DNA from: a virus
Length of the DNA: 37,104 nucleotides
Direction: 5' to 3' (one strand)
IMG/VR virus record: IMGVR_UViG_3300045988_090832
Span: 1-37,104 of that record
The position numbers and the translations under genes were made by a program. Position 1 is the stretch's first letter, and each line of letters starts with the position of its first letter. The notes under the pieces were generated by a model. The model saw only the letters and a list, made by a program, of their open reading frames with translations, did no database searches and was not told the origin of the DNA. Of the stretch, positions 1-37,104 are shown piece after piece.

Positions 1-55
1 GGCGCACGGCGGCTATGCGCTGCGTGCCATCACCTACGACAAGGACAAGCAGACC
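1..55. repeat. 55-nt terminal direct repeat, identical to 37050..37104 (circular-contig overlap)
   Basis: Base-by-base comparison: GGCGCACGGCGGCTATGCGCTGCGTGCCATCACCTACGACAAGGACAAGCAGACC occurs at both ends. An ORF reads through the junction in frame. Unique length is therefore 37,049 bp. Confidence 0.95.
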
Positions 56-214
56 TACACTGTCGCTTGTACCACGGCCGCTGACGATACGACCGCGCAG
101 GCGATCTCGCAGCTGGTGGCAAAGGTGGACGAGCTGACGACCAGCAGCACCGCACTGGCTGCACAGGTGGACTACATCAGCATGATGACCGATACCGATA
201 TGGAGGGCGAGTGA
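2..214 (+). CDS. C-terminal part of a small XkdW-like tail-fibre-module protein (continues from 36904..37104 across the circular junction; about 119 aa in total)
   Basis: The frame from ATG 36904 continues at nt 2 after removing the 55-nt overlap, with stop TGA at 212..214. It sits directly upstream of an XkdX-like gene, as xkdW does in PBSX-type gene order. Only position and size support the family call. Confidence 0.55.
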   Translation, partial: AHGGYALRAITYDKDKQTYTVACTTAADDTTAQAISQLVAKVDELTTSSTALAAQVDYISMMTDTDMEGE

Positions 215-215
215 T

Positions 216-356
216 ATGACGAACTGGTTTGACCGTATCAAGAAATACTACGACGCCGGTCTGTGGACCGAGAAAATGGTCGGCAATGCGGTGACGAAGA
301 AGAAAATCACCGCCGACCAGTACAAGGAAATCACCGGCGATGACTACAACAAATAA
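216..356 (+). CDS. xkdX: XkdX family phage protein (46 aa)
   Basis: Translation is MTNWFDRIKKYYDAGLWTEKMVGNAVTKKKITADQYKEITGDDYNK. The W-F..IK.YY.....T...V...V.K..IT..QYKEITG pattern is typical of XkdX. It was not in the ORF track because it is under 60 aa, so it was read by hand. ATG overlaps the upstream stop (TGATATG). Confidence 0.8.
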   Translation: MTNWFDRIKKYYDAGLWTEKMVGNAVTKKKITADQYKEITGDDYNK

Positions 357-410
357 GAATCACCGGAATTTTTACACTTGATAGGGCAGAAGCCCGGAAA
401 GGACAACATT

Positions 411-617
411 ATGTATCCCAACAACATCTACATCAAGAACTATGCAACCATCAAGAAGTATCCCGGCGATATCGGCGTGCAGCTCGATCAGTACGACAAC
501 GATCACCACCTCAAGCATGACGCACTCGCGCGTGCGCAGTACAAGCACTGGCGCTCGGTGCAGACCGGCGTGCCGGAGCTGCTGAGCGTAGAGGACAAGC
601 GTCTGCTGGGTATTTGA
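411..617 (+). CDS. Hypothetical small phage protein (68 aa)
   Basis: ORF-track frame 378..617. ATG at 411 is preceded by GGAAAGGA. No family recognised. Confidence 0.45.
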   Translation: MYPNNIYIKNYATIKKYPGDIGVQLDQYDNDHHLKHDALARAQYKHWRSVQTGVPELLSVEDKRLLGI

Positions 618-619
618 TC

Positions 620-874
620 ATGCCGGCGGAAGTGATCACAGCGGCGCTCAGTCTGGTCGGAACACTCGTGGGAACGCTCGGCGGTATTGCGCTGTCGAGC
701 AATCTCACGAACTACCGCATTGAGCAGCTGGAGAAGAAGGTGGAGAAGCACAACAACCTCATCAGCCGGACATACGAGTTGGAAAAGGAGTATTCCGTAC
801 TGGATGAGCGTATCCGTGTGGCGAACCACCGCATTGAGGATTTGGAGAAGGAGGAAGTTCTGCATGAAGGTTAA
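620..874 (+). CDS. XhlA-like membrane/coiled-coil lysis-associated protein
   Basis: N-terminal TM segment (AEVITAALSLVGTLVGTLGGIAL) followed by a coiled coil with the ..RIRVANHRIEDLEKE motif seen in XhlA-family proteins. It sits immediately upstream of and overlaps the holin gene. The SD is weak, and the start (ATG 620 vs TTG 614) is uncertain. Confidence 0.5.
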   Translation: MPAEVITAALSLVGTLVGTLGGIALSSNLTNYRIEQLEKKVEKHNNLISRTYELEKEYSVLDERIRVANHRIEDLEKEEVLHEG

Positions 875-1133
875 TGTACCTGTTAGATTTAAGAATCCGT
901 GGTTCTGGGTTGGCGTTGCGTCGGTTGCGATTACGGCGATTGGTGTTGACCCGCAGACGTTTACGAGTTGGGCGGCTGTGTGGAACGGTGCTGTTTCGGT
1001 GCTGTCTAATCCGGTACAGCTTGTTACCATGTGCCTGGCAATCCTCAGCGTGTTCGTAGACCCGACCACCGCAGGGCTGTCGGACAGCGAGAGGGCACTT
1101 AACTACACAAAACCCAACAAGGAGGACGAGTAA
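864..1133 (+). CDS. Holin, phage phi-LC3 family-like
   Basis: MKVNVPVRFKNPWFWVGVASVAITAIG...LAILSVFVDPTTAGLSDSERALNYTKP. Two hydrophobic segments and the DPTT.G.SDS..AL.Y..P tail are characteristic of phi-LC3-type holins. Strong RBS GGAGAAGGAGGA. Lies in the lysis cassette. Confidence 0.75.
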   Translation: MKVNVPVRFKNPWFWVGVASVAITAIGVDPQTFTSWAAVWNGAVSVLSNPVQLVTMCLAILSVFVDPTTAGLSDSERALNYTKPNKEDE

Positions 1134-1391
1134 ATGACCTTTGGTGAGGCTATTGCTGCCGCAAAACGCGGCGACAGAATTAAGCGTGAAGGATGGAACG
1201 GCAAAGACCAGTATGTTGAGCTTGCAACAGCCATTAGTTATAAAAATTCGCGCGGAGAAATCGTAAATGCACGGCACGATGATATCGGTAGCGCAGCTTT
1301 AGCTTTTGTCGGAACCCGTGGCGTTCAGCTCGGCTGGCTCGCTTCGCAGTCCGATATGCTTGCTGACGATTGGAAAATCGTAAAGGAGTAA
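1134..1391 (+). CDS. DUF2829 family protein (Tad2-like, candidate anti-Thoeris sponge)
   Basis: MTFGEAIAAAKRGDRIKREGWNGKDQYVEL...WLASQSDMLADDWKIV. The N-terminal FGEAI.A.K.G..I.R.GWNGK and C-terminal W.ASQ.D.LA.DW.IV signatures are those of DUF2829. RBS AAGGAGGA. Confidence 0.75.
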   Translation: MTFGEAIAAAKRGDRIKREGWNGKDQYVELATAISYKNSRGEIVNARHDDIGSAALAFVGTRGVQLGWLASQSDMLADDWKIVKE

Positions 1392-1393
1392 CT

Positions 1394-2068
1394 ATGCAGA
1401 TCATCGAAACCAATCTGCCGACAAACGGCAGCTTCAAGCGCCGGAACAGCACGGATGAGATTATTCTGCACCATGCGGAAGCAAGCCGCGCGAGTGTGGA
1501 GGAGGTCAACCGCTGGCACCTGGAACGCGGGTGGACCGGCATCGGCTACCATTTCTACATCCGCAAGGACGGCAAGGTTTACAGAGGCCGCCCGGAATGG
1601 TCGGTCGGCGCGCACGCGCAGGGGCACAACAGCCGCGCAATCGGCATTTGCTGCGAGGGCAGCTACATGAGAGAGACCATGCCTGCGGCACAGCTGAACG
1701 CCCTCAAGGAGCTGATCCGTACCATGATGGCGAAATACCCCGGCGCAAAGCTGTTACGGCACAAGGACGTAAACAGCACGGATTGTCCGGGAACAAAGTT
1801 CCCGTGGGCAGAAGTGCAGAAGTTCAACACGGAAACCACGGAAAAGAAGGAGGAAACCAAGATGACAGACAAGGAATTTGCGGCACATGAAGAACGCTAT
1901 CAGGCGGAAAAGGCCAACCAGAAGCCGCATCCGTATGCTGCCGAGGCTTGGCAGGCGGCGACAGACGCCGGTATTGTGGACGGTACCAAGCCGCAGAGTC
2001 CGCTGACGCGCGAACAGCTTGCTGTTATCCTTAAGAGGATCGGCCTTCTGGGGAAGGGCGTGAAGTAA
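1394..2068 (+). CDS. Endolysin: N-acetylmuramoyl-L-alanine amidase (Amidase_2/PGRP fold) with a C-terminal putative wall-binding segment
   Basis: IILHHAEAS...VEEVNRWHLERGWTGIGYHFYIRKDGKVYRGRPEWSVGAHAQGHNSRAIGICCEG...LLRHKDVNSTDCPG is a textbook amidase_2 pattern. ATG 1394 follows AAGGAG. The C-terminal ...AWQAATDAGIVDGTKPQSPLTREQLAVILKR resembles an SLH-like motif. Confidence 0.9.
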   Translation: MQIIETNLPTNGSFKRRNSTDEIILHHAEASRASVEEVNRWHLERGWTGIGYHFYIRKDGKVYRGRPEWSVGAHAQGHNSRAIGICCEGSYMRETMPAAQLNALKELIRTMMAKYPGAKLLRHKDVNSTDCPGTKFPWAEVQKFNTETTEKKEETKMTDKEFAAHEERYQAEKANQKPHPYAAEAWQAATDAGIVDGTKPQSPLTREQLAVILKRIGLLGKGVK

Positions 2069-3421
2069 ATGGGACTGGGTGCTTTTATTAAGGCTGCGGC
2101 CGGTGCTGCCAAGGCTGCCTCGGCGGCAGCTAAGGCCAGCGGCGGCTCGTCCTCGGGCAGCTCGTCGGGTTCTTCCAGTTCGAGCGGTTCTTCGTCCTCT
2201 GGCTCGTCCGGCGCTTCGATGGCGGCAACCGGCAAGGGCGGCAGCTACGCGATCGGCTCGAACAAGGGCAAGAATTTTGTGAGTTCTGCGGCTGCCGGTT
2301 CGACCATGACCGGGTCGGACGGTTCGACGTGGACCAAGAACAGTGACGGCACGACCACGATCAGCAAGGGCGGCCAGACGTTCACCTACGGCGGCGCTTC
2401 CGGCACCGGCGGCTCGGGCGGGAGCAGCTCGGGCGGCGGCTCGTCCTCCGGTGGGGCGTATACGCCGCTCGGATCGCATAACGACCAGACTATCAAGGAC
2501 ACGAGCGTGGAGGATTCCGCCCAGATGGCGGCAATCAAAAAACGCTATGCAGAAGCACAGGCGCGCGGTGACACTGCGGCGATGAAATCTGCCCATGCGG
2601 ACGCCGAGGCGCTGCGTGCGCAGTACGGCTATTCCGGCGGCTCGGACGGCTCGGACTACATCGGCAAGGGCTATGTGAGCGGCAACGTACTGGGCAAGCA
2701 GATGAGCAATCAGCTTAACAGCGGCTTTGACGCTTACAAGAAGTACATGGAGGACGCGGCCGCACAGCAGCAGGCGGCGCTTAAAGCCAAAGTGGACAGC
2801 GCGGTTGCCAGTCTGAACGGTCAGAAATACGACATAATGAAGCAGACCGAGGCCAACAACGCCGCTGCGGAAAAGGCGTATATGCAGAGCATTAAGCCCG
2901 GCGGCTCGAACGCGGAAAACCTTGCGGCAAATGGTTTGCTGACAAGCGGACTTACCGAATCCAGCCAGATCAGCGCGGGCAATGCCTACCAGAACGCGCT
3001 GAACAGCAACGCGACCACGCAGACCGAGACGCTTGCCAAGATCGAGCAGGCCATTACACAGGCACAGCTTACCGGCGATATTGAGGCGGCAAACGCGCTT
3101 GCCAATCTCTATAAGGAGATTGCCGCCAAGCGCTACGAGAATACGCAGAACATCGTTTCGGCAAACCAGTGGGGTCAGCAGTTCGGGCTTTCGCAGGCCG
3201 AGCTGACGGGTACTTACAATGGTACCCAGACGCTTGCCATGCGGCAGTATGAGCTGCAGAAGCAGCAGGTGCAGCAGGAGCTTGAAGCAGGCAAGATCGA
3301 CATGGAGACGGCACGCAAGCAGATTGAGTATATCAATGCGCAGATTGCGTACATGCAGGCTCAGACTACCGGTCAGAACCTTTCCAACAAGTATTCTCAG
3401 TGGCAGCTTAACCAGCTTTAA
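2069..3421 (+). CDS. 450-aa Gly/Ser-rich, Gln/Ala coiled-coil protein of unknown function (possible virion or ejection protein)
   Basis: Long ORF abutting the endolysin stop (TAAATG). The N-terminus is low complexity (GGSSSGSSSGSSSSSGSSSSGSSG). The middle has a DGSTWTKNSDGTTTISKGGQTFTYGG motif. The C-terminal half is Q/A-rich and helical. No family recognised. Confidence 0.6.
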   Translation: MGLGAFIKAAAGAAKAASAAAKASGGSSSGSSSGSSSSSGSSSSGSSGASMAATGKGGSYAIGSNKGKNFVSSAAAGSTMTGSDGSTWTKNSDGTTTISKGGQTFTYGGASGTGGSGGSSSGGGSSSGGAYTPLGSHNDQTIKDTSVEDSAQMAAIKKRYAEAQARGDTAAMKSAHADAEALRAQYGYSGGSDGSDYIGKGYVSGNVLGKQMSNQLNSGFDAYKKYMEDAAAQQQAALKAKVDSAVASLNGQKYDIMKQTEANNAAAEKAYMQSIKPGGSNAENLAANGLLTSGLTESSQISAGNAYQNALNSNATTQTETLAKIEQAITQAQLTGDIEAANALANLYKEIAAKRYENTQNIVSANQWGQQFGLSQAELTGTYNGTQTLAMRQYELQKQQVQQELEAGKIDMETARKQIEYINAQIAYMQAQTTGQNLSNKYSQWQLNQL

Positions 3422-3429
3422 CTACGCCA

Positions 3430-3460
3430 GAGGGCGGCGATTTTCGCCGCCTTCTCTCTT
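3430..3460 (+). terminator. Hairpin (10-bp stem with one G.U) and a weak T-rich tail between the 450-aa and 2336-aa genes; possible attenuator
   Basis: GAGGGCGGCG-ATTTT-CGCCGCCTTC followed by TCTCTCTTT. The T tract is poor, so termination is probably only partial. Confidence 0.35.
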
Positions 3461-3472
3461 TAGGAGGTTCAT

Positions 3473-6400
3473 ATGAGTTTTTACAGCGATTACGAGAAGA
3501 AGAAAAACAAGAACAAAACGTCCGCGCTGCTGAAGGTGCCGCAGGTTGTGCCGCAGAAGCCGGCAAAGCAGGACAACAGCCGCCGTGCAACGGCGGCGCG
3601 CAACGGAGAACAGCAGCGCGTGCAGGCACACCAGAATGCACATCGGCCTGCAAGCACTTATCTGACCGGCGGCAGCACGACAAGAAGTCAGCCGTATGCG
3701 GCTTCTCAGCAGCGGAACACTGTTTTTCAGCAACGAGGGAACACACGGCAGGGCTTTCCCGGCACAGGCAGTCGGAGCACGCAGCAGAACAACTTACGGC
3801 AGCCTGCAAGCACCTATCTGACCGGCGGCAGCGTGACAAGAAGTCAGCCGTATGCGGCAAGTCAGCAGAATCAGCTGTTTTCAGCGAGGAAGGCGGCGGA
3901 GCAGCGGCGTAATCCGCGGCAGAACGTGTCTACTGCGAACAAGAGCAGCGGCGTCGGCAACCCGACGCTGACGCAGTTTCTCAAGAACTCTATGGACTGG
4001 CACACGACCAGCGATCCGAACAGGAAGGCACAGCTGCACGCGCAGAACGACGCCTTGCGGCGCAAGCTCGGTTATGACTACAACCCGCAGACCGGCGCCT
4101 CTTTTGATAAGTACGGCCACGAAATGACTGCCGGCGTGCGCATGGCCTACGGCAGCAAGCCGACCGAACGGCTGAATCAGGCAACTAAGTTGCTGCATAC
4201 CTCGGGCGTGATGGGCAAGACAGACAAGGCAACCGTCTACCCGACCGCCATGCAGGCGGCACAGGGACTGGATGAGGACTATTTCAGCGGTCAGACCGGA
4301 TATAATGCACACAAGACGATGCATGACCTGTTTAACCGCTCGGATGAGACGTGGAGCAGCGAGGACACACAGAGCCGCGACAGGGCCCGTCAGGAGCTTT
4401 CGGACGAGATGAGCCGCATTATGAAGCGGTACGGCCTTACCTATCAGCCGCGCGACAACGCGGATGATATCATGAACCGGCTGAAAGCCGCCGGTGCGGA
4501 CGAAAACACGCTTGCGTATGTGCAGGAAAACATTGATCTGCGGCACGCGGCGGACCGCCTCGGCAACAGCATGGAGGCAGTCGGCAAGCGGTGGATCGCT
4601 TCGCTGCCGTCTCTCGTGGACACCTCGCGTCAGGTGAGCGCGAACGTGGAGGAGAGCCGCCAGAACGAGGAATATCGCCAGCTTGAGGAGCAGGAGCAGA
4701 CACTTGAACTCACCCTGCAGGGCATGAACAGCACAACAGCCGACGGCTCGGTTCCGGCAGACTATCAGGCAGTTTACGATCAGCTGCAGGAGGTCCGCAA
4801 GCGCAAGAACGAGCTGACCGTAAACAAGGGCGTAGACCCAAACAAATGGTCTCAGCGCATGCTGCGCGAGGCGAACGAGGCACAGGCAAACGCCGAGGCC
4901 GGTTTAGCGCCTGCGCCGCGCTGGCTGACCGAACAGGGCATTTCCCTTGCGGGCAATGCGCCGGTGATGGCGGCAAGTGCGATTCCGGGCGTTGGTCCGG
5001 CGGTCGGCTCGCTCGTGATGGGCGCGCAGGCGGCCGGTCAGCGCTCATTTGAGCTGAATGAGCGCGGGATCGGCGCGCGGGAGTCGCTGACGCGAGGGTT
5101 GACCTCGGGTGCGATCGAGGCGGCAACCGAAAGACTGCCGCTCGGTCAGATGAGCAAGATCCTGCACTCCGGCGGCGTGAATGCCGTAAAAAATATCCTC
5201 ATCCAGATGGGTGAGGAGGCGACAGAGGAAAGCGCAAGCTATTTCCTCAACTATGTTGCGGATAAGGCGGCGCAGGATCCGGACGCAAAGTTCAGCCTGC
5301 AGGAGCTTGCCCAGAGCGCCGCAGGCGGCGCGTTCGGCGGCTTGGTGTTTGGTACGGCGGGTGCGGTCGGTTCGAGAGCGGCAACAGATACGGAGCGTAT
5401 GAATGCCGCTGATGCATACGATTACAATCAGGTGCAGCAGCTTGTACAGCTCGACAGCGAGCTGCAGGCGGCGCTTAAGCTGCCGGAAGGACCTATTCGG
5501 GAACGTGCGGTGCAGACCGCGCAGGATAAGATGGTAAACGCGCTGACCGATATGCAGCGGCAGAATGCGGCACGGAGTGCTGAGCTGACTGCGAATTATG
5601 ACGCGGATCTGCAGAATCATCTTGATCTGCAGGAAAAGGCCGAGACAGCACAGTACCTGCAGGAGCAGGAAAACAGAGCGCTCAATCAGCGTGCGGCGGT
5701 ACAGGCGATGCAGCAGATGGATACTCAGACGCAGAATAATGTTATCGACCTGCAGGACCGGCTGAACAATGCTTGGACGGAGCTGCAGGAGATCGATCAG
5801 GGAGACGGGCGGCTCTCGGTGGCCGAAATGCAGCGCCGTAATCAACTGATGGACGAAATCCGTCAGTTGAACGCACAGCTGAATGAGCAGGGAGTGAAGA
5901 CCGGCGCTGTTATGCCAGAAATCCAGCAGAATGACATGATTCGCACGGCAGACCGCGGAAACGTGGGCGAGGTGCTGAACCAGAATCCGGACGGCAGTTA
6001 CAATGCGTTTTTCCGAAACAACGAGACCGGCGAGGAAGGTATTCACCGCGTCGAAGCCGAGAACGCACAGCGGATCGCAGAACCGGGCACCTATGAGGTG
6101 GCAAGCGAGCAGCAGCGCGCCGCCGCTGCTGAGGAAGCGCTGAGTCCGTCACTGGACGACTCGGAATATCAGTTTGTGCAGAACCAAAAGGAGCAGGCGA
6201 AGCCGCTCGGCAACTATGAGATGTACGGCAAGACGCCGAAACAGGCGGCACAGGAGCTGCAGGAACAGCTGAACAGTCAGCACTCGTTTGTCTATGAGTC
6301 AGACGAACAGGCGGCACGCCGTGAACAGAACAGCGAGCTGCGCGGCCAGTTTGAGCTTGCACAGCCGGTACGCCGCCAGATGGAGAAATTTAAGAATAAC

Positions 6401-9400
6401 CATCCGCTCAGCGACAAGGACAACAGCTTACTGCAGGGTGCGCTGCTCAACGGTGCAACGGACAAGTTCTCGCAGGCGGACGATCCTGCGGCTGTTATGC
6501 ACATGTACCAGCTGACGCAGGAGGAGCAGCGCCTTATGCAGCCGCTGCGGGAGTATGCACAGGCCCGTCGAGACGCTCTCAGCTTAAGCGCGGAAGAAAT
6601 GGCTGACGCGATTGCAGAGAAAGCAAAGGACAAGCGCATTCCCGGCGCTTACAGCCGTGAGACGATGGAGCGCAACAGTTATGATATTTTCGGCAAGGAA
6701 AACCGCCAGTACGCCGAAACACTCAACGAGCAGTATTTTACGCCGGTGCACAAGGCGGTTGCAGACCGGACACAATACATCAACACGGTAAAGGACCGGA
6801 TCGCAAAGCTGAATTTAAGCAAGCACGAAAGCGCACTTGTGCAGATGATGCTGGAAGGTGAGAACGGTGCCGCTGCGGACTATATCGCGGCGAAGAAAAT
6901 CAAGGTAACGAGCAAGCTGCAGGAACGTGTCGCAAACGGCGTTGCGGAATTCCGCGCCATTTACGACGATATGTACAACAAGCTCTGCGATACCCTGATC
7001 GCAAACGGCATGTGGGACAGTGTGCCGGGATACCTCAAGGACTATGCGCCGCATTTTACTGTAGACAAGCCGGACACCAAACTTGCGCGCGTGCTGTACA
7101 AATTCGGCATTAAGCCGGACAGCACGCTCAATCTTCCGACTCCGATTGCCGGCATTACAGACGACCGCAACCCGGGTAAGAAGTGGTTCGGCAACCTGCT
7201 GCACCGAAACGGTGAACTGACGGAGTTTGACGCGGTGGCCGGGTTTGACCGATATGTAGAGACGGCCGGTGACGTTATCTATCTTACGGACAGCATTCAG
7301 AACCTGCGCACACTGGAGGATGCAATTCGGTATCGGCTTTCCGATGACGGAACCAGGCAGAAAATCAACGAGATTCGCAAAGACCGCACGTTGGATCCAC
7401 TCGAACGCCACCAGCAGACGCAGGACGTTTATGACAAGAATGTTGATGACACGAAAAAGCTGCTCGACCAGAAACACGCGGGCATGGGCGGCTATGTTGC
7501 CAATCTGCACGAGTATATCAATAATTTGGCAGGCAAGAAAGCCCGCGCGGACCGTGGCTGGGAGGAAATGCTCGGACGCCAGATGTACAACGTGGCAAAG
7601 AATGTTGAGGGTAGAGTGGCGGCGAATATGATCGCGCTGAACCCCGGCTCGTGGATCACAAACTTTATTCCGCTCACACAGGCTGCCGGTGAGGTGAGCA
7701 CGCCGAACCTGCTGCGTGCGGCTTACGACACGGTAAAGAGTGCGATTCGGGACGATGGTTTTACGGATGGTTCGGTATTTTTGACCAACCGTGAGGGCAC
7801 GCAGATGCTCGACCGGACGCTGACGCGTAAGGTCTCCGATCTGGCTGGAATGCCGATGGAGGCTATCGACCATTTCACGGCCAACATTGTGACGCGCGGC
7901 AAGTACCTCCAGAACATTGCAGACGGTATGACGGTAAACCAGGCGTTTGAAAATGCCGATGCGTTTGCTTCTAACCTGATGGCGGACCGCTCCAAAGGTG
8001 CACAGCCGACAGCATTTAATGCCGTCAACCCGATTCGCAAGATGTTTACCATGTTCCAGCTGGAGGTCAATAACCAGCTGAGCTACTTAGCAAAGGACCT
8101 GCCGAGGGCCAAGCAGAACAAGGCTGCGCTTGCATGGTCGTACACTAAGATTTTTGCCGGTGCTTATCTGTTTAATCAGGTATACCACCAGCTGACCGGC
8201 CGTGATTCGGCGCTTGACCCGATCGGCATGATCGTTGATGCGTTCGGATTGGACGACGATGACGACAAGGACAAGAAGAAAAAGTCCGGCGTGGACATTG
8301 CGCTTGACCTTGGCGAAAATATTGCGGAACAGATTCCGTTTGTCGGCGGTCTGCTCGGCGGCGGCCGTGTGCCGATCTCCTCGGCCTTCCCGGATTTCGG
8401 CAAGCTGAAAGAGGAATATGAGAACGGCTACGACAACAAGCGCATTGCGCTTGACGCGGCAAAGAGCGCGGCCAACTCGGCGGCGTACCTGCTGCTGCCG
8501 TTCGGCGGCGGTGCTGTAAAGAAGGCGCTTGAGGGCGCGGCAACCGTATATGCGGGCGGCAGCTACAGTCTGGACAAGAACGGCGAGAAGATCCTGCAGT
8601 TCCCGACCTACGGCCAGAGTCCGAGAGATTGGGCGCAGGCTATGCTGTTCGGCAAGTCGTCGCTGCAGGGCGCGCAGGAGTGGGCGGATGATGATTACCA
8701 GAGCCTTAATGCGGACGAGACAAAGGCGTTTGATGAATTGCGTCAGCACATGAACTGGTTCAAGGACGAAAACGGGAACACCATTGACAATTCCGAGGCG
8801 GTGTTTGCGGCTATTAAGGCTATGCGTGCCATTACGGACGAGATGAAAGAAAAGTACCCGGACGATTACACGGCGATTGCTGCAGGCAAGAAACGCGAAA
8901 TGCTGTTTAACGACAACGATCTGAATGAGATTCAGAAAAAGTATCTTGACCGTGAACTGATCGGCAGTTCGGTCGGTGCGTCCGGCGACTACTCCTCCCG
9001 GGATATGTTCGACATCAGCCAGAAGGTGCGCGAGGCCCGTCAAGATGATGCGATGGAGGCACTCAAACACGGAATTTCCGTTGATGAGTTTGCAAACTGG
9101 GACGGCATTATCGAGGAAACGCTTGCGGATAACGAAGTAGATGCAAAGGATTTTGTCGAAGGACAGAATAACGAGCTGTACAAAAAGAATGAGGCACTTT
9201 TGGCAATCCTTAACGAGTACGGTAACAGCGGCGAACACACGGACGCGGAAAAGAACGCGTTTGCGGACTATCTGCTGATCTCTGCTATGGAGGACAGCGA
9301 CAAGGAACGCTGGGACGAGGTAAAGGGTACGGTAAACGCGACCGACTTTGTGAAGTTTGCAAGCGACATGACGACGTACAACAAGGAGTACAAAGGTTCC

Positions 9401-10483
9401 GGACTGAGCAAGAGCGACGCTATGCAGTCGATCCTTGACGGTTACAAGAACCTTTCCGACACGCAGAAGGACGCGCTTTTTGGCGTGTACAGCGACAGTG
9501 CGTCCGGCAATGCGTTCCATATCTCCAAGTATGAGGAGGCTATTAAGGACAATTCGTTCTACTCTTGCCTCAAGGACGCAGGCAAGAAGGAGCTGCGCTC
9601 ACTGCTCAACAGCTACGAGAAACATGTGGCGGATAACGCCAAGCTGGACGACTGGGAGGCCAAGGCGGCCGTTGCCAAGGAGGCCGGTATTTCGCCGGGC
9701 ATTTACGCGTTGTTCCAGGTCGCGCTGCAGGAGGCGGACACGGACGGCAAGGGATTGAGCCAGGCAAAGGCCAAGGCGGCCGTTGAGTCGGTCGGCGGTC
9801 TGACACAGGCACAGAAAGCGTATTTGTGGCAGAGCGCAAACAAGAGTTGGAAAAAGAACCCCTACGGCTCGGCGACGGTTTCCGAGTATAAGTATGCAGG
9901 CGGCGAGTTTGCAAACCCGGTTGCGGGCGGCACGATCTCCAGCAAGTTTGGTCCGCGTGACACGTTCGCGACAAGCAACGGTGCCTCGTCCTCGCGCTGG
10001 CACAAGTCGATCGACATTGCCGCGCCTGCCGGTACGGCGATTAAGTCGGTTCAGGGCGGCAAGGTAACCGCAAACGGCTGGGTCTCCGGTTACGGTTGGA
10101 CGATCGAGGTTACGCATGATAACGGCTATGTGAGCATGTACCACCACATGCAGAATCAGAGCAGTGTTGCGGTCGGCACGGAAGTAAAACAGGGGCAGAC
10201 GATCGGCAATGTCGGCAGCACCGGCAATTCGACCGGTCCGCACCTCGATCTGACGATCACCAAGGACGGCACGCCGGTGGATCCTGCGTCGCTGATTGGC
10301 GATTACAAGAACGCAAAGACGGGGTATGTTTACGAGGGTTCGCCGGTTTATACGCAGCTGTCCTCGGCGGCAAGCAAGAGCAAAAAGAGTTCCGGCGGGT
10401 CGAGTAGGTCGAGTGGCGGAAGCAGTTCCGGCGGTTTGAAGCAGCTTAAGGGACTTAGTGGTTTGAAAGGATTGGGATTCTGA
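3473..10483 (+). CDS. Giant 2336-aa multidomain protein with C-terminal M23 peptidase (candidate polyvalent, ejection or tail-associated lysin protein)
   Basis: Uninterrupted ORF with RBS TAGGAGG. Has Q-rich N-terminal repeats, long coiled-coil stretches and Gly-rich hydrophobic segments (e.g. GNAPVMAASAIPGVGPAVGSLVMGAQAAG, AAGGAFGGLVFGTAGAVG). The C-terminus carries an M23 domain and a G/S-rich tail. Confidence 0.9.
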   Translation: MSFYSDYEKKKNKNKTSALLKVPQVVPQKPAKQDNSRRATAARNGEQQRVQAHQNAHRPASTYLTGGSTTRSQPYAASQQRNTVFQQRGNTRQGFPGTGSRSTQQNNLRQPASTYLTGGSVTRSQPYAASQQNQLFSARKAAEQRRNPRQNVSTANKSSGVGNPTLTQFLKNSMDWHTTSDPNRKAQLHAQNDALRRKLGYDYNPQTGASFDKYGHEMTAGVRMAYGSKPTERLNQATKLLHTSGVMGKTDKATVYPTAMQAAQGLDEDYFSGQTGYNAHKTMHDLFNRSDETWSSEDTQSRDRARQELSDEMSRIMKRYGLTYQPRDNADDIMNRLKAAGADENTLAYVQENIDLRHAADRLGNSMEAVGKRWIASLPSLVDTSRQVSANVEESRQNEEYRQLEEQEQTLELTLQGMNSTTADGSVPADYQAVYDQLQEVRKRKNELTVNKGVDPNKWSQRMLREANEAQANAEAGLAPAPRWLTEQGISLAGNAPVMAASAIPGVGPAVGSLVMGAQAAGQRSFELNERGIGARESLTRGLTSGAIEAATERLPLGQMSKILHSGGVNAVKNILIQMGEEATEESASYFLNYVADKAAQDPDAKFSLQELAQSAAGGAFGGLVFGTAGAVGSRAATDTERMNAADAYDYNQVQQLVQLDSELQAALKLPEGPIRERAVQTAQDKMVNALTDMQRQNAARSAELTANYDADLQNHLDLQEKAETAQYLQEQENRALNQRAAVQAMQQMDTQTQNNVIDLQDRLNNAWTELQEIDQGDGRLSVAEMQRRNQLMDEIRQLNAQLNEQGVKTGAVMPEIQQNDMIRTADRGNVGEVLNQNPDGSYNAFFRNNETGEEGIHRVEAENAQRIAEPGTYEVASEQQRAAAAEEALSPSLDDSEYQFVQNQKEQAKPLGNYEMYGKTPKQAAQELQEQLNSQHSFVYESDEQAARREQNSELRGQFELAQPVRRQMEKFKNNHPLSDKDNSLLQGALLNGATDKFSQADDPAAVMHMYQLTQEEQRLMQPLREYAQARRDALSLSAEEMADAIAEKAKDKRIPGAYSRETMERNSYDIFGKENRQYAETLNEQYFTPVHKAVADRTQYINTVKDRIAKLNLSKHESALVQMMLEGENGAAADYIAAKKIKVTSKLQERVANGVAEFRAIYDDMYNKLCDTLIANGMWDSVPGYLKDYAPHFTVDKPDTKLARVLYKFGIKPDSTLNLPTPIAGITDDRNPGKKWFGNLLHRNGELTEFDAVAGFDRYVETAGDVIYLTDSIQNLRTLEDAIRYRLSDDGTRQKINEIRKDRTLDPLERHQQTQDVYDKNVDDTKKLLDQKHAGMGGYVANLHEYINNLAGKKARADRGWEEMLGRQMYNVAKNVEGRVAANMIALNPGSWITNFIPLTQAAGEVSTPNLLRAAYDTVKSAIRDDGFTDGSVFLTNREGTQMLDRTLTRKVSDLAGMPMEAIDHFTANIVTRGKYLQNIADGMTVNQAFENADAFASNLMADRSKGAQPTAFNAVNPIRKMFTMFQLEVNNQLSYLAKDLPRAKQNKAALAWSYTKIFAGAYLFNQVYHQLTGRDSALDPIGMIVDAFGLDDDDDKDKKKKSGVDIALDLGENIAEQIPFVGGLLGGGRVPISSAFPDFGKLKEEYENGYDNKRIALDAAKSAANSAAYLLLPFGGGAVKKALEGAATVYAGGSYSLDKNGEKILQFPTYGQSPRDWAQAMLFGKSSLQGAQEWADDDYQSLNADETKAFDELRQHMNWFKDENGNTIDNSEAVFAAIKAMRAITDEMKEKYPDDYTAIAAGKKREMLFNDNDLNEIQKKYLDRELIGSSVGASGDYSSRDMFDISQKVREARQDDAMEALKHGISVDEFANWDGIIEETLADNEVDAKDFVEGQNNELYKKNEALLAILNEYGNSGEHTDAEKNAFADYLLISAMEDSDKERWDEVKGTVNATDFVKFASDMTTYNKEYKGSGLSKSDAMQSILDGYKNLSDTQKDALFGVYSDSASGNAFHISKYEEAIKDNSFYSCLKDAGKKELRSLLNSYEKHVADNAKLDDWEAKAAVAKEAGISPGIYALFQVALQEADTDGKGLSQAKAKAAVESVGGLTQAQKAYLWQSANKSWKKNPYGSATVSEYKYAGGEFANPVAGGTISSKFGPRDTFATSNGASSSRWHKSIDIAAPAGTAIKSVQGGKVTANGWVSGYGWTIEVTHDNGYVSMYHHMQNQSSVAVGTEVKQGQTIGNVGSTGNSTGPHLDLTITKDGTPVDPASLIGDYKNAKTGYVYEGSPVYTQLSSAASKSKKSSGGSSRSSGGSSSGGLKQLKGLSGLKGLGF
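3647..3868 (+). repeat. Two 66-nt direct repeats (3647..3712 and 3803..3868) inside the giant gene
   Basis: CCTGCAAGCAC(T/C)TATCTGACCGGCGGCAGC(AC/GT)GACAAGAAGTCAGCCGTATGCGGC...CAGCAG appears twice, 156 nt apart. It encodes PASTYLTGGS(T/V)TRSQPYAASQQ twice. Confidence 0.9.
9914..10293 (+). other. M23 (LytM/lysostaphin-type) peptidase domain of the giant protein
   Basis: NPVAGGTISSKFGPRD...WHKSIDIAAPAGTAI (HxxxD)...GYGWTIEVTHDNGYVSMYHHM...GQTIGNVGSTGNSTGPHLDLTI. The usual HxH is H-L-D here, so one metal-site histidine appears replaced by Asp. Confidence 0.85.
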
Positions 10484-10495
10484 TAAGGAAATGCG

Positions 10496-10524
10496 AAAGC
10501 GCCGTCGATTGACGGCGCTTTTTT
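10496..10524 (+). terminator. Rho-independent terminator ending the late operon
   Basis: GCGCCGTC-GATT-GACGGCGC stem followed by TTTTTT, 13 nt after the stop of the giant gene. Confidence 0.8.
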
Positions 10525-10534
10525 GTCGTTTCGT

Positions 10535-10586
10535 AAACCTATAACATTTTATGCTTTGACAGCAATAACTTAAATGTTAGAGGTTT
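10535..10586. other. Candidate attP for the large serine integrase (52-bp imperfect dyad)
   Basis: AAACCTATAACATTT (10535..10549) and its inverted copy AAATGTTAGAGGTTT (10572..10586) match at 14 of 15 positions. They flank 22 bp and overlap the int stop codon. Size and outer-arm symmetry resemble known serine-integrase attP sites. Not verified. Confidence 0.35.
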
Positions 10587-12114
10587 GAGGTATAGCAATT
10601 TTGGGGTGGATTGTCAGATGGAGGTCGCTTTTGGCTTTGCCGTAGACACGGACGGTTTTATGGTAGTCTATACGGCGGATTACCTGCTTTAAGAGAAGAT
10701 TTTGTTCTTTTGGATCTTCCAGTGTAGGGTATACGTCCAGCACATGACGGATGAGTGGCGCGGAGTTCTTCTGCGCTTCAATGTCTGTCTGTTTATTATG
10801 GAGTTTGCGCTCGATCTCGTGCTTTGTGTTTAGCAGTGCGGTCTGATCCTGGCTGATTGCGGATTGACGCTGCAGAAAGGTTTCCTTACTGTAAACACCA
10901 TCTTCGAGCAGTTCATAGGTACGCTGCAGACGGCGGTTTATATCGGTAAGCTGCTTCTCGATATTCTGCAGTGCGATTTCTTCGCTTTTCGTGTCCAGAA
11001 GGGCAGGAGAGCTGAGTTCGATCTCGTGAAGAAATTCGCGGAGAGACTGCAGGACAAGGCTTTCCACATCTTCAAACAGACTGGAGACGGTAGAGCAGGA
11101 CGGATTTTCACAGCCAAACCGGACTTTATCTTCACGGCGGTATGGATGGCGAGACATCAGTTTACCGCATTGGTCGCAGTAGACCAGTCCGGCCAGCGGA
11201 TTCATCTGCTGGTATTTGCGCGGTACACGCGGCGTAACGGTGTCTTTCATGCGCTGTTGGACGCTGTACCAGACGTCCCGCGGGATGATCGCTTCGTGTA
11301 TTCCTTCGTACAGCTCACAGTTTTTATTGACCGGTCGCTTGGTTATCAATTTGCCTTTTTGCACGATTTTTGTGTTGACCTTCATGGCACTGGGGATAAA
11401 ACCGGCATAGTGCGGGTTCTGCAGGATGGCACGGGTAGTCGCGGGCACCCATTTTTTATCGAGCGGTGTGCGGATCTTCATAGCGTTCAATTCGTTTGCG
11501 ATTTCGGAAAAGCCTTTGCCGGAAAGATACATATCGTAGATGGTGCGGATCACACCGGCCTGCGGCTCAACCGGTCGAAGGGACCAGCCACGGCCGTCCA
11601 GTTTGTAGCGTTCATAGCCGTAAGGCGGACGTCCGGGAACGTAGTGGCCTTCTTTCTTGGAGGCTCTCGTTCCGGCCAGCTGACGGCGGCGTATCATTCT
11701 ATACTCCTGGCGCGACATGAACAGGCCGAACTCCATCCACTCCTCATCCGCCTCCTGCGTGGGGTCGTAGGTTTTGGACGGCGTGACGATCAGTGTGCCC
11801 GAAAACTTAAACGCTTGGGCGACGATACCCTGATCTATGGTATCGCCGCGCGCAAGACGCGAGGTTTCGGTTACGAGGACGCCCTTCCAGCGGCCATCCT
11901 CCACCTCGGAGAGAAGCTGCTGCATGACGGGACGGTTCGCAATGCGCTCACCGGAGACGATCTCACGGTATATCGCGCCGATCGGCAGGGCGCGGGACTT
12001 GGCAAGCTCCATGAGGATATGCTCGTGCCGGGCGAGGGTATCGCCTTCGCCGTGGGCCTCGGCTTCGAGGTCGGCACGGGATTTGCGTAAATAGATGGCA
12101 TACTCGGTGGACAT
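10570..12114 (-). CDS. int: Large serine recombinase (phage integrase)
   Basis: N-terminal resolvase catalytic domain (YAIYLRKSRAD...GDTL..., VTETSRLARGD). Followed by a recombinase domain (PPYGYER...) and a zinc-ribbon region (CDQCGKLMSRH...FGCENPSC) with a coiled-coil tail. Start taken at MSTEY (ATG 12114), preceded by GGAAGTGA. Confidence 0.9.
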   Translation of the reverse strand: MSTEYAIYLRKSRADLEAEAHGEGDTLARHEHILMELAKSRALPIGAIYREIVSGERIANRPVMQQLLSEVEDGRWKGVLVTETSRLARGDTIDQGIVAQAFKFSGTLIVTPSKTYDPTQEADEEWMEFGLFMSRQEYRMIRRRQLAGTRASKKEGHYVPGRPPYGYERYKLDGRGWSLRPVEPQAGVIRTIYDMYLSGKGFSEIANELNAMKIRTPLDKKWVPATTRAILQNPHYAGFIPSAMKVNTKIVQKGKLITKRPVNKNCELYEGIHEAIIPRDVWYSVQQRMKDTVTPRVPRKYQQMNPLAGLVYCDQCGKLMSRHPYRREDKVRFGCENPSCSTVSSLFEDVESLVLQSLREFLHEIELSSPALLDTKSEEIALQNIEKQLTDINRRLQRTYELLEDGVYSKETFLQRQSAISQDQTALLNTKHEIERKLHNKQTDIEAQKNSAPLIRHVLDVYPTLEDPKEQNLLLKQVIRRIDYHKTVRVYGKAKSDLHLTIHPKIAIPQTSNI

Positions 12115-12118
12115 TTTA

Positions 12119-12235
12119 TCACTTCCATTTATTATTCCAGTTATTCCGATCATGGGTGACATGGATAATCACCCAGACTACAAGCAAGGCGATACAGAGC
12201 AAGCCGGTGAGGGTTTCTTTGACAAATGGCGTCAT
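12119..12235 (-). CDS. 38-aa single-TM peptide (hand-called; below the ORF-track cutoff)
   Basis: Minus strand reads GGAGGAATAATT-ATG, giving MTPFVKETLTGLLCIALLVVWVIIHVTHDRNNWNNKWK-stop. Good SD and a hydrophobic core. The stop is 4 nt before the int ATG. Confidence 0.4.
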   Translation of the reverse strand: MTPFVKETLTGLLCIALLVVWVIIHVTHDRNNWNNKWK

Positions 12236-12256
12236 AATTATTCCTCCGTTTCGAGT

Positions 12257-12694
12257 TTACGAGAGAGCGAACAGGATAGCGCCTACAATGATAAACAAGG
12301 GTGTTATCCACTTGGATTTTACAATATCAACACCCAGGATTCTGGTGAATTCGGCCTCGCTGATGCCACGAGAGAAAAAACAGATTACTGCACCGACAGC
12401 GGCCCAGATTCCGACAGAAAGCAAGTAGTCCTGCGGGCTGGCGGTGAGGTTGGAAACGTGGAGCCTGCTGTACATTACTAAAAGCGGTGCGGTGAGCCCG
12501 CACAAGACACGGCTTGCAAAGCGGAGATTGATTACCTTCTCCAGGTTTTCACTGTATTCTGCGGCGTATGTGGGCTTTTCGTTGTACTGTTTTTTCAAAG
12601 TGATATTTTCACCGAGCAGTCTTGTGTTTTCAAACCGCAAATCGTTGTATGCCTGCTCGAGTTCTTCTCGTGTCATTTCATTTGCCTTTTTCAT
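12257..12694 (-). CDS. Membrane protein with N-terminal coiled coil and three predicted TM helices (superinfection-exclusion candidate)
   Basis: MKKANEMTREELEQAYNDLRFENTRLLGENITLKKQY... followed by hydrophobic stretches VLCGLTAPLLVMY, LLSVGIWAAVGAVICFF and WITPLFIIVGAILFAL. Lies between the repressor and the integrase on the same strand. Start is ATG 12694, or TTG 12712 as in the ORF track. Confidence 0.6.
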   Translation of the reverse strand: MKKANEMTREELEQAYNDLRFENTRLLGENITLKKQYNEKPTYAAEYSENLEKVINLRFASRVLCGLTAPLLVMYSRLHVSNLTASPQDYLLSVGIWAAVGAVICFFSRGISEAEFTRILGVDIVKSKWITPLFIIVGAILFALS

Positions 12695-12767
12695 ATTGAT
12701 AAAATCCCCCAAACTATGTTAAAATAGAACTGGGGGATTTCATCCGTTCGGGTGGGGTTCCTTTCGA

Positions 12768-12804
12768 GCCGTTGTCAGGTGCGTTCTGACAGCGGCTTTT
12801 CTTT
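12768..12804 (+). terminator. Plus-sense intrinsic-terminator-like hairpin inside the minus-sense lysogeny operon
   Basis: GCCGTTGTCAG-GTGCGTT-CTGACAGCGGC followed by TTTTCTTT on the + strand. The T.G pair is a valid wobble only in a + strand RNA. On the minus strand there is no T tract. Confidence 0.4.
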
Positions 12805-13174
12805 ATGCCTGTTGATCCACTGCAGGCTCATCACGTTTTTTATATCGGGGGTTTCCTTTCAGGTCTGCGACGTACTCGCGGACCTTTTCTTTTCCCTCAT
12901 CGTTGAATGAGCGGTAGTCCGTGACAAGCTGCTGCTCGTCTGGTGGCGCCTGCGTGTACGCATTCGGGCTTTCCTCGAACATTTCAGAAAATGAGATGTT
13001 CAAAATTCTACATAATTGATTCAGGAGTTCGATGTTCGGTGTGTTTACTCCTTTGATCCAGTTTGTAACCGTTGGCTTTGATACGCCGAGCATTCGGGCG
13101 ATTTCAGCCTGCGTATAATCTGACCCTTTTATATAGCGTGCAACGTTGCGCTGTACAGTTTCTCGTATTTCCAT
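12803..13174 (-). CDS. XRE/CI-like HTH repressor
   Basis: ...YTQAEIARMLGVSKPTVTNWIKGVNTPNIELLNQLCRILNISFSEMF is a classic HTH_3 domain. RBS AAAGGAGGTG lies 8 nt before ATG 13174. Divergent from a Cro-like gene. Confidence 0.85.
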   Translation of the reverse strand: MEIRETVQRNVARYIKGSDYTQAEIARMLGVSKPTVTNWIKGVNTPNIELLNQLCRILNISFSEMFEESPNAYTQAPPDEQQLVTDYRSFNDEGKEKVREYVADLKGNPRYKKRDEPAVDQQA

Positions 13175-13203
13175 TGGTTTCACCTCCTTTCTCTTTTGAG
13201 TTA

Positions 13204-13231
13204 ATTATATCATAACTACGAACAGGTGTAA
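13204..13231 (-). promoter_or_regulatory. Candidate repressor-gene promoter (minus strand)
   Basis: Minus strand reads TTACAC-16 nt-TGATATAAT (extended -10). The -10 is at 13204..13209 and the -35 at 13226..13231. Confidence 0.5.
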
Positions 13232-13274
13232 AGGAAATGATTAAGAATAAACTAACTATTTTGCAAAAAAGGTC

Positions 13275-13303
13275 TTGACAGTTAGCGGAGAACTAATTAT
13301 ACT
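13275..13303 (+). promoter_or_regulatory. Candidate early (Cro-side) promoter
   Basis: TTGACA (13275..13280), 17-nt spacer, TATACT (13298..13303). Confidence 0.6.
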
Positions 13304-13328
13304 GTAAGTACAGTTAAGCAAGAACTAA
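13278..13328. promoter_or_regulatory. Two 19-bp repeated operator-like sites, ACAGTTA-N4-AGAACTAA
   Basis: ACAGTTAGCGGAGAACTAA (13278..13296, overlapping the -35/spacer) and ACAGTTAAGCAAGAACTAA (13310..13328). A third, degenerate AGAATAAACTAA lies near 13243..13255. Confidence 0.5.
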
Positions 13329-13344
13329 CAGGGAGGTGAATGGT

Positions 13345-13563
13345 ATGAATATATACGAAAGAATTTATGAGTATCTGATCAGCCATGGAATCCAGCAGAA
13401 ATTTGTCGCAGAAAAATGCGGCTGGACGAAAGTAAAAATGCATCACCTGATGCATGGTAGTCAGCGAATGACGATTGATGAATACATTATGATCTGCCAC
13501 GTGCTTGGCTTGCCGTTCGGCTACTTCGGGGATGATACGACAAACCCCGCCAGCAGCAGCTGA
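13345..13563 (+). CDS. Cro-like small HTH protein (72 aa)
   Basis: MNIYERIYEYLISHGIQQKFVAEKCGWTKVKMHHLMHGSQRMTIDEYIMICHVLG is HTH_3-like. GGGAGG lies 8 nt upstream of ATG 13345. Divergent from the repressor. Confidence 0.7.
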   Translation: MNIYERIYEYLISHGIQQKFVAEKCGWTKVKMHHLMHGSQRMTIDEYIMICHVLGLPFGYFGDDTTNPASSS

Positions 13564-13605
13564 CGGGGGTTGCAGATACAATGTCCGGGGTGCTCCATTA
13601 TGAAA

Positions 13606-13755
13606 TCAGTCTTGGCAGAGGGAGTTCAGAATGGAGTTGAAAAGTTCTGCAACCATGCGACCGTAGTCGGCATTGCTGGCAGAGCCGCTATTCTCAAATT
13701 GCTCGATATCGAGCAATTTGAGGGTAAGCTGCAGTGCAATTTCGCGATTGGACAT
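13606..13755 (-). CDS. Hypothetical small helical protein (49 aa)
   Basis: MSNREIALQLTLKLLDIEQFENSGSASNADYGRMVAELFNSILNSLCQD, with GAAGGTGA upstream of ATG 13755. The overlapping + ORF 13570..13851 has an implausible Cys/His-rich composition. Weak call. Confidence 0.35.
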   Translation of the reverse strand: MSNREIALQLTLKLLDIEQFENSGSASNADYGRMVAELFNSILNSLCQD

Positions 13756-13800
13756 GGTATCACCTTCTTCCGTATGAGAATTGTTTGCCATTTCGTGGTT

Positions 13801-13829
13801 TTACACTCTTTGCGGAACAAGGATACAAT
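13801..13829 (+). promoter_or_regulatory. Candidate promoter for the rightward early operon
   Basis: TTACAC (13801..13806), 17 nt, TACAAT (13824..13829), about 60 nt upstream of the first early ORF. Confidence 0.45.
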
Positions 13830-13889
13830 CCTATTGTTACATATTCCTTAACCGTAGTCAACAGAAACATTACTGAAAGGGATGAAACA

Positions 13890-14036
13890 ATGAAGTACGA
13901 AGTTTGGGTTTTGACTGAAAAAGGTCATATTGCGTACCAGTGGACGCAGTATTTTTGCGACAGCCGAGAGGTTGCGCTGCAGAAGGTCGAGGAGTGGCTC
14001 GGCAAGGCGGAAAAGATCGAGGTGAAACCTGTATGA
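13890..14036 (+). CDS. Hypothetical early protein (48 aa)
   Basis: ATG 13890 follows GAAAGGGA. MKYEVWVLTEKGHIAYQWTQYFCDSREVALQKVEEWLGKAEKIEVKPV. Overlaps the next ORF by ATGA. Confidence 0.5.
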   Translation: MKYEVWVLTEKGHIAYQWTQYFCDSREVALQKVEEWLGKAEKIEVKPV

Positions 14037-14197
14037 AACCATTTAACGAATACCTCGCCATGACGGCAGAACAGATCATGGCTGACCCGGAAGCGCCGGA
14101 GAGCCTGCGGATCGCGGCCCGCATTGAGCTTGAGAAAGCACAAAAGTTCAATTTAGAGGCAGAAGCGGCGCGGACGGCAACAGACAAGCCGGTTTAA
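14033..14197 (+). CDS. Hypothetical early protein (54 aa)
   Basis: MKPFNEYLAMTAEQIMADPEAPESLRIAARIELEKAQKF... Translationally coupled to the upstream ORF. Confidence 0.5.
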   Translation: MKPFNEYLAMTAEQIMADPEAPESLRIAARIELEKAQKFNLEAEAARTATDKPV

Positions 14198-14216
14198 GCA
14201 TAGGCTTTAGAAAGGG

Positions 14217-14396
14217 GTGGTTACGGTGGCAATCGTGGCTGAATATCATTATCCGAACGGTACGGTATGCATAGACGACGACTGCTACCGTGACGTTCCG
14301 CCGGAGGAAATGCAGCGGCGCATTGAGCGCCTGCAGAAAACGGCGTGGGAATTACTGATGAATCAGGAACGGAGGAAGAAAGATGAAGGCAAGTAA
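14217..14396 (+). CDS. Hypothetical small Cys-containing protein (hand-called, GTG start)
   Basis: GTG 14217 (or GTG 14226) follows AAAGGGG. ...AEYHYPNGTVCIDDDCYRDVPPEEMQRRIERLQKTAWELLMNQERRKKDEGK. Overlaps the next ATG. Confidence 0.35.
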   Translation: MVTVAIVAEYHYPNGTVCIDDDCYRDVPPEEMQRRIERLQKTAWELLMNQERRKKDEGK

Positions 14397-14652
14397 GTTT
14401 ATGATGAGTCTGTCGGCGGCGGTGTTCGGCGGCGTGATGTACATGCAGCTCGCAGGTGCCTGCAGCCGCATGCAGGCGGCGGTGCTCGGAACGGCGATGC
14501 TGGTTTGCATGGCAATCTGCTATGCGGATCTCTGTGCGGCAAAACGCCGCCGGGCGGCAGAGGAAGTCAAGGCCCGCAAGGCGGCTCGCGTCTCCATGGA
14601 CAAGGCGGCGCACATTGCGTACCGCGCCGACCTGATGAGGCAGATCCGATGA
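14383..14652 (+). CDS. Small membrane protein (89 aa, two hydrophobic segments)
   Basis: RBS GGAGGAAG. FMMSLSAAVFGGVMYMQLAGA and AAVLGTAMLVCMAICYADL, followed by a basic tail. Confidence 0.55.
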   Translation: MKASKFMMSLSAAVFGGVMYMQLAGACSRMQAAVLGTAMLVCMAICYADLCAAKRRRAAEEVKARKAARVSMDKAAHIAYRADLMRQIR

Positions 14653-14846
14653 AGCACCCGAACTGGAAAGAAACCAAGAAGCAGCGGCGGATGGTTCGGC
14701 GCATTGCCACGGATTTGGCGATGGAGGAGCTCTATATGCAGAAAAAGGCCGAGGCAAAGCGCAAACGGCAGTTTGACAAGCTGCTGCTCGAGCGCTGGAA
14801 AGCGCGGCAGGCCGCGAAGAACGGCGGGGTCGGTCACGATGGTTAG
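14649..14846 (+). CDS. Hypothetical basic helical protein (65 aa)
   Basis: ATGA overlap with the upstream ORF. MKHPNWKETKKQRRMVRRIATDLAMEELYMQKKAEAKRKRQFDKLLLERWKARQ... Confidence 0.5.
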   Translation: MKHPNWKETKKQRRMVRRIATDLAMEELYMQKKAEAKRKRQFDKLLLERWKARQAAKNGGVGHDG

Positions 14847-15147
14847 ATTCAGCGGGCTGGAAATTAAGCCGTACAGCCAGCTGACCGAGCTGCCGCGGGT
14901 GCGGATCGACAGGGTGCGCGTTGAGGTTCAGCGCACCCTGTTCGGCGAGGTGGAGTATCACCTTGTCGGAACCTACGGCGATGAGGGCAAGGCTTACCCA
15001 ATCTGTCAGCCGTTTACCGAGCTGCCGGACGTATGGGAAAAGAAGAAAGAAATAGAAAGCGCCATTTTCAAGGCGCGCCAGGAGGAACAATATGCGAAAA
15101 AAAGAAAAGACGCGGGTTATTTGGAGACACCCGCAAGGCCGGTTTGA
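14839..15147 (+). CDS. Hypothetical protein (102 aa)
   Basis: ATG 14839 overlaps the upstream stop. No family recognised. The 3' end overlaps the next ORF by 56 nt. Confidence 0.5.
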   Translation: MVRFSGLEIKPYSQLTELPRVRIDRVRVEVQRTLFGEVEYHLVGTYGDEGKAYPICQPFTELPDVWEKKKEIESAIFKARQEEQYAKKRKDAGYLETPARPV

Positions 15148-15595
15148 GATACAGGAGACCGAGCATTACAGTCTGTTCGATCACTGCACATACTACACGC
15201 GCGAATGCGTATTTACGCCGCAGGACGATGCGCGCGGGCTGTGCAGCGAGGTGCCGACAGCCATTTATGTGCCGGAGGAAATCAAGCAGGAGGGTCGGTG
15301 GCAGCCGCGCGTGACGGACGAGGAAAAACAGCAGCTTGTGAAAATGTATCAAGCAGGCATGCCTATTCGCGCTATTTCAAGGGAGACCGGACGTGCTTGC
15401 GATACGATCTCAAACGTACTGGAGGAGCTGGGCTGCCGGAAGAAGAAGCTGCATAAGTCGGTTCACTGGACGTATGAGGAATTTCAGAAGGCGGTAGCTA
15501 TGCGCAAGCGCGGCTATCTGTACAAGGAGATCGGCGCGGCGCTCGGCAAGAGTGATCATGCCGTGCAAAATAAGTTTGCGAGGGAGGGGTACTAA
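15092..15595 (+). CDS. DNA-binding protein with two HTH-like segments
   Basis: RBS GGAGGA. The C-terminal half, ...EEKQQLVKMYQAGMPIRAISRETGRACDTISNVLEE... and ...AVAMRKRGYLYKEIGAALGKSDHAVQNKF, looks like resolvase-HTH or Myb/sigma-r4-type motifs. Confidence 0.65.
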   Translation: MRKKEKTRVIWRHPQGRFEIQETEHYSLFDHCTYYTRECVFTPQDDARGLCSEVPTAIYVPEEIKQEGRWQPRVTDEEKQQLVKMYQAGMPIRAISRETGRACDTISNVLEELGCRKKKLHKSVHWTYEEFQKAVAMRKRGYLYKEIGAALGKSDHAVQNKFAREGY

Positions 15596-16003
15596 ATGAG
15601 CCTGCAGAAAATCCGTGAGGCGGTGCAGGCCGCCGAGGGCAACGCCCGCCAGATGGGCGAAGTTGTACTGATGATCGCCCAGGCGGACGTGCACGCCGCC
15701 GAGGTGATCGCCGCCGACCTTGATAACCCGGAGATGAGCTTTGACAAGTGCTTCACGGCGCTTCGGGCGTATGCGCAGAAGCATCAGAAGGGCGGTTTCT
15801 GGGGGTGCATGTGCAACAGCTACGACCCCGAGAACCCGGTGATCAAGGTCGCGGCTGACTTCTATAAGGTGAATTTGAGCGAAGCTCAAAGAGAGGATGC
15901 CCTGGGGCACAAGGTGGATTTGGGTGCGGCGGCAAGCGAGACGCCGGAAACCCAACCGCTTGGGCGCGGCAGTGATGATCTGGATTTGATGAGCCTGCTG
16001 TAA
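15596..16003 (+). CDS. PcfK-like protein (the family that includes AcrIIA9-type Cas9 inhibitors)
   Basis: ...AADLDNPEMSFDKCFTALRAYAQKHQKGGFWGCMCNSYDPENPVIKVAADFYKV fits my recollection of the PcfK-like pattern. It immediately precedes a PcfJ-like gene, as in pCF10-type elements. Confidence 0.55.
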   Translation: MSLQKIREAVQAAEGNARQMGEVVLMIAQADVHAAEVIAADLDNPEMSFDKCFTALRAYAQKHQKGGFWGCMCNSYDPENPVIKVAADFYKVNLSEAQREDALGHKVDLGAAASETPETQPLGRGSDDLDLMSLL

Positions 16004-16015
16004 GGAGGCGGGAAT

Positions 16016-17551
16016 GTGTTTGAGGTCAACGATATTCCGCCGATTGACAGCGGCGCGCTCGAGCAGCTCATTGATGAGTACGCCGAGCACAGGGAGTTCC
16101 TTTTCTTCCGGCGAAATCCGGGTGATGACCTCGACCCTTTTCTTGGGCACGAGGACGGATATGAATGCTTCTGCTCGAAGTGCAGGGAGCGCTTTGTACG
16201 GCCGCTCAAGGAAGGGCCTGCTTCGCACTGGGGCTTCTGCCCTGTCTGTCACGGCGCGGTCACTCCGAAACGGTGGGGCAGCGAGAATGCAAAATTCCTT
16301 GCTGCAGAGGCTTTCCTCTTTTCCTTCTTCCTGCACGGCAGAGGGCGCGAGGTTTGGCTCGTATCCTTACAGGTTCGGATGAACCCGCACTTTCTCGAGA
16401 GCAAATACTCCGGGCGCGAGGTGTCGCGAATCGTCTTTTACGAGGGCGGTGCGAAAAAGTGGAAATTCAACTTTCTGGATGATATCCAACCGGTGAAGCG
16501 GATCGCAATGCCAAGGTGGCAATATGGATGCTACGGCGGCGCTTATCCGAGTGTTCTCGCGATAAATTCGGCTGAGCTGCGTGGCACCTGCCTTGAATAC
16601 AGCTGCCTCGAGACTGCGAACTATGCGCTCGAAGATCTTGCGGCTTACCTCGCGCTTTACTGCCGCTATCCGGCGGCGGTTGAGCACCTTGTAAAGCGCG
16701 GCTTTATCCACTGGCTGCGGGAGCGCGAGAGTCGCGGCGGTGCGCTCTTTCAGCGCCTCATCAACCTGCGCGCGGACAGTCCGAAAAAGCTGTTTCGAGG
16801 GCTCGACCGCGCAGACCTGCGCGCGCTGCTTGCCGCGAATGCGTCGCTGCAAACGGCGCTCTTTTACCGCGAGCTGAGGCGCGCGGGCGCGGCACGGGCA
16901 GACGAGGACAGCGTTTATTTCGCTATGACTGCCTCTGCGGTCCTGTGTGAGTTTTCTGAGTTTTCCGCGCTCTGCACGGACTTCGGGGAGACGCCGAAGG
17001 AGGTGCGCAGGTACATTGAGCGCCAGGCACGGCGCGCGGATCAGACGCTTCATGCGGCATTGACCGAGCTGCGGGACTATCACGGACAGCTCGACCGGCT
17101 CGGCCTTGACGGCGGTCAACTGCCGCCGGATCTGCATGAGGCACATGCCCGGCTGAGCGAACGCGAACGGCGGCTTATGAACCGCGAGAAAAACGAGAAG
17201 TTCCGCACGCGGCGTCATCTGCTGGCGTGGATGCGGTGGAAGTACAAGGGTATGTTTATCCGCCCGGTGGACAGCGCAGAGGAAATCGTGCGCGAGGGCG
17301 AGAAACAGAATAACTGCGTTGCAGGCTATGCCACGCGGCACGCGGACGGCAAGACCATCATCATGGTGCTGCGAAAACGCAGCGAACCGAGGAAACCGTG
17401 GCACACGGTGGAAATTGACCCGAAAACGCTGAAATGCAGGCAGTGCTACACCGCGCACAATCACAAGCGCACACCGGAGGCTGCGGAGTTTATGGACAAA
17501 TACCTCGACCATTTGCGCGAGGTCACGAAAATGATAAGGAGGTCAGCATAA
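16016..17551 (+). CDS. PcfJ-like protein
   Basis: GTG start 7 nt after AAGGAGGCGG. The C-terminal ...EGEKQNNCVAGYATRHADGKTIIMVLRKRSEPRKPWHTVEIDPKTLKCRQCYTAHNH matches the conserved PcfJ C-terminal core. There is an N-terminal Cys cluster (CSKC...CPVCHG). Confidence 0.7.
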   Translation: MFEVNDIPPIDSGALEQLIDEYAEHREFLFFRRNPGDDLDPFLGHEDGYECFCSKCRERFVRPLKEGPASHWGFCPVCHGAVTPKRWGSENAKFLAAEAFLFSFFLHGRGREVWLVSLQVRMNPHFLESKYSGREVSRIVFYEGGAKKWKFNFLDDIQPVKRIAMPRWQYGCYGGAYPSVLAINSAELRGTCLEYSCLETANYALEDLAAYLALYCRYPAAVEHLVKRGFIHWLRERESRGGALFQRLINLRADSPKKLFRGLDRADLRALLAANASLQTALFYRELRRAGAARADEDSVYFAMTASAVLCEFSEFSALCTDFGETPKEVRRYIERQARRADQTLHAALTELRDYHGQLDRLGLDGGQLPPDLHEAHARLSERERRLMNREKNEKFRTRRHLLAWMRWKYKGMFIRPVDSAEEIVREGEKQNNCVAGYATRHADGKTIIMVLRKRSEPRKPWHTVEIDPKTLKCRQCYTAHNHKRTPEAAEFMDKYLDHLREVTKMIRRSA

Positions 17552-18448
17552 ATGAGTGAAAATGTAGTTGCGGTTCGGTCGATCGAGATCGTAACCGCTG
17601 AAATCACGATGATCCGGGACAATGCCCGCAAGGTTTTTCTGGAGAGTGTTATCCAGATCGGCACGCGGCTTGAGGAAGCCAAGCAGATGGTGCCCTCCGG
17701 CGAGTGGACGGCGTATCTGACGGACAAGCTCGGCTACAAGCCCAGTACGGCGCAGAATTACATGCGCATTGCACGCGAGTTCGGCGGCGGGCAGGTGAGC
17801 CTTGCCGGAAAGACGGCAGCGGATTTCTTCGGTAACCTGTCCTATTCGCAGATTCTGCCGCTGCTCGGCATGGCTGAGGAGGAGCGCGAGGAGCTTGCCG
17901 AGGAGCACGATCTGCCGAGCATGTCGAGCCGCGAGATTGCGGCGCTGGTCAAGGAGCGGGACGAGGCCAAGGCGGAGGCGGAAAAGGCGGTGCGTGAGAA
18001 CGATGCCGCGCAGGCGGCACTGTCCGTTGCCGAGGAGACCCGCGGCAAGGCTATGCGCGAACGGGATGAAGCTGTGCGAAATGCCGAGAATGCCAAGGAA
18101 CGGGCGGACGAACTGCAGGAACAGCTTGACGCGATCGAGGACAAGCCCGCCGATGTGCGCGAGCTGACCGAGGAGGAACTTGAGGAAATCCGCGAAAAGG
18201 TACTCGCAGAGAACGCCGAAGCGGCCAAGGCGGCAGAGGAACGCGCCCGCGCTGCCGAGGAAAAGCTGGACAAGGTGAAGAACCCTGCGGCGCACAAGGT
18301 CAATTTTCTGTTTGGCGAGGTGCGCGGACTGGTCGAACGACTCGAGCAGGCGCTTGAGGAGCTGCAGCAGACGGATGAGGCCGCCTGCGAGAAGTTCGCA
18401 AAGGTGATTGCGGACTGGCTGCGCAAGGAAGGGGATCGTCTGGCGTGA
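17552..18448 (+). CDS. DUF3102 domain protein with an acidic coiled-coil C-terminus
   Basis: ...IVTAEITMIRDNARKVFLESVIQIGTRLEEAKQMVPSGEWTAYLTDKLGYKPSTAQNYMRIAREFG is the DUF3102 signature (IEIGrrL.eaK..l.hGeW..WL...). Confidence 0.75.
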   Translation: MSENVVAVRSIEIVTAEITMIRDNARKVFLESVIQIGTRLEEAKQMVPSGEWTAYLTDKLGYKPSTAQNYMRIAREFGGGQVSLAGKTAADFFGNLSYSQILPLLGMAEEEREELAEEHDLPSMSSREIAALVKERDEAKAEAEKAVRENDAAQAALSVAEETRGKAMRERDEAVRNAENAKERADELQEQLDAIEDKPADVRELTEEELEEIREKVLAENAEAAKAAEERARAAEEKLDKVKNPAAHKVNFLFGEVRGLVERLEQALEELQQTDEAACEKFAKVIADWLRKEGDRLA

Positions 18449-18789
18449 AGAAGAAAGGCAAAGGCAAGCCGCGGGGCATGAATTACGCCGATGTGCTCAA
18501 GGCGCGGCGGGATCGCTTGCAACTGGCGATGGATGAGGCGGCGCTTTTGAACGTCGAGCAGAGCATGCAGCGGTATCTCTGGCTGATGGCGGTCAGCCTG
18601 CACGATGCTTACGGCTTCGGTCCGGAGCGCCTGCAGAAGTTTTTCGAGGCGTTTCAGGAGAACTCGGACGAGCTTGCGAAAATGCGGGCAGAGGTAGACG
18701 ACGATTACGCCTTTGAAAAGCTGCGGCTGCGGGCGGAGGACGTCAGCCGGATGGATATTCGTTATTACGGGAAACTCAAGATTGATTAG
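18445..18789 (+). CDS. Hypothetical protein (114 aa)
   Basis: GTG start overlapping the upstream stop (GTGA). No family recognised. Confidence 0.5.
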   Translation: MKKKGKGKPRGMNYADVLKARRDRLQLAMDEAALLNVEQSMQRYLWLMAVSLHDAYGFGPERLQKFFEAFQENSDELAKMRAEVDDDYAFEKLRLRAEDVSRMDIRYYGKLKID

Positions 18790-18802
18790 GAGGAACTGAT
18801 AC

Positions 18803-19162
18803 ATGAATGCAAAGAGAGCGGCAAAGCTGATGCAGATCGCCCATTATTACGGCGAGGAAAAGCAGGTCTGCAAGCTGATGGAAGAATTGGGCGAGGCTAC
18901 GAGCGCGGCAAGCGAGGTGCTGATGCTGCTCAGCTATCACGAGCAGGGCGGCAAAAAGCGTGACCTGACCGCGAGACTCGAGCACCTTGCCGGGGAACTG
19001 GCCGATGTGGTCAATGTCACTGAGCAGATCATTCAGCTTTTTGGACTGGAAACCGATTTTAAGGTGGCGCGGCACGCGGGAATTCAGAAAACCTTGAAGA
19101 GAATCAGAGAGGAGGAACAGGCGAATGAGACACGAGATGAGCCTGCGCGGCGGAATCTTTAA
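18803..19162 (+). CDS. MazG-like nucleotide pyrophosphohydrolase (small phage type)
   Basis: ...KLMEELGEATSAASEV......RLEHLAGELADVVNVTEQIIQLFG shows the EE.GE...E.aDv helix pair typical of MazG-like proteins. RBS GGAGGA. Confidence 0.6.
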   Translation: MNAKRAAKLMQIAHYYGEEKQVCKLMEELGEATSAASEVLMLLSYHEQGGKKRDLTARLEHLAGELADVVNVTEQIIQLFGLETDFKVARHAGIQKTLKRIREEEQANETRDEPARRNL

Positions 19163-19517
19163 CGGCGCTGTCAATCTGTTTGATGACAAACTGCAGGATG
19201 TGCTGTTTACGCTGGTGCGGCAGGGACTGTGCGAGGGTGAGGTGACACTCAAGGTTAGCATTGATCTTGCGCGCAAGGAGATTATCGACGAGGACGGCAT
19301 GCCGCATGATGTTGATCAGCCTTATTTTGCATACAGCTGCACCTCATCTATTACCCAGAAGGATAAGGTCAGCGGCGCAGTGGCCGAGCAGCTTAAACTG
19401 CGCAAGGTAGACGGTCAGCTCGAACTGCGCGATCTCGACGAGAACACGCTGTTTGATATTGTGGAGGGTGGTGTTCAGGATGGAGCGCAGCCCGGCAGAG
19501 ACGGCACACCTGGCTGA
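19125..19517 (+). CDS. Hypothetical protein (130 aa)
   Basis: ATG follows GAGGAGGA. Overlaps the end of the MazG-like gene. Confidence 0.5.
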   Translation: MRHEMSLRGGIFNGAVNLFDDKLQDVLFTLVRQGLCEGEVTLKVSIDLARKEIIDEDGMPHDVDQPYFAYSCTSSITQKDKVSGAVAEQLKLRKVDGQLELRDLDENTLFDIVEGGVQDGAQPGRDGTPG

Positions 19518-19746
19518 TTCGCATTACAGCCGGTCGTTCGGACGGCCGCCGGATAATGAAATGCGTGAGTTTATCCGGAACGCCGCCGAGCACGGTCTGA
19601 CAGCGGACGAGCTGATCAACTGCATGACGGCGGCTGTGGTTACTTATGGTTTTGGCGCCTATGAGCGCGATTATCGAAAGGTTTTCGTGGCTGAGGCGCG
19701 GAAGGTTTGGAAGATGAAAAACGGAAAAGAGAAAGCCAGCCCGTGA
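19480..19746 (+). CDS. Hypothetical protein (88 aa)
   Basis: MERSPAETAHLADSHYSRSFGRPPDNEMREFIRNAAEHGLTADELINCM... Last gene of the rightward early operon. Confidence 0.45.
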   Translation: MERSPAETAHLADSHYSRSFGRPPDNEMREFIRNAAEHGLTADELINCMTAAVVTYGFGAYERDYRKVFVAEARKVWKMKNGKEKASP

Positions 19747-19758
19747 AGGGCTGGCTTT
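19734..19758. terminator. Hairpin between convergent operons (probable bidirectional terminator)
   Basis: AGCCAGCCC-GTGAA-GGGCTGGCT followed by TTT. Overlaps the stop of 19480..19746 and sits 15 nt from the stop of the minus-strand gene. Confidence 0.6.
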
Positions 19759-19772
19759 GAGGACTATTAACT

Positions 19773-20171
19773 TTATTGCTCTGCCTTAAAGATGAGCGAT
19801 TCGAAGTATGCGGCAAGTGTGATTTTCTGCTGTGCGGCTGCACGGCGCGCCTTTTCGATGGCGGCGGCGCTGATTGAGAGCGACAGCGGAACGCGGGTAT
19901 TGTCCTCTTCGTCGATCAGGCCAAAGAGGCTCTGATACTGATCAGCATCGAGGTGCTCTTCGGCCCATTCGCGCGCTTCCTCATAGGTCAGCGGCTCTAT
20001 TGCGTCCTCTACACCGCGATAGCCTTCGCGGTAAATGAAGTATTCGCCTGTGCGCTTACGGTATAGAGTCTGTCCGTAGTACACATCAGCGACCGAGCCG
20101 CGGTCGATCCGGTTCGATACCGCTTTCGCAGTATCGGTGTCGTACAATTTTCCGGTGATAATCTTTTTCAT
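19773..20171 (-). CDS. Two-domain protein with C-terminal ribbon-helix-helix-like segment
   Basis: RBS AAGAGGAGGAAAAACC-ATG. MKKIITGKLYDTDTAKAV...GEYFIYREGYRG.... The C-terminus RVPLSLSISAAAIEKARRAAAQQKITLAAYFESLI has the strand-helix-helix pattern of CopG/Arc-type folds. Confidence 0.65.
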   Translation of the reverse strand: MKKIITGKLYDTDTAKAVSNRIDRGSVADVYYGQTLYRKRTGEYFIYREGYRGVEDAIEPLTYEEAREWAEEHLDADQYQSLFGLIDEEDNTRVPLSLSISAAAIEKARRAAAQQKITLAAYFESLIFKAEQ

Positions 20172-20185
20172 GGTTTTTCCTCCTC

Positions 20186-20551
20186 TTAATTCTCGGTGCG
20201 GTCGATCCACTGCTTGGAATTGGCGTCCCATACTTTATTTGCTCGGAGTGTGCTCATTACGAGATCGTGCAGGTGATCAAAATCGAGCTGACCGCCCATA
20301 TTGATGACGTGCTCTGCATTTTTGAACTGCTCGCTTTCGCAGCAACAATTCAAAAAACGGCGGACCTCATCGACCTGTGCGTATGTGTAGCCCGCCAGCT
20401 TTTCGCCGTGGCCGGCATCGTAGGAGTCCAACTTGCGAATGTAGTTCTCCATATTGTCGAGGTTTGCGAAAGCCTCGTCGAGGATATCATACGCCCAGCT
20501 GCACTGCTTTTTGGAACCCTTGGTAAATGTAAGAACTTCTCGGATACTCAT
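20186..20551 (-). CDS. Hypothetical protein (121 aa), first gene of the counter-oriented cassette
   Basis: RBS AAGGAGGAAATAAAA-ATG. No family recognised. Contains a CCC triplet (FLNCCCESEQF). Confidence 0.6.
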   Translation of the reverse strand: MSIREVLTFTKGSKKQCSWAYDILDEAFANLDNMENYIRKLDSYDAGHGEKLAGYTYAQVDEVRRFLNCCCESEQFKNAEHVINMGGQLDFDHLHDLVMSTLRANKVWDANSKQWIDRTEN

Positions 20552-20600
20552 TTTTATTTCCTCCTTGATTGGTGGATTCTGTTCCCTTTTCTATGGTTTT

Positions 20601-20629
20601 ATTATATCATAGACTTGCAATGAAGTCAA
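20601..20629 (-). promoter_or_regulatory. Near-consensus sigma-70-type promoter driving the minus-strand two-gene cassette
   Basis: Minus strand reads TTGACT-17 nt-TGATATAAT (extended -10). The -10 is at 20601..20606 and the -35 at 20624..20629. Lies in an AT-rich intergenic region. Confidence 0.65.
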
Positions 20630-20807
20630 GCAAAATACAAATTAAAATAAACTCTATATATACAAGAATTGCAATGTATTTTGTGTAATCTGCTATATCT
20701 CTGAGCGCAGGCGCGGGAGCCGGCTCGGGGAGCAATATGCCCGCGGTCGGGGATCTTTATGCTTGCATAAGCCAAGGCTGCAGGGCAACCCGGAATAAAG
20801 GTGAATT

Positions 20808-21602
20808 ATGTTATATCAAAAACAGGAGTGCAACGGTGCGCTCTATCAGATGTGTTTATATTCCATGGGCACGATGCCGGGCATGTCGCCCAGGCAGAGG
20901 GCGGGCAGACGGCGGACAACCGAGAAGGCCAAGCAGGAGATCAACCGGCGACAGCGCAAGTGGCGGCTGATGCAGCTGATCAACGCCAATTTTGTGAGCG
21001 GTCGGGATCTGTTTGTTTGCTTGACGTATGCGCCGGAGGCGTCCAGAGCGCGGGCTTTGGAGAAATTCCATGCGAAGATGAAAAAGGCGTATGCAAAGAT
21101 TGGCCTTAAATACAAGTACATAGCAGTAACAGAGGAGCACGACATGGACGGTGAGCCGGTGCGGCTGCATCACCACCTGATCCTCAGCGGTGCGGCCGAT
21201 GTGCGGCTGGCCGAGGTGGTGCGTGAGTGCTGGCCGAATGGTCTGGCCGATGTGCGGACTCTGCGCGAGGGCGCGGACTTTTTTGAGGACACCGCCATCT
21301 ATCTGCTCAAGGAGGACAGCCACAAGGGCAAGGGCGCCCGCCGGTACTCCACCAGCCGCAATCTGACCCCGCCTGCAGAGCCGGTTCGGCTTAGACTGGG
21401 CGAGGAGGAGGAGGCCGAAGTGCCGCCCGGCGTGAAAATCATCGAGCATGTACAGAATGCGAACGAGTTCGGCCGCTATGAGGTTATGGTCGGCCGCATT
21501 TACAACCAGGCGGCGTTTAGCGCGTGGTGGGCGGCACAGCGGCGCAAGGCTGCTCCCGATCCGTGGGAACGGCTGCGCAGGAGACGGCAAAGAAAAGTTT
21601 AA
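20808..21602 (+). CDS. rep: HUH-type rolling-circle replication initiator (Rep)
   Basis: Three motifs appear in the canonical order: FVCLTY (motif 1), RLHHHLIL (HUH, motif 2) and TAIYLLKE (catalytic Y..K, motif 3). The N- and C-termini are basic. Confidence 0.65.
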   Translation: MLYQKQECNGALYQMCLYSMGTMPGMSPRQRAGRRRTTEKAKQEINRRQRKWRLMQLINANFVSGRDLFVCLTYAPEASRARALEKFHAKMKKAYAKIGLKYKYIAVTEEHDMDGEPVRLHHHLILSGAADVRLAEVVRECWPNGLADVRTLREGADFFEDTAIYLLKEDSHKGKGARRYSTSRNLTPPAEPVRLRLGEEEEAEVPPGVKIIEHVQNANEFGRYEVMVGRIYNQAAFSAWWAAQRRKAAPDPWERLRRRRQRKV

Positions 21603-21779
21603 GATATCGGCGGCCGGGTCCGCCTGACAGCCTTGTAGGGGGTCTAACAATTCCCCTGCGGTTTATCGGAGAGGTTCGGACGAATGAATACAGACTGTAA
21701 TCACATTACTGTTTGTACTCTCTCAAAGGACGGAGCGCGCGGAAGCGCGTAACGGTGACGAGCGCAAGGCGGGAGGCCG

Positions 21780-22166
21780 ATGCGGCAGGAGGTGTATCTG
21801 GTGACAAAAGACAGATTGCGGCAGATTGAAAGTCTGGTCTGTGAACTGGAAGAAGAAAGAGAACGGTTTGCGCGGGAGGCTCGGCATCACAAGCGGATCG
21901 AGGAGACTTACGGCGTCGGCTGTCTGTTTGGCCGGGATGCACTGGACGCGGCACGCGATCGTCTGCAGGCCATTGAGGCCGAGTGCCAGGATGAGCGCGA
22001 CACGGTGCGGCAGTGGATCGACAGCGTTTCCGACTCCATGACCCGGCGCGCCCTGCGGCTGCGGTATCTGGATGGGAAGAGCTGGGGCGAGTGCGCCCGG
22101 CGGATGGGGTACGCGGATGAGAGCGGACCGAGGAAGCTGGTCGAACGATATATGCGGATGGACTGA
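21780..22166 (+). CDS. Sigma-70 region-4-like transcriptional regulator (candidate late activator)
   Basis: N-terminal coiled coil. The C-terminal ...TRRALRLRYLDGKSWGECARRMGYADESGPRKLVERYM is a region-4 HTH pattern. An alternative start is GTG 21801, 8 nt after AGGAGG. Lies upstream of the packaging genes. Confidence 0.6.
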   Translation: MRQEVYLVTKDRLRQIESLVCELEEERERFAREARHHKRIEETYGVGCLFGRDALDAARDRLQAIEAECQDERDTVRQWIDSVSDSMTRRALRLRYLDGKSWGECARRMGYADESGPRKLVERYMRMD

Positions 22167-22276
22167 CGATGTGTCACCCGTCCGCTTTGCTGTGCCCTGC
22201 GGTGTAAAAATAGAACATGCCCAAACGGGCAGGTGTGCAGGAGCGCCGAAAAACGTAAAAATAACATGGTTTTCCG

Positions 22277-22302
22277 CTTTGTTTTACAGTTGTAAAGCAA
22301 AG
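22277..22302. promoter_or_regulatory. 26-bp imperfect palindrome (12-2-12) upstream of the small serine recombinase; candidate crossover or res-type site
   Basis: CTTTGTTTTACA-GT-TGTAAAGCAAAG. The 12-bp arms match at 11 of 12 positions around a central dinucleotide, the architecture of serine recombinase core sites (hix, gix, res site I). Further degenerate TGTAAAA/TTTACAAAA elements lie at about 22203..22217 and 22312..22324. Confidence 0.45.
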
Positions 22303-22345
22303 TCAAGAATACAACTTTACAAAACATCAACAAGGAGTGGATAAC

Positions 22346-22936
22346 ATGGCAAACGGAGCAAAATTAGCGTATGTGCGCGTATCGACTGAGGAACAGAACG
22401 AGGCGCGGCAGGTGGAAGCCTTGAAGCAGTATGACATTGACAAGTGGTTTATCGAGAAGGTGAGCGGCAAGGATATGAACCGCCCGAAGCTGCGGGAAAT
22501 GCTGGACTATGCCCGAGAGGGCGATACAATCTACATCCACGACTTTTCCCGTATCAGCCGAAGCGTTGCTGACCTGATGACGCTGACCAAGGATTTACAG
22601 GAACGCGGCATCCATCTGAAAAGCAACAAGGAGGGCTTTGACACCATGACCCCTATGGGGCGTGCGATGATCGGCTTTATTGCGATCATCAATCAGTTTG
22701 AGCGGGAAAACATGCTTGAACGCCAGCGGGAGGGAATCGAGATCGCCAAGCGCGAGGGCAAGTATAAGGGACGCAAAAAAACCGAGATTGCAGACATGGC
22801 GGGTGTATATTATGACTGGGTGACACGACACAAGAGCAAGGCAACGCTCGCACGGGAGCACGGCATCAGCAGACCGACCTTAGACCGGCTGCTTAAGGAA
22901 TACGAGCAGGAGTTTGTTGCAAAATCGAATAGCTGA
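22346..22936 (+). CDS. Small serine recombinase (resolvase/invertase family)
   Basis: AYVRVSTEEQNEARQ...GDTIYIHDFSRISRS...FERENMLERQREGI...C-terminal HTH (ATLAREHGISRPTLDRLL). About 196 aa. AAGGAG lies 9 nt upstream of ATG 22346. Confidence 0.9.
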   Translation: MANGAKLAYVRVSTEEQNEARQVEALKQYDIDKWFIEKVSGKDMNRPKLREMLDYAREGDTIYIHDFSRISRSVADLMTLTKDLQERGIHLKSNKEGFDTMTPMGRAMIGFIAIINQFERENMLERQREGIEIAKREGKYKGRKKTEIADMAGVYYDWVTRHKSKATLAREHGISRPTLDRLLKEYEQEFVAKSNS

Positions 22937-22943
22937 AAACACA

Positions 22944-22985
22944 AGCGCTTAGGCGGGCTGTATGGCTCGGCTGAGCGCTTTTTTG
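22944..22985 (+). terminator. Probable terminator after the serine recombinase gene
   Basis: AGCGCTTAG...CTGAGCGCT stem (9 bp including one G.U, large loop) followed by TTTTTT. Confidence 0.5.
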
Positions 22986-23000
22986 CTGTCAGAACAAAGT

Positions 23001-23018
23001 TGTCCGTTTTGTCCGTTT
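23001..23018. repeat. Tandem 9-bp repeat TGTCCGTTT x2 upstream of terS
   Basis: TGTCCGTTTTGTCCGTTT, followed 8 nt later by TATACT (23027..23032). Possible late promoter/activator site or pac-related element. Function not established. Confidence 0.6.
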
Positions 23019-23071
23019 TTCCCGATTATACTTAAATCCAGAAAAACAAGACACGCGTGGGAGGTGATTGG

Positions 23072-23614
23072 ATGCAGCAGCGCGGGAGTAAGTATGACCA
23101 GAAAATCAAAGACGAGGCGCTGGCACTGATTGCGTCCGGCGTGAAAATCTCCAATGCGTCGGTGCGGCTCGGAATCCCCAAGAGCACGTTATCGGATTGG
23201 GTACATACCCAGAACGAGAGCGACGAGGACGGTGTGGCTGCACGGCGGGAGATACGCCGCAAGCAGATTGCACGGTGCGAGAAGATCGGGGACAAGGTGC
23301 TCCGGGCGCTCGACCGCAAGGCTGAGGCCGCTGCGAAGGACACCCGGACCATCAATGACGGTCTGGCAGTGCTTGAAAAAGCGGCCAAGGACGGCGTGAT
23401 CGCGCTGAGTGAGGCCGAGGTGGCAAGTCTAAGAAACGTTGTAAGCGATTACACCGGCGTCGGCCTGCGCGAGCTGGCCGGAACCATGAAGGATGTTGCG
23501 GCAAGACAGGAAACGCTGGAGTCCCATCTGGCTGAGAAGGAAGAAGCGGCTCCGGAGATCAACCTGCAGCTGACGCTTGTTGATCCGACAAAGGCGGTTA
23601 GCGATGAATCTTGA
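23072..23614 (+). CDS. terS: Terminase small subunit (HTH N-terminus)
   Basis: Lies immediately upstream of TerL and overlaps it. N-terminal HTH-like segment (IKDEALALIASGVKISNASVRLGIPKSTLSDWV) followed by a helical oligomerisation-like region. GGAGG lies 7 nt before ATG 23072. Confidence 0.6.
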   Translation: MQQRGSKYDQKIKDEALALIASGVKISNASVRLGIPKSTLSDWVHTQNESDEDGVAARREIRRKQIARCEKIGDKVLRALDRKAEAAAKDTRTINDGLAVLEKAAKDGVIALSEAEVASLRNVVSDYTGVGLRELAGTMKDVAARQETLESHLAEKEEAAPEINLQLTLVDPTKAVSDES

Positions 23615-24929
23615 TTTTCAGATCACGCCGAAACAGCAGCTGTTTATGGACACGGATGCTTTCGAGGTTCTTTACGGCGGTGCAGCCGGCGGCGGCAAGA
23701 CGTTTATTCAGGCGCTGGACGCTCTTGTATACGCGCTGCGGTATCAGGGCAGTAGGCAACTAATCCTCAGACGCACGTTTAAGGAACTCGAACGCTCCAT
23801 GGTGCCGCAGACGATGGAGTTGTACCCCGCCAGTGTGGCAAGCTACAACACAAGTAAACACATTTGGAAGGTTGGCAAATCAACCATTGAGATGGGATAC
23901 ATTGCAACCGAGGGCGATGTGCAGCAGTACCAGTCCGCCGAGTATGACGTGATCCGGTTCGACGAGATGACGCATTTCACCGAGAGCATGTACACCTACA
24001 TGATCTCTCGTGTGCGTGGCACGCGGCCGTTTCCGAGACACGTCAAATCGACCGCTAACCCCGGCAGCGTGGGACATACCAACGCCAAGAGCCGGTTTAT
24101 CGACATTGGCGCTCCGATGGAGGTGCACCGCTGCGAGGGCGGCACGCGACTGTTTATTCCGGCAAAGCTGGAGGACAACCCGTTTCTGCTGACCAAAGAC
24201 CCGCAATACGAGGAACGTATGAAAAACCTGCCGCGCGAAATTTACATTGCGCTGCGTGAAGGCAACTGGGATTACTACGTTGGCCAGTATTTCACCGAGT
24301 TCAAGCGGGAGCTGCACGTTGTTCGTCCGTTTGAGATTCCGGCATGGTGGAGACGGTATGTTGCGATCGACTACGGCCTCGACATGCTGGCGGCGTACTG
24401 GATCGCGGTGGATGAGAACGATTATGCGGTGGTTTACCGTGAGGTTTACCAGCCTGACCTTATCATTCCGGAGGCGGCCAAGCGACTGCTGAACGCAAAC
24501 TGTAATGACGATATCACGGCATGGTTCGCGCCAAAAGACCTGTGGAACAGGCGGCAGGAGACCGGCAAGAGCGTATCCGACTTGTTTGCGGAGTACGGTC
24601 TGTATCTCTCCAAGGTGAGCAACGGCCGTGTGGCCGGATGGTACGAGCTCAAGCGCCGGCTGCAGCCTGTGCCCGATGTGGATGGTACACTCAGACCGAA
24701 ATTGCAGATTTTTGATACCTGCTTGAATCTCATTCGCACACTGCCGGGCTTGCAGCACGACGAGAAGAACCCTAACGATACGGCAACCGAGCCGCACGAG
24801 CTGACGCACGGACCGGACGCGATCCGGTATTTCTGCGATGGATGCCCGCTGCCTGCGGAACTGCCGAGAGTAAGAGACGAGGATTATCTATCAACTGAGG
24901 AGGAAATGGGAAATGTATTTAGCTATTAG
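23604..24929 (+). CDS. terL: Terminase large subunit
   Basis: Walker A LYGGAAGGGKTF. Walker B/coupling ...YDVIRFDEMTHF. C-terminal nuclease-like region (VAIDYGLDMLAAYW...HGPDAIRYF). Confidence 0.9.
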   Translation: MNLDFQITPKQQLFMDTDAFEVLYGGAAGGGKTFIQALDALVYALRYQGSRQLILRRTFKELERSMVPQTMELYPASVASYNTSKHIWKVGKSTIEMGYIATEGDVQQYQSAEYDVIRFDEMTHFTESMYTYMISRVRGTRPFPRHVKSTANPGSVGHTNAKSRFIDIGAPMEVHRCEGGTRLFIPAKLEDNPFLLTKDPQYEERMKNLPREIYIALREGNWDYYVGQYFTEFKRELHVVRPFEIPAWWRRYVAIDYGLDMLAAYWIAVDENDYAVVYREVYQPDLIIPEAAKRLLNANCNDDITAWFAPKDLWNRRQETGKSVSDLFAEYGLYLSKVSNGRVAGWYELKRRLQPVPDVDGTLRPKLQIFDTCLNLIRTLPGLQHDEKNPNDTATEPHELTHGPDAIRYFCDGCPLPAELPRVRDEDYLSTEEEMGNVFSY

Positions 24930-25473
24930 TGTCGTTGCGGTGATGTGTGCTTTTCTGGCTGCTGTGCAGACCCGAAACGCCAAGCGCTTGGGCGCGGATT
25001 TGCGGCAAAAAACCGTGGAAGCGGAATCCTTTCAGCTGACTGCGCGGACGATGGAGGAACGCCTGCACACTGAGGAGGCGGCGCGCATGCAGCTTGCGGA
25101 CCGCATTACCAAGGTGGAGACCGCCCTGCGAGAGAGTGAGGACACGGCCTGCCGTCTGCGGCAGGAGCTGCAGACCGAGCGCAGGAAGTACAAGGATCTG
25201 CAGGCAGAACTCGACTCCACCAAGGATGCACACGACGCGGCAATCAGCGCGATGTGGAGCGCCCGCAACGAGGTTGATAATCTGGGGCAGGAGAACGGTA
25301 AGCTGACCGAGGCGCTGAACACCGAGCGGGAGACCGCAAAGCACTGGAAAGAGGAATTCAACAAGGAACAGGCGTACCGCCTGAGCACCGAGGGCCGCAT
25401 TATGCGCGAAGTCAACAATCTACTCCGCTATGACGGCACCGCCCACGGGCAGGAGGATTTGAGCGATGAATGA
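24913..25473 (+). CDS. N-terminally anchored coiled-coil protein (186 aa)
   Basis: TM segment LAISVVAVMCAFLAAV, then about 150 aa of heptad-like E/R/K/L-rich sequence. Overlaps TerL by 17 nt and the portal gene by 8 nt. Confidence 0.6.
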   Translation: MYLAISVVAVMCAFLAAVQTRNAKRLGADLRQKTVEAESFQLTARTMEERLHTEEAARMQLADRITKVETALRESEDTACRLRQELQTERRKYKDLQAELDSTKDAHDAAISAMWSARNEVDNLGQENGKLTEALNTERETAKHWKEEFNKEQAYRLSTEGRIMREVNNLLRYDGTAHGQEDLSDE

Positions 25474-27064
25474 GCAAAAAATCACGCTCACGGCTGACAG
25501 GGTGCAAGCCGAGTACGAAAAAGGTGTGCAGTACAACACCGGTATCGGGCTGTACGAGAACGTAAAACAGTGCGAGAACTTTGTGGAAGGGAAGCAGTGG
25601 GAAGGACTCAAGAGTAAGAACCTGCGGCCGATCACGATGAACGTTCTCGACCCTATCGTACATTACAAGGTGGCACAGATCGTCTCGAACGATGTGGATC
25701 AGGAAGTTGAACCGTTTCTGCCTGATGAACAGGCAGAGTTTGCGGCGAAAATCCTTGAGCAGAGCATTGATCGCGTAGTCGAGAGGACGAAGATCAAGAG
25801 CATGCACCACATGGTCCTGCGCGACGCCTGCGTAGATGGTGACGCGGCGCTGTATTTTTACTTTGACGCAAGCAAGCAGTCCGGTTTGGGCGGTGTGCAG
25901 GGAGAAATCTCTGCCGAACAGGTCATGAACACGAACATTTTGTTCGGAAATCCGTCTAATGCGAACGTGCAGGAGCAGCCGTACCTTATCATTGTGCGGC
26001 GCAGACCGGTTTCTGAAATCCGCAAGGACGCGAAGCGGCTCGGCTGCAAGGAATGGGAGACCATTGAGGGCGAGTCGGATGGATTGTACAAAGGCGATGA
26101 CGAGCAGAATAACAGCGACAGTCTCGGCAACGAGCTTGTGCGGTTCTGGAAGTCCGAGGACGGCAGGGTACATTACTGCCGCTCCTGCGGGCGCGTGATG
26201 ATCGAGCAGGATGTTGCGACGGAAATGACACTCTATCCCGTCGCGTACATGAGCTGGAAGCCGAGAAAGAACTGCTATCACGGCGTGATGGAGATCAAAC
26301 CGCTCATCAACACGCAGATTGAGATCAACAAGCAGTGGACGGCGCTTGCGCTCATGCTGCGGAATAATGCGATGCCGAAATTGGTATACAACCGCAATAA
26401 GTTCCCCAAGGGCTGGGACCCGGATGCGACTTCTATCGGCGTGACCGGCGACGTGAAGGACGCGCTTACCGGCGTTGCAGGCTCGATGCCGATTCCGACC
26501 GAGGCCACAGGCATTACGTCCACCATGACGGACGCGCTCAAGAGTGTAGCCGGCGCGAACGATGCCGCACTCGGCAACGTGAAGAACCCGGAGAACAGCA
26601 GTGCGATCGTAGCGGTACAGACCGCGAACGCCGCGCCACTCGCGCTGACCAAGATCGCCTATTATCAATTTGTCGAGGACTACGAGCGGGTGTTGATCGA
26701 CATGATGCACGCCTATTACGGGATGCGGCAGGTCAAGATCACGGACGAGGCGACAGACCCGGAAACCGGTGACACGCAGGAGCAGACCCGCGTGGAGATG
26801 TTCGACTTCTCCACGCTGCCGGTCGAGGCCCTCGACCTAAACATCCATATCGGCGAGGCAAGCTACTGGTCGAGGATTCTGCAGGTATCCACGCTTAATA
26901 ATCTGCAGACGGCAGGCGTTATGCCCAATATGGTTGAGTTCCTTTCTCGTATGCCGGAAGGCTCGGTTAAGGATCAGGAGGGACTTGTGGAGGCTGCAAA
27001 GCGTGTGCAGCAGCAGGCCAGCATGCAGCAGGCATTACAGCAGGGAGGTTTAACGAATGGATAA
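25466..27064 (+). CDS. Portal protein
   Basis: 532-aa ORF directly after the terminase genes and before the scaffold and capsid genes. The call rests mainly on position and size, with no motif I can name. Confidence 0.7.
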   Translation: MNEQKITLTADRVQAEYEKGVQYNTGIGLYENVKQCENFVEGKQWEGLKSKNLRPITMNVLDPIVHYKVAQIVSNDVDQEVEPFLPDEQAEFAAKILEQSIDRVVERTKIKSMHHMVLRDACVDGDAALYFYFDASKQSGLGGVQGEISAEQVMNTNILFGNPSNANVQEQPYLIIVRRRPVSEIRKDAKRLGCKEWETIEGESDGLYKGDDEQNNSDSLGNELVRFWKSEDGRVHYCRSCGRVMIEQDVATEMTLYPVAYMSWKPRKNCYHGVMEIKPLINTQIEINKQWTALALMLRNNAMPKLVYNRNKFPKGWDPDATSIGVTGDVKDALTGVAGSMPIPTEATGITSTMTDALKSVAGANDAALGNVKNPENSSAIVAVQTANAAPLALTKIAYYQFVEDYERVLIDMMHAYYGMRQVKITDEATDPETGDTQEQTRVEMFDFSTLPVEALDLNIHIGEASYWSRILQVSTLNNLQTAGVMPNMVEFLSRMPEGSVKDQEGLVEAAKRVQQQASMQQALQQGGLTNG

Positions 27065-27281
27065 CACGAATGAGAGCAAGGCGGAGCGCTTTGTAAGGTT
27101 GGCAGAGCCGCGCGTTTCGCGTGCGTGCAAGGCGATCAGCCTGATCGGCCATCTGGCGGCAAGCTCGTATGAGTACACCGATAAGCAGGTTGAAAGCATG
27201 TTTGCGGCGCTTCAGGATGAGCTGAACACACAGAAGGCGAAGTTCACCAAGAAGGGAACGGACAGACCGTTCCGGTTTTGA
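27057..27281 (+). CDS. Hypothetical small protein (74 aa)
   Basis: ATG overlaps the portal stop by 8 nt. MDNTNESKAERFVRLAEPRVSRACKAISLIGHLAASSYEYTDKQVESMF... Confidence 0.5.
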   Translation: MDNTNESKAERFVRLAEPRVSRACKAISLIGHLAASSYEYTDKQVESMFAALQDELNTQKAKFTKKGTDRPFRF

Positions 27282-27293
27282 GGGAGGTACGGC

Positions 27294-27599
27294 ATGAAAA
27301 AGTTATTTATTTCTCAGCCGATGAAGGACAAGACCAACGATGAGATTGAACGCGCGCGTGAGCGTGCTATCCGCGAAGCGACTGAATATATCGGTGAGCC
27401 TGTCGAAATCATCGACTCCTTTTTTAAGGATGCACCGCACGACGCAAAGCCACTTTGGTTCCTGGCTGAGTCTATCCGGCTTATGGCAGATGCGGATCTC
27501 GTTTATTTCGCCAAGGGTTGGAAGGACGCACGCGGCTGCATGATCGAGCGCGAATGTGCTGTGCAGTACGGCGTTCCGATTCTCGAACCTGATTATTGA
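27294..27599 (+). CDS. Nucleoside 2-deoxyribosyltransferase-fold protein (DUF4406-like)
   Basis: MKKLFISQPMKDKTNDEI...ADLVYFAKGWKDARGCMIERECAVQYGVPIL follows the M.k.yIs.PM.g......aD.v....gW..s.Gc..E...A...G.pv pattern of this fold family. RBS GGAGG. Confidence 0.45.
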   Translation: MKKLFISQPMKDKTNDEIERARERAIREATEYIGEPVEIIDSFFKDAPHDAKPLWFLAESIRLMADADLVYFAKGWKDARGCMIERECAVQYGVPILEPDY

Positions 27600-27606
27600 T
27601 TTTTCT

Positions 27607-27860
27607 GTTCCGGCGTTCGGACGGGCGGGAGCTGACCTCACCCGCCCCATTGATTCCCCTTATTTCTTTCTGATGGCGGGCACCCTCGTTCGGGTCGAGG
27701 GCGTCCGTCCGAGCGCCGGAACACGATATTTTCCTGCACTGCGGCGGGCGTGGGATTCTCGCCATATTATCCCGCGTCCGGGTTACGCATTCCCCGTGCG
27801 TGCAAGGATACAAGCGGGTGCAGTACCAGCGGAACGGTGCTGCGTCCGCCGGAGTGCAGG
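27607..27860 (+). ncRNA. Candidate structured RNA, two domains and seven helices (family unassigned)
   Basis: A 322-nt gap without a credible ORF in a tightly packed operon. H1 is 27607-27624/27705-27722 (18 bp). H2 is 27624-27629/27641-27646. H3 is 27683-27688/27696-27701 with loop TTCGGGT. H4 is 27733-27747/27846-27860 (14 of 15). H5 is 27749-27755/27770-27776. H6 is 27785-27789/27797-27801. H7 is 27820-27827/27836-27843. The non-Watson-Crick pairs in H1, H5 and H7 are all T.G on the + strand, which would be A.C on the minus strand. Confidence 0.5.
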
Positions 27861-27921
27861 AACGCACGATAAACACACGGCAATGAGACGCAAGTCTTTT
27901 GCATATAGGAGGATTGTCTAA

Positions 27922-28914
27922 ATGGATTGGAAAACCAGCAATCATATGGACGGAAGTGAGATCCGTGACAGTATCGATTTACAGTATTTTGCCGAGGACG
28001 GCAATACATCCGACACCGGCGCGGACATGGACGGCTTTGACGAGAGCGAATTTCTCGCCGCCCTCGAAGGCAGTGACGCGGAAAACCAGCGCGGCACGAA
28101 CGAGGGAAACGAGGAAAACGTGCAGGACGGTGCGGAAGACCAGCGCGCCGAAGAGCAGCCCGAGGAGCCGGAGAATCAGCCGCCAGAGGGCGGCGAAGTA
28201 CCGCCTGAGACGGTGGAACAGCTGGTGCAGACCGTGCCGCTCGTCTACAACGGACAGCAGATTATGCTGCCTGCAGATGCAGTACAGGCGCTGACCGGTG
28301 CGCTCGGTGCGAACCCGGTCGAATTGCTCCAGAAGGGCATGAATTATGACCGCAAGGCCGAGCGGGAAATGCGCGTACTGGATCAGTACGCCGAGGCCGC
28401 TGGCATGAACCGGCAGCAGTATCTGGAACAGCTGGAGGGCGCACGCAATGAGCAGCTGCTTTCGGCAGAAATTGAGAAGTGTCGCGCAGAGTTTCCGGAA
28501 ACCCCGGATGCGGCGCTTAAAGCAATCGCCGAGGGCCGCATGGCTTCCCAGCGTGCAGCCGCGGCACAGGCCGCCGAACAGCAGCGCGCACAGCTTACCG
28601 CCATGCAGCAGAGAATTGATCAGACCGTTGCACAGGCACGGCAGGAGGCCAATGAAAAGGCTTGGGACGAATACGAGGTACTCGCAGGCGTTCACAAACC
28701 GGAGGACATTCCACCGAGAGTGATGGAGCTTGTGCAGACTGAGGGCATGACCCCGACGGCTGCGCACTGGCGTTACCAGTCTGAGCTTGCACAGCAGCAG
28801 GTCCAGATCGAGAAGAAGAACAACATGAACAAACAGATGAGCCCCGGCTCCATGGGTGGAGCGGGCGAAGAAGCCGGATTTGACGCGGATTTTAAGCGTG
28901 CATTCGGCTATTGA
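27922..28914 (+). CDS. Scaffolding protein
   Basis: Highly acidic N-terminus and a Q/A/E-rich helical body. Lies directly upstream of the major capsid gene. RBS TAGGAGGA. Confidence 0.65.
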   Translation: MDWKTSNHMDGSEIRDSIDLQYFAEDGNTSDTGADMDGFDESEFLAALEGSDAENQRGTNEGNEENVQDGAEDQRAEEQPEEPENQPPEGGEVPPETVEQLVQTVPLVYNGQQIMLPADAVQALTGALGANPVELLQKGMNYDRKAEREMRVLDQYAEAAGMNRQQYLEQLEGARNEQLLSAEIEKCRAEFPETPDAALKAIAEGRMASQRAAAAQAAEQQRAQLTAMQQRIDQTVAQARQEANEKAWDEYEVLAGVHKPEDIPPRVMELVQTEGMTPTAAHWRYQSELAQQQVQIEKKNNMNKQMSPGSMGGAGEEAGFDADFKRAFGY

Positions 28915-28931
28915 GAAAGGAGTTATAATTT

Positions 28932-30002
28932 ATGCCTACTGATTTCCATGATGGTCATAATCTTGCCAGCAAATTTGCGGGCAGCTTTGAAAAGCAGTGG
29001 AACGCGCAGTCTTACGTTAAGCCGCACACCAACGGCAACCTGAATTTTGACGGCGTGGACACCCTCGAAGTGTATGTACCGACCACTGTGCCGTACCATG
29101 AGTTTGACCGCGATGCGGCGGCAAACCGCTACGGTGACCCGAAGAACATCATCCCGAATTCCCACCGTTACCGTATGATGATGGACATGGCATATACCGG
29201 TGTCATCGAGCTTGGCTCCGCCAAGAGCCGCACGATCGGCACCGCAACCGGAGAGTGGATCAAGAATGAGAACGAGTCTGAAGTGATCCCGTATGAGGAC
29301 CGCTATGCGCTCAAGAAGTTTGCAAACCTCGGCACGATCAAGGAGGCAGGCTCGCTGACAGGCGACACCGCGCTTGCAGCGCTCGAAAATGCACGCCGCG
29401 AGTTTGTAAACAAGCGCGTACCTAACAGCAACCGTGTTGTCTGGGCATCTCCTGAGTTTGTCGGTCTGATCGCCGAGAGCAAGCAGTTCACGGAAATTGA
29501 GAAGCTGACCGTGGATGCTGTACGCATGGGTGAGCTCGGTCAGTGCAAGACCTTCCGTATTATTGAGGTTCCCGAGGATATCATGCCGACAGGCGTGCAT
29601 TTCCTCGCCGCACACCAGTCCGCGCTTGTACAGGCGGACAAGCTGAATGAACTCAAGATCCATAGCAATCCGCAGGGCTATTCTGGTCCGCTGATCGAGG
29701 CGCGCAACCTGTTTGACGCCTTTGTAATCGGCTCTCTGGCTAAGGGCGTATACTCCCTGGTCGAGACCGGTAAAAAGCAGGCGTGCTCTGTCAAGATCGC
29801 GTCGCACACTGCAACGATCACCGCAGCAGGCGCAAGCGAGATCAAGTATACGCTGGACGGCTCGGACCCGCGTTTCTCCGCAAAGGCGAAGTCCGTGGTA
29901 AACGGCTCGGTAACTACTACCGCAGGCCAGACCATCAAGGTTGTTGCTTTCGGTCCGGACGGCACCTTTACCTCGGATGTGGCTGAGGCTACCGACAACT
30001 AA
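28932..30002 (+). CDS. Major capsid protein with C-terminal Ig-like (chitobiase/Fn3-associated-type) domain
   Basis: Follows the scaffold gene and is followed by a strong terminator, a typical arrangement for a highly expressed gene. The C-terminal ...ITAAGASEIKYTLDGSDPRFSAKAKSVVNGSVTTTAGQTIKVVAFGPDGTFTSDV matches the I.YT.DGSDP...tikv.a.. motif of CHB_HEX_C/Fn3-associated domains. Confidence 0.75.
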   Translation: MPTDFHDGHNLASKFAGSFEKQWNAQSYVKPHTNGNLNFDGVDTLEVYVPTTVPYHEFDRDAAANRYGDPKNIIPNSHRYRMMMDMAYTGVIELGSAKSRTIGTATGEWIKNENESEVIPYEDRYALKKFANLGTIKEAGSLTGDTALAALENARREFVNKRVPNSNRVVWASPEFVGLIAESKQFTEIEKLTVDAVRMGELGQCKTFRIIEVPEDIMPTGVHFLAAHQSALVQADKLNELKIHSNPQGYSGPLIEARNLFDAFVIGSLAKGVYSLVETGKKQACSVKIASHTATITAAGASEIKYTLDGSDPRFSAKAKSVVNGSVTTTAGQTIKVVAFGPDGTFTSDVAEATDN

Positions 30003-30009
30003 AACCCAT

Positions 30010-30038
30010 GAGGGCGGGCGGCTGCCCGCCCTCTTTTT
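30010..30038 (+). terminator. Rho-independent terminator after the capsid gene
   Basis: GAGGGCGGGC-GGCT-GCCCGCCCTC (10-bp perfect stem) followed by TTTTT. Confidence 0.8.
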
Positions 30039-30054
30039 GTTAGGAGGTGAGAGC

Positions 30055-30432
30055 GTGGCGACGACTATTAAACGCATTTATACGCTGGCACTGTCGAAAA
30101 TTATTGAAGCACCCGGCACGGATGTCGATTACGACAGCTATTCGCCGCCGCTGCTGGACAGCCTGCTTGTGGAGGCGCTTCCGTATGAGAATGCCATCCG
30201 CGCACAGCGCGGTGACGAGGAGCTGACAAGCGCGCCGGAGATCACGACGATAGACAGCACGGCGCTCGACTGGGACGACCGGATCACGCGCGTTGCGCTG
30301 CCGTGGGGACTGGCTGCGGCACTGCTGTTCGACGATGAGAACCGTAAGGCGGAAAGCGTGATGTTCCGGAATGAGTTTGTTTCGGCGCTCGAGGACGCTG
30401 CGCCCGCTGTGCCGGATTACGGGGAGGAGTAA
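30055..30432 (+). CDS. Small virion protein (125 aa; head-tail adaptor candidate)
   Basis: GTG 30055 lies 7 nt after TAGGAGGTGA. Sits between the capsid and large tail genes. Function inferred from position only. Confidence 0.5.
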   Translation: MATTIKRIYTLALSKIIEAPGTDVDYDSYSPPLLDSLLVEALPYENAIRAQRGDEELTSAPEITTIDSTALDWDDRITRVALPWGLAAALLFDDENRKAESVMFRNEFVSALEDAAPAVPDYGEE

Positions 30433-30435
30433 GCT

Positions 30436-32355
30436 ATGCCGCGTAAGGTTACGGTGCCGGATTTCACGGAATCCGAGGAAGGCACCAAGCATTATAAGCG
30501 CTTCAAGGGTTTGGATTACTCAACCGACGAGACCCAGATCGATGACTCACGCTCGCCGCGTGCGGTAAACGTTATCGCAGACGAGGGCGGCTTTCCCGAG
30601 CGGCGCTATGGATGGCGCACGCTGCTGCGGTTTACAGATGCGGACGGCAAGCCTGTTCCTGTCGCCGGTATTTTTCCCTATGAGAACGACAATGACGAGG
30701 AAAACCTGACGCTCATCGTCCATGCGGGCAGCAAGCTGTATGCTGTAAAGCTCGATGCAGACTACAAGGAAGTAAAGGACAGCCGCAAGGAGCTGCTGGA
30801 CAAGCTGAACAGCGGCGGCCGCAGCCAGGGCTTTTACATGCACGGCAAGCTGTTCATCCTGACCGGCGAGCACTACGTTGTTTATGACGGCAAAACCGCC
30901 GTACACGCGACAGACGATAACGCCTACTGTCCGCTGACCAGCTATCAGCGCAAGGCGACAGGCGGCGGCGAGACCTACGAAAACGTTAATATGCTGTGCA
31001 AGTGGCGCAAGAACCGCTTTATCGGAGACGGCACAAGCACGACCTATCAGCTGGACGTGACCGGCATTGACAAGGACTGCATGCCGACGGCGGCCTATCT
31101 AAACGGCAGTGCAATTACTGTGAAAAGCTACGATGCGGAGAAGGGCACGGTGACGTTTGAGACAGCTCCGAGCGCGCCGGAGAACGCCGGTATCTCCAAT
31201 TTTGAAGTGAAGTTTGCCAAGACCACCGAGGACCGGAAGAAGGTGCTCGGCTGCACCATCTTTGCGATTTACGGCATGGACGGCAGCAGCAACCGTGTTT
31301 TTGTTTCCGGTAACAAGGAGCACGCGGCTATGGAATGGTTTTCCGGCCTGTCTGACCCGACCTATTTCCCCGACATTAACTATTCTGTCGTGGGTTCGAG
31401 TGATTTTCCGATCATGTGCTATCTGAAAGCACAAGGTGAATTACTGCTCATCAAGAAGGACAACCGGCAGGAGGGCACGATCTGGCACCACTCGGGTGCA
31501 ATGCTGAACGATGTGGCAACCTTTCCGCTGAAAGAGGGCGTGCCGGGTTACGGCGCGATTGCCAAGTATTCCTCGGCAAACCTCAATGACGATCCGCTGT
31601 ATCTTTCGCCGCGCGGTGTATATGCGCCGACTACGACGTATTACAACAACATGCAGGTGCGGCAGTTATTCTGCCGGTCGAGGCGTGTCAACCCCAAGCT
31701 GTGCAAGGAGCGCAGACTCGCGGACGCTGTAGCCGCCTGCTGGCGCGGCTGGTATGTGCTTGTGATAGACGGCTGCGCGTATGTGGCAGACGGCAATCAG
31801 GACAAGGCAGACAACGGGTATGAATGGTACTACTGGACGAACGTGCCCGCAAAGGTGCTCTGTTCACACGAACAGGCGCTGTATTTCGGCACTGAGGACG
31901 GCAGAGTTTGCCGGTTTAATGACGATCTTGTAGACGAGAACAATGATATTATGATGAACGCGTTCTCGGACGACGGCGCGGCCATTCACACCGAGTGGGC
32001 TACCAAGCTCGACACGATGAACACGCCGATGATACTGAAAACTATGCCCAAGCGCGGCAGCGGCGTACACCTCAAGGCGTACACGCGCAGTGCGGTTGAG
32101 ATTTGGGTGCGGCTTGAGACTGACCACGGCACGCTGATGAAGCGCGTGACGGCAGACCGGCTGAATTTTCACTACATCGGATTTGAACGCTTTCCGTTCG
32201 GAACGGTAGTAAACTCCATTATTCCGTTCCTGTTCAAGCGCAAGGGCTGGAAGGCGATTCAGGTCATTCTGCAGTCCGACACGGTGGACGAGGGCTTCGG
32301 CGTGCACGAGGTTGTCATTCGGTACTTTATCGCAAAGTACGCAAAGAGACAGTGA
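30436..32355 (+). CDS. Large tail structural protein (639 aa; beta-rich, nozzle/tail-knob candidate)
   Basis: Long ORF in the tail block. Has repeated beta-strand-like motifs (KLYAVKLD, GKLFILTGEHYVVYDG, WYVLVIDGCAYVADG, ALYFGTEDGRVCRFND). No named family recognised. Confidence 0.55.
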   Translation: MPRKVTVPDFTESEEGTKHYKRFKGLDYSTDETQIDDSRSPRAVNVIADEGGFPERRYGWRTLLRFTDADGKPVPVAGIFPYENDNDEENLTLIVHAGSKLYAVKLDADYKEVKDSRKELLDKLNSGGRSQGFYMHGKLFILTGEHYVVYDGKTAVHATDDNAYCPLTSYQRKATGGGETYENVNMLCKWRKNRFIGDGTSTTYQLDVTGIDKDCMPTAAYLNGSAITVKSYDAEKGTVTFETAPSAPENAGISNFEVKFAKTTEDRKKVLGCTIFAIYGMDGSSNRVFVSGNKEHAAMEWFSGLSDPTYFPDINYSVVGSSDFPIMCYLKAQGELLLIKKDNRQEGTIWHHSGAMLNDVATFPLKEGVPGYGAIAKYSSANLNDDPLYLSPRGVYAPTTTYYNNMQVRQLFCRSRRVNPKLCKERRLADAVAACWRGWYVLVIDGCAYVADGNQDKADNGYEWYYWTNVPAKVLCSHEQALYFGTEDGRVCRFNDDLVDENNDIMMNAFSDDGAAIHTEWATKLDTMNTPMILKTMPKRGSGVHLKAYTRSAVEIWVRLETDHGTLMKRVTADRLNFHYIGFERFPFGTVVNSIIPFLFKRKGWKAIQVILQSDTVDEGFGVHEVVIRYFIAKYAKRQ

Positions 32356-32364
32356 GGTGAGGAC

Positions 32365-33399
32365 ATGACGTTTGATGAAAGCAAAATTTCAGCCGAAAAG
32401 GCGGCAGAGACCGGCGTGCAGAGCCAGCCGGACGCGCTGACCGGCTCGGCCGAGGAAAACAAGAAGGTTTTTGATCTGCTGCCGCTGCTTATTATCGAGA
32501 GGCTTAACAAGCTGATCGAGGCATTGCAGGCCGCAAACAGCGCCGGACAGATCGGCGCCGCGGCGTTCCCCAACGTGGCCGGCTGCTCGGTTCAGGAGCA
32601 GCTGCAGATCATTCAGAAGAACCTCGAGGACTACCGGGACGCGGTAAAGGTGAACGGCGCGGAAAACGTCGGCATGACACCGTTTGACGGCGTGAACGCA
32701 AACACCGTGCAGGCGGCGCTCGAGCAGCTGCAGGCAAACCTTGTGCAGTATATCAATACTGTTAAATCCGCAGAGGGCGCGGGCAGGGTCGGCATTACGC
32801 CGTTCAAGGGCGTGACGAGCGGGACCGTGCAGGCTGCACTTGAGGAAATCCGCAGACAGATCGACGATGTAACGGCGGGCGTTATCCCGGACTACGGCGT
32901 CACCACTATCAAGCTGGCGCTGCAGGCCGTGACGGCGGACAGGCTGGCGCAGGATGTGCTTGATATGATCGAGGCCGCAGAGCCGGCACGCAGCACCAAC
33001 GAGCTGGACGATTACACAATGGAGACCGGCCGCTTTGTCAACGCCGGTGCGGGATGGAACACCTTCCGGTTCCGGCATGCGTTTGAGGGCGTGCCGGTCC
33101 TGACGGTGACGCCGAAGGAATTCAGCGGTTTTTGCGAGATTAAGAACGTGACTGCGGAAGGATTCCTCTATTGCCTGCGTCAGCCGAGTTTGCAGGGCGG
33201 CAGTGCGACGAAGGGCACGGTGACAACGGCTACCGGCTATATCGGCTCGGACACCGGCTCGTCACCCAGTCACAGTCAGATCACCTATGTTTCCGGTGTG
33301 ACGCTGCCGCAGGTCGTTCTGCCGACGCTCGGCACGATTACAACGGCAGAGAAGATCGAAATGGATTATATCGCTATTGAGTTTGGAGGTGACGAGTAA
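32365..33399 (+). CDS. Tail fibre/receptor-binding protein with three internal repeats and a possible H-type-lectin-like C-terminal domain
   Basis: A threefold motif appears: IGAAAFPNVAGCSVQEQLQIIQKNL, VGMTPFDGVNANTVQAALEQLQANL and VGITPFKGVTSGTVQAALEEIRRQI. The C-terminal GWNTFRFRHAFEGVPVLTVTPKEFSGFCEIKNVTAEGF resembles H-lectin-type domains. Confidence 0.6.
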   Translation: MTFDESKISAEKAAETGVQSQPDALTGSAEENKKVFDLLPLLIIERLNKLIEALQAANSAGQIGAAAFPNVAGCSVQEQLQIIQKNLEDYRDAVKVNGAENVGMTPFDGVNANTVQAALEQLQANLVQYINTVKSAEGAGRVGITPFKGVTSGTVQAALEEIRRQIDDVTAGVIPDYGVTTIKLALQAVTADRLAQDVLDMIEAAEPARSTNELDDYTMETGRFVNAGAGWNTFRFRHAFEGVPVLTVTPKEFSGFCEIKNVTAEGFLYCLRQPSLQGGSATKGTVTTATGYIGSDTGSSPSHSQITYVSGVTLPQVVLPTLGTITTAEKIEMDYIAIEFGGDE

Positions 33400-35096
33400 T
33401 GCTCAAGAAGATTCAGCAGGATTTCAGCTATTACTCGCATGAGTTTAAGGATAACTACCGAAAAGGCGTACACCGTCTGCGCACCATCCTTGCCAGCAGG
33501 GCACAGGCACAGGCGTTTGTAAGCAATGCGGGCGGCACTGCGGTGGTGCTCGGCTATGAGCCGAGCGCGCCGGATAAAAACGCACAGGAACTGTATGCGC
33601 TGCTTGCGGCTTCGCCGTATATCGACGATGCGGTGCAGACGTTTTTGGGGAGCATTTACGAGGCGGGCGCGGAAAGCCAGGATGCGATGTATTCGGATAG
33701 TGCCCGCTGTCTGGAAATCCTGCACGATCCAGTAATGGCCCGTGCCGCAGGCGCAGGCGCGGTAAGCGCCGGAAAATGGATCGCAACTCTGGCGGGACAG
33801 AGTTGCAATTTGTACAGGGATATGAACGCGGTTGCCGCCAGCGATATCGCTATGACGGCAGTGGCTGCAAGTGAGACTGCAATGGCGGCTGTCGTCAGCA
33901 ACGCGACGGCGCTTAACGCTGTTGTAACTTCTCATGTTGCACTCAATGCTGTTGCCGCAAGCGAGACTGCGATGGCGGCTGTCATCGGCAACGCAACGGC
34001 GCTCAATGTTGTTGCAACCTCTCAGGCTGCGATGAACGCGGTAGCTGCAAGCGAAACTGCTATGACGGCGCTCATTGCAAACACCGCAGCGTTCAATACG
34101 GTGGTGACTTCTCATGTAGCGATGAACGCGGTAGCTTCGTCCTATGTGGCTGTGGCCGCAGTCTACGAGAGCGCGGTTGCGGTTGAAGCTGTCAAGGCAA
34201 ATGAAACAGCCTGGGCTACCCTTACGGGAGCGTCCAGCGCAGTTATGGGCAAGGCCGCGGCGAAGCTGGCCGGTTTGAATCCGGCGGACTATGCCGACAT
34301 GACGGCGATTGCGTCGTCCTCGACCGCTATGGCGGCGATTGCAGCGTCCCAGACCGCTATGGCGGCGATTGCAGCGTCCCAGACCGCTATGGCGGCGATT
34401 GCATCGTCTTCGACCGCTATGGCGGCTGTGGCTGCGTCCTATGTTGCCGTGGCTGCTGTCTACGGGAGCGCGGTTGCAGTTGATGCCGTCAAGGCCAATG
34501 AAACAGCCTGGGCGACCCTCGCGGGAGCGACCAGCGCAGTCATGGGCAAGGCCGTGGCAGTCCTTTCTGGCCTCAACCCGGACAGCTATGCCGACATGAC
34601 GGCCGTAGCGTCGTCCTCGACCGCTATGGCGGCTATTGCATCGTCCCAGACCGCTATGGCGGCGGTGGCAGCGTCCCAGACCGCTATGGCGGCGATCATC
34701 GCAAACAGTACAGCGCTCAATGCTGTGGTATCGTCGTCGGCTGCCATGTCCGCAGTAGCGGCATCTCAGACCGCTATGGCGGCTATTGCAGCGTCGAGTA
34801 CAGCTTTGAGTGCTATTGCTGCCAGCACAACGGCTTTAGATGCACTTTATGCGAAGAAAAAACGCATGAGTGGTGCCAGCGCAAGCCTGTCCGGCAAGTT
34901 TATTATTCTTCAGATTAGCAACGATAACGCTTTCGATACGTCTCAGTACGGATATGCCACCCTGTCCGATGGCAGCAAGCCGAATTGGGGTAGCTATAAG
35001 GATAAATATGCTTACTTTAAGCAGTACAAAAAGATTGCTACCTACATGAAGAATGATACTGATAGCAATGATTGGATCGACTATTTTCAGTGCTGA
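33399..35096 (+). CDS. Tail fibre with decapeptide-repeat shaft and the currently expressed C-terminal tip
   Basis: TAATG overlap with the upstream fibre gene. About 330 aa of 10-residue repeats (V-A-A-S-x-T-A-M-x-A type). The AT-richer C-terminal globular part is ...GKFIILQISNDNAFDTSQYGYATLSDGSKPNWGSYKDKYAYFKQYKKIATYMKNDTDSNDWIDYFQC. Confidence 0.75.
   Translation: MLKKIQQDFSYYSHEFKDNYRKGVHRLRTILASRAQAQAFVSNAGGTAVVLGYEPSAPDKNAQELYALLAASPYIDDAVQTFLGSIYEAGAESQDAMYSDSARCLEILHDPVMARAAGAGAVSAGKWIATLAGQSCNLYRDMNAVAASDIAMTAVAASETAMAAVVSNATALNAVVTSHVALNAVAASETAMAAVIGNATALNVVATSQAAMNAVAASETAMTALIANTAAFNTVVTSHVAMNAVASSYVAVAAVYESAVAVEAVKANETAWATLTGASSAVMGKAAAKLAGLNPADYADMTAIASSSTAMAAIAASQTAMAAIAASQTAMAAIASSSTAMAAVAASYVAVAAVYGSAVAVDAVKANETAWATLAGATSAVMGKAVAVLSGLNPDSYADMTAVASSSTAMAAIASSQTAMAAVAASQTAMAAIIANSTALNAVVSSSAAMSAVAASQTAMAAIAASSTALSAIAASTTALDALYAKKKRMSGASASLSGKFIILQISNDNAFDTSQYGYATLSDGSKPNWGSYKDKYAYFKQYKKIATYMKNDTDSNDWIDYFQC
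33831..34830 (+). repeat. In-frame 30-nt periodic repeat array, including a 297-nt tandem duplication (34134..34430 vs 34431..about 34667)
   Basis: Successive 30-nt units begin GTTGCC/GTGGCT/GTCGTC... and each encodes one decapeptide. The two long units encode VASSYVAVAAVYESAVAVEAVKANETAWATL... and VAASYVAVAAVYGSAVAVDAVKANETAWATL... Confidence 0.85.
34619..34663. repeat. IR-L: left 45-bp inverted repeat inside the tail-fibre gene
   Basis: GACCGCTATGGCGGCTATTGCATCGTCCCAGACCGCTATGGCGGC. Its reverse complement occurs at 35777..35821 with a single mismatch (G34629 vs A). Confidence 0.9.
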
Positions 35097-35103
35097 GCAA
35101 GGA

Positions 35104-35259
35104 CGTATTAACATTCTAAGGCGTACCACTTGACCGTTTGCAGGTGTTTTTACCCACTGTTTTCGGCAAGCGGTACGACTGAATGCTTAAAATGTGCATA
35201 AAATACCGGTTCAAACTGAGCTGTAGCGGCTTGTTCGTGCGCATTAGAATGTTAATGCG
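35104..35259. repeat. 20-bp inverted repeat pair (35104..35123 / 35240..35259) downstream of both convergent fibre C-termini
   Basis: CGTATTAACATTCTAAGGCG versus the reverse complement of CGCATTAGAATGTTAATGCG matches at 18 of 20 positions. Each copy lies 8-20 nt after the stop of one C-terminal cassette. Confidence 0.7.
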
Positions 35260-35277
35260 TAGCTGAGAGCTGCTATT

Positions 35278-35814
35278 TTAACAGGGGATATAGGTCACGC
35301 TGGAGGTAGAAGACCACCAGTAAATTGCCAAGGAAGATGTGAAAAATTTCCCCACATTTGTAGTGCCTGCGGGCTGGCTGGTTTGCGCCCCATCCAACTT
35401 GTACCAAGTAGATCCAGCCTCTCCACCGCTGTTTGCGTTGTAGCAACTGATTAGATATCCCATGCCATTGCGGATGGTACGGTTCTCCCAACCGTTTCCG
35501 TTGCCCTTTGTCACGGTTTTTTTCAAAGGGCTGGAGGCAAGGGCGTTCTTTGCTGTTGCAGAGTTCGTGATAGCTGTGCGGGCCGTGTTAGACGAAGCCA
35601 CGGCCGTCATAGCGGTCTGGGATGCAGCTACCGCTGCCATGTTGGCATAGTCTGCCGGCTTCAGACCGGCAGTGCCGACAGCATACTTTGCAGTTGCCAT
35701 GTCGGATGCTGCGATTGCGTCCTTCGCTACCTGCGACTTCTCGATAGCCGCCCTAGCGGTCTGGGACGATGCAACGGCCGCCATAGCGGTCTGGGACGAT
35801 GCAATAGCCGTCAT
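35278..35814 (-). CDS. Silent (promoterless, no RBS) alternative tail-fibre C-terminal cassette in inverted orientation
   Basis: Minus-strand ORF MTAIASSQTAMAAVASSQTARAAI...GLKPADYANMAAVAASQTAMTAV... shares the fibre decapeptide repeats. It then diverges into a different tip (...GNGNGWENRTIRNGMGYLISCYNANSGGEAGSTWYKLDG...IYWWSSTSSVTYIPC). Its ATG is simply the in-repeat Met codon. An in-frame TAG sits exactly at the outer IR boundary and no SD is present. Confidence 0.75.
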   Translation of the reverse strand: MTAIASSQTAMAAVASSQTARAAIEKSQVAKDAIAASDMATAKYAVGTAGLKPADYANMAAVAASQTAMTAVASSNTARTAITNSATAKNALASSPLKKTVTKGNGNGWENRTIRNGMGYLISCYNANSGGEAGSTWYKLDGAQTSQPAGTTNVGKFFTSSLAIYWWSSTSSVTYIPC

Positions 35815-35821
35815 AGCGGTC
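35777..35821. repeat. IR-R: right 45-bp inverted repeat (reverse complement of 34619..34663)
   Basis: The minus strand reads GACCGCTATGACGGCTATTGCATCGTCCCAGACCGCTATGGCGGC. Homology to the fibre gene ends abruptly at 35821/35822. Confidence 0.9.
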
Positions 35822-35900
35822 TAATGCGTCACAAAATGCCCAATTTTTGAGGCTTGGTGTATAATGACTATACATCAAAAATCGAAAGGGGCACGAGCCT

Positions 35901-36884
35901 TTGAACGCAAAAACAGAGCTTGCACAGCGGATTTGCGCAACATTTCCGGGCGATACTCCAATCACCGCCGAGGCGGTGACGGCAATCCTCAAGGACTACA
36001 TTATCATCAAAGACAGCGACGAGCAGCGCAGCGATTTGAACCGGAGAATCAAGTATTATCTCGGTGCAAAACGCATTGACGGGCTGTCGGAAAGGACCTT
36101 GAAGAACTACAAGTACAACCTCGAAATGTTTGCAGAGCGCATGAACAAGAGCGCGGCGAAGATCACCACGGACGATATTCGCGGTTATATCGGGTACCTT
36201 GCGGAGAACCGGCATCTTGCCGAAACCAGTCTGCAAACGCATATCAACACACTGCGGGCGTTTTTCGGGTGGCTGCATATCGAAGAGAAAATCAAGAAGA
36301 ATCCCATGTCAAAGATAAAGTCCTTAAAATTGGACAAGAAGGGTGCCCGCCAGGCGCTGACGGTGGAAGAACTGGAACGCCTGCGCGATGCCTGTCAGGG
36401 CTACCGCGAAAAGGCGCTGGTTGAATTTCTCGTGTCGAGTGGCTGCCGATTGAGTGAGGTCGCACAGCTTAACGTGTCCGATCTTGACCTCATCGGCCGC
36501 ACGGTGCGCGTCACCGGCAAGGGCGATAAGGACCGTGTGGTGTACTTCTCGGTTCGTGCGCGGCTGATGGTGCAGGAGTACATGGTCCAGCGCAAGGGCG
36601 GCGACGGCCTGTTTGTGTCCAGCAAATCGCCCTACGAGCCGCTCAAACCTCGGGCGATACAGCGTATTATCCGCGCGATCAGCGAGAGGGCAGGACTGGA
36701 AAAGCACGTTCACCCGCACCTGCTCCGCCATACCTTTGCGACGCACGCGCTCAACGGCGGCATGGACGTCACTGTTATTCAGAAATTGCTGGGGCATGAG
36801 GACGTATCGACGACGCAGATCTATGCGGAGATGTCGGACGAAACAATAAAGCATCAGTACAATAAATATGTCGCGGCGAACTAA
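35901..36884 (+). CDS. Xer-like tyrosine recombinase (candidate tail-fibre invertase)
   Basis: N-terminal SAM-like core-binding domain (LSERTLKNYKYNLEMFAERM...SLQTHINTLRAFFGWL). Catalytic residues appear in order: SGCRLSEV (R), GKGDKDRVV (K), HPHLLRHTFATH (HxxR), LLGHEDVSTTQIYAE (H, Y). TTG start follows GAAAGGGG. TATAAT lies at 35860..35865. Confidence 0.9.
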   Translation: MNAKTELAQRICATFPGDTPITAEAVTAILKDYIIIKDSDEQRSDLNRRIKYYLGAKRIDGLSERTLKNYKYNLEMFAERMNKSAAKITTDDIRGYIGYLAENRHLAETSLQTHINTLRAFFGWLHIEEKIKKNPMSKIKSLKLDKKGARQALTVEELERLRDACQGYREKALVEFLVSSGCRLSEVAQLNVSDLDLIGRTVRVTGKGDKDRVVYFSVRARLMVQEYMVQRKGGDGLFVSSKSPYEPLKPRAIQRIIRAISERAGLEKHVHPHLLRHTFATHALNGGMDVTVIQKLLGHEDVSTTQIYAEMSDETIKHQYNKYVAAN

Positions 36885-36903
36885 GCCGCGGAAAGGAGCA
36901 CAC

Positions 36904-37104
36904 ATGAAAATCAACGGAATCAAGGCACTGGACTACCAGTGCCAGGGCGACAGTCTGACGCTCGTGCTGTCCGAAACCGACTTTGAAACGGTGTCCGGTC
37001 TGAACACCGCGCTCATCGAGGTCCGCACGGATGACGGCGATTTGGTTGCGGCGCACGGCGGCTATGCGCTGCGTGCCATCACCTACGACAAGGACAAGCA
37101 GACC
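36904..37104 (+). CDS. N-terminal part of the XkdW-like protein (continues at nt 2 after the circular junction)
   Basis: ATG 36904 follows AAAGGAG. MKINGIKALDYQCQGDSLTLVLSETDFETVSGLNTALIEVRTDDGDLVAAHGGYALRAITYDKDKQT..., open to the contig end. Confidence 0.6.
   Translation, partial: MKINGIKALDYQCQGDSLTLVLSETDFETVSGLNTALIEVRTDDGDLVAAHGGYALRAITYDKDKQT
37050..37104. repeat. Second copy of the 55-nt terminal overlap
   Basis: Identical to 1..55. Confidence 0.95.

Follow-up and report, generated by a model that had tools for sequence, protein, structure and literature searches.

Tandem structured RNA modules upstream of the putative scaffold gene in phages of gut Clostridia

The gap 5' of the putative scaffold gene in the phage studied here consists of two tandem paralogous copies of one structured RNA module, with a unit of roughly 125 bases. 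The window (the whole stretch of DNA analysed, 37,104 nt of the IMG/VR record IMGVR_UViG_3300045988_090832) contains only these two copies, as judged by pattern and covariance-model scans. From the sequence comparisons, the module family appears to be previously undescribed; its carriers are temperate phages of gut Clostridia. An earlier note on this DNA had proposed a structured RNA of 254 nt in the gap. The candidate is real, non-coding, of + sense and conserved, but a single 254-nt RNA is excluded, because the gap holds two paralogous modules with variable copy number elsewhere, and the element is not specific to a scaffold leader. With a probability of about 0.4, we favour the view that the modules are intercistronic RNase III-type processing or stability elements, which would uncouple the scaffold-capsid mRNA and may release small RNAs of roughly 100 nt.

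Position of the array among the late genes

The genes on either side of the array are co-oriented, on the + strand:

27294..27599, + strand: upstream accessory gene, 101 aa, DUF4406 / nucleoside 2-deoxyribosyltransferase-like (PHROG phrog_355, 9.8e-17; weak Pfam DUF4406 match)
27863..27921, + strand: leader of the putative scaffold gene, with an 11-nt unit, a small GCAA-loop hairpin and a Shine-Dalgarno (SD) sequence
27922-28914, + strand: putative scaffold gene, acidic product, no family match (assigned from position and composition only)
28932-30002, + strand: major capsid protein gene (PHROG major head protein, 5.7e-23)

The upstream gene stops at TGA 27597-27599, 4-6 nt 5' of module 1. Its slot is variable, and at least seven unrelated sequences abut the 5' edge of module 1 in relatives. 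On the other side, the last base of domain 2 is 27862 and the ATG of the scaffold gene stands at 27922, in agreement with the spacing given in the earlier note. The leader carries the 11-nt unit CACGATAAACA at 27865-27875 with a partial second copy to 27880 (1-3 copies in relatives). The scaffold SD, AGGAGG at 27907-27912, follows the array by ~45 nt and is largely unpaired in the MFE fold; the length of its partner region varies among relatives.

Neither a terminator nor a sigma-70-type promoter was matched within 26800-28200, this being the promoter type covered. No intrinsic terminator (a G+C-rich hairpin plus U run) was found in 27600-27925, where the nearest T run lies 6-8 nt past the helix. 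The phage encodes a classical TerL (Terminase_6N/3) together with a P22-like portal, and the window contains a single recombinase, of the serine type. No protein more than 30% identical to the capsid protein was found among 50,697 deposited phage genomes, and a search of the same genomes for similar DNA returned no match. On the contig IMGVR_UViG_3300029537_000177 (L007/L041), by contrast with those genomes, the capsid protein shares 98% identity with that of the window.

Fold and strand of the two modules

The elements of the two modules are as follows:

27604..27726, + strand: module 1 (type A), from MFE fold, inverted repeat and covariance-model match
27604-27627 with 27702-27726, + strand: module 1 closing helix P1, 24 bp in the MFE fold with one bulge
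27641..27680, + strand: module 1 inner helix P3, CCCGCC 27641-27646 with GGCGGG 27675-27680, from the MFE fold
27654-27671, + strand: pyrimidine-rich tract TTCCCCTTATTTCTTTCT, enclosed by module 1 P3
27683..27701, + strand: module 1 hairpin P4, CCCTCG, loop TTCGGGT, CGAGGG, with compensatory variants in relatives
27727..27730, + strand: linker between the modules, in the T-rich run 27724-27732 (ACGATATTTTCC context)
27731..27862, + strand: module 2 (type B), from fold, inverted repeat, covariance model R1 and pair counts
27731-27740 and 27742-27749 with 27844-27851 and 27853-27862, + strand: module 2 closing helix P1
27750..27775, + strand: module 2 hairpin P2, 27750-27756 with 27769-27775, conserved loop TCTCGCCATATT
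27776..27819, + strand: module 2 helix P3, 27776-27780 with 27815-27819, supported in the domain 2 pair counts
27785-27789 with 27797-27801, + strand: module 2 hairpin P3a, inside P3, supported in the domain 2 pair counts
27802-27811, + strand: conserved purine motif GCAAGGATAC, inside module 2 P3
27820..27843, + strand: module 2 hairpin P4, 27820-27827 with 27836-27843, loop AGCGGAAC containing the conserved CGGAA

The helices lie where they had first been described and are longer than had been noted, forming inverted repeats of 22 nt (27606-27627 with 27702-27723, 91% complementary) and 20 nt (27731-27750 with 27843-27862, 90% complementary) that rank second and fourth among the long-range inverted repeats of the 37-kb window. 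On the + strand, the segment 27600-27925 folds at -157.4 kcal/mol compared with -120.8 +/- 5.3 kcal/mol for shuffled sequences (z = -6.96; 0/100 shuffles equally good). The MFE fold reproduces the two closed domains of the earlier description: three hairpins in domain 2 and two in domain 1, which has a small stem besides. The - strand reaches -133.1 kcal/mol (z = -3.5), 24 kcal/mol less stable than the + strand. The argument for a + sense RNA had also been made from T.G pairs, and these wobbles are real. The module 1 P1 carries the family core GACGGGCG/CGTCCGTC and the wobble G27625.T27704; the P1 of module 2 has 18 bp, one mismatch (the central G27741/G27852) and the wobble G27748.T27845. These two wobbles occupy the equivalent position in the two closing helices, and the G.U wobble common to both domains marks the + strand.

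The arms of modules 1 and 2 are 70-82% identical, and their interiors share nothing. The covariance model R1, built from domain 2, matches domain 1 at 27607-27721 with 41 bits. Module 2 itself scores 158.5 bits on the + strand versus 42.5 bits on the - strand.

We consider it highly implausible that a small protein is encoded in the gap or that the fold arises by chance in G+C-rich DNA. ORFs of 115-154 aa do span the gap on both strands, and on the - strand of module 1, as in the third module of relatives, an SD-like sequence is followed by an ATG. However, none of the four long ORFs has a Pfam match, their translations are Arg/Cys/Pro-rich, and 1-nt indels together with whole-module indels in close relatives break every frame. 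The short - strand ORF becomes Met-Gly-Gly-stop through a 1-nt deletion in three relatives (L007, L003 and L004) and lacks its ATG in another (L006). The earlier view that the gap has no credible ORF thus holds, and the conserved small protein that would have spoken against the RNA candidate was not found. Chance is ruled out by the fold z-score, covariation and conservation.

Covariation and conserved parts of the module

Pair counts show compensatory changes both in the closing helix (22 module lineages) and in domain 2 (30 sequences). In the closing helix, double changes occur at 13/21 pairs and 92.4% of alignment cells are paired, a percentage that is partly built in, as module collection required at least nine outer pairs. 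None of 500 shuffles was equally good, and sliding the partner strand leaves only 35-45% paired. The helix has 20-24 bp in every lineage and spans 20-21 paired positions across the 22; the G.U wobble is retained in 19 of them, and the central G/G mismatch is present in 13.

For domain 2, double changes were found at 15/43 pairs, with 96.8% of cells paired and 0/500 shuffles matching, and pair counts support all five helices. These figures come from small alignments; that of domain 2 was fitted to the structure with a covariance model, because MAFFT alone misaligns module interiors. Five of the seven P2 pairs change on both sides around an invariant GCCATA, and P4 has double changes at three pairs, with G.U alternating with G-C. 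Across 111 distinct modules, the + strand is favoured in 95 (mean 7.1 kcal/mol), and the number of G.U pairs per module is 3.9 on the + strand versus 1.45 on the - strand.

Module 1 P4 keeps its stem by compensation as well, being CCCAG-TATCGGG-CTGGG in one relative (L032) and CCCAGT-GTTGG-ACTGGG in another (L087). Its TTCGGGT loop, which had been likened to a T-loop, is not conserved (TATCGGG or GTTGG in these relatives), and T-loop mimicry by module 1 was rejected on this ground. Likewise rejected was a structural switch that would pair the 5' core with a complementary stretch close by in place of the 3' arm (local complementarity 6.5 versus 6.1 in shuffled interiors); alternative switch folds exist ~8 kcal/mol above the MFE fold.

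The pyrimidine tract and possible trans action

A pyrimidine tract (at least 11/12 bases) is present in 76 of the 111 distinct modules and the equivalent purine tract in none. In the MFE folds the tract sits in a loop or junction. Since Staphylococcus Rsa sRNAs work via C-rich loops aimed at SD sequences, one could read the modules as genes of trans-acting sRNAs, whose excised, anti-SD-like C/U-rich loop would pair with host or phage ribosome-binding sites or titrate a factor. Some lineages indeed have long exact matches to the Firmicute 16S rRNA 3' tail (CTCCTTTCTA in the third module, P = 0.007; TCCTTTCT and ACCTCCT elsewhere). However, the match is significant in few lineages only; module 1 of the window matches the tail by only 6 nt (P = 0.24), and type B modules, module 2 included, lack the tract altogether. 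Moreover, any C/U tract complements any SD over 4-6 nt, and pyrimidine-rich unpaired regions may merely avoid spurious ribosome binding. We regard it as unlikely that the modules are genes of trans-acting sRNAs.

A bolder version, which we hold to be very improbable, is that the excised small RNAs imitate the 16S rRNA 3' end and serve as decoys or sponges. The C/U loop would play the anti-SD and the CGGAA loop would resemble that of helix 45, while the first 10 bases of one closing-helix strand would correspond to the decoding-site strand CCGCCCGUCA. Such RNAs might sequester ribosome-binding sites or draw away a host toxin cleaving the anti-SD. As a whole, mimicry of 16S rRNA found no support, the best local alignments to E. 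coli 16S rRNA (24 lineages) falling within the shuffle range, although it may apply to some lineages. Separately, some phages pair their modules with a tRNA-like gene of Ser type, with anticodon GCU, UCU or CUU.

Distribution of the family and mosaic junctions

We collected ~35 distinct arrays from IMG/VR human-gut metagenomes and from one prophage (L159, with its array at 5774-6035; contig NZ_JNJN01000002.1) of Agathobaculum desmolans ATCC 43058, the sole cultured host with an array. Modules are 105-150 nt long, and an array has two or three of them, the number varying among near-identical phages. The linker at 27727..27730 is the point at which relatives carry a third module and a tRNA-like gene. 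The latter lies inside the array in eight arrays and can also separate the modules from the scaffold gene. In other phages modules precede the terminase large subunit gene, a 306-aa ORF or a small Cys-rich ORF and stop 5-15 nt short of the next gene's SD; L016-type phages have several copies per genome, which bracket accessory genes.

At the scaffold junction the array is missing in two relatives, one of which (L008) has an intrinsic terminator there and the other (L183) a divergent gene. In both, the junction is hence a boundary between expression units. The absence of the array from some relatives implies that the modules are accessory and, together with the variable copy number, that no single module is essential. 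In these comparisons, the modules mark mosaic junctions.

Such behaviour could also be expected of DNA. If the modules acted chiefly at the DNA level, as selfish repeats of the MITE, BOX or ERIC kind or as recombination linkers, the RNA fold would be a by-product of the inverted repeats. The arms of 22 and 20 nt do resemble terminal inverted repeats, whole modules are present or absent among near-identical genomes, copies bracket accessory genes in the L016-type phages, and the junction with the various unrelated upstream sequences falls precisely on the 5' edge of module 1. On the other hand, intragenomic copies share the helix core only, and their unrelated interiors keep the helices via compensatory changes. 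G.U alternates with G-C, consistently on the + strand, which argues for selection at the level of RNA, or at least of a single strand. Every copy is co-oriented with the genes. The insertion of the third module (L004 versus the window) shows no target-site duplication, only CGGA microhomology between module ends. Nor are there many near-identical copies per genome, as in MITE, BOX or ERIC families; the window has two. Finally, a scan of 185,579 species representatives for the type B pattern gave 49 hits, of which only L159, inside a prophage, was inspected; the other 48, in high-G+C genomes of unrelated phyla, are taken as chance matches, which leaves a single genome with the pattern. A primarily DNA-level role therefore seems improbable to us. 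The modules were also compared with integron attC sites and rejected as such: their ends, TTCCGGCG...CGCCGGAA, are unlike RYYYAAC ... GTTRRRY, and no IntI was found, only the serine recombinase.

Comparison with leader, packaging and other known RNAs

Rfam 15 gave no hits on the whole window at the gathering threshold. At E <= 10, the segment 27400-28100 matched only MIR1514 (18.6 bits, threshold 90) and a CRISPR repeat (15.7 bits, threshold 45), neither of them a real match, and the related arrays gave only tRNA and a weak sbcD match. The element had been said to match no family by eye, and these searches bear that out. No tRNA or tmRNA was found in the window by ARAGORN or Rfam, the tRNA-like gene being confined to related arrays. 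Fremin et al. 2023 (PMC10690425) catalogued 10,006 candidate viral structured RNAs, and the present element may be among them.

The location of the array directly 5' of the most highly expressed late genes suggests a cis-acting leader of the scaffold and capsid genes, which might be a riboswitch, a protein-binding translational operator or an antitermination RNA of the put/EAR type. Conserved loops and an invariant inner helix would suit a specific ligand or protein, and the Bacillus EAR element is likewise placed inside an operon. However, Rfam found no relative even at E <= 10, no terminator is available as an expression platform, and the SD lies well past the array and unsequestered. Modules precede terminase and unrelated genes elsewhere, come in two or three copies, may have the tRNA-like gene between them and the scaffold gene, and are missing from that junction in L183 and L008. 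We think a cis-acting regulatory leader unlikely. The riboswitch or leader role suggested in the earlier note finds neither a terminator, nor conserved SD sequestration, nor a fixed downstream gene, and a riboswitch is not supported, as both an expression platform and a constant downstream gene class are missing. Its other suggestion of a packaging RNA does not fit the classical TerL and P22-like portal; a phi29-type pRNA has no Rfam match here, and the packaging system is not of the phi29 type.

The put (HK022) and EAR (Bacillus) RNAs resemble the modules as structured RNAs of ~70-120 nt within long operons, acting there in cis. Unlike the modules, they have no 20-24 bp closing helix and a constant copy number, and no similarity was detected; nor were terminators identified downstream of the array. 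Species 1 and 2 of the T4 tRNA cluster, GOLLD and ROOL are also phage-encoded structured non-coding RNAs beside tRNA genes, and are made during lytic growth. The modules have no Rfam match to GOLLD or ROOL, are much smaller and arrayed, and lie inside a structural-gene operon.

A proposed role as processing or stability elements between cistrons

Among the roles proposed earlier, a processing site that uncouples scaffold and capsid expression is the best anatomical fit; the function itself is what we infer. The modules would be transcribed on the + strand within a long late operon, each as a closing helix with an invariant inner core and G.U wobble that encloses two or three hairpins, and would serve as post-transcriptional intercistronic punctuation. 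RNase III needs a helix of about 20-24 bp, and P1 of the modules is a near-perfect helix of ~20 bp or more. These two-turn closing helices may be cut by the host RNase III or, failing that, impede exonucleases. The scaffold-capsid message would in this way be split from the variable upstream genes, with stability set part by part, and a cut in the closing helix could free the inner ~90-110 nt as stable small RNAs.

Helices of about two turns between co-transcribed genes are known from the R-sites of T7, the sites of Bacillus phage SP82 and the rRNA processing stalks. As with the T7 and SP82 RNase III signals, the modules recur at several gene boundaries per genome with a shared sequence core; as in rRNA operons, tRNA genes (here a tRNA-like gene, in some arrays) would belong to the same processed unit. 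The expected effect is also the same, namely uncoupling and differential stability within one transcript. However, in T7 and SP82 the signal is a simple hairpin of ~40-60 nt, whereas the modules, at 105-150 nt, are longer and hold conserved loops as well as two or three conserved inner hairpins. None of the T7, SP82 or rRNA signals has sequence similarity to the modules, whose cleavage by RNase III is predicted.

Another set of relatives in form are pneumococcal BOX A-Bn-C, enterobacterial ERIC, Correia of Neisseria and REP/BIME elements, which are imperfect palindromes of ~100-150 bp in transcribed intergenic regions, vary in copy number in a modular way and fold in mRNA, altering its stability or processing. 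They differ from the modules in having many near-identical chromosomal copies; the modules have few copies, unrelated interiors and compensatory changes, and are confined to phage genomes in one orientation, with no target-site duplication seen.

Several observations bear on processing or stability elements as the preferred reading. The tRNA-like gene inside the array would fit a locus devoted to RNA processing, since rRNA operons and the T4 tRNA cluster are similar. By contrast, the conserved loops (GCCAUAU, GCAAGGAUAC, CGGAA), the pyrimidine tract and the invariant inner helix are superfluous in a plain processing stem and thus point to a specific partner. The central G/G mismatch might impede RNase III instead of directing it, and a module edge at a mosaic junction also fits a DNA-level role.

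In phage late operons, the output of scaffold and capsid protein must greatly exceed that of portal or terminase. To our knowledge, the control of scaffold and capsid versus portal and terminase output is essentially undescribed in phages of gut Clostridia. We contribute a covarying RNA family without a database match. The cultured, inducible host, Agathobaculum desmolans ATCC 43058, makes the question testable, and a natural set of variants exists with 0, 2 or 3 modules, with or without the tRNA-like gene. Should the modules be processing or stability signals, they would provide portable insulation of gene cassettes within one transcript, which would explain their siting at mosaic junctions. 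If they are trans-acting RNAs or protein-specific binders, they would represent a new class of phage regulatory RNA.

Fold of the gap and kinship of its two domains

The window derives from a temperate phage with podovirus-like head genes; its large serine recombinase is consistent with this lifestyle. The features bearing on the analysis are listed below.

Features of the window (coordinates, strand, description)
3473-10483, +, 2336-aa ORF whose sole recognisable domain is a C-terminal M23 peptidase; possibly a lytic protein, injected or virion-associated
10570-12162, -, large serine recombinase
20808-21602, +, rolling-circle Rep-like protein (REP_ORF2-G2P domain)
23577-24929, +, large terminase
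25466-27064, +, P22-like portal
27057-27281 and 27294-27599, +, two small ORFs
27597-27599 (TGA) to 27922 (ATG), gap
27865-27880, 11-nt unit CACGATAAACA between domain 2 and the scaffold SD; one to three tandem copies in relatives, replaced by a different short leader in the L005/L020 type
27922-28914, +, putative scaffold (acidic, 330 aa)
28932-30002, +, major capsid protein, followed by tail genes
35103-35126 with 35237-35260, longest long-range inverted repeat of the window (A+T-rich; its 24-nt arms are separated by 110 nt and 88% complementary); it lies in the interval from the last + strand tail gene to the first - strand gene and has no sequence relation to the domains

The earlier note had proposed that the gap forms two closed RNA domains, each held by a long-range helix. 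Both helices were found and are longer than claimed: the arms of domain 1 (27606-27627 with 27702-27723) span 22 nt and are 91% complementary, those of domain 2 (27731-27750 with 27843-27862) span 20 nt and are 90% complementary, and the two repeats rank second and fourth among the window's inverted repeats with arms at most 200 nt apart. The + strand RNA fold of 27600-27925 returns both domains (27604-27726 and 27731-27862) and the hairpins described inside them, at -157.4 kcal/mol versus -120.8 ± 5.3 for shuffles (z = -6.96); the - strand fold reaches -133.1 kcal/mol (z = -3.5). No terminator-like or sigma-70-type promoter-like site was found in or beside the gap.

The arms of the two domains share 70-82% identity, and both domains have the inner core 5'-G(A/G)CGGGCG ... 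CGUCCG(U/C)C-3', in which the last G of GGG lies opposite U (G27625.U27704 and G27748.U27845). Built from domain 2 sequences alone, a covariance model scores domain 1 at 41 bits, and outside the two domains it has no match in the window. The domains are copies of one unit; hereafter, modules like domain 1 are termed type A and those like domain 2 type B.

Covariation, strand and coding potential

Closing-helix pairs were counted in 22 module lineages, with the core anchoring their arms. Standard pairs fill 92.4% of cells versus 79.6% in shuffles; the observed percentage arises partly by construction because the collection filter demanded at least nine outer pairs; the variety of compensatory pairs is unaffected. 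Sliding the 3' partner by 1-3 columns leaves 35-45% paired. Both sides have changed at 13 of 21 pairs (e.g. GC/UA/AU at one position, UA/CG/GC at another). The wobble is G.U in 19 of the 22 lineages and GC or AU in the remainder, and one central position is mismatched in 13.

For domain 2, 30 distinct sequences were aligned with a covariance model on the curated structure. In this structure-fitted alignment pairing holds in 96.8% of cells, and double changes occur at 15 of 43 pairs, values attained by none of 500 shuffles. All five helices contain at least one compensatory pair, and several pairs alternate between G.U and G-C. Type A interiors were not alignable by MAFFT alone. The domain 1 hairpin that precedes the 3' arm, CCCUCG/CGAGGG in the window, reads CCCAG/CUGGG or CCCAGU/ACUGGG in close relatives; in L006, L095 and L021 (loci here are numbered L) its sequence is unrelated.

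The + strand fold is the stabler one in 95 of 111 distinct modules (by a mean of 7.1 kcal/mol) and holds 3.9 G.U pairs per module versus 1.45 on the - strand. A 12-nt stretch with at least 11 pyrimidines occurs in 76 of the 111 modules, its purine equivalent in none. Moreover, modules share the coding strand of their neighbouring genes in every context examined in full. Together, these asymmetries place selection on the + strand RNA. Single-stranded + strand DNA could in principle be the selected molecule instead; we see no reason to prefer it.

The gap was also said to lack a credible ORF. This holds: in close relatives, indels of one base within each domain (CACCCGCCCCATTG versus CACCCGCCCATTG; TATCCCGCGTCC versus TATCCCCGTCC) break its frames, and the long ORFs crossing it, with Arg-, Cys- and Pro-rich translations, have no Pfam match. 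Whole-module differences separate the window from close relatives as well. A - strand SD-like sequence with an ATG inside module 1 was rejected as a gene start, as it encodes Met-Gly-Gly-stop in L007, L003 and L004.

Relatives and modular composition of the array

The capsid protein retrieved eight IMG/VR loci, and two DNA patterns drawn from the domains retrieved many more. Both domains occur in 44 loci (35 distinct arrays), every one just upstream of the scaffold ATG. Among 15 human-gut metagenome contigs found via the capsid, a module scan detected modules in eight. Run over 185,579 species representatives, the type B pattern brought up one cultured genome, where it lies in a prophage; the host is Agathobaculum desmolans ATCC 43058 (Clostridia, Butyricicoccaceae). 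Deposited phage genomes contained neither similar DNA nor a capsid above 30% identity.

Two modules, the window's number, make up 12 of the 35 distinct arrays; 15 carry a third, type A module between these two, which exists as two unrelated versions, and eight also contain a 134-nt tRNA-like gene. L184 (capsid 63% identical) retains a type B module in shortened form, its end lying 8 nt ahead of the SD. Flanking sequence can exceed 95% identity between arrays that differ in module content. At least seven unrelated upstream sequences, with different accessory genes, abut module 1 within a few bases of its helix. Hence, the array sits at a mosaic junction beside a variable accessory-gene slot. 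The third-module insertion point shows no target-site duplication, only CGGA microhomology of module ends. The mosaicism speaks for, and the selection on + strand RNA against, modules being mainly a DNA-level repeat or recombination linker, which we consider unlikely.

Features in the window and related loci
Window 27597-27606, 5' edge of module 1 as mosaic breakpoint; equivalents in L002, L019, L021, L050, L087 and L118
L016 about 7700-10360, reverse strand, module cluster; also in L012, L045, L034 and L049
L087 1938-1968 and L016 10210-10245 (reverse strand), repeated short motif (G)TTTTAAGTAG TTTTAAGTAG TTACAAGTAG immediately ahead of a module, at two sites that otherwise differ in context
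L061 3901-4034 (+), L036 5120-5253 (-) and L080 7023-7156 (-), 134-nt tRNA-like gene; also in L016, L072, L025, L027, L076 and L078, absent from the window

Modules also occur elsewhere. In the L016/L045/L012 group, a 2.7-kb stretch upstream of the large terminase contains five modules and the tRNA-like gene. These elements flank a 48-aa Cys-rich ORF and a three-gene cassette (the L016-type cluster brackets 48-aa Cys-rich, 306-aa, 116-aa and MazG-like ORFs), and one module ends 5 nt before the next gene's SD. We take L045 (IMGVR_UViG_3300045988_048055) to be a phage other than the window's, since its L016-type array sequence is absent from the window; its length, 37,104 nt like the window's, seems coincidental. 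A single module follows a zinc-ribbon-like small ORF in L043, and one directly precedes the SD of a terminase-like gene in L095. These sites speak against a cis-regulatory leader, antitermination included, and the position before the scaffold ATG for one; we regard a leader as unlikely.

The tRNA-like gene scores 39-46 bits against Rfam tRNA, and ARAGORN makes no call on it. Acceptor, D, anticodon and T arms are normal; the variable arm is about 50 nt long with a conserved CCAGUCACCAA loop, and the anticodon (GCU, UCU or CUU) varies between close relatives. Since a long variable arm marks serine identity in bacteria, the gene could encode a Ser-type tRNA that switches anticodon.

Conserved unpaired features are also present. 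Type B modules keep GCCAUAU in the loop of inner helix P2, GCAAGGAUAC after P3a and CGGAA in the P4 loop; most type A modules combine a C/U-rich tract with UGGCGG ahead of their last hairpin. In some lineages 7-10 bases of this tract match the Firmicute 16S rRNA 3' tail, the third module reaching 10; module 1 of the window matches over 6 bases only, which is not significant. The longer matches speak for a role as trans-acting small RNAs, which seems unlikely, and the short one against it. A wider likeness to the 16S 3' domain, noticed by eye, scored no better than shuffles when aligned locally.

Proposed role

What the analysis shows is a modular non-coding structure on the + strand, conserved and covarying, that sits where genes meet within operons. 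We tentatively suggest that they act as post-transcriptional punctuation between genes (probability about 0.4), by a mechanism that we infer. Closing helices would be cut, or exonucleases arrested there, parting the scaffold-capsid message from the variable upstream genes and leaving stable structured RNAs of about 100 nt. Several observations favour punctuation. The sole feature common to all modules is a 20-24 bp helix kept by compensatory change, and such a helix has the size of an RNase III substrate and far exceeds the closing helices of ligand-binding RNAs in length. The genes on either side of the modules are co-oriented, the window's gap has no terminator or sigma-70-type promoter match, a stop codon or SD is often just a few bases away, and module number varies without apparent harm. 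Two relatives without an array have at the same junction a divergently oriented gene (L183, capsid 62% identical) or a strong intrinsic terminator (L008, capsid 36% identical) instead. Finally, a tRNA-like element, a classical processing signal, can belong to the array. The invariant inner helix with its wobble and the conserved loops are left unexplained by punctuation, which is why we hold it at this level; they suggest a specific protein or RNA partner. The helices, domains and fold of the earlier note stand, and its interpretation was right in part.

By working principle, the modules come closest to the T7 and SP82 RNase III signals and to rRNA-operon processing stalks; by genomic behaviour, to the modular intergenic repeats BOX, ERIC and Correia; by context, to the T4 tRNA cluster's unexplained stable RNAs and to GOLLD and ROOL, two phage-linked RNAs. 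They belong to none of these, every sequence-based membership test being negative, and they lack the target-site duplication and near-identical copies of MITEs. Overall, they are a real, previously uncharacterised structured-RNA family, which the large existing catalogue of unnamed candidate viral structured RNAs may list (PMC10690425), and the window carries a minimal array of two modules. With the Agathobaculum desmolans prophage, their function is now directly testable in a cultured lysogen.

Follow-up and report, generated by a model that had tools for sequence, protein, structure and literature searches.

The tail-fibre tip of this human gut phage is most likely exchanged by programmed DNA inversion, with an adjacent Xer-like tyrosine recombinase as the proposed enzyme. 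The switch region occupies positions 33399–36884 of the genome of about 37 kb, and the numbering follows the window, that is, the whole 37,104-nt stretch that was analysed. Judged from assembled DNA, the switch is real and active, and inversions of both an outer segment and a nested spacer occur naturally, at precisely the mapped sites. The region contains the following features.

33399–35096 (+): expressed tail-fibre gene, an ORF of 565 aa with N-terminal anchor, decapeptide shaft and tip A
34322–34426 (+): four core copies GACCGCTATGGCGGC (34322, 34352, 34382, 34412), from an exact pattern search
34619–34697 (+): left inverted-repeat arm, 79 nt, with core copies at 34619, 34649 and 34679
34769–34783 (+): last plus-strand core, 5' boundary of the tip A cassette, with junctions in contigs L225 and L226
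34784–35096 (+): tip A coding part, type T01, AT-richer, ending ..DYFQC
35103–35124 (+): inner site L, ACGTATTA-ACATTC-TAAGGCGT, a dif-like dyad with 8-bp arms and a 6-bp centre
35125–35238 (no strand): spacer core, 114 bp between the inner sites, flipping independently
35239–35260 (+): inner site R, GCGCATTA-GAATGT-TAATGCGT, its centre the exact reverse complement of that of site L
35278–35821 (−): silent cassette, with three decapeptide repeats followed by a linker and then tip B (type T02, ending ..VTYIPC)
35603–35617 (−): inner minus-strand core, 5' boundary of the tip B cassette, with junctions in L225 and L235
35743–35821 (−): right inverted-repeat arm, with core copies at 35777–35791 and 35807–35821
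35822–35830 (−): canonical half-site GACGCATTA, abutting the outermost core; jointly CGCATTA-GACCGC-TATGACGGC
35831–35900 (+): recombinase gene leader, with TATAAT at 35862–35867 and AAAGGGG ahead of the start codon
35901–36884 (+): Xer-like tyrosine recombinase, proposed invertase, 327 aa, TTG start

The fibre matches PHROG 7809 tail fiber (1.2e-31) and also PHROG 18723, and its C-terminal tip presumably has a receptor-binding role. The shaft is built of decapeptide repeats, encoded by a 30-bp DNA unit. An exact pattern search located 11 copies of a 15-bp core, GACCGCTATGRCGGC, 8 on the plus strand and 3 on the minus strand, against 0 expected by chance. All copies share one reading frame, each of the 24 pairings (8 × 3) gives an in-frame fusion, and the rest of the 37-kb genome, outside the fibre gene and the inverted cassette, holds no copy. 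The synonymous positions of the core are invariant (ACC GCT ATG GCG GC), whereas those of the upstream repeats vary. The original prediction had centred on a 45-bp inverted repeat. This repeat does exist, as 34619–34663 is the reverse complement of 35777–35821 with one mismatch; however, the full arms extend to 79 nt with 6 mismatches (92% identity) within the 30-bp repeat array, and the functional unit is the 15-bp core rather than the 45-bp repeat. Perfect inverted repeats in the window reach 34 nt at most. The repeat register bears out that the ATG of the repeat is in frame in both copies, and the tips are, as described earlier, AT-richer than the shaft (GC content 0.60 in the shaft against 0.43 in tip A and 0.50 in tip B) and both end in Cys. 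The weak dyad symmetry of the 30-bp unit (8/15) counts against our main explanation.

The inversion is recorded in natural junctions, with orientation read from assembled contigs that come from different samples. The identical recombinase protein was found in 132 assembly blocks, and the junction contigs L225, L226 and L235 represent the same strain as the window in other samples. Junction coordinates give the first base of a core copy, and the minus-strand copies span 35807–35821 and 35603–35617. Specifically, the right junction of L226 equals the prediction for 34769 × 35807 (151/151 nt), the right junction of L225 that for 34769 × 35603 (175/175 nt), and the left junction of L235 that for 34679 × 35603 (136/136 nt). 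The fibre gene called in L235 has 539 aa, the exact length of the predicted fusion, and L237 is compatible with a junction at 34322 (133/136 nt). The predicted inversion with in-frame fusion is thus borne out by natural junctions, but the crossovers lie in 15-bp cores and are not bound to the 45-bp repeats or to 34664–35776, as had been proposed. At core position 11, where both G and A occur, the base travels with the inverted side, so strand exchange falls within core positions 1–10. High-identity blocks of tip A begin at 34765 ± 4 (16 loci), and those of tip B stop at about 35617 (12 loci). Tip A occupies the silent position in L003, L008, L075, L225, L226 and others, and the tip B cassette is in frame with the fibre gene in L008, L075, L093, L096, L234 and L235. 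Among about 110 relatives, which carry at least 13 tip types, eight cassette pairs were seen in both arrangements; T01/T02 occurs 7 times and T02/T01 4 times.

These orientations might instead be assembly artefacts without any programmed switch, the minus-strand cassette being a decaying duplicate and the tyrosine recombinase an integrase. Many contigs do break at the repeats (e.g. starting 95–135 nt upstream of the recombinase), the segment is often a separate contig of about 1 kb, L020 and L222 have tip-less, fold-back-like junctions, and L041 is a stray recombinase copy in a bacterial chromosome with no fibre gene. However, the longest perfect repeat, at 34 nt, is exceeded by the read lengths and largest k-mer sizes typical of such assemblies, so that spanning contigs should resolve orientation, and the exact in-frame junctions at differing core copies come from independent assemblers and samples. 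Silent cassettes are intact ORFs over at least 13 tip types, in blocks of 94% identity or more. The recombinase gene has the fibre module on one side and the lysis module on the other, internal to prophages in contigs of 45–154 kb, which speaks against an integrase, and a large serine recombinase encoded beside a CI-like repressor in the same genome is available for that function. We consider an artefact of this kind extremely unlikely.

Both ORFs of the original prediction, the fibre ORF and the convergent ORF at 35278–35814 (−) within the silent cassette, were confirmed, the latter at 178 aa. The cassette is without a start of its own, its only ATGs being internal to the repeats; as stated before, no Shine-Dalgarno sequence precedes its ATG, and no promoter-like site was found for the minus-strand ORF. 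Since this ORF is intact, opens with ATG and is annotated by gene callers, it could be taken for a small gene expressed independently, e.g. for a fibre accessory protein. Besides the missing Shine-Dalgarno and promoter-like signals, this is opposed by the ATG being the Met of a TAMAA repeat, by called lengths that step by 10 aa (120, 130 ... 170), and by other genomes in which the same sequence makes up the C-terminal end of full-length fibres, and we regard separate expression as exceedingly improbable.

At the outermost core of the silent cassette, about 80 loci share the invariant block CGCATTA-(6 bp)-TATGRCGGC, distal to which all DNA diverges. The in-frame TAG that had been noted where homology ends is present but not conserved, many relatives having TAT; its position belongs to a conserved half-site that reads CGCATTA and then G or T. 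The outer centres are GACCGC, TACCGC, GGTTGC or GACTGC, and the centres of the left and right sites agree within each locus, barring four exceptions with two centre types each (L066, L069, L071 and L072). At least one natural event, 34769 × 35603, joined two sites that both lack the CGCATTA half-site, which counts against our main explanation.

A nested second flipping unit with dif-like sites, absent from the original prediction, is new here. The inner-site pattern CGCATTA-N6-TAATGCG occurs twice in the window against 0.1 expected. Conservation of the arms extends over 51 loci, and the centre varies together with that of the partner site; it differs by clade (ACATTC, TCTTCC, ACATCC, TTTCAA) and always matches between partners. 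Such matching of centres could be a by-product of repeated exchange instead of a requirement. The spacer is oriented 26:25 among the 51 loci, and in L224, from the same strain, the spacer core alone is flipped (132/132 and 128/128 nt), with the crossover mapped to the inner sites. The spacer core contains a terminator-like hairpin at 35127–35146 (+) and forms a long hairpin (z = −4.4), and it has no match in Rfam.

The tyrosine recombinase might be confined to these dif-like inner sites, acting in spacer flipping, dimer resolution or similar, with the tip swap left to RecA-type homologous recombination at the inverted coding repeats. The repeat arms, which have 79 nt at 92% identity in the window and reach 136 nt without a mismatch in L003, favour such a division, as does the canonical two-armed architecture being found only at the inner sites, with the CGCATTA half-site missing from plus-strand cores. 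Yet for about half of 43 loci perfect inverted identity reaches 15–25 nt at most, in a stretch that is or contains the core, and reciprocal arrangements occur among these loci, e.g. L021/L026 with 16 nt. Every mapped natural junction lies in a core copy despite other homology in the decapeptide repeats, and both the synonymous invariance of the core and the half-site abutting the outermost core in about 80 loci speak against homologous recombination. Additionally, in a fibre-based scan, wherever an inverted fibre-like cassette came with flanking DNA (about 15 bacterial and 2 haloarchaeal loci), a tyrosine recombinase was adjacent, and none of 16 loci without the recombinase had such a cassette. 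A RecA-type swap therefore appears unlikely to us.

As originally proposed, the adjacent tyrosine recombinase is the best candidate for the invertase on comparative grounds, which comprise its co-occurrence with cassettes, its prophage-internal position and the separate serine integrase candidate. The gene starts 80 nt past the right repeat arm and encodes a complete catalytic set (R183, K207/K210, H273, R276, H299, Y308), both in line with the first description. The protein has a PF00589 domain (7e-42) and SAM-like N-terminal domains, passes the XerA-type model NCBIfam NF040815 (255.9 bits, cutoff 220), and best matches XerA 5HXY, XerA-like 4A8E and XerD 1A0P in the PDB, with aligned catalytic motifs. 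The 79 nt at 35822–35900, leader included, are 92–100% identical among relatives, and no promoter in the leader passed a strict consensus promoter scan.

The genome also encodes a small serine recombinase of the resolvase/invertase type (22337–22936), which the original prediction did not include. This enzyme could invert the segment as in Mu, P1 and p15B, leaving the tyrosine recombinase otherwise occupied. It has a resolvase domain plus HTH (PF00239, 1.2e-41), a Gin/Hin/Mpi-like size and a weak match to an Mpi-family invertase; at least one relative (the contig of L151/L048) has both a tyrosine and a small serine recombinase, and the inner sites, read as 12-2-12, approximate the size of hix/gix. 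However, the gene is about 11 kb from the segment, and within 5 kb of the fibre gene in 0 of 79 loci. Partner inner sites match at all six central bp, not just two, in four clade variants, and the haloarchaeal homologues of the module have a tyrosine recombinase. Seven module-carrying contigs of at least 35 kb gave no small-serine-recombinase match, a weak point because the scan was pattern-based and incomplete (homologues to 51% identity). Inversion by the serine enzyme is very unlikely in our estimate, and catalysis would rather be due to the tyrosine recombinase.

We propose that switching starts from a fibre gene ending in tip A, with the promoterless tip B cassette inverted downstream and both tip-coding parts opening with the same decapeptide repeats, whose DNA contains GACCGC-TATGRCGGC. 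The tyrosine recombinase would pair one plus-strand with one minus-strand core and exchange strands in the first 10 bp of the core. The DNA between the paired cores would then invert, which would give an in-frame fusion of the constant part (about 310–460 aa) with the alternative tip and move the previous tip to the silent position. As all 24 core pairings would be usable, shaft length would shift in 10-aa steps. Just past the stop codon of each tip lies the heterospecific second site pair, CGCATTA-ACATTC-TAAKGCG, and recombination between these dif-like dyads would flip the 114-bp spacer core independently.

The original prediction had called the system one of an unusual type, without regard to earlier systems with this type of switch. 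In phiH and phiCh1, a recombinase inverts fibre genes (PMC6471424; PMC6210493). The Int1 module of the haloarchaeal myoviruses phiCh1, phiH1 and ChaoS9, like the present one, combines opposed fibre genes sharing short-repeat clusters with a tyrosine (XerD-type) recombinase. Our fibre is homologous to the phiH invertible cassette PhiH1_185 (45% identity over 171 aa, E 7e-32), shares the AVMGK..AGL..DYAD motif and SQTAM repeats with the haloviruses, and is 71% identical to them in DNA over 136 nt. In contrast, our recombinase lies outside the segment, whereas halovirus int1 lies between the two tips; the enzymes are distant (26% identity over 66 aa; 327 versus 224 aa), and the host here is a gut Clostridia bacterium instead of an archaeon. 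Dif-like inner sites and a flipping spacer are present here, while a scan of L180 limited to repeats found 268-nt inverted arms flanking int1. These arms read as small ORFs after each fibre gene.

The Rin shufflon of Bifidobacterium/Eggerthella prophages, which has been described as the first tyrosine-family invertase to be encoded by a phage, involves an armless Xer-like tyrosine recombinase, separate from the phage integrase, beside promoterless C-terminal cassettes of a receptor-binding protein (PMC6109161; PMC8778435). Both systems join a constant N-terminal part to alternative C-termini through inversion, occur in Gram-positive gut hosts and are evidenced by inversions between related prophages. 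Rin has 3–5 tandem Rv cassettes and a TP901-1/1358-like receptor-binding protein, whereas our phage has a single silent cassette and a repeat fibre; a search here for the 11-bp rix site TTCCCTAACCC found none. Unlike in Rin, the crossover core lies within coding decapeptide repeats, in multiple registers, and a second, heterospecific site pair is present.

The R64-type shufflon (Rci, sfx sites, pilV tips) likewise uses a tyrosine recombinase for switching adhesin C-terminal tips, although its target is a conjugative pilus adhesin with several segments instead of a phage fibre. The sfx sites have an asymmetric layout in which the spacer and one arm are conserved and the other arm varies, and our outer sites resemble this (constant GACCGC-TATGRCGGC, variable left arm). 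Our recombinase scores best as XerA, XerC or XerD-like, Rci being compared by description only. With Xer/dif, our system shares the two-domain Xer architecture, the structural relatives XerA and XerD, and inner dyads with 8-bp arms and a 6-bp centre; unlike it, two inverted sites 114 bp apart in a phage tail module give inversion and no dimer resolution, from a single recombinase gene with no FtsK context.

Inversion also exchanges the variable tail-fibre C-terminus in Mu G/Gin, P1 C/Cin and p15B Min, where it changes host range. Those switches use adjacent small serine recombinases, 26-bp sites, a 2-bp crossover and a Fis-dependent enhancer, whereas an adjacent tyrosine recombinase and sites with a matched 6-bp centre are found here. 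AlphaFold models of the two tips, at pLDDT 51 and 37, were too low for use. Together, our data place this phage in a known type of fibre switch, less unprecedented than first held. We infer phase variation, in which the segment would flip within one population, and tips A and B may confer different adsorption specificity or host range.

Sequence data from related loci establish the tail-fibre tip switch of this phage as real and evidently active. The original prediction held that inversion between two 45-bp repeats would replace the tip of the fibre gene with that of a convergent silent ORF, and its coordinates for both genes proved correct. The inverted repeat it described is also present, with 34619..34663 matching the reverse complement of 35777..35821 at all but one position, but the 45-bp extent fell short, as the arms comprise 79 nt with 6 mismatches. 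In PHROG, the fibre matches phrog_7809, which has a tail fiber annotation, and phrog_18723, a family of unknown function; searches of the fibre and the silent cassette against Pfam and NCBIfam gave zero family matches.

Features of the fibre switch and of the other recombinases in the genome
33399..35096, plus strand: tail-fibre gene, 565 aa, made of 30-bp decapeptide repeats and ending in the expressed tip A (type T01)
35103-35124: inner site L, ACGTATTA-ACATTC-TAAGGCGT, a dif-like dyad just past the tip A stop codon
35239-35260: inner site R, GCGCATTA-GAATGT-TAATGCGT, a dif-like dyad just past the tip B stop codon
35278..35814, minus strand: convergent ORF of the silent cassette, with the same repeats at its start and an unrelated tip of ~100 aa (tip B, type T02) at its end
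35901..36884: two-domain tyrosine recombinase (PF00589, 7e-42), outside the right arm
10570..12162, minus strand: large serine recombinase with Resolvase, Recombinase, and Zn-ribbon domains
12803..13183, minus strand: CI-like HTH gene, 640 bp from the large serine recombinase with one small ORF between
22337..22936, plus strand: small serine recombinase of resolvase/invertase type, 199 aa, directly upstream of the packaging genes

We gathered ~110 related loci (L-numbers) from IMG/VR, genomes, and metagenomes via the recombinase and classified each by the last 70 aa of its expressed and its silent cassette, which yielded at least 13 tip types (T-numbers). Both arrangements were seen for eight cassette pairs, including T01 and T02 (7 loci expressing the former versus 4 expressing the latter), T01 and T03 (5 versus 4), and T01 and T04 (2 versus 2), and two loci, L022 and L024, differ by an inverted 1176-bp block with flanks that are 98-99% identical. 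A search for exact copies of the recombinase protein, which occurs in 132 assembly blocks, located contigs of the same strain. One of them (L231) is identical to the window, while two from other samples (L225 and L226) represent the window's strain at 99.4% nt identity with the segment inverted. Their right junctions equal the predicted crossovers between a plus-strand and a minus-strand copy of the core described below, namely 34769 x 35603 in L225 (175/175 nt) and 34769 x 35807 in L226 (151/151 nt). The left junction of L235 corresponds to 34679 x 35603 (136/136 nt), and its annotated fibre gene of 539 aa has the predicted fusion length. These same-strain junctions provide the strongest evidence, at the sequence level, for inversion in nature, and we infer that the segment undergoes phase variation within populations.

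The unit of recombination is not the 45-bp repeat originally proposed; it is a 15-bp core, GACCGCTATGRCGGC, found in 11 copies in the window versus 0 expected. The fibre gene holds eight of them (plus strand) and the silent cassette the other three (minus strand), all in a single reading frame. Since every core pairing stays in frame (24/24), fibre lengths step by 10 aa; three representative pairings translated into intact fusions. Near-identical strains have fibres of 539, 555, and 565 aa, and called ORFs measure 120, 130, and so on up to 170 aa. Of 43 loci, about half have no perfect inverted match between gene and cassette longer than 15-25 nt, and this longest match either equals or includes the core. 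In L225 and L226, the base at core position 11 (G or A) remains on the inverted side, which places the exchange within core positions 1-10. The shaft itself carries a 297-bp tandem duplication, 34119-34399 and 34416-34696 (281 nt aligned, 84% identity), each duplicate of which closes with a run of cores, so that the eight plus-strand copies form two clusters plus one copy at 34769.

At these outer sites, the 15-bp core is constant and the left arm is variable. A block consisting of CGCATTA, a 6-bp centre, and TATGRCGGC is common to ~80 loci at the recombinase-proximal boundary, beyond which the loci diverge. The centre occurs in four variants (GACCGC, TACCGC, GGTTGC, and GACTGC), and the boundary site and the plus-strand repeats share the same variant within each locus, except in L066, L069, L071, and L072, which have two types each. 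Such matched centres favour site-specific exchange, as a supportive rather than decisive argument, because repeated exchange would itself homogenise the centres. In at least one natural crossover, 34769 x 35603, neither of the cores that were joined has the canonical CGCATTA half-site. A search for dyad symmetry in the 30-bp repeat unit reached a best score of 8/15 and was uninformative.

Inside the segment, the two inner sites flank a 114-bp spacer core and are the only dif-like dyads in the genome, versus 0.1 expected. They adopt an 8-6-8 layout with arms kept in 51 loci; the centre varies by clade (ACATTC, TCTTCC, ACATCC, or TTTCAA), and the right centre is the exact reverse complement of the left in 51 loci. 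The spacer core is found in both orientations (26:25 in 51 loci), independently of the expressed tip. Specifically, one locus (L224) is the window's strain with the spacer core alone flipped, with junctions matching at 132/132 and 128/128 nt. Since the outer half-sites stay and the inner half-sites move, this crossover is confined to a window of ~14 bp containing the centre. The inner sites therefore have the make-up of Xer/dif sites, with two inverted arms and a 6-8 bp centre where strands are exchanged. The spacer contains a terminator-like hairpin; a spacer held in fixed orientation to the expressed gene, to serve as its terminator, is ruled out by the 26:25 split. A conserved RNA or structure was likewise rejected, as the interior differs between clades and only the flanking sites are kept, and an Rfam search of 34000-37104 (E <= 1) returned zero matches, so the spacer does not correspond to any known RNA. 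The inner flip may be a neutral by-product of having a full site at the 3' end of each cassette.

The genome encodes three recombinases of three kinds: large serine, small serine, and tyrosine. The last passes the NCBIfam XerA-type model NF040815 (255.9 bits versus a cutoff of 220), and its best structural alignments are with XerA (5HXY) and XerD. It comprises only the SAM-like and catalytic domains (armless), which is the two-domain architecture of Xer enzymes, with the complete R-K-H-R-H-Y set (R183, K207/K210, H273, R276, H299, and Y308). In a fibre-based scan, the inverted cassette is accompanied by an adjacent tyrosine recombinase at every locus with flanking DNA (~15 bacterial loci and the haloarchaeal L180 and L184), and an inverted cassette occurs in 0/16 loci that have a homologous fibre but no recombinase. 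In prophages within contigs of 45-154 kb, the recombinase gene is flanked by the fibre genes on one side and the lysis genes on the other, away from the prophage ends. Tyrosine recombinases would be expected to use sites of this geometry, in which arms of ~8 bp enclose a 6-bp centre that is matched throughout. The cassette association, the prophage-internal place, the site geometry, and the use of a tyrosine recombinase by the homologous archaeal module together make this enzyme the favoured invertase and presumed catalyst. A formal rival is the small serine recombinase, but it lies ~11 kb from the segment, and the fibre-based scan of relatives never placed it within 5 kb of a fibre gene. A stronger statement, that it is not co-inherited with the module (no shared contigs in two pattern-based scans), was withdrawn because the L151/L048 contig, missed by one of these scans, has both, and only a weak version survives. 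Some relatives (L045-L062) encode homologues of this small enzyme. The large serine recombinase is likely the lysogeny integrase, forming a lysogeny module with the CI-like gene.

Two further observations concern the tyrosine recombinase gene. The 79-nt stretch 35822-35900, which separates the boundary half-site from the recombinase start, is 92-100% identical in relatives, versus 75-94% for the recombinase genes (DNA), and, being kept better than the gene downstream, it may be a regulatory region; a strict sigma-70 promoter scan of 33000-37104 gave zero matches for promoters of the recombinase or fibre gene. Additionally, an 80%-identical recombinase and its following small gene stand alone in the chromosome of a 'Bulleidia' MAG (L041, 6959-8300), among two-component-system genes and short-chain dehydrogenases, with no fibre gene or inverted repeats nearby. 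This copy looks like a phage remnant and was rejected as evidence on recombinase function, being a stray recombinase with one phage gene among chromosomal genes.

A search of a phage collection returned one DNA-level match, the segment of Halobacterium phage phiH annotated 'invertible segment involved in tail fiber protein switching'. In phiCh1, phiH1, and ChaoS9, a XerD-type recombinase lies between inverted fibre genes that contain numerous short repeats (PMC6210493, PMC6471424) and is stated to invert them (PMC6471424; PMC6210493). The phiCh1/phiH Int1 module and the present one share oppositely oriented fibres or cassettes with inverted clusters of ~30-bp repeats, and here too, as the natural junctions demonstrate, the 3' ends of the fibre are swapped by inversion while the number of repeats varies. 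Our fibre is homologous to gp34/gp36 (PhiH1_165/185): BLASTP aligned it with PhiH1_185 at 45% over 171 aa (E 7e-32), non-repeat motifs included, and the silent cassette with PhiH1_185 at 43% over 95 aa (E 2e-16). However, int1 is located inside the segment between the fibres (L039, L180, L184), whereas the recombinase here lies outside the right arm, and the two enzymes are not orthologous (26% over a 66-aa C-terminal motif region; 327 aa here versus 224 aa); phmmer told 'tyr' matches apart from 'int1' matches. Both differences leave the module only a partial member of the Int1 family.

Among bacterial systems, the first invertase of the tyrosine family reported to be encoded by a phage was that of the Rin shufflon in Bifidobacterium prophages (PMC6109161); the shufflon recurs in Eggerthella prophages (PMC8778435). 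Like Rin, the present enzyme is an armless Xer-like tyrosine recombinase adjoining its cassettes and separate from the phage integrase. The Rin system differs in having several tandem variable cassettes with an 11-bp rix site, TTCCCTAACCC, instead of one silent cassette, and a receptor-binding protein of the TP901-1/1358 type instead of a phiH-homologous fibre; the rix motif was not found in the window, even with 1 mismatch. In Gin, Cin, and Min systems, a small serine recombinase sits beside the segment, whereas the adjacent enzyme here is a tyrosine recombinase, and the gix/cix/hix sites are 26 bp long with a 2-bp crossover and an enhancer, unlike the inner sites with their 6-bp matched centres. 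The sfx sites of the R64 shufflon are asymmetric, with a conserved spacer, one conserved arm, and one variable arm. The outer sites described here look similar in sequence layout, combining a constant 15-bp core with a variable left arm, although Rci of R64 acts on pilV and the target here is a phage fibre. In the literature searched, with incomplete coverage, we found no description of this Clostridia phage family.

Tips are 94-99% identical in loci whose recombinase genes are only 75-90% identical (DNA). The shared block runs from 34765 +/- 4 to 35123-35129 for tip A (16 loci) and from 35233 or 35244 to ~35617 for tip B (12 loci), and the block ends coincide with the last core copy and the inner site. 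One reading goes beyond a simple flip-flop and takes the module as a natural two-site cassette system, in which the coding core (centre GACCGC) would form the 5' border of each tip cassette and the dif-like site (centre ACATTC) its 3' border, two classes that would not recombine together. With mutually non-recombining classes, one Xer-like recombinase acting on both could invert the segment and also exchange tip cassettes between co-infecting phages or prophages, akin to recombinase-mediated cassette exchange or the integron-like mobility of receptor-binding tips; the repeat-embedded site and the fibre scaffold would then constitute an ancient module common to bacterial and archaeal viruses. 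If true, such exchange would explain how at least 13 tip types come to occur in many combinations. We nevertheless consider this reading rather unlikely, because homologous recombination in the conserved flanks could produce the shared tip blocks and gives the same picture. The tips were further compared at their C-termini, using L003, L009, L012, L029, L101, and the window. Among 13 tip types that recur (at least 2 loci each), seven with otherwise unrelated sequences end in Y-(I/F)-P-C (T02, T06-T09, T13, and, with three extra residues, T04), and T01 ends in Y-F-(Q/P)-C instead; judging from these sequences, the recurrent C-terminus may be a common structural or assembly signal. AlphaFold2 models of tips A and B, built on shallow alignments, reached a pLDDT of only 51.5 and 37.1, respectively, too low for a fold search.

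Identical ends (1-55 and 37050-37104) show that the window represents a complete phage contig closed into a circle of ~37.05 kb, and the gene starting at 36905, 3' of the recombinase, runs on across the closure into the window start. It encodes a terminase, a P22-like portal, and a major head protein. For a 2336-aa ORF (3473-10483, plus strand), Pfam gave a single match, an M23 peptidase domain at the C-terminus; the product may be a very large protein of the virion or of DNA ejection that carries a cell-wall hydrolase. Exact copies of the structural protein encoded next door (32365..33399) were found in 368 assembly blocks and of the recombinase protein in 132; the phage family is widespread in the human gut. 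The hosts given in the source records are Agathobaculum, Butyricicoccus, and Faecousia, three butyrate-producer lineages.

Many metagenome contigs begin 95-135 nt upstream of the recombinase, within the right repeat arm (L004, L007, L010, L068, L078, L080, L083, L085, L102, L123, L126, and others), and the invertible segment is often assembled as its own contig of ~1 kb. These breaks were rejected as a sign of population heterogeneity, since inverted repeats break assemblies in mixed or unmixed populations, but such a systematic break could help to find switches of this kind. In two contigs (L222, 2900-2927; L020, ~5590-5800), the fibre ORF passes from the plus-strand repeats into the inverted boundary site, with no tips and no spacer; the L222 join reads TCTTCTACC, GCCGTCATAGCGGTA, and TAATGCG in succession, with the break within the 6-bp centre. 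These tipless joins reflect either fold-back during assembly or genuine loss of the entire invertible segment. In L222, an identical recombinase stands behind Baseplate_J and Mu gp48-like genes, a different tail module.

Host-range switching by inversion is textbook knowledge for Mu and P1, where it is carried out by serine invertases; to our knowledge, such switches are barely documented for tailed phages of the dominant anaerobic gut Firmicutes. The recombinase is compact and apparently self-contained, and with two site classes that would not cross-react, one of which (15 bp) is tolerated in coding sequence, it could be a useful tool. The fibre homology with haloarchaeal viruses ties a bacterial to an archaeal virus module. 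If the tips set host specificity, as we infer, a single prophage would alternate between receptors and could change its fibre length as well, and a pool of at least 13 interchangeable tips would circulate among related phages, affecting metagenome host prediction, strain-level phage-host dynamics, and phage engineering.
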